From: Balanoglossus misakiensis
Lineage: Eukaryota > Animalia > Hemichordata
Reading direction: 5' to 3'
Length of the DNA: 64,000 nt
Assembly (NCBI GenBank): GCA_040954595.2
Contig: CM082592.2
Location: 7,241,677 to 7,305,676, forward strand
This document shows positions 1 to 64,000 of this stretch, piece by piece (positions within the stretch are counted from its first letter, which is position 1; each line of letters opens with the position of its first letter). The notes below the pieces were generated by a model. That model had not been told where the DNA came from. It saw only the letters and a list, made by a program, of their open reading frames with translations, and ran no database searches. The translations under genes and the position numbers were made by a program.

Positions 1-830
1 TGGTTCCCTAGCATACAGTTTGTATGACATGCCCCGCCCATGTCATGTACATGTCAGAGACAGACTGTTTCAGTCCAGTTTAAAACCCCACTAAAAACCC
101 AAGAACAGCAAAATAAATCACGTAAGTAGATATACACCGAGACATTTTACACGAATCCTTTTTTCACCCACGGCAAACACAAACCCGTTTTTTCACATAA
201 AGCTTTCTCAGACTGGTTTACAGGCCAGAGGGACAGATGAGTCATTTTATGCACAAATGCGTTTATTCGATTCAAAAGGTGTATGCGTCATCTTCCACGT
301 ATCATGGTATTTCATGACTGGGACAGAATAAAAAGCGTACAAATTATCAAGACATTCTTGAATTATATGATTAGCATTACAAACATGATAATTACAACTT
401 GCACCTGATAGATATCACGGCATCACGTCTCTTGTAAATTTCATTGTCAAAAATGTTCCTCAAAGAAAAGTACTCACTCAGAGAAAACCCTAAGGACACA
501 ATTTGCAAAAAGAGATTCTACGTGCCGATTATTACTACTTTACGATACTCATTACTAGTCACTATAGAAGCCAAGACAGACTGCCGAAAGTGTCGAATAA
601 GATTGCGTGTAATTTAAACGTGTGCATTGTTCGAAACTGGCGAATTTCTTGATCCTTGTGGTGTGCTAAAACACTAGTAACTTGACGAATATGTGTGAAT
701 ATTCTGAGAAAGGCAGTGGTCGGTTTAGGCGGCGTTGTTCTCGTTAAATTTTCAACACGGATTACTTCTCAAGAAATGGTCACTGAATTTGCTCTCTTGG
801 AGAAAACGAAAAGATGACATTGTAGGCCTA

Positions 831-2186
831 TTATCGGACTTGAATGTCCATCAGAAACTGCAGTTCGTCTCTAAGGATGACGTCATCTATAGTAACGCTG
901 ATCTGACTCTTCAAATACGGATAGTTCGTGCTTGATGAGTCTCCATCGAGGCAGCCGTCGAATATTTCGCATCTGTACGCTTGGTAACCGTCGTTTTGCC
1001 TCCCGTCGATCAAAACCACGCGAGTCTTGTAGCTTTTTGTCGCATGGGCTCGGTTGGGGTACAACAGAAAAGTGATGTTTCGCTTCGGAAATGAGTCGTC
1101 ACCCCCGGTTTTGGGCGGGCTCTGCTGGAAAACTTCAAGGCCCCACGATTCTGTCTTAGCCCCGTTTGCCGACAGAACGGCACAGTTGAATTTGGCCTGG
1201 CCACGTTCTCTCGACGGAAGGGCCTTCCATTTGACGATGCGAAGACCCGGTCCGTCCAGCTGAGCTATCTGATGGAGGTAGATGCGCGTTGAGAATTTCT
1301 CGGCGTTGAATATTCCTAGCTGTTTGTTCAGCAGGTGGTACTTGTATGCCTCGCTGATGTATTCCGTCAAATGCGATCCGGACCTTCCGACCAGATCCGA
1401 CGTTTCCACTTCGTGTAGCTGCAGAGGTGTCATCTGGGAGAACCGGACCAGGGGGCCGAGTTTTGCGATGTTTTCGTCCAATTGTTCGACGCGAGTCTCG
1501 TTCACCAGCCACTTTTCGAGCTGCTTGAAAAGCGCCAGTTCGTCGTTCACGCCCACGTTAGAATTCTGCAGGATTTGGAAAACGACGTCAAAGTCGAACG
1601 CCTCCCAGTCTTGGTGGAATTTGTCGAAAACCTCTTGCAGTTTCAGCCCTATGATGTCCAGGCACTGCGTGGACAGAGCGCCTAAACTGTAGTGTCGGGC
1701 CTTGCTTAACCATTTTATTGCGCTCGCCGTGTTTCCGCCCATTTTCACCCGCCTCTTGACGTAGTCCTCGCACGCCTTCTTCAACACCCTGACGTCGTAT
1801 TTATCGGCGAGGACGAGTATCGGCAGCGTGACGTCGGTCGTCAGCGTGATCGTTCCGGAGTACATGTATCTCAAAAACTCCCCAAAAACAGCCATGCAGT
1901 CGGCATCCTCCTCTAGGGTAATTTCGCACTTTTTGGAGTCGGTCCACTTTTCGTCCGTCAGCATCGTCTTGAAAACCTCGCTGTACATCGCCAGGAAAAA
2001 TTTGTTGCACTGGAACGACGATTCCCCGACTTTCAACACGACATCGCTGACTTCCGGATTGCAAAACTGGCTAGTTATCAGTCCGACATGCTCTGAAACC
2101 GACCCTATGGTTTCAGAGTCGTCTTTTCCTATCTGTGTGACGCTCTTCACATCCTTTGGTGAAACGGAAGTGTTGGAGGCCTCCAT
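831..2186 (-). CDS. Intronless BTB/POZ-BACK domain protein (BTBD17-like putative Cullin-3 adaptor), 451 aa
   Basis: Single 451-aa ORF with BTB signature (SDVVLKVG..FQCNKFFLAMYSEVFKTML..FLRYMYSG..LADKYDV..LKKAC) and BACK signature (ELALFKQLEKWL..LVRFSQMTPLQL); candidate minus-strand AATAAA near 262-267. Confidence 0.9.
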   Translation of the reverse strand: MEASNTSVSPKDVKSVTQIGKDDSETIGSVSEHVGLITSQFCNPEVSDVVLKVGESSFQCNKFFLAMYSEVFKTMLTDEKWTDSKKCEITLEEDADCMAVFGEFLRYMYSGTITLTTDVTLPILVLADKYDVRVLKKACEDYVKRRVKMGGNTASAIKWLSKARHYSLGALSTQCLDIIGLKLQEVFDKFHQDWEAFDFDVVFQILQNSNVGVNDELALFKQLEKWLVNETRVEQLDENIAKLGPLVRFSQMTPLQLHEVETSDLVGRSGSHLTEYISEAYKYHLLNKQLGIFNAEKFSTRIYLHQIAQLDGPGLRIVKWKALPSRERGQAKFNCAVLSANGAKTESWGLEVFQQSPPKTGGDDSFPKRNITFLLYPNRAHATKSYKTRVVLIDGRQNDGYQAYRCEIFDGCLDGDSSSTNYPYLKSQISVTIDDVILRDELQFLMDIQVR

Positions 2187-3117
2187 TCCTCGCTTGTTTC
2201 ACGTCGAAAAAGCTTGCTCAAAGCACACACGCAATAAGAACGACGTGATACCTGGAATCACTGCCAGCAAACTGAATGAAAACCACAGCACATACCCGCT
2301 TTATTCATTGCGACCCCGTATGACCAAAGGAAGTACTACTTAAAAGCATGATGTCATGTACTCAGCTAGATACTAGACTATGTACATCATAAATTACCTG
2401 CTAAACACATATAGATAGACATATCATATATGCCAATGTCTGTACAACGTGTAGCCTCGAGAGCTGTCCTTCCTCGAAAATTAACAAAAACATGTCTCGC
2501 AAGTTTAATTCAATATTCCCACAGCTACTACAAATAACAATTAGCCAAACGACTCGTCCAATCCTGTTCACGTACACGGCTGAGTCATTCGTCTCTCGAC
2601 CAAATGATCCATTGATATCCGACGTTCAGTCACCGTGTGAGTGGCCAAAACTGACGACATCTTCGGCTGGAATCGCCCCAATCCCTTATAACCCTACAGA
2701 TTTCGAAATTTCCCCCTGAAAACCACCACCCCCTCCCAGACATCATAAGGTTCACCTTTAGCTCTGCGTACAGGTCTGTGTGCTCCCGGTGTTACGCAGA
2801 GCTAGGTTCACCCCTGGTGATTAAGGGAAAGAGTACAATGTAGTTGATGCATAGAACAAAACTGACGAAAAAAGATCAGTGAACAGCAACCACTGCCCGA
2901 TAGTTGGTCCATATTCAGGCAATTGACATAATCGTGAATCTGAATCCGATCGATGCTGAAGGGACGCCACATAATAAAAACGAACGAACAAGTGCTAGTA
3001 TCTATAGATGGCGGCCATAGGCTTGAACTCCGGTGAACTTTTGAACCGCTGACCTTGCACACGTGACCTCCACAATTTGTTAAAACTGACAAAATATACG
3101 TAGGACCTTCGATAATC

Positions 3118-3685
3118 ATGTCTGGACCGATCACAGCGGACAGCCTCACAGAAAAGTTGAAACGAGATTTGGAAGCCGAACATGTGGTAAGAATGATCGA
3201 CGTATTTTGTAACCGACCATGCTGTGTTTTATGCACAGTCACTACACTAGAGTGACTGCTATATGACTTTGTTTATACCCTCCCCACAGGAAGTTGAAGA
3301 CATCAGCGACCCAGGCTGTGTTGGAGGGAAATTCATTGTACTAATTGTATCCGGAAAATTTGAAGGAAAGGCACTGGTACAAAGACACAGGTCAGTGGAT
3401 GGGATCATGGTGTTCTGATTGTCATATTTGATGAGATGGCGTACCCATCTCCTGCACGACATGGTAATATATTTCCCTCGCCCTGTTTGTGGGTGGGGGA
3501 CGGGTGGGGGTAAGGTTCAATTTATCGTATCAAAACTCGTGAAATAATGGTTGTCTGCTTTTCTTGTTTCTCTTCGCAGATTGGTGAATTCTTTTTTAAA
3601 AGAAGAACTGAAAGCTGATATCCATGCCCTGTCTATGAAGACACTGACTCCGGAACAGTGGAAAAAACAACAAGAAAGCAGTTGA
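3118..3685 (+). CDS. BOLA2: BolA-like protein 2 (3 exons: 3118-3186, 3290-3390, 3580-3685)
   Basis: Spliced translation MSGPITADSLTEKLKRDLEAEHV-EVEDISDPGCVGGKFIVLIVSGKFEGKALVQRHR-LVNSFLKEELKADIHALSMKTLTPEQWKKQQESS*. Matches the BolA2 pattern (FEGK.L.QRHRLVN..L.EE..IHA..KT.TP.QW); GT-AG introns are phase-consistent. Confidence 0.93.
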
Positions 3686-3994
3686 TGAAAAACACAAAAC
3701 ATTCTATCAGTTTCAGTTGTGCTGTAATTGTCAGGGCGAACAAAAATGATGAATGACTGAATATTCTAGATCCTGTGTATAGTTCAACAGCTTTGAATTC
3801 TGACGCCATCTTCATGTACAACACACATTTGAACAGTGGTATTAACTGTGGGAATGTGCATATATGACAAAACAGTGGCTTTTATCCATGGGATTTTGCC
3901 TGTTTCTCCAGTTTAGCAAACTTGAGTGTCTGGCACAGGATATATGGATTTTACTTCAAGATTATTCATTGCTACTTATGTATACAGTACAGTT

Positions 3995-4087
3995 TTAACC
4001 CTTTTACCACAATGGTTCAATCCAAACCTATTGTTTTCTATGGTAAGGTTGGACCTCTGTAGAGGGAACTGGGGGTGACAGGGTTAA
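3995..4087. mobile_element. ~90-bp TTAA-flanked MITE (piggyBac-like ends), copy 1
   Basis: TTAA-CCCT...AGGG-TTAA with internal ATGGTTCAATCCAAACCTATTGTTTTCTATGGTAAGGTTGGACCTCT shared with other copies in the window. Confidence 0.7.
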
Positions 4088-4224
4088 AATGCCCAAGTAG
4101 CTAATGTGAATAAAATATATTTTGAAATCAAACAAAAATGGTGTCATAGTTGACATTATTTGCATGCGTGTATATTCCCCCCCCCCCCCCCCCCCCCCCG
4201 GTCCCACGCCCTTGATGAGCGCCA

Positions 4225-4290
4225 CCAATGCGGGAAAGTGGAACTCTGGGATTGATTTGGAGACCAATATGGCGGCAGGTCTGAACTGTT
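4225..4290 (+). promoter_or_regulatory. Putative SEPT2 promoter elements (two CCAAT boxes, YY1-like ATGGCGGC)
   Basis: CCAAT at ~4225 and ~4264, and AATATGGCGGC about 145 nt upstream of the septin ATG, in a CpG-rich patch. Confidence 0.35.
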
Positions 4291-4413
4291 GACACTTCTC
4301 ACCGGGGTTTAGTCATTTTCCGCTCGATTACTAAGAGTTCCGATAAGCCTCTGTAGAGATCAACGACGTAGCTGGAATTTTACGACCGATCTGACATCTT
4401 TCCACAAACAGAC

Positions 4414-7400
4414 ATGGCTGCTGAGCATAGAACGGTAAGTTGGAAAGTTTGACACTTCCAAAGTTTTTCCGCCGAGTGGAATTTTTGGCCGAGCGATGGG
4501 TGTGATCGGCGCTTCCGCATTTTTACTACGGTGTAAATTTCATCAACAAAAGTGAAATCGCTGTTCACGTGTACAGTAGACAGGAAGGGCGTGTTGTATA
4601 TACTGCTAGTTCCGTGATCTATCCCCTCCACGTTAAAAATTAAGACGTGTGATCATCAGATGAATATGAGAACCTCGCCCATAAACTTTCGTTCTTCACC
4701 GGAGCTGCAGAGATTGCAGATTTCTATGGAGGTCAGATGTAGATCACATCGTGATCATCATCATCACAACCGATCTTACGAAGCCGGTGTGAATCGAGTA
4801 ATATCATCAGGGAGTATTCAGTAATAATCGTGTTATTATGGTTTAATACAGGGCTTGTCAGTGGACTGAACGTGTTTGCGAAACTAAAAAAATAACTGAA
4901 CACTGAGATCAGCTTCCACTCCCCGTAAACACAGGACGGAATATGGCTGGCCGGAGTCATCTTACAGATGATTAAATGTGGCTCATAGTTTTTCAAAAGA
5001 TGTTCAAAAAATATCAAATTACGTATTTTCTATGGTGAAGAATCCTATTGGGGTGGTAGAAAAAGTGTTCTATCTTTCTTTTTGCAGTTCACCAATCCCG
5101 AGCAATCTGGGTATGTAGGCTTTGCTAATCTGCCTAACCAAGTGCACAGAAAATCGGTGAAGAAGGGCTTTGAGTTCACACTTATGGTTGTGGGTAAGTG
5201 TTGAGTCATTATGGAGCTACATCTTGTGGAATGTAATTATTATCAACCAGATGTTTGATATGAGGCCACCAAACAATATTGCACATGGCAAGGATTACAA
5301 GATAAAGCCTGCAGCCTTCAGTCTTGTTATTACCACATGTACTTATGTGGCATTGTTGATAAAAGGCCTAACCTTGAATGTGACAGACTGCAGTGATTAT
5401 TTTTTAACTGCACTATAACTGGCCCACACTTGATTTTTTTTAGGTGAAGCTGGTCTTGGGAAATCCACTCTGGTCAATAGTTTATTTCTGACTGACCTGT
5501 ATCCAGAAAGGCACATCCCTGGTGCCGCAGGTATGAACTGTGTGTCTTTTTCAGAACAAACTGATGATAATCACACTGCTAATCTTTGTAAAGATAAATT
5601 ATCCATCATTAAATGTAAGTTTTAATAGATAAAACTGGCATTTTAGAATGTATGATTTGCATGATGTATTTAACAACAGTCTATCTGTGATCCCGTCTCC
5701 TTGTAGAGAAAATCGATAAGACCGTTTCAATCGACGCGTCCACAGTGGAGATCGAAGAACGAGGAGTGAAGCTGCGGTTGACTGTGGTCGACACTCCGGG
5801 TTACGGTGATGCAATCAACAATGAGAACTGGTAAGTCATCTTGCATTTTATGTCTCACCCAAAATAGTCCTCTGCATGCAAATAAGAAACGTTGCAATAT
5901 CGACTAGCCACGGTGCTTGCTCTTGTTGTAGTCCTGACACACTGCTGACATTTTCCTTTCAGTTTTAATCCAATCATCCAGTACATCGACGAGCAGTTTG
6001 AGCGATACTTACAAGATGAGAGTGGATTGAACAGACGCAACATCATCGACAACAGAGTCCATTGCTGCTTTTATTTCATTTCACCCACCGGACACGGGTA
6101 AGTTGTACCTTTTCTCTCAGCGGCAGTCAACTGACCATATTTACCCCGATTTCTGTGAATGCTGGGTTTAATATGTCTACCACCCATCTTTGACCAGTTG
6201 CTGTGCTGTATTCACAGGTTGAAACCACTAGACGTAGAATTCATGAGAGCTTTACACAACAAAGTCAACATCGTGCCGGTGATTGCAAAGTCTGACACGC
6301 TCACCAAGAAGGAAATCCTGAAACTTAAGACCAAGGTAAGACGGTAACCTGGCTTAACGCTTTCACCAAAATGGTTCAGTCCAGACCCATTGTTTTCTAT
6401 GATAAGGTTGGACCTCTGAAGACAATACTCATGAGTGGTAAAGTACCGAGGGTTAACAATCTCATTTGGTGTTATTTTTTCTCCCCCAATTTGTTTCAGG
6501 TCCTCAATGAAATCGAACAGCATGGAATTTCAATTTATAGAATTCCAGACTGTGATTCTGATGAGGATGAAGATTTCAAGGAACAGAACAGACAATTAAA
6601 GGTACAATGGCATTTGATAAAAATTAGACCACCAGAATCATTTACTAACTTAATCATTATCAGTGCCTCTGTAAAAGATATTCCCATTTATAATGCAATA
6701 TTCTTGAATTTTTAATTTCTAACAATCATGATATTAATGTTGCATGATCTAAGAATGTCTCTTCAATTTTCAATGTGATTTCAGGATGGCATGCCATTCG
6801 CTGTGTGTGGGTCCAGTCAGCTCATCGAAGTCAGGGGTCGTAAGGTCAGAGGTCGCCTATACCCATGGGGTGTTGTGGAAGGTATGCAGAAGTTTACATG
6901 ATTGGATTCCTACGTTTTCCTGCCTATAGAAAAGGTTACATAAGTCTCGTCCAGTGGACAATGAATCGAACAACAGTTGTTTGTATTCCAAGAGGCTTAG
7001 GAAGAAAGCGTAGGTAAAGAGTATACTGATAATCTGAAAGAGAATGGCCGTGTAAATCTTGTTATGAGCTCCATTTCCATGTTTCATAAAACAAATTCTT
7101 TTTTCCTCCTACAGTTGAAAACCCGGATCATTGCGATTTCATCAAGTTACGCTCCATGTTAATGTGAGTACATTAAGGATTTGTGATTCATCCCTTATTA
7201 ATATTCAGCAATCTCTTTTGAATTGTGGTGTTCCACTTCAATCAAATATTAACTGAAGTATGATATAATTTGTATATTTCCTCAGTACACATATGCAAGA
7301 TCTGCAGGAGGTCACCCAAGACGTGCACTACGAGAACTTCCGATCTGAAAAACTGGCCAAGTCCGGAGGCGGCAAACCATTCAAACCGTAAGTTGTTATG

Positions 7401-7823
7401 CCAAATGCAGTAAGAAGCCGTGGGCTAATCAAAATGGTTTGGTGGAATAAGATGCAATGTGGCAGCCAACCGTCATTGTGATGAAAGGTTTAAGATGGTT
7501 CTAATGGTTCTAACGTATTTCTATTCACAGAGCAAAGATGAAGAGAGATGACAGTGGTGAAAAGATGTCAGAGAAAGATAAGATACTATTAGAAAAAGAA
7601 GCTGAGGTGAGTGAATCCGTCATCTGCTTTCTTGTTTTTCCCAAACTTTCTATTTGTATTCCTCTCCAGTATATCAAACACAATATCACTTTATGTGTAG
7701 TCATACATAACAGCCATTGATTGTCTACCTCACGTCACACAGCTGAAACGAATGCAAGAAATGTTGGCCAAGATGCAACAGCAGATGAAACAGCAGGGCG
7801 AGGTGACTTCCCACAAGATATAA
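4414..7823 (+). CDS. SEPTIN2: Septin-2-group GTPase (12 coding exons: 4414-4434, 5088-5193, 5444-5530, 5707-5830, 5963-6097, 6218-6335, 6500-6601, 6785-6881, 7115-7163, 7286-7387, 7531-7606, 7743-7823)
   Basis: Translation contains [38 protein letters not shown] (P-loop), DTPGYGD (G3), AKSD (G4), [19 protein letters not shown] (septin unique element) and C-terminal coiled coil EKEAELKRMQEM; all intron phases are consistent. Confidence 0.96.
6354..6456. mobile_element. TTAA-flanked MITE copy 2 (in a septin intron)
   Basis: TTAACGCTTTCACC-AAAATGGTTCAGTCCAGACCCATTGTTTTCTATGATAAGGTTGGACCTCT...AGGGTTAA; homologous to 3995-4087. Confidence 0.65.
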
Positions 7824-10800
7824 GAAATAGGCTCCCACTGGTGAGTATTCATTCTGTTCCGTCTGATAGTATCAGAATCTTGTGATCTTAAGGAGCCCTT
7901 TCGAGAAATTTTACTGTATTTTGGAAATTTGAATGTCTATAGGCTTTCATGTGTAATGTCTGTCACTGTTCTTCATCTCTAACAGAATTGGTCTTGGGTG
8001 TGCCCAAATAACCTCAAAATGCAAGACAAAAAAAATGACGGTGCAGGACTTTCGATGTAACCTCCATTCACCATAGTAACAAGGGTGTAGACATAGTGGT
8101 AAAATTTCAACTTTTTTTCATTGTACACAGAATCTGGCATTTACAAACTATGAGTTACATGTAAAAAAAACCCAATCAAAGGTCAATTTCAGTATCTGTC
8201 TGTAGTAATCTGTACCATAACATTTTGTATTTCACTGAAACCGTGCTAGGAATTGTATTGTGTTTAAGCAATATTTTTATATTGTATTTAGTTTCCTTTT
8301 TCTTTAGTAATGCTCTTTTTTCGTGGGTGTTTTGTAGAAAACATCAGATGGTGCTGAGATATTTATTTTATAACCATAACAGTCAAGTACCATTGTAGAG
8401 ATACTTATGCATTAATCATTGTCCCAAAATTCGTTGCTGAGTTCATATTGTGAGGGATTGGTACATTGTTGCCGATAATAAAAGGTATTCAAAGGTATTA
8501 CAGTTGAATAAAATCAGGTATCATTACTGGTACAGTACTTGTGAAATTCATCATGTCACACCAAAGTATATGGTCTTGCGACGCACACTTGTCCATCAAC
8601 CTCCATTTTGACCTATCAGTATGCTTTATCACAGGACCCTGTTGACATTACTGACAGACACCAAAAAGTAGATCATTCAAATGGATTGTCAAATGGGAGT
8701 ACATGTACTGTTTCATCCACAGACAATTAATTTATGCAAATTATATGCATGTGAGGAACACTCAGCAATTTAAATATACAGTAACACCTGGCCATCATCA
8801 AAGAAACAGGTTCAAGTAAGGTCACAATTATATTTGTATTGAATGTAAATTATTTTTGTCACGATAGTCAATTTTGAATGCTGTTTTGATACTTCAGTTT
8901 TTGTGAAGAAATAATTTTACATTATGGTGATAAAATATGTTAATCTATGCATTCCAGGATCATATATATGCAGCAAAAAAATTATTGAGTTTGATATTTT
9001 ACTGGCATAGAAATACAACAAAGGAATATGTGCAGATACATGTATCTGAATTCTGTAGTGTGTAGGTTCGGTTATGAAGGTAGAAAGTCAAGGAGGTTTT
9101 TGTTCTTCCATATGTCTGTTTACTTCAAGTATTAGATGTAAACATTTACTTCCCAATCACCATGACACGTACCACAATAATTGTAAATGCCTGAATTTTA
9201 CAGTGTGCTTTAAGTTTTTACTCGGTATTGAAGAACTGCCTTCAAAAGTTAACCAGACAGTCATTCATGATTTTCTACAAACTCATTTTTCCTTAAAATT
9301 CACGTTCCTACTGCCATGTGGATAATATGGATAAAAACGTCCAATCATCTTGCAGTTAATGAGAAATGCAACATTTGCCTTTCACAAAATTGCTTGAAGT
9401 GTAACAACATTTATGAGAACTTTTCACCAAACTCTGTCCTCTGACAAAATTTGTGTGCCTTAGACGTAATATCTCAGTAGTGTGTACATGTATTACGGTT
9501 GTATAGCATGCAATGCAGTATGACATCTTGCAGATGCATTAACACTTGTCGAAACTGAACACCACCTAGCAACTGTGTAGTGTGGGACCCACACCTGCAG
9601 AAGGGATGACACTCGCCCTTTAAAGTGATAGTAACTTCTGAAATCACTGTTCACAGTCTACAGGTTTCACTACATCTAGTCTTTCAGCACTGACATGAAA
9701 AAGTAATTATCTTTTGTAATATAGATCTAAAACATAGTTTTTGTACTAGATATGTACGTTTACTGACCCTGTTTGTACACAGATCAAAGTTTAGAATTTT
9801 TTCGTTAAAAGTAAAACCCATGGAAAACAAACTATGCCATGATGGGCGTGTGGTAAACTTGTTTTACCATTAGTCACAGCGTATCATGGTCATTATTTGA
9901 ACATTTTTGAGTTTAACACATTTTTTGTATGTTACACATTAAAACCATATTTTTAAGAGAACATGTTGTGGTGTCCGCTTTCGTTCTTGTACTTTTGTGA
10001 TGATGCAGTAAAGACAAGCATTATCACCTGGAAACTGAATACTTCATTAAATGCAGCATTTTAATCGCAAAGCGTATTCCATCGGATCAAACGAATGGCA
10101 TGTTTATCATTATGTAATAAATATACAAGACAAAGTTATTTAATAAATATTGTTTAACTAGAGTGAAAAGTAAATGCTTGAAAAAACCCCGAATAATGCA
10201 AATATTCCTTACTTTAAATAGGTAAATCGTCATTGATGCAGCATATTGGCGAGTATAATGGCGTTTGCAGTAGAAGTCCTGCCACCAACGACACGAATTA
10301 GGTGTACCCCTTGTTTAAATTTTCAGCTGCGAGTGGTACAACGAAAGTTTGCGCAGAGTGTAAATTCTGAACACCAATAATAATAATAAAAATAATAAAT
10401 ACAAATAAATAGAATTGCTGTAGTCATGTGACTGAGAAGAATTTAAATAGAATAATTTTAGTACAAACGATGTTTGATGGTCAATTGAAATAATGCAGTC
10501 ATAAATAATTTATATTAAGCATGAGTTAGAGCATAATAAATATTCACACAATAAATAAGGACACATTAAAATGTGTGTATCCAGTTAAAGTAATATACTT
10601 AGTTTTGTTTTCTTAACACCAAATTTAAATAACGATTTCATAAACAAAAAAAAATGAAATCAACGGTAAATGCGATTTTTCATACATCATGTTACAATAA
10701 ATTATTACAAGCTGCTCACCGTCGCAAAATGCGACTGTTTGCAAGAATGTACGACATGCAAAGTTGTCGTAAATGGGAACCTATACCCATTTACGGCAAC

Positions 10801-10999
10801 TGCAAAAAGCTTCACTCTTTTCGCCCATAAAGTACGCATACCCTTCACAACGAAAATTACGACGAACAAATTCAACATCTGGAGAGAAACGAGCCGGAAA
10901 TTAAGGTCAGTCGAATCTGGCGAAACACGGCGTGGTTTTGTACAAAGGGCCAACACCCTAAAATCTTTAACGGTACAAGGCCCTTGGTCTGGAAGCAGA

Positions 11000-13900
11000 C
11001 TATATTCTGATGTCACCGTTGATGATTTTCAAATACGTGCTGCACTCCAAAGGCACGTAACTCTGGGCCTTGTTGTCCATCCAAAACAGCGGGTCGGAAA
11101 TCAGACTGGGGTCGAAGCCTTCGTTCATGAGATCAACTTTCTTCTGCTTAAAGGTGCCCGTGTGGGGAAGGTTGGACTTCAGTCGGAGGAAACGCGGAGA
11201 CGCGTAGCTAGGCAGACGCGATGTCGCGTGCTTGAAAAGACCGGGAAAGTCCAGCGCGCGGTCGCCATCGTCATCGTCATCACACAAGGAGATTGCCGCC
11301 ATACCAACTTTCCCGTAGTGACCTTTTGGAAGATCGGGAAATATACTTGATTGATATTCATTCATGTACAAGACTGGATGTAGTTTGTCGATTCGAGACT
11401 TTTTTTAAGTCAGTGAAGACATTTAAGTCTTGTTCCAAGCAACCACAAAACAAAGATATCTTTTAGCCTAACTTACCTGGGACAGTAACTCCATAGACGC
11501 AGGTTTCTTTAATTCCGTCAAATTCGGTCACGGTCTGGGACACCTCGGTCGTGGCGACATTTTCGCCCTTCCATCTGAAAACGAATTTAGAAAGGAAAAG
11601 TTATTAGTCAACTAAAGAATATTCATTATTTTAAACGTGCCAGAGCTCTCAGAATTTCCATAAAGGCGCATGCGTCTCCCTCTCTCGTTGCCTGTAGTCG
11701 CCTGGCAACTGATATCATGTGACCTCGCTAAACCATCACTGACATTAAAAAAAAAAGAGAGTTTTACCTGAAAGTGTCGCCAAGACGATCCTTGAAATAG
11801 AAGAAATTGTCTTCATCTTGCATAAGCAGATCTCCGGTGTTGTAGTAAAGATCGCCCTCACGCAAGACATTATTCAAGATCTTCTTCTGTGTGAGCGATT
11901 TGTTGCCAACGTAACCTTCCAACGGGAACATCTTGGTGACGGGACACACCAACAGACCGACTTCGCCTTGAAATAAGAAAAACGTGCGCGAACAGTTATT
12001 TTTTGCACGCAAACATCACTCTCAGTCGTTTGACGTCGTCGTAAATTTTTAACTGAGAAACCAGGTGAATCAGACCAGTAACCATAACGACAGCGCTTAC
12101 CTGTTTTCACCTTGATACATCTGCCGTTTTCATCTCGGAGAGGCTCAGCTGATTCGTAATCATATTTGATGAGTTCAATCGGACACAGAGTCTAAAAATT
12201 AAACCAAACAAAATGCATGGTTAAGCCGCTGATTCTTTCGAATCGTCGTCTTTCGCGGCCATTCATGCTATTTCCGACCGTTCCTCAACCAACCAACCAA
12301 CCAACCAAACAAACGTCATCTTCTATACTTACTCTCAGAAGTGGCGACCAGCATCCTACCGACCCAACTTTGTTGTCGACGTTCATCATTCCAAAGTTTC
12401 CCTCCGTAGCGCCGTATGTTTCCACGATCTGCGGGATGTTGTATCGTTCCTGCACCGTCTTCCAGATGTCTGCACCGAGACCGTTGCCAACAGCCAGACG
12501 CACGCTGTTCTCGCCGTCTTTTTCCTCCTGATTAAAAAATAAAATTCCGTTAAACACGTGGTATATTTTTATGAACTTGGAATTGACAACGTGTAGTAAA
12601 CCCTATATACCTCGCAATGAACGGATAATTGTCGATTTTTAATAACGTTGGTAATTACCTTTGGTCTTGCCAGCAGATAACGGAAGAGTTCGCCGATGTA
12701 CAAGATCACGGTCACTTTGTGTTCGCGACAGTCTTCCCAAAAGTGAGTGGCGGAGAACTTGTTTCTTAGAACGACGGTTGCGCCTACCAGAAATACATGA
12801 ATCAGACAGAAAATGAAATACACGTGACAGTCAAGGTAATATCCGTGAAACATTACTATAGTATACTATATATTACGGTTACTCCCCCCCCCCCATCTTA
12901 GTTACACCCTTCGAATGGCGATGATTTGCATAAAACTACACTGATGATTTTGGCATGACCATGCAGTGCAAAACAGTAATGTGACACCGAAGTACATGTG
13001 CATGCGAACGAGGTTGTGTCAAAATGATTCTTACCTGCAGTAATGGCGTTGGCCAATCCGATAAACAGCGCTGATATGTGGTAGAGAGGCATAGTGATGT
13101 ACAAGACATCATCCGAGTTGATATCGAAGAAAGAAAGCAAGTGGCCGCCGGCCAAAAGTTTGTAATGCGACAGCCTGGTAGCTTTTGGTAGACCTGCAGG
13201 ACGAAGTAAAAAAAGAAAATCAATCATATTCTCAAAATTTAATAAAGGTAGAAATCAGATTAAAATATTCTAAAGACTAAAAGACAACTATATTCAAAAA
13301 TGGGTTTTCAGGTCGGGGTTCCACTGCGATTGGCCGCGTGCACGGTATACTTCAGTCATATTTTTTTTTTATAAAATTGCGTTTTGAGAGAAAATAGTGG
13401 GTGGTAAGTGAATTTTTATTCCGGAAAATACATACCAGTTGTCCCGGAAGTGTAGATGTAAGCTGCTGAATGCTGGAAAGTAATCTTGTTGCGGTACTCT
13501 GACGATGGTTGCTGGTCGCTGGCGTTTCTCGTCATCTCGTCCATGGAGACAGCGCCCTCAGGCAGGTCGTTGCCATTAGCTCCCTGGATCCAGGTACTGA
13601 TGCCGGCTGAACTCAGCTCGGGGAGGATCTCGGTTGCAGCATCGAGCAGGGACTGACCTGGGGGGAGAGAGAGAAAGAAAAGTATGAGATAATACCCGAG
13701 TGCATCGAGAGAACAAAACGTTGAAATTTCTCTCATGGTGCGCCACGCCCATTTGGCAAATGTCTCTTGTAAACGTTTGTTACAGGGGGTTTTGGAATTT
13801 GGAGAACGCTGGACTGACGTACCGCCACTGATCACGGACTCGTCTCCTTTGTATGCGATCTCACAGCACCGTAACGCGTTGATGAGTTCATTGACCGGCT

Positions 13901-16900
13901 ATTCCAAACGAAACGCATTAAGGGATTATTTGTGTCGTCAAGGAGACCGAAATTATTGTTGGCTCTCTCGTCATCAACATAGCTAACAGACAAACAGGCG
14001 AGGCACCGGGCATGCGTTGCTAAGATTGTCTCCTTAATGACTCTTTCAAGCTACGCCCTAGTCACGTGCCAGGTGGCGCAAGAAAGTAGCAAATGAACGA
14101 AGGCATGCCTTTTAAACTGGCATTGTCACGAGGGGAGAAAAGAATAGCTTTTCGGGTCACCGGGCTCGGCATTGTTCAGACTGGCTGATAACAATACCAG
14201 ACAATTGCAAACCTAACAAAAGTTTGCTTTGTTGTGACCAACCCACGGAGATTCGCCTCACAGGCATTCTTTAAAACTTTCTTTTTATTTCATCTCAGTC
14301 ATTTTTCTCTCTTCAAGAGGGGGGCCCCGCGGTTTTTAGATTGGCTCCAAACTCAGGTAAAAAGCGGGCATGGAATTCCGGGGCCCTGGAACTCGATGAC
14401 GCAGTCTCTCGTTGGAACCATACAACGCCGGGTCGGTCATGTACCCTCAGCACAGCAACGCACCGATCGCGACTTGTAAACACCAAACAGTAACAATCAT
14501 GCAGTATAATCTACTGAGTTTTTTTTTTAATTTGCAACAAAAACGTGACCACACGCTTTTCATGACACGCGGTTAATATTTGTTCCGTTACTTTTCTTTC
14601 AGGGTTCCTTAGATTTAAAATGATAATCGCTCCTGTCTCCGAACTTCGTTTGCCAATTAATGTTTTTAATTATATCCATGCTCTTGCTTGCGTCATAAAC
14701 GTTGCATTTTGTTTACGAAATCGTGGTTCGATAGTGCGTTATGGCACGGAGTCAAGACAACTGTCCCGGTGACCAATGTACATTGTAATTGGGACACCCC
14801 ATGACTTCTTTTTTGTACATTTGTGACCTGCCCAGGTCTTGGCCTCGAGCTGCGCGAGCTATGACGTCATTGCCTGCATTCATCCAGGTATTTCTGTGTC
14901 GCGCAAATTTGTTTGTGTTCCCTGTTTTGATTTGTTTTCCTCCCAAACGACTTTTTTTTCTCTGGTCTGGTCTAATCTGTCTTGTTTGGTTGTCGGAGAG
15001 ATGTCGTTCGTTTGAATATTTTGGCTTGACATCAAGACGGACATCTTTTGTAGAAATCTACATTTGCATATTCACCGATTAACCAGATGTTGCCACGGCG
15101 TTTAGGGAGACCATACTTTGTTTACCGCGGTTCAGTCAGTTCGTCTTTTGTCCGCTGCGCCGCTGGCGAGTTTCAGCAAATTTATCACCCAGATCTTCAG
15201 TACAAATGACTCAGCCGTTTTACTATAGCAGTTACCTTCACCTCAAACGTTCGTTGGTGTTCACGGTCATGGGCAGTTTGGAGCCGAGAATGACTATTAA
15301 ATTCTTGTACAAATCGAAGAATGGTAATCAAAGCCTTGCAGAGTTTTATCAAACTTTTTATCGGACCCCGTCCTTGCTACCCGGTCGAAAACGCGCTCCG
15401 CGAAGCTTCGTCACTGGCCGGGCGCGGCGTTACTATAGCAGCCGCGGTACAGAGTCGTCTATGCAAAAAAAAAAAGCCAAAGTTTCACAATTACGTGGAA
15501 TAAAACAGAAATATTACACTTTTTCTAATATCCTGCCAAAATGCGTCACTGCGAATGGGTTTACAGTAAACGCTACGCTGAGTAATACTGCAGTGTGTAC
15601 CGTACCCCGGGCCGCCAGGCACCGTTACTAAGTACGGCAAGATTTGTTTTATAGCCCACCCAGGCACGCGTCTCCCATATAAAAGGCATCTTCAACTTTT
15701 CATGGGAAAGGCATCTTCCAGCCGATGCGACAAGTGTTCCTTGCTTATCAGAAGGCACCAAAAAGATGAAAATTCCTTTTTGTCCGGGAAAGAATTCATT
15801 CCCGTTTTCTTCAAGGAAAGACGGGCTATATATTTGTGTATCTCTTGCTCCAGTTTTGACAGTGAAGTTTATGAGTTTCTGGACCTATTTAGGACAAAGA
15901 CGTAGCCGCGACTCTGAACTCCCGGTTGTCGTTTTGAATAAAACGCTCCAAATCATGCGAATTATGACCATGGCGGTGAAATCTCAGCTCATTGAGATTA
16001 ATATTTGCATTTAATTTAGTTCAACGACGAGAAAAGGCGATATCGTCTGCAAACATGTTACGTGGCTCAGGGGTAGTGACGCGTACCTCTCACCGAAGAT
16101 TCACTTGCGATCTGCGTCATACTTGACGTTGTCAGAAAACAAAGGCCGTTGGGATGACAACTGTGACATCGCGACAACTTTGACCAGATAGATATGTCAA
16201 AAGTGCAACATTTTCAAATCCATGCAGTTGACGTGAGCGTTTAATCAATAGCGCAACAGCGTAAAAGGTATGGGCGCAGAGCCACGCGTGGTTCGTGCGC
16301 GCGTGCGTCTCGCCCCGTTGCTAAGGAAGCTCCAGTTGATCTACATCGCGTTAGCGCGATCGGTGTAGTTTTGGTAGCCTCGTCTCTCTCTTTCGGAGAG
16401 AAATGCGAGGGCATAAAACAACTATCGTGTCGAATGCAAAGCCAAAGGCGAGCACGAGATGTGTAGATGCCGCGATGGACCTAGACTTAGAATTGTCAGT
16501 GATGGAGGCCGGGTTCCTCGTGCACACTTTCCCCTAATTAGAGACCGTGCCACGGGCATCGCGCGGCGCGTGCAGCCAGAGTAGAAGAGCGCGATGCGCG
16601 CAGACTCACCTGGTCCCACGATCAGCATCTTTGCCTTGCAGACTTTGAAGCAGTGGAGCAAACTCTTGGAGCGCAGGTTGAAGTTGAGCAACGAACAGGT
16701 GACGCCGATCTTGGCGAGTCCCAGGAAAGTGGACACAAACGCCGGCTCATTGTTGATGAGAAGCGCCACTATGTCCCCCTGCTGCAAACCCTTCTGCAGC
16801 GCGGCGTGCGCAACCCGGTTCGCTTCTCTGTCGACGGCGCCGTAGCTGTGAGCCTGCGCCTGGTAGACCAGGAAGGTCTTCTCCGGAGTGCAGCGGACGT

Positions 16901-18373
16901 GGCCTTCGAAGACGTCGACCAGGGTCTGCTGGTGCGGCTTGGCGTGAGCGTGCCGCCACAGCTGCCGCATGACCGCAATCTTGTTGCCGACGAAGCGCAA
17001 GTCGAGCCACAGCCGCGGATACAGCGCCGTTGCAACGATCACCACAACAAACGGCAGGCAGGCAAGCACCACTGCAATCTCCAGCCACATTCTCAAAGGC
17101 TTCTGCAAAAGACAAACAAAAAATTTGCAGTCGGTGACAAGAGTTCCTGCTCCTTGCAAAGTCCGATTTGAAATTAAAGGGCTTATGCGTCAGCGCTTCT
17201 ATTTCTTATAAATTTCGCCAATAAAGGAAATGCGGTCGTAGCTCTATGCAAATAAGCACCCCCTTTGTATTCCCCGAACTGCGTCCTGGTACCGCCAAGC
17301 TTTCCACAACCCTGGGCCGATGTTGGGCGTTCACTGTTAGGTACATTGAGACCAGGGGCTGCTCAGGACGGGCTTGTACAGGCTACATAAATGGACACAC
17401 TGGGCAAAAGGCCAACACCATTCAAAATCATCCCATTATTTTTAGTAGAATTTCACCCCTGCGAACTCGAGAAATTACGCGCAACGCGAAGTGTTGCGCA
17501 AAGTTTTGCCGTGCGGGATCACGGGTCGAAATGATATTGGTGTCTAGTCAAAACCTGACGGGAGATTTAACTATAACGGACAATGCCTAAATGAAGCTTT
17601 CGGGTGGCTGAGATTTCAATGATGCTACCGGATTACACTTGTTTTGTCGAGCAACTTTTGAAATGAAGTTGAATGCTGAGAAGTGAAGTAGGAACTACCA
17701 ACTTTGCCGAACAGTGCCTATTTAAGAAAATGTGCAAAAATTAGGATCATGACGCGTGTTATGTCTTAAAATGAATGAAACAACTAGACCAGAACTTGAA
17801 GACTATTTTCTAGATCAAATGTTGAATTCTTGTGAATCAGATCCGTCTGCTTCGTTTCAATGTCATCCCTTGCGTTGCGTTGCTACATATCGGGGGACTG
17901 GCGTCGTGAAAACAGCCTCAATGTTTAGCCGTTAGGGGAATTTCTTGTACTAGAATGTTTGCAAACGGGAAAGGTATAGTTCACGTTTAGTTCACGAGTT
18001 GCCCAGGCCCGGCATCATTGCGCGTGCTCGCTGGGCGCTCGTTCGCTGGGCTCTCGTAGTGACGTGAACGAGAGCTGCGAGATCTGGCGTATATCCCTGC
18101 GTGACACGCGTACTTTTTCTTCGCTGTCTAAACATAAGTTCCCTTCGCGAAAAAAAGTCAATTTCCAACTTTTACACTAATCACACTTAACAAGGGATTA
18201 CCCAAAGATACTAAGCGAAGACGGCGGAAACTATGCCCCTAATTCTAACCACAGAAGATAGTGAATTTAAACTGAACTGAAGTTGACGATCTTCCGGATT
18301 CGCAATCGATTCAACCAACCAACACACTTACAGGGGTAAACCATGTGTCCGCCACAGCTAACGAAGTCTCCAT
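11000..18373 (-). CDS. Fatty-acid transport protein / very-long-chain acyl-CoA synthetase, SLC27A family (exons, minus strand: 18373-18332, 17102-16610, 13657-13436, 13193-13035, 12783-12659, 12527-12333, 12191-12101, 11966-11768, 11574-11477, 11322-11000)
   Basis: AMP-binding motif [17 protein letters not shown] motifs [52 protein letters not shown] and TGTFKQKK; N-terminal hydrophobic anchor. The 42-nt first exon ([14 protein letters not shown]) is in frame but less certain; the alternative start is MWLEIA at ~17090. Confidence 0.95.
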
Positions 18374-21300
18374 CTTGATGGTAATTTCGAGCACAGTTTT
18401 TGACAAGTTGATGTTTTTCGATCTTTCTGGCGAGTTTAGGTTTGCGAGACTCTTATATATTCGCGGCGGGCTTCTCGGATTGGACAACGCGTGTTACGTC
18501 CTTGTTGACATAATCATGCGTGAAAAAAATCTCACGGCCAATGCCATTTGTTGTACTCCGCACCCTTCTCTGTCCAATGTGTTTACTACTAGGACTCTCC
18601 GGATGCCAGTTTCAATACAAGCAAGGACAAAATGTAGGACTCACAATAATCGGTAGTCTGCGCCGGTCAAAACCCGTCTGGCCATCACATTACAACTTTT
18701 GCGTAACAGATCATGAAAAGGAAAAAAAACGTGGTCTGGTCCCACGACCATTTCCTACACTGGTAAAAAACGACATCATCAACCACTAAGTCTAACTCAA
18801 GTTTCTGGGCTCTCTTTCTCCCTGCTGTATCTCTCAATAGTGGGAAAATATATTTCATTGAAGCATTACTATGTTTTCTTTCTAACTCTGTCCTATAATA
18901 GCCGCGTTGAGGGCGAGGTGTAAATTCACACGTGTCTTTAGTGATGAGGTGTGACCGTTTTTACGTAATATCGACTGCAGGGTGTCTATAGATCTGGAAG
19001 GAACTGCCCAAGTACACGCTCATCAACCAAACCGATCAAAACACGCAACGTCACGGATCCTTGAAGAAACCTTTGCAAACGCGCGTCGTTGAACTTGAGT
19101 AAATAGTATATACGACGACAACGTAAACAACTTTCCAAGGGCCCCTTTTGATTTCGCTAAAAGCCCACGGTGTGATGTCACAGGACTTTGAGCAATTCGT
19201 GACGGCCGTGCGATCAAAAGACGCCATCCTTTTGTGATGTCACAATGTCAAGAACGCAACGAAGTCTCGCCCGTTTTGTCCGGCAGTGATGCTGATGGTG
19301 GTTGTAGTGGTGTGTGCGAGCTCTGTCAATGTCCCCCTCTCCGTCTATCCGTCTCTCTCCTCCCCCCTGTGTGTTTCCCCATCTAAAAACATGGTGGAGA
19401 ATCCGAACAATTAAAGGTATATGATCACCTCGAATTTACATACGGCGCCCATATACGGCAGAGAAAGGGCATTTGAGTGTTCTAAAACATATGGTGACGC
19501 TCTTTTTTCCGCGTGTGCCACCCACTGAAAATCTGTGATTGGCTAGATCTCGATTTGGCATGGTAACAGTAGCTAAATTTGCATAGGTATATCTTAAAAG
19601 TCGGCGCACGCGCGCGCACACTGTGCGTTTAGATTAGGACTTGGTATAATGTCATTCACCTGTCTACGCGCATCTACAAAGGGCTTCTGTGGGACACACC
19701 GGCAGTTTCACAAACGTGCCCGAAGTTTACATCCAGTACTATAAGATGTTATCCACCCCAGGGGAGAAACGATCAAATGAGCAAAGACAACCATAAACCC
19801 TTCGTGACGCAAATGCTTTTCTGGTTCCTTTATGCTCAAATTCGATAAACACATCAGAACTTGTGTACGTGTGGCCTCGAACATTTTTTTTCGAATCGTT
19901 ACAAAGGCCACGTTGCTTACTTCCTTAGACAGGTACCTCGCAACAGAGCAATCAAACGTTGAGTTAAATTCAACAGAGTATGGGTAAATTTTGTGTCTTT
20001 TTGACATTACTTCGGTAAACGGTTTGTTCATACAATTTCCGCAAGTCATGCCGGAGAAATAGGTGACGTTGCGCAATACGGTCCCTGGCATGACTACCAG
20101 TTTACACGTGACTGTGGTATGGACACATGCAGGCACATAGTGGCCTGTCTGAACACGTGCAGATTTTAGTGTTAAAAACAGTGTATACGTTTTAGGTGAA
20201 GGTCGGTTCTGATTTCAGAAATAGGACCTCATTATCTGTATTTTTTTAAGCACCTGGACAGAATTAACGGGAAAGGACGGGCGCTTAATAACCCCAGCGA
20301 ATGAAGTCCGTCAGAACTATGGATTTGACCCCGCCTGCTGTTCCTGTGCGTCCAGAAGTTAACTATAGTGGCGTTGAAAATTGCTATTTTGCTTCGAAAA
20401 TGCTAAAATCAGTGAAACATCATAACCTGTGCAATAAAGTGAGTGGTCACGTGCACCTGGATGGAAAAGGTCGTCTGAACTGCGCATGACCCGCGCTAAA
20501 TCGTACGTCAAGCGTGACATGAAATAATACCATGTAAACGAATTCACAGGTATTAAGAGGGGGTTAAAAAGAAAAAAAATACGTGGCTTTTTGGTGACCC
20601 TGATTTTGTTGACCTTGGGAGCTCGTGCGATTGTGTTTGACTCCTGGCACACGAGTTGTTGTCACTATGGCAACCGTAAACATGGATTGTAACACGTGAT
20701 TGTAACATGATAGGTCCAGGTGTAGCAGGCCAGCCGTAGAAAGTCCGATTCAACTTTGTTTGTAAGGCGGAAAACACCTTGTAATCTTCAATGGTTCATC
20801 AAAAGCAGGCTGGAGAAAGCAGTGAAAAGACAAAAACAACATCGACCTGCTTGGGCTCCCATTGCCCCCAAAGAAAAAGAAAAATCAAGAAAACATTACC
20901 ACGACACTGAAGACTAATTTCGTACTTATTATTATGATCAAATCACGGTGGTGGAGATTCGTTATATTCGACAGTTTTAGGTTTATTGCCATAGTAAAAC
21001 AAGATTCACATTGTCAGAATGCTGCTAGCGATATGATTGACCTTTCACGAAAGCGTACTAGTTTTATTCCTCGAGGGTGCCAGCTACCATTTCTTTGAAC
21101 CCGGCTTTTTTGGACAGAATAAAAGCCATCATTGTAACGCGAGCTCTTTAAATCCACGTGACACCTTGCGCGCAGAAATATTTTTCACGGTGAGATGTGT
21201 GCATTGTCTGTATTCCTGCTTTTGTTCTCAATATGTGTGACCTTGGCCTTAATCCCACCTCGCCCCCTGTAAATTGTGGCTTTGTTCGGATAAAAGACGT

Positions 21301-22875
21301 CGTATGTCCTCTACTGCTGTCATACTCAAGTGTGGTACCGTCTATTTTAAGCTCGTGGTACAAACTTTCTCTCGCAGCAGGCATATGCATGATTAGGTCA
21401 GAATAGATACGACTGTACCTGCCTTCTACTGCCTATAGTGTGGTCAACTTTACATTTTTAAAGGTCCAACTTTTTCAGTTATTTTTTAAATGAGTATCAA
21501 CACTATCTTCTGACGGGACAAATGGGGTCGAGCTAGCGGGAGCTTACTATAGAAGGGACCTGGTTCTGGGGGTCAATGTACTTTCCATCTGTATGCATGT
21601 TTGATCGCGTGGGTTCGTTCGTCTTCGCCCGCCAAGGTCTTGCTCTCCGTTTGGGAGACTGCGGTCGAGTCTACGACCCGTGCGAGGAGCGGACGATTGA
21701 ACATCGAATATGAAGTTATTTGCTCGTGAAGATGAGGGATGCAGCAACCTCGATAGAGGGCGCGCGGTTTGCGCATAGACCATTGATCGCAACAAGAAGC
21801 CCTACCAAAGTTGAATCGTAGCTGCACGTGGCGGAGTTTTGGTATACAGCACATACCACGAGTCTATATCAACCTCGAAAGCGTGACCTGTTTGCAAACG
21901 CAGTCGGGAACAGAAAAATAAATGTAATTTTCTCACCAATCACGCAGGCGTATAAAGCTTCTCCTGTCGAAATTTCCATCCATCGCAGCCTTGCACAAAC
22001 TTAGCAAGATGCACGACAAATTTTGCCGCAGATCTTGCTGAATATCGTCGTCGTCTTCTGCAGTGTGGTCAGTTAACAAAACACGTGCTGTTTTCACTGA
22101 CCAATAAAACTCGGGCTCTTATTGCATTCCCTCTAGGTTTACAACTTGTGCTTTCTTACTAAAGGTGAACCGTAATATAAAAGAATAATTATGAGAGAAA
22201 CGCTGTGATTGGTTTATTACTTTCGAAGCATCTGTGACCACATGTCCATGGATACATAGTGTACAAATAGCGTCAAGGACACTTTGCTCATAATTGTTCA
22301 AATTCGGTACATATAAGACTACCAAATTCCAATACAAACAATTTCGAAATCGGTGTTTTCTGTTTCAGTGCGATCTGATCGAACGTATGCGAATATAGTC
22401 TTGATGCTTTGTAGGGGGGAAATAGTAAGCTTTGGAGACATTCTAACAAAATTCATAAGTGGGACGGTCGTGATAGGTCTAAAATAGTGATCCAATCATT
22501 TTCCCGGCGTCGACTTTAGTCGCATACGACGTCCCCCATGCTTCGTTCAGACACCGTTAATTAACACACCACGAGCGTGTGAATGGGTTTGTTTGAATGC
22601 CGACATATGAGGAAAGTCGTAATTTACACGAAAACGCCAGATGACGTCGCCATTCTCGCGAGCACGCAAACTTTTATTCCTATACACGTCATTCACACCT
22701 AGTAAACAGAGGCTTTCAACCGAAACCCAAGCTTTGTGTTGACTTTGTTTCCCCTTTGATATTGGAAATGGAACTTGTTATGCAACGACACTTTTCCTGT
22801 CTCCATAGAGACCTGTAATTGGTCATTCAGGAGTGTTCTCGCCCCCCCCCCCCACCGGATGAAAGACGATCGGCT

Positions 22876-22969
22876 TATATAAAAGGGTAACGTTGTTTTT
22901 GAAAGTGAACATTGACCAGCCGGACGGTGCTTCCTCCTTCTCGGCAACTGTTTTCCAAAGCTTTCTAAG
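22876..22969 (+). promoter_or_regulatory. TATA box and non-coding first exon of the secreted peptide-precursor gene
   Basis: TATATAAAAG at 22876, then a strong donor AAG|GTAAGG at 22969/22970; a matching acceptor TGTAG|AAG at 24751/24752 lies just before the ATG. Confidence 0.6.
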
Positions 22970-24773
22970 GTAAGGAATAAACCGCTTACTCCCATAATTA
23001 TTTTATCGCGCTTGATTAGTACAGTTTTTATCGTGTTATTCTCTGAGAAACAAGTTTGTTTACGTTATATGCGGGAATTGACGATTAAAATTGGTTTTGC
23101 GAATGTGACGCCACGACGCCCACCAAGTTTCATTCTCGCTCTCCGCAATCAGTTTAGCAGTCTTTTGTTACGTCATGTGCATCAGCTGAAAAAAAGCTTG
23201 CACATTTTGATTATTCGTATGACTCACTTTCTACGATGAGAAACGTTTGAATTTAAAATGGCGAATTTACAGCTTATAATCACAAACCCGTGGCGTCAAT
23301 GCCTGGGTTCAGTTTTATCGTCGACCCATTCGCGAACCTATAGACTACGCCTTGGTTCTGTTAACCACCTGTTGATTTGACAGGGCGCTGAGGCAATGTC
23401 CCGGATGATGGATACAGACGCATTTCATCACCCAGTAGACAGACAAACAAAATCGTTCTGTATACAGAAGTGCATTAGCGCTTCTGTTTCAACGTGTACA
23501 CGGATTCTACAGTTATATGTGATGTCTTACATTACTCAAAAGATCTGTACCGACTGCCATCGACCCCACCCCTGCAGTGCAAACAATCTATGCAAACGAA
23601 AACGCCTGTTAGGCTTATTAAGTCAAGAAATGTTTGTGCACAGGCTGTACCTGTGTACGAAAATGACAAAAATGCCCTTTCAGCGATTAGGGCCTGTTAA
23701 TATCATCAACGGCTGGGATGGGCCGTATGAGCATGTTTAGTTAAATTTAGGAGTGAATTCCAGGGCCTGGGTAACACTTAGCACTGTGGGTGCAAGCATT
23801 TCGATGCGTTGTGCTAATTGTACAGAAGTGGTCGTGCTGACGTTAAAGTATCTGCATGTGCTGTAACCGATGCAAATACTAGTATAGAATAATACTGGTC
23901 GACTCTGTGACATCATCAGGACATGTTATCCGCAGTCTTTGACGACTCAGTCACGCGAAACAGATTTACACCATGTCTACACAGCAACTCAGCATGTATG
24001 CCCCAAGGGTCTAATCTCGATAATGTCAGCCGTCGTGCCAAACAAGTTTTCATCCAACGTAATGAACGCCTTTTTAATCTTTGAAAGGGTGACGGCGATT
24101 TTAAGAATACAGCTGGTTTTACATGTCATGTACAGAACACCGAACTATATCCGTCAAGTCATGTAAACGAGTCATGTTTTAAAACACTGATAAGGAATGT
24201 TAGTATCCGCACTATAGAAAGTAATTTAAAAAGACTGTTTTGAAAAAAGACAAAGGCAGCCGAACGCACAATACGCACAGCCCACGAGGATTTCGTGTTA
24301 CGCATTGCAAACTGAGGTAACAACGTCACATTGTACGTGCTGGTCAATTCATGCGCATGACAAGACAATCAGACTGGAATGGGGGTGACTGAGTTCCAAA
24401 TGATCAGCGGAACAAAACAACGAAACAAAAAAGACGAATAATTCCGTCGTGTCGTGGAGGTTACATTCCACGGTTACACACACCAGGGGCTAGAGTTATG
24501 CAATAGACCTATCAGTTGACATTAAAAGCCCAGCTTTGTCACAACCATGTAAATCAGGCACTGGCTTATACAAAAAAATGCAAATTAAAATAGTTTACCC
24601 CTTTAAAAACGCCACGCGGAATATGAAAGGAACCGGGGAAATCGGCATTTGCAGCTAGCCGTAGAACATATCGATAACGTGGAAACCACATACACTCTTC
24701 TTTATTGATTTTCGCATCTATCGTTTCATATATCCCCTTTGCCTGTTGTAGAAGCCGAATCGGTAATCTCAAA

Positions 24774-27449
24774 ATGGAGACCAACCTATCAATTGCCATC
24801 ATTCTTTGTCTCGTGGTTGCCACGGTCCAATCAGCTGCGATTGGTAAAGAGCGAAGCATTCAGAAACGTAAGTTGAACACCTGTGTTTCTCGTAATTAGC
24901 ATAATAAAGTACAGATCTGAATCAGAACCTGGGGTTTTGGCCATGGTTGTATCTTCTCGTATACATGCCAAACCCCAGACCGTTTTCTCGCGAAGCACGT
25001 GGTTTTGGCATATGAATATCGACAGTCACACGAATATTATCTCCCTTTCCTCCAGGTTTCGGCTGCTTTCGTTTTCAATGTTCGGACAACGAAGTATGCA
25101 AGGAAAACCACTACGGAGAAGCCTACTGTCTTCCAGGTGAGGATTGTTCATGTCTCGTTTGGCAATAACATTCCCGCTTTATTCATTTGGTAGATTTGAC
25201 TGTGTATAAACGTGATCAGACTTTACAGTATTTTACTTGAGTAAAAAGCCACGTATTATGAAACAAACCCGACACGTGAGAAGCTGTCAATTCCCAAATT
25301 AAGTTTTGAATGATATGGGATCTTTAGCGGTGTTCATTTTTAAGAGTACCAAGTTTACAGCATCGTATACTGATTTGAATGTCGTCACCGCCTTGATAGT
25401 CACAATCTTGTGTTTTTGTGTTTTTCCCCCCAGCTGATCAGTCAGGTGCCCAGGGCAGCAAAGGTAAGTGGAATTTTAAGTTGAAAAAAAGAAAGAAAGA
25501 AATACTTTTGTGTTGCATTTTGGTTAATTGCCCTGTCCTGTCATTTTACCTGTCTAGACTGGAAAATTCACAGTCCTACTCACAATTAAATTGTCACTGC
25601 AACACTTCTCATATTATCCTCTTCCAGGTCGCGAGTTTATCAAAAGACTTCTTGAAGTTCTAGAGTCCAAGAAAAGCGAAGATCAACAAAGCTACAAGAG
25701 ACGTAAGTACCACTTGCAACAACAATATCAAAACACAAAACACAATGTTTGCAACTCGTTTGTCACATCCACGACTGTTCAAAAACCGTACACCCCTATT
25801 CAGTAAACTTAGTGCCTTGAAATTTTGTAAAAGATAAGTAATTTGTAACAATCTGACGTATCTCTGTCTTTAATGCAGGTTTCGGTTGCAATCACTACAA
25901 CTGTGGCGATGACGAAATGTGTCTTGAAAATCGATGGGGGGAGGCGTACTGCGTAGACGGTAAGTAATAGATTTAGTTGGACATCCATAATACAAAGAGC
26001 GATCATGGTCCAGAGAATGATTCACCATACAACGCACGTGAAAATAAACGAATGGCTACGGGGTCTCAGTTGATGGCAGGGATGAACTATGAAATCGATC
26101 TCCCACCGAAGAGCCCCTGCATTGAGACAAACCAATAGCAGAAGTCGACATTAATAATAACTACGGACCACTAATAACAGAGACATTGTTCATTTATGAC
26201 ACGTAATGGTTTGAATGGACAAATGATCATAATATTGTAATCCACCAATTTGCATAAGTGGGTATTAATGAAGTTGACGAATATTTCTGGTCGGATTAAC
26301 TTTCAGATGATACACCCGGCGTCGGCAGAGGAAACGGTAGGTGTATTGGTGACTCGTGAAAGATCAAAAACTTTACGGAGTATATTACAAAAAGAAAACC
26401 GTATGATTACTACTTCTTCAATGAAAAACATTTCATACCCAAAGACTGAGCTAAGAGTGAGCGAGGGAGAGAGGGGTGGGTTAGTTGGAGGGAATGTCTT
26501 TATGGTACAATCAAAATGTATGCCACGCTAATGATGTGTGTCTCTGTTTGCCAGCGTGTGTTTTTATCACGTGACACGGCAAACATTTTACAATAAATCA
26601 TTCTCTGTTTTGTGTTGTTTTCAGGCGAAAAGCGAAATTACGACAAACGTAAGTTGTCTTTAAGACGCTGAGAATCTTAAATCATGTTACACGTACTGCG
26701 TTCCTCGGTTTTGTGCAAGTTAGCTTTCTATGTTCATGAAAGCTTAACATGTTCTAAAAAGAAGTTAACTCGGAAGCACGTTTTAAAAATCATTTTTTTT
26801 CTCATTTGCAGGTTTTGGTTGCCATCACTACGACTGTGAGAGCGGTGAAATGTGTCTCGAAAATCGATGGGGAGACGCTTATTGCGTGGATGGTAAGTAT
26901 TTTTTTTTTGCGATTCAGAGCACACGTGTGTTCTTCAATCGCACACGTGCGCTACAAATAGTTTTAAGGCGCAACACGGAGATTGTCACACACAAAAAAG
27001 TTTCCCAAATTGCTACCGAAGTTAATGTTAATTTTTCTGCATTTCAGAAAGCATGCCAGGCGCTAACCAGATGAAACCGGTAACTATACATTTATCACCC
27101 TGTTTTGTTAGGATGTTGAAAATATGTACAGGATATAATCTTAGCCACGTTGACAGATCGTAGGAAGCACTGCTTCGACCATACAGAGTCGACGTTCATT
27201 GTCAAGGCGTGGTCGAGGGTCCAGGCCTATGTTTTCAGTGACACATGAATCGTCTTGATAACCAAAGCGTTTTAACGCTGTTTTTGCCATAATGTACATA
27301 CTAGTATACTTGGCATGAAAATAAACTGGCAAAAGAAACCTCAGAATTGAATGGTTTCTTTTCAAACCATCTCAAAGGATCTCAGAAAAATTTCACTATT
27401 TATCTTCTGTGTGATAATTTTCTTGCAGGAAAACCCCAGACAGAAGTAA
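24774..27449 (+). CDS. Uncharacterised secreted polyprotein precursor, 182 aa, with three FOLN-like 4-Cys peptides (exons 24774-24867, 25056-25136, 25434-25463, 25628-25702, 25879-25959, 26307-26336, 26625-26648, 26812-26892, 27048-27079, 27429-27449)
   Basis: All ten exons have canonical GT-AG ends and splice into one open frame: METNLSIAIILCLVVATVQSAAIGKERSIQKR-FGCFRFQCSDNEVCKENHYGEAYCLPADQSGAQGSKGREFIKRLLEVLESKKSEDQQSYKRR-FGCNHYNCGDDEMCLENRWGEAYCVDDDTPGVGRGNGEKRNYDKR-FGCHHYDCESGEMCLENRWGDAYCVDESMPGANQMKPENPRQK*. Signal peptide present; AATAAA at ~27600. Confidence 0.85.
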
Positions 27450-27934
27450 CTTGTCCTTGGAATAACCGATACAGACGTTCAAAAGGGAAAATCAGAAATA
27501 TGTGATCATGCAAACAGCTTCATTTATACTTTCAGTTTCCACTCTATTCTTTCATAAATCGCGGTGCTCACAGGACTTATGGTGTGGTTAACTTTGCAAA
27601 ATAAAGTTGATTTGATAAAGAAAAGATAAGTCTGGCTTCTTGTTTTTTTTTCACTCAGAACCGCTTCAAGAATCAACCATCACCATCGATGCAAGAGAAA
27701 TTTAAGTTTCACATATACAATCGTAGTACTCGGTTATCTCTCGACTTTCACCATCACATCGCCACCTGTGTCCCGCATTTCAATGCAATATTGATAAAAT
27801 ATGATTAATTACTGGGTTTCCAATATAGCACCAAAGAAGTTTAGGACAAATAATATCCTTGTTGAGGTATCCATTGTAAATATTCCTCAGACCCTGTTAT
27901 TATTTGGTGATGGATCACTACATTGAAGTGAATA

Positions 27935-30900
27935 TCACCTAAAGTCATCAAATCCAGGAGGTGGTTTCACAGGTTTATTATGGTGTACAGTCCTGTCTTT
28001 ATTGTCCACATGTTTTCCTTCAAATCCGGGTGGTTTTCTGATGGGTTTACTTTCCCTCTCACGTTCAGACGACATGACTCCAAATCTAGATGCTTTCTCA
28101 GAGTTCCCATTCACAGAAGTGGGTTCACATTTTACAGGCTTCTTTTGGCCATCACTGGATGCCGCAGTTGTTTTGTGGCCCGATTTCTCACACTTAGTTC
28201 CTCTCCCAGTGGTCTTATCATGCCTTTCTGGACCCTGAGACTTGTCTCCTGTAGGCTGGTGACTTTGTTGTCCCGTGGGGGGTTTCCTCTGCTGAAATCC
28301 AGGGGGTGGTCTTATAGATCTTTTATTTCTGCTGTCTCTTCCACTCTGTGATCTTCTATCCCTCTCACCACCCTTCGACATCGCATCTGCTTCCGGATTA
28401 TCATCAAGGTGGTCCTTACGCCTTCTGTGGTCACTTTTATCATTACCATCCTTCTTCCCGGACTCCATTTTCCCAGCATGCACCTCTCCATCTTGGCTAT
28501 CATTCCGTTCACCCTGCCTGTCCCTGTATCTCTCTCGTCTCTGTCTGTGGTACTGCGCACTATCCTGCCTGTATGTCCCATCATACGGCCTGCCACTTCC
28601 ACCACCACCCCTCCCTCTATGAGGCTGATGGTATCTCCTGCCACCCGCACCTACACCAGGCCTGTCCCTCCGATCTGCATCACTTCTCTCCTTCTCTCCA
28701 TTGACCTGTTTTTCATCTTTTGGCTTCCCTCCATATCCACCCTCCTTTGCAGTCACACCCACACACTTGGATCCTTGCGCACCATCTCCCACTGCAGTCT
28801 TTTCACACACAGCTTTATCATCCGAACCCTGTCTTGACGTTTCTTTTTTCGATGCCTCTCTTTTCTGTAAATCACCAGATTCGCTACTTCCTGACTTCTG
28901 GTTGCTGTCTTCCCTCGTTTTATTTCCCTCCTTTCTGAACCTATCGTCTCTAGCAGACACAGCTCTGGACCTCCGATCCGATCGTTCGTGATCGTACTTC
29001 CCACTTCGAGGCCTATCCCTATCATGGTACTGTCTTCGATGATGCGACCGCCTGTCGTATCTGCCGTCTTCTCTCTTGGGATGCTGGCCGTCAGCTCGTT
29101 TTGAGGTAGACGATTTGTCCTTCGTTTTCTCCAGTGATGCGTCCGTCTTGCGCTCCGTGTCACTGGCATCCGTGTTTGCGACCTGATCCGCCCTGTCAAC
29201 TCCACTGGGATGAGTTTTGGGCACAGACACAGTGACTGTGATATCAGGAGTCTGCAGATAAAAATGACCACAGGACCAGTTAGTAACTGAGTGAGTGATC
29301 TTCCTGAATGATTGAACCCCACGGAGGGGGTGATATAGCCTTCATAGCAACATTGATGATACACATATACAAAATTGTTCAGCAAATTGATATTTTACTT
29401 TTTTACTTACAGCAGAGATATCGATAAGAAATTTATTTTTCTCAGCCTCCACGTCAATGATGGCCCCTTTCTTCATCTGTTTCTTGTACAACGCTTCCAT
29501 CTTCTTCTGCTGCGCTTGCACTTCTGCACTGGGTTTGTACGCTTCGTTTTCCAAGAGTTGTTTGGGAGTTGTGGCTTTTTTGAGTTGTTCCAAGTCGTAT
29601 GACAGCGATTCCCTACACACAAGACATACCACCTAGTATAGACAAATCAAAATCAATTCAACAAATAAAATATATAAAACTTCCTGCTATGTTCACTTAC
29701 AGTGGACATACCACTTACCACTTAGTATCTGAATCATGATAACATGGTTGGTTTAAATATTTTTCTGTGACTCTCCAGAAGCAGATTTTATATTATAGGA
29801 ACATTTCATTTCATTATCATGGCCACTGTGAGCCATAAACTTAAGTTACCTTTTCTTCCTCTTTCTCAGCATGCTCAATGTAATTAGCCAGACAGTGCGA
29901 ATGAAAATAATGATAACATGCCGTCTTTATGAAATCATCTTCTTCCTGCGACAACAACAAAATAAAATGTTAAGCATCTGTAGGAAAACATGAAATCTGA
30001 GATTTCTAGAAGTTGTCTCTTTACTCTACTTCAAACCAATGTCATGGGATGGAGCAATCAAATTACTTACTTGCAATTCATACAGACATATCAGGCACAC
30101 AACACTGGGTAAATTATTGCTTGTTAGACTCTCTTTAGCAAGCTGCAAGAATAAACAATAATATAAATAACAAACAACACGAACAGACTGAGAGATTGAC
30201 GTCAATTGTTAGCCTGTCTATATACAATTTTTCTTCTCTGATGTGCTCACCCTAATGCTACAAAAGTAAATTAAAAGCCAGTTCTACAAATTACGTGTAC
30301 ATGCATTTTAATTGTTCAAGAGTGTTTACCTCAATGAGTTCATACAGCATGGCACCTCCCTTCCTTTCATCAGCCAGTTCATGTAAATTTTTGCGAAGTC
30401 TGCAAGATTCGCAAAATTCAGTTTAGCACAGTTTCACAACCTCTTGGGCCAGCGGAAGTAGTCTTTACATTCCGATGATCACCTTTCAGTATTCAGGTAC
30501 AAATGACTCTTCCTGAGCATAACCCTGCCACCCCCTGTTTCCCTCTGTAGAAGTCCAACTTTACCATTGCAAAACAATAGACTTGGACCAAACCATAGTG
30601 GTGAGAGGTTTAAATCAACACAATAGAAAGGTGCTGTGGATCACTAAGACACACTTACCCCATCAACTGTTCATCTGCAAGGCCTCTTGAGTTTCTGATC
30701 AGTATTTCAGGAACTTGGTGTGGATACTGAAATCAAAGAGAAGCACACCAACATGTTAACACTAGGACAACCAATGAAAGCTATTAGCCACACATGAAAA
30801 TACATTACGCACCAAATTGTTGAACAGTTTCCAGTCTCTCCCTTGTGAACACCCAGCTTTACACAGTAAAATCAGAATAAGAATTTCATCTGGATTTCTG

Positions 30901-32052
30901 CAATGACCTATACAGAAGCAAACACACTGTAGGCATACTCACTGTGTTCGGTAACTGTAGCACCAGGGTGATACACACGTATTGTGTTGTAGTGTCTTCT
31001 GCTGTAGCAGGGTGTAAAACCACACTCAGACAACATGGCCGGCCACTGTGGGGTGGGAACAATTCAAAAATTGTATATTTCTTGCTTTGTCAACAGAACA
31101 GCAAAGAAGCAGCAAATGCACAGATCATGTCAACTCTACATCTAATTTTAATCAGAATGGAGCATTCAATTGATACAAACCTTTTATCTTTATCCACTGT
31201 TAATTCATGGATATAAATAGCTTCTAGTAGTTCTATTTCTTGCGATAAGCTATGGTAAATAAAAGTTGTATGTCAAATGTCATTTACATGTCGCTCCATT
31301 GATATAAACATAAACATCAACGGCCATCCAACATATAGCTACAATATTTCAGCCAGGCATAATTGTGAGTCAGAATGTGACATGATATGACACAACTATT
31401 GAGAAAGAGATGAAGCAGTCCATCTATGTGATGGAGGAACAGTGTGGAAGGGCTCACATATATGAGCCCTTCCACAACTCAGCTCTGTGTAACATGACAG
31501 GGCTGAGGTGCTGCCGGTTACAACGGTCAACACACAGCCCTACAATGCAGAGCTGGTGCAAACTGGGCTTTTGTCTTTTGAGGGAAAGCTGTTGTGGTCA
31601 TTACATGTCTTGCTTGTCTGCCTTTTCAGTTAAACTCGACAGTCATCCACATTCCAATCCCATTCTAAACATTCCTTGAAAACTGGCATATGGTACGAGT
31701 GTGGTGAGACACTGCAGTCAGCCTGTAGTCTGTAGACTGACAATATGCGGTCCTGTCGTATGTCTGCCTAGAAGCAAGTTTGATAGCTCGAGGTTTTCCC
31801 TAGTGTACTACTGTTGCTATGTATAAATGGGGTTGCACGGGGACACCCCCCCCCCCCCCCCCCCCTCTCCATATCAGGCGAAAGTTTGCAGATGACACGC
31901 TCAATTTAAAACATTTAGACATGATAAATTGTTGTTACACGCCAATGTGAAACAACTTCTATCCAAATTTAAGAAAGAAACTCGCTCGTTTGTGCCCACC
32001 TGCCTTCACTTTCGGAAATGTTTCGAGTTCTGCTTCCACCGGAAGCTGCCAT
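27935..32052 (-). CDS. RNF25: E3 ubiquitin ligase RNF25/AO7 (RWD + RING + long low-complexity tail; exons approx. 32052-32000, 31251-31182, 31045-30943, 30727-30659, 30399-30330, 30142-30071, 29945-29850, 29632-29411, 29253-27935)
   Basis: RWD domain: EIELLEAIY..LHPATAED..QYVCITLVLQLP..YPHQVPEI.IRNSRGL..AMLYELIE. RING-H2: CLICLY..KTACYHYFHSHCL..CLVCRE. Also the conserved GAIIDVEAEKNKFLI segment, as recalled from vertebrate RNF25. Confidence 0.93.
30520..30613. mobile_element. TTAA-type MITE copy 3 (opposite orientation to copy 1, in an RNF25 intron)
   Basis: TAACCCT...GTCCAACTTTACCATTGCAAAACAATAGACTTGGACCAAACCAT...AGGTTTAA is the reverse complement of the copy-1 core. Confidence 0.6.
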
Positions 32053-32948
32053 GTTGTACGGTGCGAGGACTGGGCGTGCGCAATGACACAGGTCAAATGA
32101 ACTCACTGACCTTTTGAGTACGAGTGTTGCGTATTTCGGAAGCCGGTATGGGGATAGTAATGATTGCCCTACGTGTGCTTTCCCGTGGTGTCTGCTTTCA
32201 ATTTCATCACCCGGCAAAGAAACGCGTGTATTGAACTTTCCTGTTTACATTTGAACAGCCTCAGCTTCGGATTAAATCAATCTTCAGAACTGATTTAGGT
32301 TCTATTTGAAAGCAAAACAACGCGAACAATTGCAGCGCAACAATTTTGTTTTCGTTTCTCCTCCGAATTAAATTCCGGAACGGCGCTGTGAACGACGGAA
32401 TATTGCTGGACACTCATTATAGGTGCAACAATGAGGGCGCTTACATCATTGAGTGCGGGGAATAGAGCGTCTATAGGAGCGTATGATTTCGTTTGCTGCC
32501 ACAGGGAGCTCGGTAAGAAAGCAACAAAAGACATGCTTACAACCACATATAGCTGTCTTTTCAACAGTTCTTAAAGGGACAATAGCTGTGGCTCGCTATT
32601 TTTTCAGAACCTTCTGTTTTGCACGTCGTAGCCCCGAGAGCCAGACCGCTATGCGTATAGTAAGCGGATATTGCCCAGATATTGCTGAATATAGGTAAAC
32701 CGGGCGGGATGAAAACCAATAAACTCGTTGCAGAATTGTCACAAAAAGTATATTTATGCCAATAGCCTATACCTCAATTAGAAATAACGTTGGAGCAACT
32801 TTTTCAGCATTTTGATCGAGGTATTAATGGAAATTTCTTGTTTGATTCTCTAAGAAAAAAGGCCCCAAATGTATATGTACCCTATCAACACAGCGGGTTC
32901 GCAGGCATGCGCGCCGCCACAAGAAAAAACATCCACGGGGCATCTCGT

Positions 32949-33125
32949 GTAACTATGGCAACGCACTGTCATAATATCGAACGCGCAGACACCTGTTATA
33001 CAAGCTGAGCGGTGCTGGTGGTTTCTTCTCGTTGTCGCCGTAGCGTTGCCCAGGCAACGGTGATCGCTGACTTCAGGGTATTGATTGGGAAGCTTCCTGT
33101 GACGTCACCCTGCGTGGAGCCAATG
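32949..33125. promoter_or_regulatory. Promoter-like module: two RFX X-boxes, CCAAT/Y boxes and a CRE
   Basis: GTAACTATGGCAAC (32949-32962), GTTGCCCAGGCAAC (33045-33058), TGATTGG (~33082), TGACGTCA (~33100), CCAAT (~33120); downstream splice donor CAG|GTGAGT at 33419/33420. Confidence 0.55.
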
Positions 33126-33682
33126 GCGATGCCGGTTTCGGTGACCGTAATCACGGCTTGCACACAAGATCGCACATAATCGTCAGGCCACGAGATTCAA
33201 TGACACTGCCAGTCGATCTGGCAGTGATGCGCCCGGGCTAAACTGGACGCGATTCAAGACGTCTTTTTCCGGTAATAACGAAGGGCAAGACACTGTGCCA
33301 GTGATGGCAGCCACTAGAACGAGCAGGGCGGGCTTGGCGATTCTTTAATCCACGGGCAACTAGCACTGGTGCGATGCGCATATGATTCATATATCAGACA
33401 AACATTTTCGAACAAGCAGGTGAGTGTTGACATCTTTCTTGTTATCCTTGTCTGTGTTCACATCTTTGTATCGGAAAGTCGGGACACCAGCAACAACCAA
33501 ATTTAAAGGAAACTAGTAAAAGTTAAGAAACACCTCCTTCAAAACTTCCCAGTTAACACCTGTCGTCTGTTATTGAACAGAAATGCAAACGGGCTTGATT
33601 TCTGTTGATACTGTGTTGTTTTGAAAACAACATGTGCACTGTTCAGAGAGTTATTTCTGAGCGTAATCAAACGATGATATAC

Positions 33683-33711
33683 ACAACAACAACAACAACA
33701 ACAACAACAAC
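33683..33711. repeat. (CAA)n microsatellite
   Basis: About 9 ACA/CAA units. Confidence 0.9.
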
Positions 33712-36700
33712 GGAATATGATTTTATATATTCCACCAGAAGACGACAGAGTGACGGAACGAACACAGTAGACCTGCAGGGCACTCCAAGAAAATTCGAAA
33801 TCCACGGCGTATGCTAACAAACCCCGGGTGTCACGTTTCACCGACAAACCAGAACCAGACTTCGGATGTAATTTTCAGACTCTTAAAATCCAAACCCTAA
33901 TACCGACTAAGTATTGACACATCCCAGGTGTGTCGTAATTATGTGATGGTTCAAAGTAACGTAAAACCGCCGAGCAAACAGTAGAAATCCAAATGCACTA
34001 GCGATCGATACATCACACGCAGTTCCTTACAAACAATATATATCGCTTAGTCCTTCGCTTTAGCAGATGTCATGGTTTATTCATCATTAGAACAAATCAG
34101 AATGGCACACATTCATCAAATCTGGATTGGAATAATTATACAATTTTATTTACAATATTTATTTAATTTTTGAGGACGTTAATTGAATTCCGAAGATGAT
34201 GCGTATATTGGTAAACAAACGGTGTTTAACCACACACCGATATTTCGAACATGTATTTATTCTGGGTGTGTGTTTTCACGTCAAAACAGATATCATTCAA
34301 GTCGGCTTTATCGAAGCGTAATAGCTGACACCATCTGCTGTTATTGTCAAAGTTACTGACCACTTCAGACGATAATTGTTAAAGTATTTGCTAATTGAAA
34401 TTGATTTTGGCAGATAGTGACGCGTTTACACCTATATACGCACTCTAATCTCTAATGCGACATACCAGCAAACTGGGAACTGTCATACTCAGAATGTGAT
34501 CATTAATATGCAAATGCCGAATATCATCAATACTTACTAAAGTCATAGAGTGACCAATATTACACTCCCTATATTCAGCACCCTACACCAGGCGATCTAC
34601 AACTTCGCATCTATCTGGGCTATCTATCTACCTAATAGTATATATATAACTACGATCTAGAAATTGTAGATTGCTGTTACTCCGATAGCCAGTCAATATG
34701 CGTATACTATTATTTAGTTCACTTAGTACTGTGTGGGTATATAGGTACTATTCCTCTTTTCCTCAATCTTCTCTCCAATTTCACACCCATTGTGTTACTC
34801 GCCATGTCACTAATCCATTTCATGCCCGACCGCGCAATCACCGGGGCAACGAATGTAGTCTTTTTCCGGTTTTGTCAATTCAAGAAAAGACCGACGTTTC
34901 TAATTTTTTAATTCACTCTTATTTTCGTTCACTAGTTCAAGACTTTCTGTTTTTCGACCAACTGGGAAGAAACTGTCTTATACGCAGAATTGTCAATTAA
35001 CCTTGGTTCTTTAGACCTGGAGGGACGCAGTGATTTTAAAAGAAAGGGATATAATGACGAATGCGATATTGCCACGTTCCATTTTGTATATCAAGTATCA
35101 GTGCCTGTACAGTAATGTCTCAATAACGTTTCCTGTATTCTTACAATTTATTCAGAAGAGCGGTTAGGAGTGAAATGCACTGATAAAAATAGCGCTGTTT
35201 TTCATTCGTTTAATCATCGCTGGCCAACTTCACATTTTAGCGCATTGCAGTGCAATCAATCGGCAATCTCTTGAACTCACATTTGCGTATACTAACGGAT
35301 GGAGATATAGCGCGCACATTTGAATCTGTTTTAAAATATGGTCTCGATCCGTAACCATAGCACCCAGGACTTCCGTAGTCGTGAGAAACCTTTACGCACT
35401 CCATGCGTATACATCTATATGTTCGGTCTATGCAATTCGTCTAGTATCCAGTAGGCGTACGACGTTGTCCCACAAAGCAGGATAGTCGCTGGACGATCTG
35501 TTATAAGAACATAGGAAATCGTCCTCTGTAAGGGATATTACCAGTCTAATAAATATAATGACGTTTAAATCGAGGCCAGCCAGCGATACAAAAAATCCTA
35601 ATATCCGGATACTCCTGACACGACGGCGAAATGAGAAGACTGTAAATTTGTTTTTGCGGATTCTCAAGTACGACGCAGCACATTAGCAAACTGTGAACGA
35701 CAGCGCACGTTGAAACAACCCGCATGAAAAATCGATCGAGAAATACTGTCTTGGGGTGTACATGTTACATCAGTGTATATGAGAAGTGGCATCTTGTAGA
35801 AGAAGAAACTGGAAGATTTGACAGATTGGCCGCGTGTTTTTCCCGCGGGGAAAACATGAAAGCGCACAACGCCCCCTATAGTACTCGAGGCAGCGTTGAA
35901 GATCCCATGGAGAACATCCGACCCACACGGTCATCGTTTCCATCACGCTGCCTTTCCACACTTTGTGACACGTGTACTCTGAGAAGATTAATGGCGGCCA
36001 AGAGTCAGCCGTGTCTTCCGTATCAACTGATCTATCTGACGCGCGTGTACCATTAATGTAATTTCTTACCCCCCCCCCCCATATTATCTGAAAATATAGT
36101 ATTAAAGTTATCGGCGCGTGCATTGTGCCTATATACCATAAATTATTACTGCAACATATCAACCTGGGAGGATTCGCCCATACAATATCAAATTGGTACA
36201 ATTTTTTATTTGATAAACAAAATCGATTTCAACAAATGACATCGGCGAATGCTGATGCCCAAGACATGAATATTTAAAGATGCAATTTGTTTGTAAGGAA
36301 AACAAAATAAGCTGCAAGAAACGCAGACTGCAGGGTTGAGATTGAAGATGAAGCTGGATTGCGCTTGGGGGCAACGTATAGGCGAGGCATCGAACGTGGG
36401 ATGAACAATCTCAATTTAAGAAGTGCTGTGGGTGATCTTTCAATGTCACAGGCGACGCATTACTGGAGCGGAGAAGACAAATGGCGCAGCCACACAGCTT
36501 TTGTCATTAAAAGGGATTGGGGAGTCACGTCTCTCTTTGATTGCAAACTCTGATCGCGTGCCGATGCTATCGGCTGACAAGAAACCCGTTTTAGAGTGCC
36601 CGGTCGGATTTTATCGCCGCTCCATCGGTCTAATGGTTTACTGCAGGCTTAATATCTCATAAGAGCAAGAGCTTTGGGGAGCGATAGGCCGCTGCACTTT

Positions 36701-38542
36701 AGAGCCGCGAGTTGAAGAAACAATTGGCTCGAGAGCATTGAGTTCATCCTGATACCTGCTCGCTCACTAAAAGGTAACGTTTAACTTCTCTCAACTTTAC
36801 GAAAAACACATACAATTAAGGCGGTACAACGTTTTGCCATTTGGTCGCTTACAGATGTGTTGTTTGCGCCGTGGCATCCAAAAGCGAGAGAAGGTTTCAG
36901 ATTATCAGTTTAAACGATCTGTTTCTCTTCGATTGTTGGAGCGTTGAGACCATTTTAAGATAATTATCTCACGGGCCTATACAAACAGACCACGATCAAC
37001 TTGACGGGGAAAACCTGCTGACGCGTACAAGGTAGTTCAGAGGTTCTTATCACTCTCTTGCGATAAGAAGACGCAACGTAAAATGGAAGTAAGACTTTCG
37101 ATCTCAACTACTCTCACATTCAACGTATTTGATTGCTTTAGCATGATATTATTCGCGGTACTTTGAATGTGATACCATCGAATATGCAGCACAATGCATA
37201 TCCCTCGTATTGGGGCATACAAATTATCCCCCAATGTATAATGAAGCAAAGAATAGAAAGATGTAAACGAGATTCATTAAGTCCTAAAAATATACCTTGC
37301 GGTCTCTTCATTAGTATAAATCTCGAGAAAATCTCGCATTATTCCTGAAAATCAGAGAAATGAGCAAAAAAGCCATAAAGGAACTACTGAGATATTACCT
37401 AGATAACAGATGTAACGATAACGCATCTCCGGAAGGATTATGATCATATCAGATATTTTTTCGACTTCTGAAATAAGCCCATTACGATTTGAAATTATGA
37501 TTTTGCTGTTTATGGAGATATGGCACTGCCGAGAATTTCAGTTCATAGCGGCTCTTGTAAACTGTGGCTAAATTCACAAAGGTGACCGTCTCAGCATACT
37601 TTTAAAATTATGTACAAGAGAAAATTATGTTTCACGTACAATGCATCACTCTCTGTCAAACCTGATAGTGGAATGATTTACATTTATTTGTCGTTTAATA
37701 TTTCACCGCGTACTAAACTTCCCTGATCGATTGTTCATTTGAGAGAGTGTCGCATTTGAACCTACTAAACTAGTATAATCTTTTCGTGATTCTCACAAAA
37801 TTACTTCCCTTTTCAGTTTGTGATCTTCTATTTGGATTGCTTCCCAGAAGAGCGTGTACAGCATAAATCCACTTGTTTCAACACGCCCAACAGTTATATT
37901 GTTAATGGATTGTCTATAATTTCACCAGAAGAGCGAGTCAATCCCAAATAGTGCATTATGTTCTTGTTCTGAGAATGACCAAAATTATTTTAGCACAATA
38001 ACTATTCCAAAGACCATATAAGTTATGCTTTGTAAGTTTTTTTCTTCAATATGAGTATTCTTCTGTATTATTGTGATCGGCGTCCCTGGTGACTGATCAA
38101 TCATATAGAGCACAGATAGGCAAGGGGTTATGCCCCACAAGTATTAAAAACCATGGCAACGAGCAATTGTATCCTCCTCTGCCCACACTCCCAGCGAAAT
38201 GCCAATTTTACCACACCGCATCTCTGCCATAGCAATGACTAATTGATGATATGTGACGTGGTAGCGATTCCCAGACCTCGGAAAAGTCGAGAATTTAATC
38301 ACACGCACATGCATCATTCGCTGCACGACGTGCATGCCTTTGATTGATATCTTAATTAGTTATGATTTTCTTATCGGACGATATATGTAATTAGCATACC
38401 CCTGCAGTGACGTCAATGGAATGCCATTACTAGGAGACGATGGAAATTGGAACATTATGATTCGCAATCAGGACATTTGAATTTTTCAAAACATTTGCAA
38501 TACTATAACATTATGTATGTGAAGTGAATGTGTGTGAGTGTG

Positions 38543-38586
38543 GCTGCCTGCCTGCCTGCCTGCCTGCCTGTCTGTCTGTCTGTCTG
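38543..38586. repeat. Compound (GCCT)n(GTCT)n microsatellite
   Basis: Directly visible tetranucleotide repeats. Confidence 0.9.
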
Positions 38587-39475
38587 GGAGTATGCCTATA
38601 TCGGTTACGCGTGATGACACTTGAGTCGAGGCACGATTATCCAATTTGAGTCATTGATGAATCAACAGAAAAAAAGAACAGTTCCCCTTGAACCATGTGA
38701 ACTATTGCCCTTATCGACGTAACACAGAAGCGCGCTGAGTGAAAGACGGCCTCTACGATAATCCACTTACTCGTCCTGTCCAAACACTGGTGCGCAGGAT
38801 AATAAAATTACTTCGGGTTCGGATTCAAAGCGGACGGTTGAATCGATGTCCAATTACCCAATATAAAACAGAACCGGCCTCGGAGGAGTTGTGTTTTGCA
38901 TAATGATTAGCTAACACGGGGTTTTACACTTTGGGCTGTTCCTTTCTCATTCATAGTCGTTGGCGTTTCCAGTTGTGGTTTAATTTGAACAGTCGAGGAT
39001 GTTGTCACTGGAAAATCACAACCCAACGGTTGGTTTACAGCGTTGTCAGGACATAACACGCAACCAAATCTCAACTTAACTAGCGTTACCTTTTCTCCGC
39101 CTGGTAATTCTCATAAATAAGCTAAAATTTCAGGTAAAGCTCGTTTTTTAAAGAATCGCCTCCAACTACGGTGATGCGGGTCACGATTTTGTCATATTTG
39201 CTGGTAGGTAACTATGCTACTTCATTAAGGCAGACTCATACTTTCAGTCATGTAAAAATCGATTAAAATGATCTGGTAACCATCAATTATATCATCAGTC
39301 GATCATATATCACTGTATACGCAACACAGAAACAGATTTATATCGTTTTTTTATTGTAGTGTGCCGTTTAACACGATGGATTATGTATTGTTTGTCCTGT
39401 ATCACATAAACTGCATATAGCCAGGCGAGATCTCGCAGGGTCTCGTGGAAAATGGCCTATTGGTACGTGCCGCAC

Positions 39476-39896
39476 GGTGACGCCACGTAAATGTCCAACT
39501 CTTGGTGGAGACATTTACAATTTCCGAACAGGCCTCAACCACTTCGCCTGCAAACGAGGTCACTCACAGTCCCTGTTAGGTTAATTAATTATTAATTTAG
39601 ACCCGACAGTTCTGATTGGTCAGTTACTATCCGCACAACCGAACCAGCTAGACCACAGCACTTGTGATTGGTCAATTAGGCTCTACACTCTTGTTACAGG
39701 TGAGTGACGTAGACGCTCCAGTTTACGTTGACCTGGGCGTTGACCTAATTCAACACGCCTGTTCACAAAATTTAAATATATATTGAAAAGGCTCGTACAT
39801 TACCAGACAGGTTCGCACCTGGTAGGCAAAATGATTGAGGCCTGTTCGGGAATTGTAAATGTCGCCACCAACCGCTGGACATTTTGTGACGTCACC
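39476..39896. mobile_element. Degenerate inverted-repeat element (MITE-like) with ~75-bp imperfect arms
   Basis: Left arm GGTGACGCCACGTAAATGTCCA..TTGGTGGAGACATTTACAATTTCCGAACAGGCCTCAA matches the reverse complement of right arm TTGAGGCCTGTTCGGGAATTGTAAATGTCGCCACCAA..TGGACATTTTGTGACGTCACC. Confidence 0.65.
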
Positions 39897-40802
39897 CAAC
39901 TTTTTGAACCAAAGGCTGCAGTCTTACATTACGTATAGTCACCTGAGACCTTAGCCTCGGACTATACTGTCAGTTGTTGTACTAGCAGTGCTCATGAAAC
40001 CACAATGCCATATTAGTGGCTTGTATTTACTCAATGCAAAACTACAACCGGGTCTCTTTGATTGCTGGGGCGAAAATCCATTGTAACTTCCAGTGTTTGT
40101 GACGCACGTACAAAGCCTTTGACAGTCGACACCGAGGAGATTTGCAAAGTACCTGCCACTATTTAGTCTACAGTCCAGTCGACTTTACATGACTTGTGAA
40201 CGCAGCGACTTCAGATTTCAGGTAAAAATCGGTGCAGTTAAAGCATTATGCTGCATCGACAATCTATGTATTCTTTTGCTTAAAACCATAATTTTAAGGG
40301 CTGAATTCTTGTATCAAATACCTTTTTCATTCCAGGCGGTAACTACTTACTTTTCTGGGTGATACACCATTTTAGTTCTTTGGTATTTTCTTGAAGGACG
40401 TCAACTGAAAAACCGACTGTATTCAGTTGGTTCAAAAAGTGCTAAATCGGCCAATTTTGGCCAATAGGTGTCGTTTGAATGTTCGAGCAGACTCGTTCCT
40501 GACGCTGCAAGGTTCCAGTTGTCATAGCTGCAACCCCCTTAAGCGTTACAATCGGATAAACCCTAATGGATCGCTTAAGAAGGTCGTGGTTTCTGCCAAT
40601 TGCGTCAATGGTTGTCAGGAGACGGGACACCTTGGTTTGTTCTCTGCTGCAAAGAATTCAAATCCTCTCTGCTTCATTGTCAGACACTGCTTTCGGTCGC
40701 GTGGCTACGTGAGCGTCATCTGTGATGAGAAGAGGTTGTTTTTTATCTTCAGTTTATGCTCTCGTCTTTGTTCTCTCTATAGAGCGCTGAGAAGATGGCA
40801 AG

Positions 40803-40829
40803 ATGAAAAAGGATACAATAACCGATGAG
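40803..40829 (+). CDS. Possible alternative first coding exon (MKKDTITDE) of the PAW-CaaX gene
   Basis: Strong acceptor at 40782/40783 and donor GAG|GTAGGG at 40829; phase 0, compatible with the acceptor at 46397. Confidence 0.35.
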
Positions 40830-43439
40830 GTAGGGATTCTTTCCTTCCTTACTTGTGTTTCTTGGTCTACGCTATGCAACGCTCTGCCCTCGACGATCGA
40901 GTGTACCAACCATGCCAATACACAACTGACTGTTTTGTTGTCCCGTGATTTTAGCGTCGTCTTTGCGCTGTTATTAACTTGGAAAATAACTTTATCAGAG
41001 TACGATATGTATACAGCTATGCCGTGAAAGCATTCCCGCGAGCCAGAGTCATCTCCCTTCGCTCCACGGCAATACAGAAACTGTTGTCGTTAAGAGGTCG
41101 TGGTTTACGACATATGATGTTTTTTTCTGTGTTTTTTTTCTGTACAATCACGCCATTTGAAGCTTTGAATTATGAATGTCTGATATAATATTTAACGAGG
41201 ACAAAGTTGCTGCAAAAATTACGAGTGGAGACTTTAAGACGCCACGGTCCACTGTGTCTCGTTTTGCCGTCGCTTCTCTACAACACATATCTTGTCGTCT
41301 TGCTCACGACGATCCAAGTATGCGCTTGTTGTAAGATATTGTAGGTCAACGTAACAGAGACATCCTGTGTTTAAATTCTCAAGGCACGTGAACGATGGTA
41401 CAATGCGATGAAATTATCTTGTTTTTCTATTTGGCTATATAAATTATTCAAGAAAGGTTGCCATCCACGGTGATCAGCCCCGGCAGATAACGCCGGCACG
41501 ATTCACTGATTTTTTCCGGTAATGACGGTCATACTGTCTTAATTCGTCGCCATCTTCACAAGACTTAGTCCGCTCACTAGATTGCAAATAGGAATATCGA
41601 TCTCTATTTCCGGGCCTTTACGACCCCGCGTGGATTTTGCTGTGTGCTATTATTACTATCTCTCGAAGATCTTCATTGGTTGACAGCACTCGAATTTCAA
41701 GTTCAATTTCCTAGACCTGCGAGTCATTGTGGGAGGTTCAGTTTTCATAATTGAAAAGTCTTGGTCTCGGCCCTCCCACTCACAATAACCGAATGCTCCC
41801 TAATATTTGACGTCTTCATCTCGTATACGTTAATGGAACATTATGACTCTGTGTCAATAATACAGCTTTCATAAAACGAAACGCAAACATCAGATAGCGA
41901 TTATTCTAAAATTATAAAAGAATCTCGTCTGTGTCAATACAACGTGTACGTTCGATAAATGAAATGTATGTGACAGATCAATACTTTTGTACAAAGCGAC
42001 TGTATTAAGATTTTTTTTAAATCAGACAAAATATCTGCTAAGTTTTGCTATACGTTGAATGTATACTAAGTACATTTTTGAGATAGAAAACGTGGGCAGG
42101 GAATTCCTTTCAACTCGAACGAACCGATTTGCTCGTCACGCACGATGCACCCGCTGAACAAACATGTTGGACTTATAAGATCTTGTGCAAATGCACAGGG
42201 GCTTTAATGTTTAAATTTCATAATTTACATGTGTACATTCTTCCTCTAGACATATATTGGCAGAGCAAAGTCATATACGAAGATAAACCAACGTTTTCAC
42301 CGAGAAAATGTAACGTTTTATAATAATTTTTGACCAGCTCAAATTGAAAAAAAAGAGGAAAATTCACCCACTTTTCTAATTATCCGGGTCACTTCCAAGC
42401 AAATTAGCCGCATCTTCAATTATCGGGATAAATACTCAAAAGTAATCTAATATTACATCTGATGTATTGGCGTTTAGGGACTCCATGTTATCCTGCAATT
42501 AGTCGGTTTAATTTGCATTTCGCCAAATGGTGTTCCGGCTGGATTATTTTGCCTACTCAGACAACTTTATGTTTTGCATTTCTGACATGAAATGGATTCT
42601 GTGGGGATGAAATGTGTTTATCGCAGTGCATTAATTAGTTTTAGATTTACTTCATGCTATTTTCCTGTGCTTCCGCCGATTCAAAATGGCGGCGTTTGAG
42701 TACTAAATGGCTCTGATGAAGTAGTGATGAATATTATGGCGCCCCCAGCGACGTACGCCAAAGTTTACCCCCCCCCCCTCTCCCACCGCATCCTATTGAA
42801 ATCACCAATTAAGATTAGGAGGTAAGACACTTGGATACATTGCGGGGGACCCGAAACTGGAAAATTTGCAGGTACTTTGATCATTTTGGCCTTGTCTCGC
42901 CTTATGTAGTGTGCATGGATAGGTATACTTCGAAAAGCTCAGTTAGGGTAAAGACTTTGGATTTGTGCCAATTTTTTTGACATACTGGTTCAACATTTTA
43001 GCAAATTTAGAAAACTGACCCGATTGATGAGGTTCAGTTACGTACAGAATTTGTTTCAATGTTCACAAGGTGATCTTTCACCCATTTTGAATTTCCTGAG
43101 CCTCGGTAGACGGCAAAGACCAAGATCTCAGTTGCTATGAATTAGTTTGCCAAAATTGTGATGACTTCGGACCAACTCTTTGCATATGTCAGTATCTATA
43201 ATGGTTGCAAACCTGACACTTTTCGAGGTTCAATGGGACAGCCGAGTCTGTTACTGTTGACCTTTGACCTTACCTGTTTCAATTTTCTCAACATCAAGGC
43301 AGTGTTGGGGTAATAAAATGATACAGACACAAGTATTTCATTTTAATCCATTTCATTGATATATTTTTTATTTCAAAGTTTTGAAATCACAAACAAAAGA
43401 GGATACATGTATACAGTATTATCTGTATACTTACAATAT

Positions 43440-46120
43440 GAAAACTTAGCAAGTTTATTACTTCTGTGATGGATACAAATTTACCAATGGGCGGCATAAT
43501 AAAATGTGGAAAATGCACACTTCGTCCTCAGCTTGGTTGCCGGATACGCATCTGGTCTTTGCATCTGCAAAACAAGCAATGTAGAAATGAATGTCTATAA
43601 TATCACCACTGTACGCCAATTGTTATGCAAATCTGTATGGCTGCCTGGAATTTCACTCTCTATTTGGCAACTTGATTAAATTTTACTGCCCATATAAGCT
43701 TATAATTGTACTAAGTTAGACAACTCCTGGATATTGTGAACAAACACACCCCCTAACATGTATTGTCTCCGTCATTGCATTCTTACCTTCCCACAACCAT
43801 GCAGTCACTCTGGACATCAATCACACGGGCTGGCAATCATCTTAGCATCATCTGTGGGATCCCTGGAATAAATGAAAAGTATGTAAATGGAATGTCTCCT
43901 ACAAAGATATGGCGAACATATTTGTGGCATAACAAAATGGCCACCTCTTGCACCTAGAAGTCACGTCGGTTTATAAACATTGAATTGACATCCACATATA
44001 GTACCGGGTCCATATTGTTACATGCAGGTTTCTGTAAAATCAGTTTGCTTGACTGGGTAACGGTACCAGTCTGAATCGAAAAAATATTCAAAATGGCCAC
44101 CATGAAAAGAGGGGCTCAGATGTCTATATCGCTTGTCAAACCTTGTTTGAAACCTTTGGTCTTCGTTCAGCCATAGAACATACTGCCTTTAACTAGTCAC
44201 TTAGGCCCCAGCTTGGTTGATGAATACCACCATCAGTTGATCTCGTCACCGGATCTGCAAATCAAGCAAATGAAAGTGAATGACTAATATTCATGATCGT
44301 TCTTCCATGGAACATACCTGCCTTTACCTCACCCAGCTATACCACTGCATGGCGAAAATAACTAGTCATTTAAGCCCCAAGCATGGTTGATGAATACCAC
44401 CATCAGTTGATCTCGTCTTTGGATCTGCAAAACAAGCAAATGAAAGTGAATGTCTATAATAGGAAAACGTCAAAAGACTACAAATCTGAAAAATAAAATT
44501 CGCGAAGATGATGGGTGCAAAGTAAACCACTCGGGTTATACCAGTATGTTTCGATAAAGTTTTATTGATGGAAGTTGTGGTAAATTGGAAAAGATTACAA
44601 ATCTCAAAAAAAACCTGAAAAGTAAATAACTCATTTTACCATAAAAACAGACTAACAGACATACACAGTAATTTTTATTGAAGTATGACGAAAGATTACA
44701 AATCTCAAAAAACTTGCATTAACTATATACACACGCATGAAGATGATCGGTACGGAAATAAACCACTCAGTTTTGTCAAGACGTGTACGTTTTTAATATT
44801 TTTTTTATTGAATAATGACGAAAGATCACAAATCTCAAAAAAACTTATATTAACTATATACGCACGCGCGAAGATGATCGGTACGGAAATAAACCACTCC
44901 CAGTATTATGAGTGCGAGTATGTTTTTAATATTTTATTGAATAATGACGAAAGATCACAAATCTAAAAAAAAAACTTATATTAACTATATACGCACGCGC
45001 GAAGATGATCGGTACGGAAATAAACCACTCCCAGTATTATGAGTGCGTGTATGTTTTTAATATTTTTTATTGAATAATGATGAAAGATAACATATCTGAA
45101 AAAACGCGTATTAATTATATTAAACCAACAGTCTAAGGGATGGGACCCACCCGCACCGGGGATTTTATTTATGTCTATATAACTTACTTGTTACGAAACT
45201 TCATCCACTGGTCTTCATTCAGCCATGGATCATACAAACGCTCACCTCATTGTAGTCTAGCTGCATGGCCCAAATATACCATACAACTTACCGTACACTC
45301 ATGCACACACACATTCACAACAACGAGCACCTTTCGAAGCATTCAAAGCCGATGAACTTGTTGGTGCCGTAACAAAAAATGACCCATACACCGAGCATGT
45401 AGTCATGTTGGTTCTAAAACACTGAATGGTATCCATATATAGCACTCGTATTGTTAAATCTTTCAGGTTTGTGCAAAATCGGTTCGCTGAACTGGCTACC
45501 GGCACCAGTCAGAATCGTTGAAAAATCTTAAAAATTGCCACAAAAATTTGGCTGATACCGCTTACTTTGACATCATGCTTGTAACATCATAGCATCCACG
45601 TGGAACGTACAGAATCAGTTCATCTGGGTTTTCGGTCTGCAAAAAAAATAAGGAAACAAATTGAGTGCCTATCCATGAACGCGAAATCAAATATCAACCG
45701 TGATCACCGTTTTTGTTTCATTTGCATATTGTACATCATTCGAAAACACGCTGACCACACGTGAGCCCGCTACCAATTCATCGAACCCGCTACCAATTAA
45801 TCGATACCCCCTCCAGAGAAACTGCATCGTGTTTTTGGATGTACAAAAAACTGCTTCCGACCAGTAGAACTATAACACTGACTAGTCTAATTTAATAAAC
45901 CGTACATCTCAAGTTCAGTAACGCGAAAGAGCGGAATTTTTGAAATAAAACTCGGGGAAGCGCCGACTCGAGCCGTGAAACTGTGACGCACGTGGTTGTC
46001 GGACAAACGTTGGTGTAAACGTCTGGCTTTTTAGTTGTCCGTAACTCGCCACAGAATAACCCATGTTTCTGGTCAAAAACTGAGTAAATGCGTCTACTTC
46101 TGTTACTTTACTTACCGCTG
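43440..46120 (-). other. Putative minus-strand spliced non-coding or pseudogenic unit with duplicated exons
   Basis: Repeated minus-strand acceptors (TTGCTTG(T/A)TTTGCAG at ~43566, ~44255, ~44425; T-rich GCAG at ~45638), GTAAG donors (~46115, ~45565, ~45291, ~43786) and AATAAA at 43454-43459; no continuous ORF found. Confidence 0.3.
44465..45125. repeat. ~130-bp tandem repeat (units start 44681, 44811, 44940, 45073; degenerate copies upstream)
   Basis: Unit AATAATGACGAAAGATCACAAATCT(C)AAAAAAACTTATATTAACTATATACGCACGCGCGAAGATGATCGGTACGGAAATAAACCACTC... repeated head-to-tail. Confidence 0.9.
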
Positions 46121-46264
46121 TCGTCGTGAAAACTATCCAGCGGAGAAACCCTGTTTCGGGACAGAGTTTTCCGCATCCTCTCCGCAACACGTCCTACATG
46201 CAGCAGCGTGGTCGTCACTTATGAGAATGCACTGAAGGCTAGACGGAAATTTCTCCAAGTGGAG

Positions 46265-48707
46265 ATGGCACAGGTGGCTCCAACCAATCAGCAGCGAGAG
46301 CTTTGTTCTTGCGCGTCTCAAGTCGAGATAGGCGACTCGCATAAAATAGTGCTGAAAACACTTTCAAATATCGGTATTTTGGACTCTTTTTGCCAGGTGG
46401 AAAGACCAGACCATGTATTTCAACTATCGGAAACGGAGAAAAAAGACAAGCTGTTCCGATTAAGGTACAACGCCAAAGATGACAAATATTATCGGTATTG
46501 TGAAGACAAGGAGGAGATAAAAGGATGGCGGAATGGTATATATACTATGGTGAATGTGAGAAGGTTCAAAAAGGAGCAAAACGGCTGCGAGTTGGTAGGT
46601 ATTCTCGCGAGAGATCTCTGAAACTGTTGCCGTAAAGAGGTCGTAGTTTGCGACGATGCACACACATGGCATCAGCGCTACGCTCTAACAAAGATACACA
46701 CGGTAACCGTTTTTACGCAAATCGTCACATTCACAGACAAGGAAATGTCGCTTTCGTTTGGATCCTTACATCATGTAGTCCCAATCTACACTAAACGTAT
46801 TCGATTACCTAAATCGGTTCTCTTCTTTTACACATCCGTAGTTTCATTTGTCGTGATGCGTTTAATAAAGCAATCATTTATAAAGTTGAGCATCATCGGT
46901 AACACTGCGTCACGGCTATATTTATAGTACAGTCGTGAAACTTAATTGACATTAGAGTGACACGAATCGACCCGTTTTCTCCGTAAAAAGTAATAGAGCA
47001 TTCGTCCCCATGATTGGCTGCCAAGTGTAGGGGCCTACATACATGTATTGGGCATTGTGTCGAATGCAAATTTGGCTTTTGAAGTGCTGACCGAATTCGC
47101 CCTTTCTAACCCAATCAGGTCTACTTAACGCGGAAGCCGGGCTACGCGACAGCCTCTGTGAGTTGGAAGTTGGATTTCAGAAACAGTGATCTGGTCGTTG
47201 ACACCATCCAGGCCATCACGTACAGCAGAACGGAGACGGGAGGGCAGATCACCTACGATATGGCCACAGAGGATCCCATTGGTGAGTGGTAGTTAAACTC
47301 CCAATCTGATTAAAATCAGATGTAGGGAACGGCGACGTGGTTTTTTTATGCTGTCGCCTCACACTACTGCGACAGCATAAAAAAAACCACGTCGCCGTTC
47401 CCTACATCTGATTTTAATCAGATTGTTAAACTCCCATCCTGTGTCCGTTCACCAACACAATGGCAACTTCGGGGCGCCATCATTGCAGATTGAGGAAAGA
47501 TGCTTTTGGGAGAATTTGTTCAACATTCAACTTAAAAATCGAACTTTATCTCGGCAGACAATGGGGCTTTGCTGAACGGTTGGCAGACTATCGTCATCAT
47601 CGCCTACTTGGACGGCGGCATCGCTCCGTGCGAACACTCCCAGACTCAGCTGCTGTATCAGAACGCCACCAAGGAACCGGAGTTCTGTCCACTGGATATC
47701 ACCATCACGCTGAAGGTACAGTTAACAAAAATTGGCAGCCTCCATGGCTATTTCATCATTTCTTTTTCTGTTTCTTATTAAAACTACTGTCTTTTTTTTT
47801 TACAAAAAGCCACTGGAAAAGCTCTTCTGTACGTGTATTGCGAAAGGTGGATTGCTCAAGTCGAAGAGCGACAAGGTGGACAAGCACAGACCTTCCTCGT
47901 CGATCGACGTCGAAGCAAGCGGCGAACCGGTGTGCAGTTGCGATGAGTGTACCTGCAAACGCTACAATCGGAAACACGCGTCCGTTGCCGGCGACGGGAT
48001 GGTCACGGTCCCGGAGGGCGACATGAAGATCGTGAAATTGTCCAAGGGGAAAGAGGCCAAGAGAAAAGCCAGGAAACCTCCAGAGAAAGTCAAGAGCGGG
48101 GGAAAGAAAACCAAGCACAGCCACCGCAAGGAAATCATTCTGCAAGTTCCCGCCGGCGCGAAAGCGGCACCCGTTCCGGATTTCTTCGTTGTCGGTGAGC
48201 TTCCGGCGCACAACGGTACTTCTTCGGTGAGTGTGGGCTCCGACGCCTGTGATCTGGCGAAGGCGTTCGGGAGTAGGACTAGCGTGCAGGCATCCACCTC
48301 GAAGGACGCCACGACTAATATGCACAGGCAGAGTTTACATTTGAATATACTGACCAGGAAGACTTCTCAGGGAAAAACCAAAGAGGCGTGGGGAGAAAGG
48401 GCAGACGAAAAACAGGTGAGAGAGAGAGGGGGTGAAGGAGGGAAGGAAGGAAAGAAGGAATGAGTGTTAGAATGTAGACACGAAGAACAGCAACGAATAT
48501 TTAATTGAAAAAAAAATATAAGAAAAGATGAAACGCATGAAAGTCTGACGAATTTTCAAATTACACGTTTCGACCGACTTTCCCTGACAATGTTACACGT
48601 CATGTTTTTTTTTCTCATTTCAGATTGGCCCAAACGAGCAAACAGACAATGACGATACCACGCCACTGACCCCATCTAGAGAGGACAAAAAGTGTACCAT
48701 ACTATGA
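46265..48707 (+). CDS. Stand-alone PAW-domain (NGLY1/PNGase C-terminal mannose-binding module) protein with C-terminal CaaX (exons 46265-46273?, 46397-46594, 47119-47281, 47558-47715, 47810-48415, 48624-48707)
   Basis: Spliced frame VERPDHVFQLSETEKKDKLFRLRYNAKDDKYYR..IKGWRNGIY..VYLTRKPGYATASVSWKLDF..LVVDTI..QTQLLYQ..PLDITITLK parallels the NGLY1 PAW domain as I recall it (LHLCYN..DRYVR..ISGWENG..VYLARKEG..ISWKF..HTQLFRQ..LEIIIKF); ends REDKKCTIL*. Start codon uncertain. Confidence 0.8.
47302..47425. mobile_element. Near-perfect palindromic MITE with 9-bp target-site duplication (Mutator-like), in a PAW-gene intron
   Basis: 56/57-bp arms (CAATCTGATTAAAATCAGATGTAGGGAACGGCGACGTGG(T)7-8ATGCTGTCGC) around an 11-nt loop; TTAAACTCC on both sides (47293-47301, 47426-47434). 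Confidence 0.85.
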
Positions 48708-51056
48708 AGAAAATATCTTCTGATGACCTGAATTCGCGCTGCTTTCATCTTTGTGTGAAACAGAAACCTCTTGCCGTTTGCGGCTAAATTTATGAATCCG
48801 TCCATATCTTTTGGTGAGAGGAATGATGCATGATGGGACATCTGATAGCAAGATGCGCGAAATATCGCCCTCTGCGATATTTCCTCACAGTTCCATCGCT
48901 CACCGAGTGTGACTCTGCTATGTGTATGGGGGCAACATGGTGAATGTCGTCAAAGTTGACGGTTTCCACGTGTGAGGGCGCACTGAGCGCCATTTTGTTC
49001 CCCAGGAAGGAGGCAACGATTTATATGCATTTTCTTAAATCACCATACTTTTGACTGACATATCAAGACGAAGTCATTTCACACTCTCTGCAATAATATA
49101 CGTAATACTAAATAATTCTTAAGATAACAGCACCAAGCGGTGTCTGAACTTGACCTACGAGCAATAATCCGAATTCGCTCTAGGGTCTCTCTTCTATACA
49201 ATGTCTTAACCATTTTTTACGTTTATTGAAAGATTTCTGCAGTTAAACTGATCAATATCCGAAGAAGGTGACTTAAAGTTTGTCCGCGGATGAGAATATT
49301 GTCTCTAGTGTAAATAGGCAGTGCGCTGGCCTTCAGATAAAACAATAAGAAACCTTCACATTTACAAGTCAGACAATTTACGAATTTACTCGTCGATCTT
49401 CAGTGGTCTTTGAAATAATATTGTACTCCACTCTATCCTAATATGCAAATTCTCACTGTACATATTTCACCTTTTACTTCCACTGTTCTATGCATTGTTA
49501 TTTATACACTTCTTTTCACAGTACTTCTATTTATACATATTGTTCTACTACTTCCCGATGATATATGCGGATGGCAGTTTTGTAGGCTTGGTTGATGTAG
49601 GGAGAGGTATCAATTTGAAGTCAGTTGGAGAGATAGGATCAACCTACTTTCAACAACGCACAGACAAACCAGTGGTGACTGCTTAGTCTGGTCCCCTGCC
49701 CCATTCCCACCGCTGGCTGCGCTACGCTAGGTGTGTCTTTGGTCGGACAGAAATCTTTTTCCGTCAACCACAACCAAAGTTGTTGACTAAGAAATCGACA
49801 AAATGTCTATATAACTGAATGTATTGGTTGTAAACAGGACACGAAGTAGTGATTACATAAGGAACCTTGAAGTTACATCACGGCGCACAAGCAATGCGAC
49901 AAAAGAAAGTATGTGAAACATTCGTATTATCGTGAAGAGAAAAAAAGACCCTTTGTTTAAATCATACAGCCGCTGTGTGAAACAGTTTACAATGTTACAA
50001 GCAATGCAAACAAATTGAGGCAATTATTTCGATCTGCTTTTGAACCAGTTCAGATCATGAAATGCGGATTACGAAGAAATTCAGTCAGCATAATGAAACC
50101 ATGGGGCGGGGTACTTCAGATTGTGAATTCCTGTAGCCTATCCACGCTAAAATATGTGCTTTCTGGAACCGGTTGAAATAATTGTAGTATGAAGGTATGT
50201 CTTTAATCCGGAAGACGCCAAAAAAATAGAGATTCGCTTTTGTATGCACATGGTTCCAACATGTCATGTATCAATTATTGAAAACGCCAATAAAATTTAT
50301 TACAATTCCACTGGCAGGCTCATTGTCACTTGATAATGAAAATCTCTTGTCGGCAGTTTAATGACAGTAGGACCTATACAGATTCGTCGAAACACGTAAC
50401 AGTGTCCGGAAACTAGAACTGTAATAATTGAGTGTAGTGACGTTGGAGAACACGTCAATACCCACTTTTCAAATAAGTGACGTGGATGCGTAACTTTCAG
50501 TCGTCAGTCTTTTGTACGCCTGGGTGTTTCCGGCCAGTAGACACACTTTCTCGCAGTGATATGTAAAGTGGCTTTAAGGATAAATCGCGAGGGGGAGGGG
50601 GACAATTTGGAAACTGGTAATATCTGTATCAACAGCATTTGATCCACTGACAGGTAATAACTTTTCGTCTAAGGCCAGTGAGTGGATCATAATGCGCATG
50701 TGCATAATCAGCATCGTGATTGTTACTTGAAAGTGTTTTCAAGTTAAGGCTTGAATGCCCTTGTCAACAATAAAATGGTCGATACACAATAGATGTACGC
50801 GGCTTGTTTGCGAGCAGAAAAATGGACATGTAAAGATACCTTACGAAGGAGAAGGTTGATACACGCAACGACAACAACAACAACGTTTTTTTTAATATAG
50901 CCAGAAGTTACAGTTAACAATTGCACTGAGATTTTAAGGCGAATTTTGTAGACTACGGCTACGATTTATTCCGGCTTGTGGTAGGTGTTTCTGGTTCGGT
51001 CGATAATAAAACATGTCGCTTACTCCCTTGATCTTGTAGGGTATGTACGTAGTGGG

Positions 51057-51141
51057 CAATCTGATTAAACGCAGCGACAGTATACTAAGGATACCGTATC
51101 GCGTAAATTAAAGAGGTTATGGTATCCTACATCTGATTTTA
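51057..51141. mobile_element. Degenerate relative of the 47302 MITE
   Basis: Shares the termini CAATCTGATTAAA... and ...CCTACATCTGATTTTA. Confidence 0.5.
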
Positions 51142-53770
51142 GAGTGTGATCAAGGGGTTGTAGTGCTGGGAAACATCAAATAATATCGCGTTGAACTGTT
51201 CGGTGTGATGTTTACTACCAACAATTTCGACAAGCGTCTCGATGTTTGTACAGTACAGTACATACGGACTAGACTCGGGGCATCGCGTCCTTCCAATAAC
51301 CCGACTGCATTTTTACGAGCTAACTGCATCGCTGGCTACTGTATAGATAACGACACGGATGAAATGACAGAGGCCGTTTACTTTGCATCAACTGGGATCG
51401 GACAATGGAGTGACTTTCAAAGCAAAGAAACCGGGTCACTCAATCGTCTGTCTTGCGCTTCACAGAAGAGATAGGACGTGTGGTATTCACTGACCCGATA
51501 TCGCTGTTTTTGAACATAACAGAATGGGAACAAATGGGACAAGGTGAAATGAGTGAAGGTCAGAGTCGTTCCTTCAAACGGAAGCAGTATTGCGCGCCGG
51601 GGACAGATTTTAAGAAAAAAAGATAGTCCCCTTAACCCTCTCAATGCTTTTGCTGCATTGAAGTGATTCGCTTTTTGAAAACAAGGAAGTAAACAGGGGT
51701 GTTTACCATCTTCCCCCTAAAATCACAATTTTAATTATTCTCCATAAGCTTACGGAGAGTGGTGGCCATTTTGAATTTCAAATTTTATGACAATTTTGGT
51801 CTCCCATTCAAAATTTTGCAGCTTGACCCCTAATTTTTAATATTCAGTTTTAAGAGGAAATAATCAAAAGCTCCCCTGAGCAAAATATAAGTAGAAGTTT
51901 GAGACTTTCATCGAACGCGGTTGGAACTAAGGTCTGAGATGGTAGAGTATAAAACGACAATGACGGTGTGACCGACACATCTCATCACTTCTGATGCATT
52001 GTGGTCCGCAAAAATGCCATTACTGAGTCAGACTTACTTTGTGAACGAAATGCAGCAGAGTTGGATTTGGATTTGAATGTTTTTCTGTTTCAAAAAGTGT
52101 CAAAATGGCAAAAACACGGAAATAACCGTTCCGACATAGTGAGCATCCTGAAACGTGGAGAGTTGTAAAAAAGATACGTGATGGGACCTAAAATGTGTTG
52201 TTCGTCATCATGATTATTTACAGGTTTAGGCGTTATACCATTTACAGGTAATTTACGATTAATTGTACTTGCTACCCTAGCGCTACAATTCACTGGCATC
52301 TCGTGAATCCCGGGGAAGAGGATGGCTGCGGACAATAGTAAGACGGTCACGGTTGGTGTCGTCTATAAGCGCGATTGTGTAAAATTATCATATCTGTCAA
52401 TCCGGATAATAAATCTAAACCTGCCTAAAAGGTCGCTCAGCAAATGGTGCGGTTTCGGGTCCATCAGTTTATGAGGGTGGTGGAGAGTGCATGCTGTCGA
52501 CGTCCGCTGTAACCATAACAACATTTCTCTTTACGGGATGTGCTTGGGCGTGCGTGCACACATCATACATATACGTATATGTACGTGGGTGTGTGTGTGT
52601 GTGTACGTGAATAACTAAATGATGTATTTTTTAATGGCGGACAACTAGCAACAAACATTAGCTTCGGGCCATGTGAGAATTGAAACGATTTAACAGAATG
52701 ATGTACACATATGCCATTGTGACTACCAGACATCAATCTTTGTCCCACCAAAATTTCGAACAGTGTGACCGCGGATTTAAAATAACATTCCTGTTGTGCA
52801 GCGAAACCTGGTTTAATATATTTTTCGCAGCCCAGTGGGGCTGGAAAAAAAGCTTTGATTTTCTTGACGTTGGCATTTCTATAGAAAACAAAACAAAACA
52901 AACTTAAAGACCATTAGTCTGTGCGCGGACATGTCTATTGGAAAGGTGAAACGAAAGGCCATCTAGCCACGCATAACACAAGGCCCCTTTGACAGAACTG
53001 CGCTGGCAACGACTGCACTGGGCGGGGTCGTTTGAGTACACCAACAAAGTTGGACGACGGCAGTGGTCAGTTGACATTCGGCGAAACTACGGTCACTGAG
53101 TGTTGAAACTGGCTGCTGGATTGAGGACCATTTATTCAGGGGTGTATCATGAGACAATCTAGAGTGGCATGTGTCGGTCGATGGCAAAGCAATGTCCGCT
53201 GCTTTCCCACATGCAGACCAGTCTTCGACAGATTTTCGATGTTCTCATATACGATTAACATGTGACGATATGGTTTATCCTGCCGCAAGCGTTTAAAATA
53301 TCTTCTGTGTGTAATCATTGATTTGAACCATTTTGGTCTTTTATAAACTGTCAGGAATTTAGCGATTTTGATTTATTTAGGCATTACGAGGATTTGCGCA
53401 GATCAATTGTAACCGCAATTTGCATTGATTTCCGAAAGCTTTTACATAACCACGGTGTTGTAATGCATTAAGACAATGCAGGGGAAGCAACCTTCAGGGA
53501 TCGAAATGAAGCTTTGAATAAAGAGCGTTGATGTAATTACACGACAAATTCTGTGATGTAATTAAGAGAAACAAAAGCAGTGAATAATTTGGTTATCGCG
53601 GTTGTATGGAGTAGCAGAGACCACATAATGCTTTACACCGTGTCTTTCGGGCGGAGGGGGGGGGGCTCAATTTGAATTCTAAGTCGGCGCAGGTGAGACG
53701 ACCAGGTGAGACGAGTCCCAAACAGAACATGGCGCGTTTGAAGTCATACATTTAGGGGGGACACATTCAA

Positions 53771-53815
53771 AGACAGACAGACAGACGGACAGATAGACAG
53801 ACAGACAGACAGACA
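53771..53815. repeat. (GACA)n microsatellite
   Basis: Imperfect GACA/GATA run. Confidence 0.85.
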
Positions 53816-55341
53816 GGTGTAGCCCGCTATATGGAAATAACCGCATTCCCGGGGAGCGGACTTTTTCAGTAGTGGGCATGCAGGTACTATGTGATTTGTG
53901 GCGTGTAAATTCTGTACTGTTTAGTTCATGAAGCATAGGTAGCTCGTTGCACAAAGGTAGTCAAAAAACTACTATGACCGATTCCAGTCAGTCTAATTTC
54001 CCCATGAATAAAACCCCAGGCCTTCTTCTCTATTACGATCAATGAATTCTCAGTGTGACTGAAAGGATGGCCCAGTAAAAGGGACGGCAAATGTGTTTCG
54101 TGTACACTGAAGGGAGATTGGAACAAACGCCGCGAACAAGGTATAGGTTGGGACAAAAGACGGACAAAGGCTTTCTTTTTATTACTCCCAACATGACAGA
54201 GAACTCGCTTGTTTTGCGAGGTCGTCGAGACCAGGTACAGCAAGAGAGTGCAAATCTTCTCGCAGAGCACACATTGTAACGTAGATTCCAAAACAACGCC
54301 TTGCATAATAATCATGGAATACCAAGGTACCAACACCTTACAAAGTGTATATGTAAAGTTTTTTTTCCTGCTGTATAAAGATACGACTACGGATTAAACT
54401 TTATCGATCAATTTTACAGTGTACACATGCAAGCACACCCATTTATGGGCTCAGCACATACTAGTAGCTTCAGATGCCCTGTATTTGCATACATATCCTG
54501 GAAGGGGGGGGGGACGGGGGATGTGCAGATTTGGCCGTAAGCTTTCGATTGCGTCATAGCCAACGATATGCCACGCGCCTTTTTTAAACAACTTCGCAAA
54601 GTTGCAGGGAATTCATTTTGTCCAAAATGGAAGCTCACCGTAGGTAGGCCGAAAGGATGGGTTTTCATACAGAATACTGTAGGTTTACGCGTGAGCGCAC
54701 ATTTTGTCTCGACGCCCATCTGAGTGTTATGCGGATCAACGATGAAGTTCAAGCGGTGCAATGCAAAGAAACGGGGGCACTAGGTCACGAGTGTCGCCAA
54801 AGCAGTCACACACAGTCTGGCCTGTTCACAAATCAGAACACACTGAGGTGGGGCCAGTGACCAATCGGCGAGGAGTTAGCAAACCGATAACCAATCACAG
54901 CAGTAGGCCTATCGAAAGTTTTGATCGACCTTTCGAAGCTGATGCCAATCATTGGCGAATATAAAAAAACACCCGTGGACTACCAAATCAAGTCGCAGGG
55001 GACATAAAATCGGGCTGTAGCTGGTCTTGATGCCAAAAAATCAAATAACTCATTTCTAAATTGTAAAAAAAAAACTACATGCAAAGTTTACATCAAGCTA
55101 CGAGTTTTGAATGCTCTGCCTGTCGCGGTGACCAAGAACCGCAGCGAGCCGATTCACATATACGGTATCACTCCTCCATACTCAATGCACTGGTCCGTCC
55201 ACCCCTTCTAGACCAATGTCCCGGTCCACTCAAAACAGGTATTAAAAAGAACGTGTGCATTGATTTTTCCCCCACATTGATTTGTGTCGCGAGGGTTGAA
55301 CCGAGGTATTGTCTGTCTCTGAGTTTCGGTCGGCGAACAAA

Positions 55342-58300
55342 ATGGTGAAGCTTCAGCTACTCTTGCTTTCTAATCTTGTCTTGGTGAGCTTGCCAAGCCT
55401 GGTCTCAAGCGCAGGTAAAACTTTTTATTCTCTCCGCCCTTTCTCTCTGCCATCCTCCCGATGGTCGAGTCGTGACAATTTGATGCAGTAAAAATAATGG
55501 TCGAGTTTTTATCGACCGACCTTGATTGTTAGCAGTCGCAGTGGCTGGAAAGGATTGCTCCACTGGCAGAAGAGAAAAAAAACCGAGCCCATTGTCATGT
55601 CGAGGCACCGCTTTTGCGAACCGGAACCAAGTCTTTCAAACACGCGACTCATTACAATAGTATTGAATGCCAAGTTTTCTTCTGAAGGAAAGAATTAATC
55701 CCAAGGTATCGCGTCCGCTCCGCGCCACCGACAAAGTAGAACGTGTATCTAAACCGCACCGCGGATTTGACTATAGAGTGGTGTGTCTGTCAGACTTTTT
55801 TAGACTTACTTTGAGACTGGTTAAAATGGAGGGCATGGCTGGCGCGGATTGAACAGTGCGGTAACATTGGCACTGTGAGGAATTTGCAATGCACAAAAAA
55901 GTGTTTACGAATTGTCGAAACATTCGCGTCCTGTTTTTGTTTTTTATTACTATACCAAGAAAGCACATTTCAACTCCCCGGCAGTGGTTCACTTCGGTCA
56001 CTTCGATTGAGGACGTATTATGAACAGGTCCTGACCGTCGCACCCCTCATTCAAAGAACGTCGATCACAATGACACAGGAAACAAATGACAATGTTGCGG
56101 ATTTTATTAGGGTGCAACGACACGAAAGCCCGCAAGTCCGGCAACGTGAATAACAACCGTTGCCGCCGGTCGACTGGAAAGGGTCGCTGTATGGTGTTGG
56201 GGGTTCTCCTGATTTTTTTTTCGCACGTAAAAACCCGTTCCTATATACATCTTCATCACTAATTAACAACATTCTGGGATCCCTAAACCAACTTTGTGAT
56301 GACTTTGTAGCCAATATTTACATCTAAATATTAAATGACGATCACCATTGATAAAATTATGCTTTGCCCAAAGAGATGAAATGACAATTCCCAATACTAT
56401 CATGCAGTGGAACTTTACCTGTGAAAGGGATGGGAGGGGGGGGGGTGTAAATTGTAGGGGGTCGACCCACCCACTTTCGTTAACGGCAACCTATACATGT
56501 AACATATTAATTTTTTTCTCTCTTTTTCTTCACTAGGTAGCTTCAGCTGGGGCTATGCACCCGACAATGGTAAGTACCCTTCCAGTCCGAAATCCGAAAA
56601 GGGCGTGGCAGGCTAAATTAGAATATCATTTGCGAGAAGGCAATGACTTCTGGTCACAAAGGGTTGTTTGTGAATGCCGAGATTGCGTCATAATTTCTGA
56701 ACCACGGAGGGCAATGACTGCTACTGCTTTGGTTGTTATGTAATCATAGACAGTAGAGGGGAAGGTCTGTGGTGTAATGACCGTTGGAGGCCGGGGAGAC
56801 ATCTGACGCTGGTATTAGCCGGGCATTGGGAAAAGCTTGATTGCCCAGTTCTGATTAATGGAAACGGTGATAGTTTACAGAACCCAACTCGACAAAAAGG
56901 GATGATAAACTCAGAATTTATACGAAAAAAAAAAACCCGAGTTCAGCCCGCACTCGCGAGCATGCACACAAAACCAATTAACGTTGTCAGCACAACTTCA
57001 ACAAAAAAGAAAACTTTCTTTCCTGTAACGCGATAATTTTTATATTATTACAATTTTGTTTCCTGCTGTAATCATAATTGACTGCGATTAGATGATTGAA
57101 ATTAGGTTTGAATTTTAAATGTTTTACCTCAGTGATCTCGCAGGATTTTCTTTCAAGTGGAAGAAAAAAAAAACAGGTTCAGGGTGAAGGTTGCATACAT
57201 GAGGGAAGGTCGTGATACAAACAATGGTCCTTTCCCTTTATTGGGGTCACTTGTGATTTGACCGGACACTCGACACGATTCTGAGGTCCATTGATTTGCA
57301 CCCCCTCCCTCCTGAAAAGAAAGGGTGTACCCTTTCTTAACAGTAAACAAAGATCCTATGCAGTGGCTTCAATTCTACGCCGACCGCTCCCGTTTTGATT
57401 AATCGCGAGCAGGCAGTGTTGTCATCTGTCCGCAAGCCGTACCCAATGACCAGGCAACCAAAGCAGTCAGTCAACAACAACATCGCCTAAGATTTAAAAA
57501 CAACAACATCTTTCACTTTCCACGTCTAAACCTCGGGTCTACCTGTTCCGTCCCCGCTCCCACTCGCATCTGGTGATATAATAAACCGTACTGCACCAAC
57601 TGAGTGTTGAATATCGACACATTTGATGTTTCACAACGAAAACACGTACTTCTGTAATCCCTACCCTGTTCATCCTCCCTCCCCCCCCTTTTCCCGGGGT
57701 CACCTGATTTTACCCAACCCCCTGGTAGATGAATTGCTTGACGTCACTCGCTCCATCTGACCAGGTCCTTAATTAATCGGGGTCGATTGGAAGAATCGCC
57801 GGGCCCCGTGAGCTTTGGCCCCTCCCATTCTGTATCCGGCTACGTTGACGTTAAGCGATAATCTTTTTACCCTAGATGGTTCCCGCTCCGTGACACGGAC
57901 GTCGATATAGATCACGCAAGCGTGGATGTAACACTGCTGTAGTTAATTGATCACCGTGTTTGTAATACACCCCTCCTAAATTACAAATGCGCGCGTTAAA
58001 ATTTTACGCTCGATACTTGGCGAGTTATGAAGTAATTGGCTGTCATGTCACGCAACTAGTTCGGTACAGAATCTACTCGAATTTATCTGCCCTGGGTTTA
58101 CATCTTTTCATGTATTGGTGTGTTTTGTATTGCGCCCATCCCCTCTACTTTTGTCCGAACATAATAGCATTGATGTAAGAAATTCTAGTCGAGCAAAGCA
58201 ACTATACATCGCCTTGGTCGCTTGAGGCGACCGCTCTTAATGATACACTTCGCAAACCGCACATCATACGGTCACCCATAGCCAGATGCCATGAAAAGTT

Positions 58301-61300
58301 GAGATCTACCTGAACCAATCACTTGTTTTGGCTATGTGGTATATGCTAATCACGTATACAGCATGGGTGATTGTATTATTATTCATGTTACACGTGGCAC
58401 GGACGGAGGCCACCAATCATGACGCGGGGATTGGTTTAAATTTCACCTATAAGCAGACCATTCGAAAACACCATTCGAAAGGGATCATGGTTTGGGGCAA
58501 CGAAACCGCTCTAAACTGGCTCAGTTTGTAAACAAGACGTCGTTCAATACGTGACGGTAATACGACTTTCAGGTGAAGTTTGCCACGTTGTGCTGACTGT
58601 TGACGCGCTAAAAAGTCTGCTCCGCTCATGCGTTACTGGTGTACATTGTATATCGCACAACTACCTCAATTTATATAATTCCTATTTCGGTACCACGGTC
58701 CGGAGTTCGATAAACTTTATAAACCCCCCGCGGTTTACATTTTCTACATGGTCGGCACTTCCCAGCAACGGCAGCCTGTAACAATACCCGTAACCATTGT
58801 CACTTTTTTCTCACCGACCCGCGAGAATGTATGCCTTTTATTTCCGCCGTCAAAAGCAGCCACAGTCCATCCTGTCTGTTCACGACATGCTCATTAGAAC
58901 CAGCGGACATGAACAAAAAGACTCGTACGCCTTTGTGCATTGGGTGTCACGCATATACCGGCGCTTAGTACACTGACCGACCCCAAGACACCTGGAGTTT
59001 CACCTGAATATAATAACCAACATTCGAAGCAAAGTACACAAACAAAATTCGATTTCTAAAGTTAAATGCCTATTTGGATTTTAATGGAATGTGTTGCGCT
59101 GACTTCTACTGTATCTTCGCGGGACTTTGCCGGCATGATTAATAAAGTTGCTTCAAGTGATGTCCACAGGACTGTCTTTGGCAGAGTAAGCGTCCTTTCT
59201 TCCCAAAATGTATATACTGGTATACATAGTTTTGCTGGTGTTTAAAGGACAACGATCGTCTTATGCGCATGTCCCAAACCAGAGACTCTGGTTGCAAAAT
59301 TTGTATATTTAACATTTTCCTCTGCACATTCACTTCGACAGGACCAAGTGTCTGGCCTGACGAGTATGCTGACTGTGGTGGGCAGAGCAATTCACCCATC
59401 GATATCTTGGACAGCGACACCGAGGGCAAAGCACTGGGAAGCCTCGAGTTCACTGGATATGGGACGCCCCCAGCCGGTGCTTCGATGACCGTGAAGAACA
59501 ATGGGCACACGGGTAAGAACCAATGCACAGTGTGTACTACAGTAATATAGGTGACCGTCGCCACAGGGGAGGGGGGACCTTTTCGGTTTAACCCTTTCGC
59601 CACCATGTTTTTGTCCGAATCCATTTAGAGGAAGTTTCACCATAGTCTCTTAAATGTTGCATAGAGTTGAATCAATTCATTGATTGTTATACCTTGTGCT
59701 TTTCAGTTCAGGTTGATGTGGCCGACGGATACTCTGTCAACGGTGGCGGTTTGCCCGCTGAATATAAACTGGCACAATTCCATTGGCATTGGGGAAACAC
59801 CAGCGACGAAGGGTCAGAACACACACTGAATAGCGAGTCATATGCCGCAGAGGTAGGAAGTGATGGTTGAATGAATGAATGAATGAATGAATGAATGAAT
59901 GAATGAATGAATGAATGAATGAATGAATGAATGAATGAATGAATGAATGAATGAATGTTCGTTCGAATGGGAGTAGGAATATGCAAAAGGGAACTTTTTT
60001 ATCAAAACCCCGTCCCTGAGCCATACTATGTCTTAACGTCTTCTGCCTTGTTTGGTCTAATACTTTAACGATTTTCATTTTTGTTCGTTATAGTTTCACT
60101 TCGTACATTTTGATAATGGGAGATTTGCTGACCTTAGCGCAGCCGTGGATCAGGATCAAGGCTTAGCAGTTGTTGGAATATTCATGGAGGTAAATAGTAA
60201 TACATATAGTCTAATACACGTGTTTCCAGAATTATACTAAAGTGCGTGCGTGTTTAACTATAAACATTGATTCCAAAGTTTGGTGTCGACCAAGGCAAAT
60301 TATGAGATCTGTCGCCTGGGCGATTTGTGTTTCTAGAATGGCAATCATCCAGAAAAGGGTTTTGTTTTACAAAGCTGGAGTACGGCTACAACTCGGGGAG
60401 AAATCTTCAGACGATTGCTGTTCAAAGGAAACGGAAAGTTCCGCCATTCGTTCTCGATGATGTAGTCCGTACTTTATACCTAACGCGAACCACTGGACAT
60501 GACAAACATTTGCTGCATGTCCTTAGGGGGAGCATGAGTTAATTAACGTCTTCTGTGACTTTCCCCACACACAGCTTAGCGCAAGCGACAACGCAGCAAT
60601 TGACCCCGTGATCGATGCCCTGGTAAACGTATCGTATAAAGGTAAAGTTGCACCATTAATATTATTGTTTGCAACGCATTTTCCCGAATGTGTCGTTCTA
60701 CATAGGAATGTTGGTACGGGGTGCCGTTTGTCACGACTCGTGCAAGACCTATACGTAAGAGTTGACGCCCATTCTTTTAACATGATTAATAAGTGGAATG
60801 AAAGACGGTGTAAGAGGGGGAAATGACACACTGGAATAGGTCAATCAAAAGTTAGGCTAAAACTCATTATTACATTCATTAATCGTTCACGGTTGGATTT
60901 TAACCTATTGAATGTTTTTTTTCTCGTGTTTTAGACGAAACGTACGCTCTTCCGTCTGTATTTGCCCTTGACACGTTGTTCCCGGACAACGTAGACGAGT
61001 ATTATCGTTATGAGGGTGGTCTGACGTCGCCCCCTTGTTATGAATCCGTTGTGTGGACCGTGATGAAAAACCCAGTGACGATTTCAGAGCGACAGGTACG
61101 TTGTGGGCGCTATAGATAACACTAGACCCGCAAAATTGTCATCCAACCTTTTGGCCACTTGTGGTCCAGCACACTTTTGATGAGGGGAATCCCACAATAA
61201 CTTTATGACGCTGCATACCATGGGGGGGGGGGGGGGGGGCAAAGCACCAATTCCAGAAAAATAACAGTGTTAAAATTACAGTGATTCTGCTGAGTTATTG

Positions 61301-61541
61301 GGTAATGGGTTAACAAGCAATCATTCTGTTCTCTCGACAGCTCGACAGATTAAGGACGCTCAGAGAAAATGCGGAGGGCGAGACAGAAGTTTTCATGGTA
61401 CAGAACTTCCGCCCACCCCAGGCCCTCAACGGACGAGTAGTGTACATGAACGATATGTCCGTCGACGACGCCGCCGTCTCTATACAGCCATTCTTGACCA
61501 TGTTGGGACTGTCTTTGATTGCCGCCATTCTTTCGTCATAA
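55342..61541 (+). CDS. Secreted, probably GPI-anchored alpha-carbonic anhydrase, CA4/12/14-like (exons 55342-55414, 56537-56569, 59342-59512, 59707-59852, 60094-60189, 60575-60641, 60935-61095, 61341-61541)
   Basis: Signal peptide, then WGY..GP..W..CGG..NSPIDI, NNGHT (proton-shuttle His), QFHWHWG..GSEH..EFHFVH (three Zn-ligand His), GLAVVG, YYRYEGGLTSPPCYESVVWTV, QNFRPPQALNGR; hydrophobic C-terminus with no cytosolic tail. Confidence 0.95.
59869..59956. repeat. (GAAT)22 microsatellite in a carbonic anhydrase intron
   Basis: Perfect tetranucleotide run. Confidence 0.97.
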
Positions 61542-62589
61542 AGGGTTTATCTAGGGCACAAATTTCACGTGATTTTTGTCTTGTTCCTTTTTCTTATGTA
61601 TTTCATTATTATAGGCCTATATTCATGGTTGGGAGATGTATATATTTAATATCATTTTGCTATTTGATGTAACTCAACGCAAGAATTTTAGGAGACGCTC
61701 TTTTGAGCGGATTTAGCTTGTGGAAGGAAGCGTATGCGCACAATAACCGCTATGACGAGGCAAGGCGATCCAGCGGCTGTAGATAAATGAAGAATTTGCT
61801 CGCACCAGCGATTTGTAGAAACCATAAAAAGTAGTAAAATCGCAATGCTTTGTCTATCAGAGATGTTTTAGCGATTCTTGAAATCGCTATATTTAATTGT
61901 AGGAGACCCGTATCAATTAATATGCCACCTCGGCCTTCATGATCATTTATGCAAAACTTTGCCAGGTTATTTGCGTCCTGAAGAGGACAATAGTGAACTT
62001 GAGAAATGTGGTGCGTCGTTGATGCGACCAAAGTCGGAATGTTGCGGCAATAACGGGTATACACTTTTCAATTTCTTATCGCACTGTGTGACGACGACCA
62101 CAAACGTTCGTGTAACAGTTTGACAAGTTGCGGTGATTGCTAAGTGGTCGCTCGTTGAATTGAAGTTGCCTGCGACCTGACCACTGCAGGCGACTGACGT
62201 GTATTATACTATAGCCATTTTCTTGACGTTGTGGCACTAGAGTTTCAAATGATTTCCTATATTGTATATTCTCACCCCGACATGTTTTAGTGTTTTATAT
62301 GTGAGCAATAAAACGTGGTGAGTCAACTCATGCTGGCATCATTTGCGTGTTGTTGTGTGTGTGGGGGGGGGGTTGTTGGGTTGTATTAAAAAGGGGTATA
62401 TTTTTCACTAAGAAAAGTACGTTGCATATAAAATCTGACTTTCTCGAATCTGACTTTTTCTGTCATTCTCAAAACGTTTATAGTTCCAGTACGTCCTTTT
62501 CGCAAAGTTCTGTTGCATTGCGCCCTCATGCGAGCGCCGTCTCGAAAATGAAAACGAGGCTACACATTCCTCGGAAGCTCAAAACCAAA

Positions 62590-63642
62590 ATGGCAGACGA
62601 AGCATTAGCTAAGGCAGGGTTACATTTCGATGAATTGAACAAAGTACGAGTTCTCGAGCCAGAAATTAATGGACAGACGACAGAGCTCAAAGAGGAGTGC
62701 AAGGAGTTCGTAGACAGTAAGTGTTAATGGTTGGACAAGTTTCTCTGTCGAGAAAGATTCCATTGACAATGTTGTTGACATTTGTTTATTTGGATGCTAG
62801 TTACACCACATAACCACCGGTGAGTTTGAAATGAATTGTGTCCATTGACAGACACTTTCTTCATACTCAACAGAAATTGCCGAATTTCAGAAGATCGTGG
62901 GAAGTTTTATAGATGTTGTTGACAAGGTGTCTAAAGAAGTGGAGAGAGAAAAAATGAAGGTAATCGTGAGGTTCATGTTCAAGATTTTTTACCATTGGTA
63001 AACTGTTCACCATATACAGAGATGTACATGTATCCCATGTGAGTTAATATGAGTATGTAATTGTGTAAACAGAAAAATTTGGCAACAGTCGCATCGTAAA
63101 AGTAGAAAATCAATGCCATTGCTTTTATGTTGACAGGCTATTGGATCCAGAAATTTACTAAAATCAATCGCCAAGCAGAGGGAGGCACAGCAGCAACAAC
63201 TGCAAGCTCTCATAGCAGAAAAGAAAACACAGCAAGAAAGGTAACTTTTGGTTATTAACCCTTTCACCCCCAGTTCCCGCTTTAGAGGTCCAACTTTACC
63301 ATCGAAAAAAGTGGGTTTGGACTGAACCATGGTGATGAAAGGGTTAAACTTGATTAGGTGGGCGATGGCCAACTTCGTTCCCCAACATGCACCAATCAGC
63401 TGTTGTGGTTCAAGTCACCTGACCGCAGTTTTAACTTTCAGAGATATTTAAATGTACATATTCAAATTGTGATGCCATTTATGGTATGTGCATACAGTGT
63501 AGACATTACAGGTCCGCGTATTTTCACAAAATATTAACTGATGTTCTCTGCGTTTTACAGATACAGAATGCAATACAATTCCTTGGTGAAAGAGGAAGCG
63601 GAACAGAGTGAATTTATCGAACAGTTTATTCTTCAAAAGTGA
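62590..63642 (+). CDS. IFT20: Intraflagellar transport protein 20 (exons 62590-62716, 62874-62959, 63137-63240, 63561-63642)
   Basis: [110 protein letters not shown] is a classic IFT20 sequence. Confidence 0.96.
63255..63347. mobile_element. TTAA-flanked MITE copy 4 (IFT20 intron), best-preserved ends
   Basis: TTAA-CCCTTTCA...TGAAAGGG-TTAA terminal inverted repeat; core AGAGGTCCAACTTTACCAT..TTTGGACTGAACCAT shared with the other copies. Confidence 0.75.
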
Positions 63643-64000
63643 AAAAACAAAGATGTCATCATATTGTCCGTCCTTTGGCCTTGTGTACAGTTTACCTTTG
63701 GGTCATTTCAGAAGTCAAGATTTGATGTACTTTTTCCTTTTTTGAACTTGTATATTTATGCATAATGTTGTATATAACCGGTAGAATAAAATGCAAAGAC
63801 ATAACTTTGACAGCTTCATGACTGTCACTACAGGTATTGTGTAACAGTTAGTGAAATAGCCGTCACCAAAAACTCTTTTCCAGTCAAGCGGCAGTTTTGT
63901 CCATGTGAATGTGTTCATTCACATTGATGAGGTGAACATTTTGTTTTTCTGGAAATTCAGTTGAACATCCCTGGGTAGCAAATATGCCTAGTACCATGAT

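What the first reader, a model, noticed from the sequence alone, without database searches (positions are those of the whole stretch)
24774..27449. Hidden micro-exon gene encoding a prohormone-like precursor of three disulfide-rich FOLN-like peptides
Seen in sequence: ten coding exons of 21-94 nt, invisible to the ORF track, splice into a 182-aa protein. It has a signal peptide and three homologous modules FG-C-x4-C-x5-C-xEN(H/R)(Y/W)G(E/D)AY-C, each starting immediately after a basic site (QKR, YKRR, DKR) and separated by KR-bounded spacers. A TATA box, a non-coding exon 1 and an AATAAA complete the gene. Established: C-x4-C-x5-C-x9-C is the spacing of the follistatin/SPARC N-terminal EGF-like (FOLN) subdomain, which normally sits inside large proteins ahead of a Kazal module; KR/RR are prohormone-convertase sites. 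Inference: the module is released here as free two-disulfide peptides of roughly 30-45 aa. I do not recognise it as any known neuropeptide family, so it is a candidate new neuropeptide, pheromone, toxin or antimicrobial system.
Basis: partly seen in the sequence, partly recalled or inferred. Interest (0 to 1): 0.88.

Follow-up and report, generated by a model that had tools for sequence, protein, structure and literature searches.

The report
Acorn-worm precursor of disulfide-hairpin peptides
This ten-exon gene has counterparts in three acorn-worm species and encodes a predicted secreted protein with three four-cysteine units, each directly behind a paired-basic cut site, so it is likely cut into small disulfide-braced peptides that probably act as signals inside the animal.

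Summary
Observation confirmed. Ten exons (21-94 nt, 9 of 9 introns GT-AG) give a 182-aa protein. It aligns end to end with an uncharacterised Ptychodera flava protein (96/182 identical, E 2e-73). Exons 9-10, the TATA box and non-coding exon 1 remain unsupported. Relatives with 1-4 modules occur in Ptychodera (two genes), Saccoglossus, Glandiceps and one unnamed contig; all named ones are acorn worms. All 14 modules start directly after a dibasic site and none is cationic. No downstream cut site or amidation signal is conserved. Predicted models give a beta-hairpin whose best, individually non-significant matches are follistatin/SPARC FOLN subdomains and the starfish peptide KASH2. Best reading: a convertase-processed precursor (about 0.85) of endogenous signalling peptides (0.45 overall). 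Main rival: KARTESH-like injury or immune peptides (0.25). Expression, processing and receptor are untested. Verdict: new variant of a known kind, directly testable in an existing Saccoglossus single-cell atlas.

The parts
24752..24773 (+). probable 5' UTR part of the first coding exon, after a splice acceptor at 24751; upstream non-coding exon not located
   Evidence: acceptor with pyrimidine tract; no RNA support
24774..24867 (+). coding exon 1 (94 nt): start codon, predicted signal peptide (about residues 1-21), short pro-piece ending in Lys and the first base of the split Arg codon of KR site 1
   Evidence: hydropathy peak 3.35 at residue 5; 14/31 identical to P. flava
25056..25136 (+). 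coding exon 2 (81 nt, phase 1-1): module 1 (subtype A)
   Evidence: 17/27 identical to P. flava
25434..25463 (+). coding exon 3 (30 nt): linker micro-exon; positional equivalent of the alternatively included 11-residue piece in P. flava
   Evidence: only 1/10 identical
25628..25702 (+). coding exon 4 (75 nt): spacer with a predicted amphipathic helix, non-conserved KR and KK, and the KRR site before module 2
   Evidence: 10/25 identical; helix predicted in the orthologue model; amphipathicity shuffle p 0.056
25879..25959 (+). coding exon 5 (81 nt, phase 1-1): module 2 (subtype B)
   Evidence: 20/27 identical
26307..26336 (+). coding exon 6 (30 nt): conserved DTPGV-basic tail of module 2; probable C-terminal end of the mature peptide
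   Evidence: 7/10 identical; column conservation
26625..26648 (+). coding exon 7 (24 nt): spacer with KR and the KR site before module 3
   Evidence: 4/8 identical
26812..26892 (+). coding exon 8 (81 nt, phase 1-1): module 3 (subtype B)
   Evidence: 21/27 identical
27048..27079 (+). coding exon 9 (32 nt): tail exon, apparent paralogue of exon 6 but 2 nt longer, with the least consensus-like donor
   Evidence: 3/11 identical
27429..27449 (+). coding exon 10 (21 nt with stop): least certain part of the model
   Evidence: good acceptor; 1/6 identical, no homology support
27600..27605 (+). AATAAA, candidate polyadenylation signal 150 nt after the stop
   Evidence: use not shown

Best explanation
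The gene encodes a predicted secretory precursor that prohormone convertases likely cut at the conserved dibasic site in front of each four-cysteine module, releasing three predicted two-disulfide beta-hairpin peptides that probably act as endogenous signals (neuropeptide or hormone type) on a conserved receptor of the animal. Shown: exon structure, orthology, invariance of the dibasic site and of the aromatic-Gly-Cys start, and 1-4 module copies per gene, each module of this gene on its own phase 1-1 exon. Predicted: signal peptide and hairpin fold. Inferred from FOLN and KASH2: disulfides I-III and II-IV. Inferred only: cleavage itself (about 0.85); a C-terminal end at the single basic residue that 8 of 14 modules have 9-11 residues past the last Cys, giving about 33-35 aa; a neural or endocrine source; a GPCR-type receptor. 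Two peptide subtypes (module 1 versus modules 2-3) seem to be kept across species, which would mean two related ligands from one precursor.
For: 14 of 14 modules follow a dibasic site (13 KR, 1 RR); 12 of 14 have K/R at P6; 0 of 14 contain an internal dibasic site; residue 1 is F or Y in 14 of 14. A basic residue at P6 favours convertase cleavage (established knowledge, recalled). The site is kept in single-module members too (P0009, P0010), where no repeat duplication explains it. Non-cysteine module positions are 38/60 identical to P. flava against 48/110 for the rest. Gly, Tyr and Gly are invariant, and Glu and Asn occur in 13 of 14. This points to a conserved partner rather than an arms race (inference). 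Copy number is low: 1-2 genes found per species, no paralogue in the window. Spacers are acidic (14-29% D+E) and free of Cys. Modules 2-3 group with the repeated modules of other species, apart from first modules (UFBoot 86). An isolated FOLN module can be bioactive: SPARC FS-E, EC50 about 10 pM, activity lost on reduction (PMC2895596 passages). Saccoglossus expresses PC2 and its neuropeptidome is described as incompletely annotated.
Against: There are no expression, localisation or peptidomic data for this gene or its relatives. No downstream dibasic site or amidation signal is conserved, unlike most short neuropeptides, and the KR in exon 4 is absent from the orthologues. The closest precedent, KARTESH, comes from injury-responsive coelomic fluid, not nerve. 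Amphipathic sorting helices are weakly supported: shuffle p 0.019-0.69, 2 of 6 proteins below 0.05. Models are low confidence overall (mean pLDDT 55.7 and 69.7), and no Foldseek match reaches E 0.001. Most tree nodes have low support.
Confidence: 0.45

Rival explanations
1. It is the hemichordate counterpart of starfish KARTESH/CHUPA: the same cleavage, but the peptides would be humoral injury, wound or immune factors released from coelomic or blood cells.
For: Same precursor plan: signal, acidic region, dibasic site, four-Cys peptide of 28-48 aa (PMC11891777). KASH2 is the rank-2 Foldseek match of the single-module model (rmsd 0.9 A over 19 columns, 47% identity, E 0.45) and a weak sequence match (E 0.36) sharing the C-x5-C loop and a G-x-G-Y-C end. 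Echinoderms are the sister phylum.
Against: Both matches are non-significant; granulin-1 and CREMP score better by sequence. The last loop is 8 residues in KASH2 and 9 in all 14 modules. No named echinoderm protein was among the 7 profile hits in 1.84 billion proteins. The paper reports KARTESH/CHUPA homologues only in echinoderms, with variable loops.
Confidence: 0.25
2. The peptides are released into the epidermal mucus and would act outside the body as pheromones, predator deterrents, toxins or antimicrobials.
For: Disulfide-directed hairpins are known as arachnid toxins. Hemichordate epidermis is highly secretory. The module was duplicated independently in several lineages.
Against: Net charge is 0 to -4 in 14 of 14 modules, unlike cationic antimicrobials. 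Residues between the cysteines are conserved and gene number is low, unlike typical toxin families (established knowledge). Atlas look-alikes with Toxin_12 or Cyclotide score only 0.77.
Confidence: 0.15
3. The protein or its modules work as extracellular binders or structural units, like FOLN in follistatin/SPARC or the tandem modules of CREMP and spore-coat proteins, with cleavage partial or incidental.
For: The top Foldseek rows are follistatin, FSTL1, FSTL3 and hevin/SPARC. The best PDB sequence match is CREMP (E 0.0088). The C4C spacing C-X4-C-X5-C-X6-10-C covers this module (PMC3068167).
Against: A dibasic site is invariant at exactly -2/-1 in 14 of 14 modules. Spacers are long, variable and Cys-free. 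There is no Kazal domain, and single-module members exist. CREMP modules are joined by linkers of 6 or 11 residues.
Confidence: 0.12

Closest known systems
KARTESH (KASH1, KASH2; PDB 8V2M, 8V2U) and CHUPA1-3 of Asterias rubens (PMC11891777)
   Same: Signal peptide, acidic pro-region, dibasic convertase site, four-Cys mature peptide; beta-hairpin (KASH2: I-III, II-IV by NMR) that superposes on the model at 0.9 A over 19 columns; function unknown.
   Different: Described with one mature Cys-rich region per precursor, KASH2 possibly amidated, reported only in echinoderms. Here 1-4 modules with acidic tails, a last loop of 9 rather than 8, and an invariant aromatic-Gly-Cys start. Homology not established (E 0.36).
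FOLN subdomain (Pfam PF09289) of follistatin, FSTL1/3, SPARC, hevin
   Same: Gapless C-x4-C-x5-C-x9-C alignment to hevin 7KBU (E 0.48); local superpositions of 24 columns at 0.6-1.5 A; synthetic SPARC FS-E is active alone.
   Different: No Pfam FOLN hit at E 10; no Kazal part; each module here has its own exon and a convertase site in front; FS-E is a synthetic peptide in that paper, not a natural product.
CREMP (avian eggshell membrane) and slime-mould spore-coat C4C modules (PMC3068167)
   Same: Tandem four-Cys modules without Kazal; spacing C-X4-C-X5-C-X8 (CREMP) or X6-10 (C4C); best PDB sequence hit.
   Different: Structural, cross-linked proteins; CREMP has short linkers between modules, and the passages read mention no processing sites.
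Pacifastin-related precursors of insects (PMC2689174)
   Same: Signal peptide plus several disulfide modules separated by dibasic sites, variable copy number by exon or gene duplication.
   Different: Three disulfides per module and protease-inhibitor function; four Cys here.
Sea-urchin EGIP precursor (recalled; search listing only)
   Same: Ambulacrarian precursor that yields several EGF-type peptides at dibasic sites (from memory).
   Different: Six-Cys EGF modules (from memory); not tested here.
RefSeq uncharacterised proteins XP_070572111.1/XP_070572112.1 and XP_070571959.1 (P. flava), XP_002735971.1 (S. kowalevskii), XP_077996192.1 (G. talaboti)
   Same: Same family; the first is the likely orthologue.
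   Different: Module number 4, 1, 2 and 1; none has a functional name, and none of the six accession or locus terms searched occurs in the paper library.

Membership tests
Neuropeptide/prohormone-type precursor | N-terminal signal peptide | tested here: met
   Hydrophobic N-terminal stretch in 6 of 6 proteins (peak 2.9-3.8); helix in both models. SignalP itself was not available.
Neuropeptide/prohormone-type precursor | Conserved dibasic site before each repeated unit | tested here: met
   14 of 14 modules; basic P6 in 12 of 14
Neuropeptide/prohormone-type precursor | Conserved C-terminal cleavage or amidation signal | tested here: not met
   Distance to the next dibasic site or end is 38-68 aa; no conserved Gly-basic motif. 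Common in such precursors but not obligatory.
Neuropeptide/prohormone-type precursor | Expression in neurons or endocrine cells, and peptides detected | not testable with these tools
   No expression or peptidomic data were reachable
FOLN / follistatin module | C-x4-C-x5-C-x9-C spacing | tested here: met
   Gapless alignment with hevin 7KBU; SPARC loops given in PMC2895596
FOLN / follistatin module | Score above the Pfam FOLN (PF09289) cut-off | tested here: not met
   No FOLN row at E up to 10 for window modules or relatives
FOLN / follistatin module | Beta-hairpin fold with disulfides I-III, II-IV | tested here: inconclusive
   Hairpin predicted at pLDDT 70-87; matches at 0.6-2.0 A but E 0.27 or higher; connectivity not reported by the tool
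FOLN / follistatin module | Followed by a Kazal subdomain | tested here: not met
   0 Cys outside the modules beyond residue 22 in 6 of 6 proteins
KARTESH/CHUPA | Signal + acidic pro-region + dibasic site + four-Cys peptide | tested here: met
   Clearest in the single-module Glandiceps protein P0009 against the description
KARTESH/CHUPA | Sequence homology of the mature peptide | tested here: inconclusive
   E 0.36 with a one-residue gap; only KASH2 residues 7-25 were seen; precursor sequences not available
KARTESH/CHUPA | Injury-induced presence in coelomic fluid | not testable with these tools
   No expression or proteomic data
CREMP / C4C structural repeats | C-X4-C-X5-C-X6-10-C spacing | tested here: met
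CREMP / C4C structural repeats | Long runs of modules joined by short linkers | tested here: not met
   1-4 modules with spacers of 21 residues or more, each ending in a dibasic site
Pacifastin | Three disulfides (six Cys) per module | tested here: not met
   Four Cys in 14 of 14 modules; definition
Cationic antimicrobial peptide | Net positive charge | tested here: not met
   0 to -4 in 14 of 14 modules

The most novel reading that the evidence does not exclude
An ambulacrarian signalling system was born by freeing the FOLN subdomain from follistatin/SPARC-type proteins onto its own phase 1-1 exon behind a convertase site. The acorn-worm family and starfish KARTESH/CHUPA would be its two branches. 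The 'convergent' DDH fold of KASH2 would then be a liberated FOLN, and the acorn-worm peptides an undescribed neuropeptide or hormone family with two ligand subtypes and an orphan receptor.
Probability: 0.2. Interest if true: 0.8.

Novelty: new variant of a known kind. Interest (0 to 1): 0.56.

Why it matters
Hemichordates are a key outgroup for chordate nervous-system evolution. A 2026 preprint notes that some Saccoglossus neurons express no annotated neuropeptide, probably because the neuropeptidome is incomplete. This family is a concrete candidate whose Saccoglossus gene (LOC100369922) can be looked up in that atlas at once. It also links three literatures that the papers read do not connect: FOLN modules, C4C/CREMP repeats and the starfish DDH peptide KASH2, whose paper mentions neither follistatin nor hemichordates. 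If processing is confirmed, it shows a matrix-protein subdomain reused as a free peptide ligand by exon duplication. The ceiling is moderate, because lineage-specific candidate precursors without function are common in ambulacrarians.

Tried and rejected
No RNA holder was listed for the region, so no reads were laid; this is no evidence either way. No whole genome is held, so paralogues outside the window were not searched. Pfam gave no family for the three module exons. CopK on P0007 (E 8e-6) and weaker hits on the relatives were judged spurious. The precomputed label PF25960 on P0005 did not appear in the local Pfam scan, and I could not learn its name; it is an open loose end. Two of the 7 profile hits (P0011, P0012) were dropped as low-complexity repeats lacking the four-Cys motif. 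The alignment-based word search returned 4 proteins of 7999 candidates scored, all already known, and missed P0010, so its sensitivity is limited. PDB profile searches: 0 hits with A1, only hevin at E 2.1 with A3, 0 with P0008. ESM Atlas feature hits were all 0.80 or lower. VIA-align gave nothing at Z 5 or above, but chains under 30 residues, KASH2 among them, were not aligned. Crinoid four-Cys candidates PCNP6 and PCNP7 have different spacings (supplement). 'Four cysteine' passages in the starfish paper concern orexin and insulin-type peptides only. A weak tblastn hit at 22568-22509 (-) is chance (E 3.7; absent from the module-profile search). Ninety open stretches in 17.2-46.1 kb gave no convincing Pfam family. 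Literature searches found no description of this family; a C4C search returned nothing. Two relevant papers were not held: a 2013 neuropeptide survey (id recalled) and the KARTESH discovery paper. The 2026 preprint's Supplemental Table 7 could list the gene and could not be seen. Earlier findings of this scan held nothing relevant. No complex prediction was run, as no partner is indicated.
Full report
Observation. Reading 23500-28800 and listing splice signals gave ten coding exons on the + strand: 24774-24867, 25056-25136, 25434-25463, 25628-25702, 25879-25959, 26307-26336, 26625-26648, 26812-26892, 27048-27079 and 27429-27449. They total 549 nt, or 182 aa plus stop. All 9 introns (155-349 nt) are GT-AG; eight are phase 1 and the last is phase 0. 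No + strand ORF of 100 aa or more covers the gene. The motif C-x4-C-x5-C-x9-C occurs 3 times in the window, all here, against a mean of 0.09 in 100 resampled windows. Each module sits on an 81-nt phase 1-1 exon, and in each case the intron splits the Arg codon of the preceding basic site. The module exons show fewer replacement than silent changes (pN/pS 0.19, 0.37, 0.47). The TATA box and non-coding exon could not be confirmed: there is an acceptor at 24751 but only non-canonical TATA variants and weak donors upstream.

Independent check of the gene model. A profile of the three modules found one candidate of one, P. flava XP_070572112.1 (E 4e-50). The spliced model aligns colinearly with isoform X1 (96/182 identical, E 2e-73). 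Isoforms X1 and X2 differ by an 11-residue piece exactly where the window has its 30-nt exon 3. Exons 1, 2 and 4-8 are supported by identity, exon 3 by position, exons 9-10 barely. Exon 9 looks like a copy of exon 6 that is 2 nt longer, and it has the least consensus-like donor. The relatives P0006-P0009 end in a longer acidic, Leu-rich tail. The 3' end may therefore be derived, mis-modelled or affected by an assembly error.

Family. An exhaustive HMMER search of 1.84 billion representatives gave 7 hits at E 0.001 or better. Five carry the module: P. flava (4 modules), a P. flava paralogue (1), S. kowalevskii (2), G. talaboti (1) and an unnamed JGI/IMG protein on a 957-nt contig (3). Two were low-complexity repeats and were dropped. 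The unnamed protein is uninterrupted on a short contig, which suggests a spliced transcript (inference). A second search with the wider alignment added nothing (4 of 7999 candidates). All named members are enteropneusts. A neighbouring fatty-acid transport protein has its highest identity (70%) to Glandiceps among 4 hits. The window is therefore most likely from an acorn worm (inference). In Glandiceps that gene and the family member both lie on a contig of 23,477,501 nt, weak evidence of conserved linkage. The window holds no further module.

Anatomy across 14 modules. A dibasic site occupies -2/-1 in 14 of 14 (13 KR, 1 RR). P6 is basic in 12 of 14, and no module has an internal dibasic site. 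Residue 1 is F (11) or Y (3). Gly2, the four Cys, a Gly four before and a Tyr one before the last Cys are invariant; Glu and Asn in the last loop occur in 13 of 14. Net charge is 0 to -4. Spacers are acidic and Cys-free. The C-terminal boundary is not fixed: 38-68 aa to the next dibasic site or the end. In 8 of 14 modules the first basic residue comes 9-11 residues after the last Cys, mostly after a DTPGV-like motif, and may be a monobasic cut (inference). No amidation signal is conserved. Amphipathic spacer helices, a known sorting signal in proCART (PMC3602189, abstract), are only weakly supported (p 0.019-0.69). A small tree separates modules 2-3 and their counterparts from the first modules (UFBoot 86, most other nodes weak).

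Fold. The AlphaFold2 model of the four-module P. flava protein without alignment is poor (mean pLDDT 55.7) but shows a hairpin in every module. Foldseek ranks follistatin first and superposes 24 columns on hevin (1.1 A) and follistatin Fs1 (1.5 A), with no E of 0.001 or better. The single-module paralogue folded with an 8-row alignment has its module at pLDDT 70-87. Its matches are FSTL1, KASH2 (0.9 A, 19 columns, 47% identity, E 0.45), follistatin, hevin, CREMP, FSTL3 and granulin fragments, all non-significant. The Atlas model of the same protein points to the same follistatin-type clusters below its naming bar. By sequence the best PDB rows are CREMP (E 0.0088), granulin-1 (0.076) and KASH2 (0.36), and hevin for window module 1 (0.48). 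Pfam FOLN is not hit. The module thus works like a FOLN/DDH hairpin but is not formally a FOLN member. Connectivity I-III, II-IV is borrowed from SPARC FS-E (PMC2895596, passages) and KASH2.

Mechanism. The best-supported reading is a precursor that enters the secretory pathway, forms two disulfides per module, and is cut by convertases before each aromatic residue. I put processing at about 0.85, because the site is invariant even in single-module genes while the spacers drift. For function I favour an endogenous ligand with a conserved receptor (0.45 overall). The reasons are low gene number, conserved non-cysteine surface residues (38/60 identical to P. flava against 48/110 elsewhere), an invariant free N-terminus and acidic charge. 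The main rival is a KARTESH-like injury or immune peptide (0.25), then an externally acting mucus peptide (0.15) and an uncleaved binder or structural protein (0.12). Nothing here shows where the gene is expressed.

Comparison with what is known. PMC11891777 (parts 1, 3 and 4 of 5, further passages and supplement passages read) describes starfish KARTESH and CHUPA as signal peptide, acidic region, dibasic site and four-Cys peptide. They are upregulated in coelomic fluid after injury, have homologues only in echinoderms, and their DDH fold is attributed to convergence. Tandem C-X4-C-X5-C-X8/6-10-C modules without Kazal are known as structural repeats (PMC3068167, passages). Multi-module precursors cut at dibasic sites are known from pacifastins (PMC2689174, passages). 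Passages of the starfish, sea-cucumber and crinoid neuropeptide surveys that I read show no candidate with this spacing (PMC4772807, PMC6586643, PMC9793003 with supplement). Passages of PMC6188537, PMC10508912 (with supplements), PMC13554239 and bioRxiv 10.64898/2026.04.13.718258 did not mention it. Accession and motif searches found no description. The library lacks most subscription papers, two relevant papers were not held, and preprint supplements were closed, so absence from print is not proven.

Verdict. The family exists in RefSeq only as uncharacterised proteins. It is a new variant of a known kind, a multi-copy prohormone-type precursor of FOLN/DDH-like four-cysteine peptides so far confined to acorn worms. 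Its function is unproven but can be tested cheaply in existing Saccoglossus single-cell data. Interest 0.56.

Noticed in passing
window 27935-29341 (-): A 468-codon open frame, low-complexity and rich in Arg/Asp/Gly/Lys, probably the last exon of a gene convergent with the finding; its stop lies about 330 nt from the AATAAA at 27600. No Pfam family. An upstream open stretch at 29345-29632 (-) has a weak IZUMO hit, E 0.007.
   Followed up: partly
window 10670-17189 (-): Multi-exon long-chain fatty-acid transport protein / very-long-chain acyl-CoA synthetase gene (AMP-binding); used to place the organism.
   Followed up: partly
window 831-2198 (-): BTB-BACK protein encoded largely in one 455-codon open frame.
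   Followed up: no
window 6329-6715 (+) and 63007-63414 (-): Septin exon near 6.5 kb. The flanking translation of that stretch resembles one near 63.1-63.4 kb on the other strand, suggesting a short dispersed repeat.
   Followed up: no
window 46130-46621 (+), 59230-59550 (+), 62305-62727 (+): Exons of a PAW-domain (PNGase-type) gene, a carbonic anhydrase and IFT20.
   Followed up: no
window 44671-45104: Tandem repeat of 131 nt, 3.3 copies, 87% identity.
   Followed up: no
window 17200-24700: About 7.5 kb between the divergent fatty-acid transport gene and the finding, with no convincing Pfam match in the open stretches tested; may hide the non-coding exon or more micro-exon genes.
   Followed up: partly
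protein P0008 (S. kowalevskii XP_002735971.1): Its two modules are identical over 26 of 26 residues: a very recent exon duplication, gene conversion or an assembly duplication.
   Followed up: no
protein P0005: Carries a precomputed Pfam label PF25960 that the local Pfam scan did not return and that was not listed for P0007-P0009; name unknown.
   Followed up: partly
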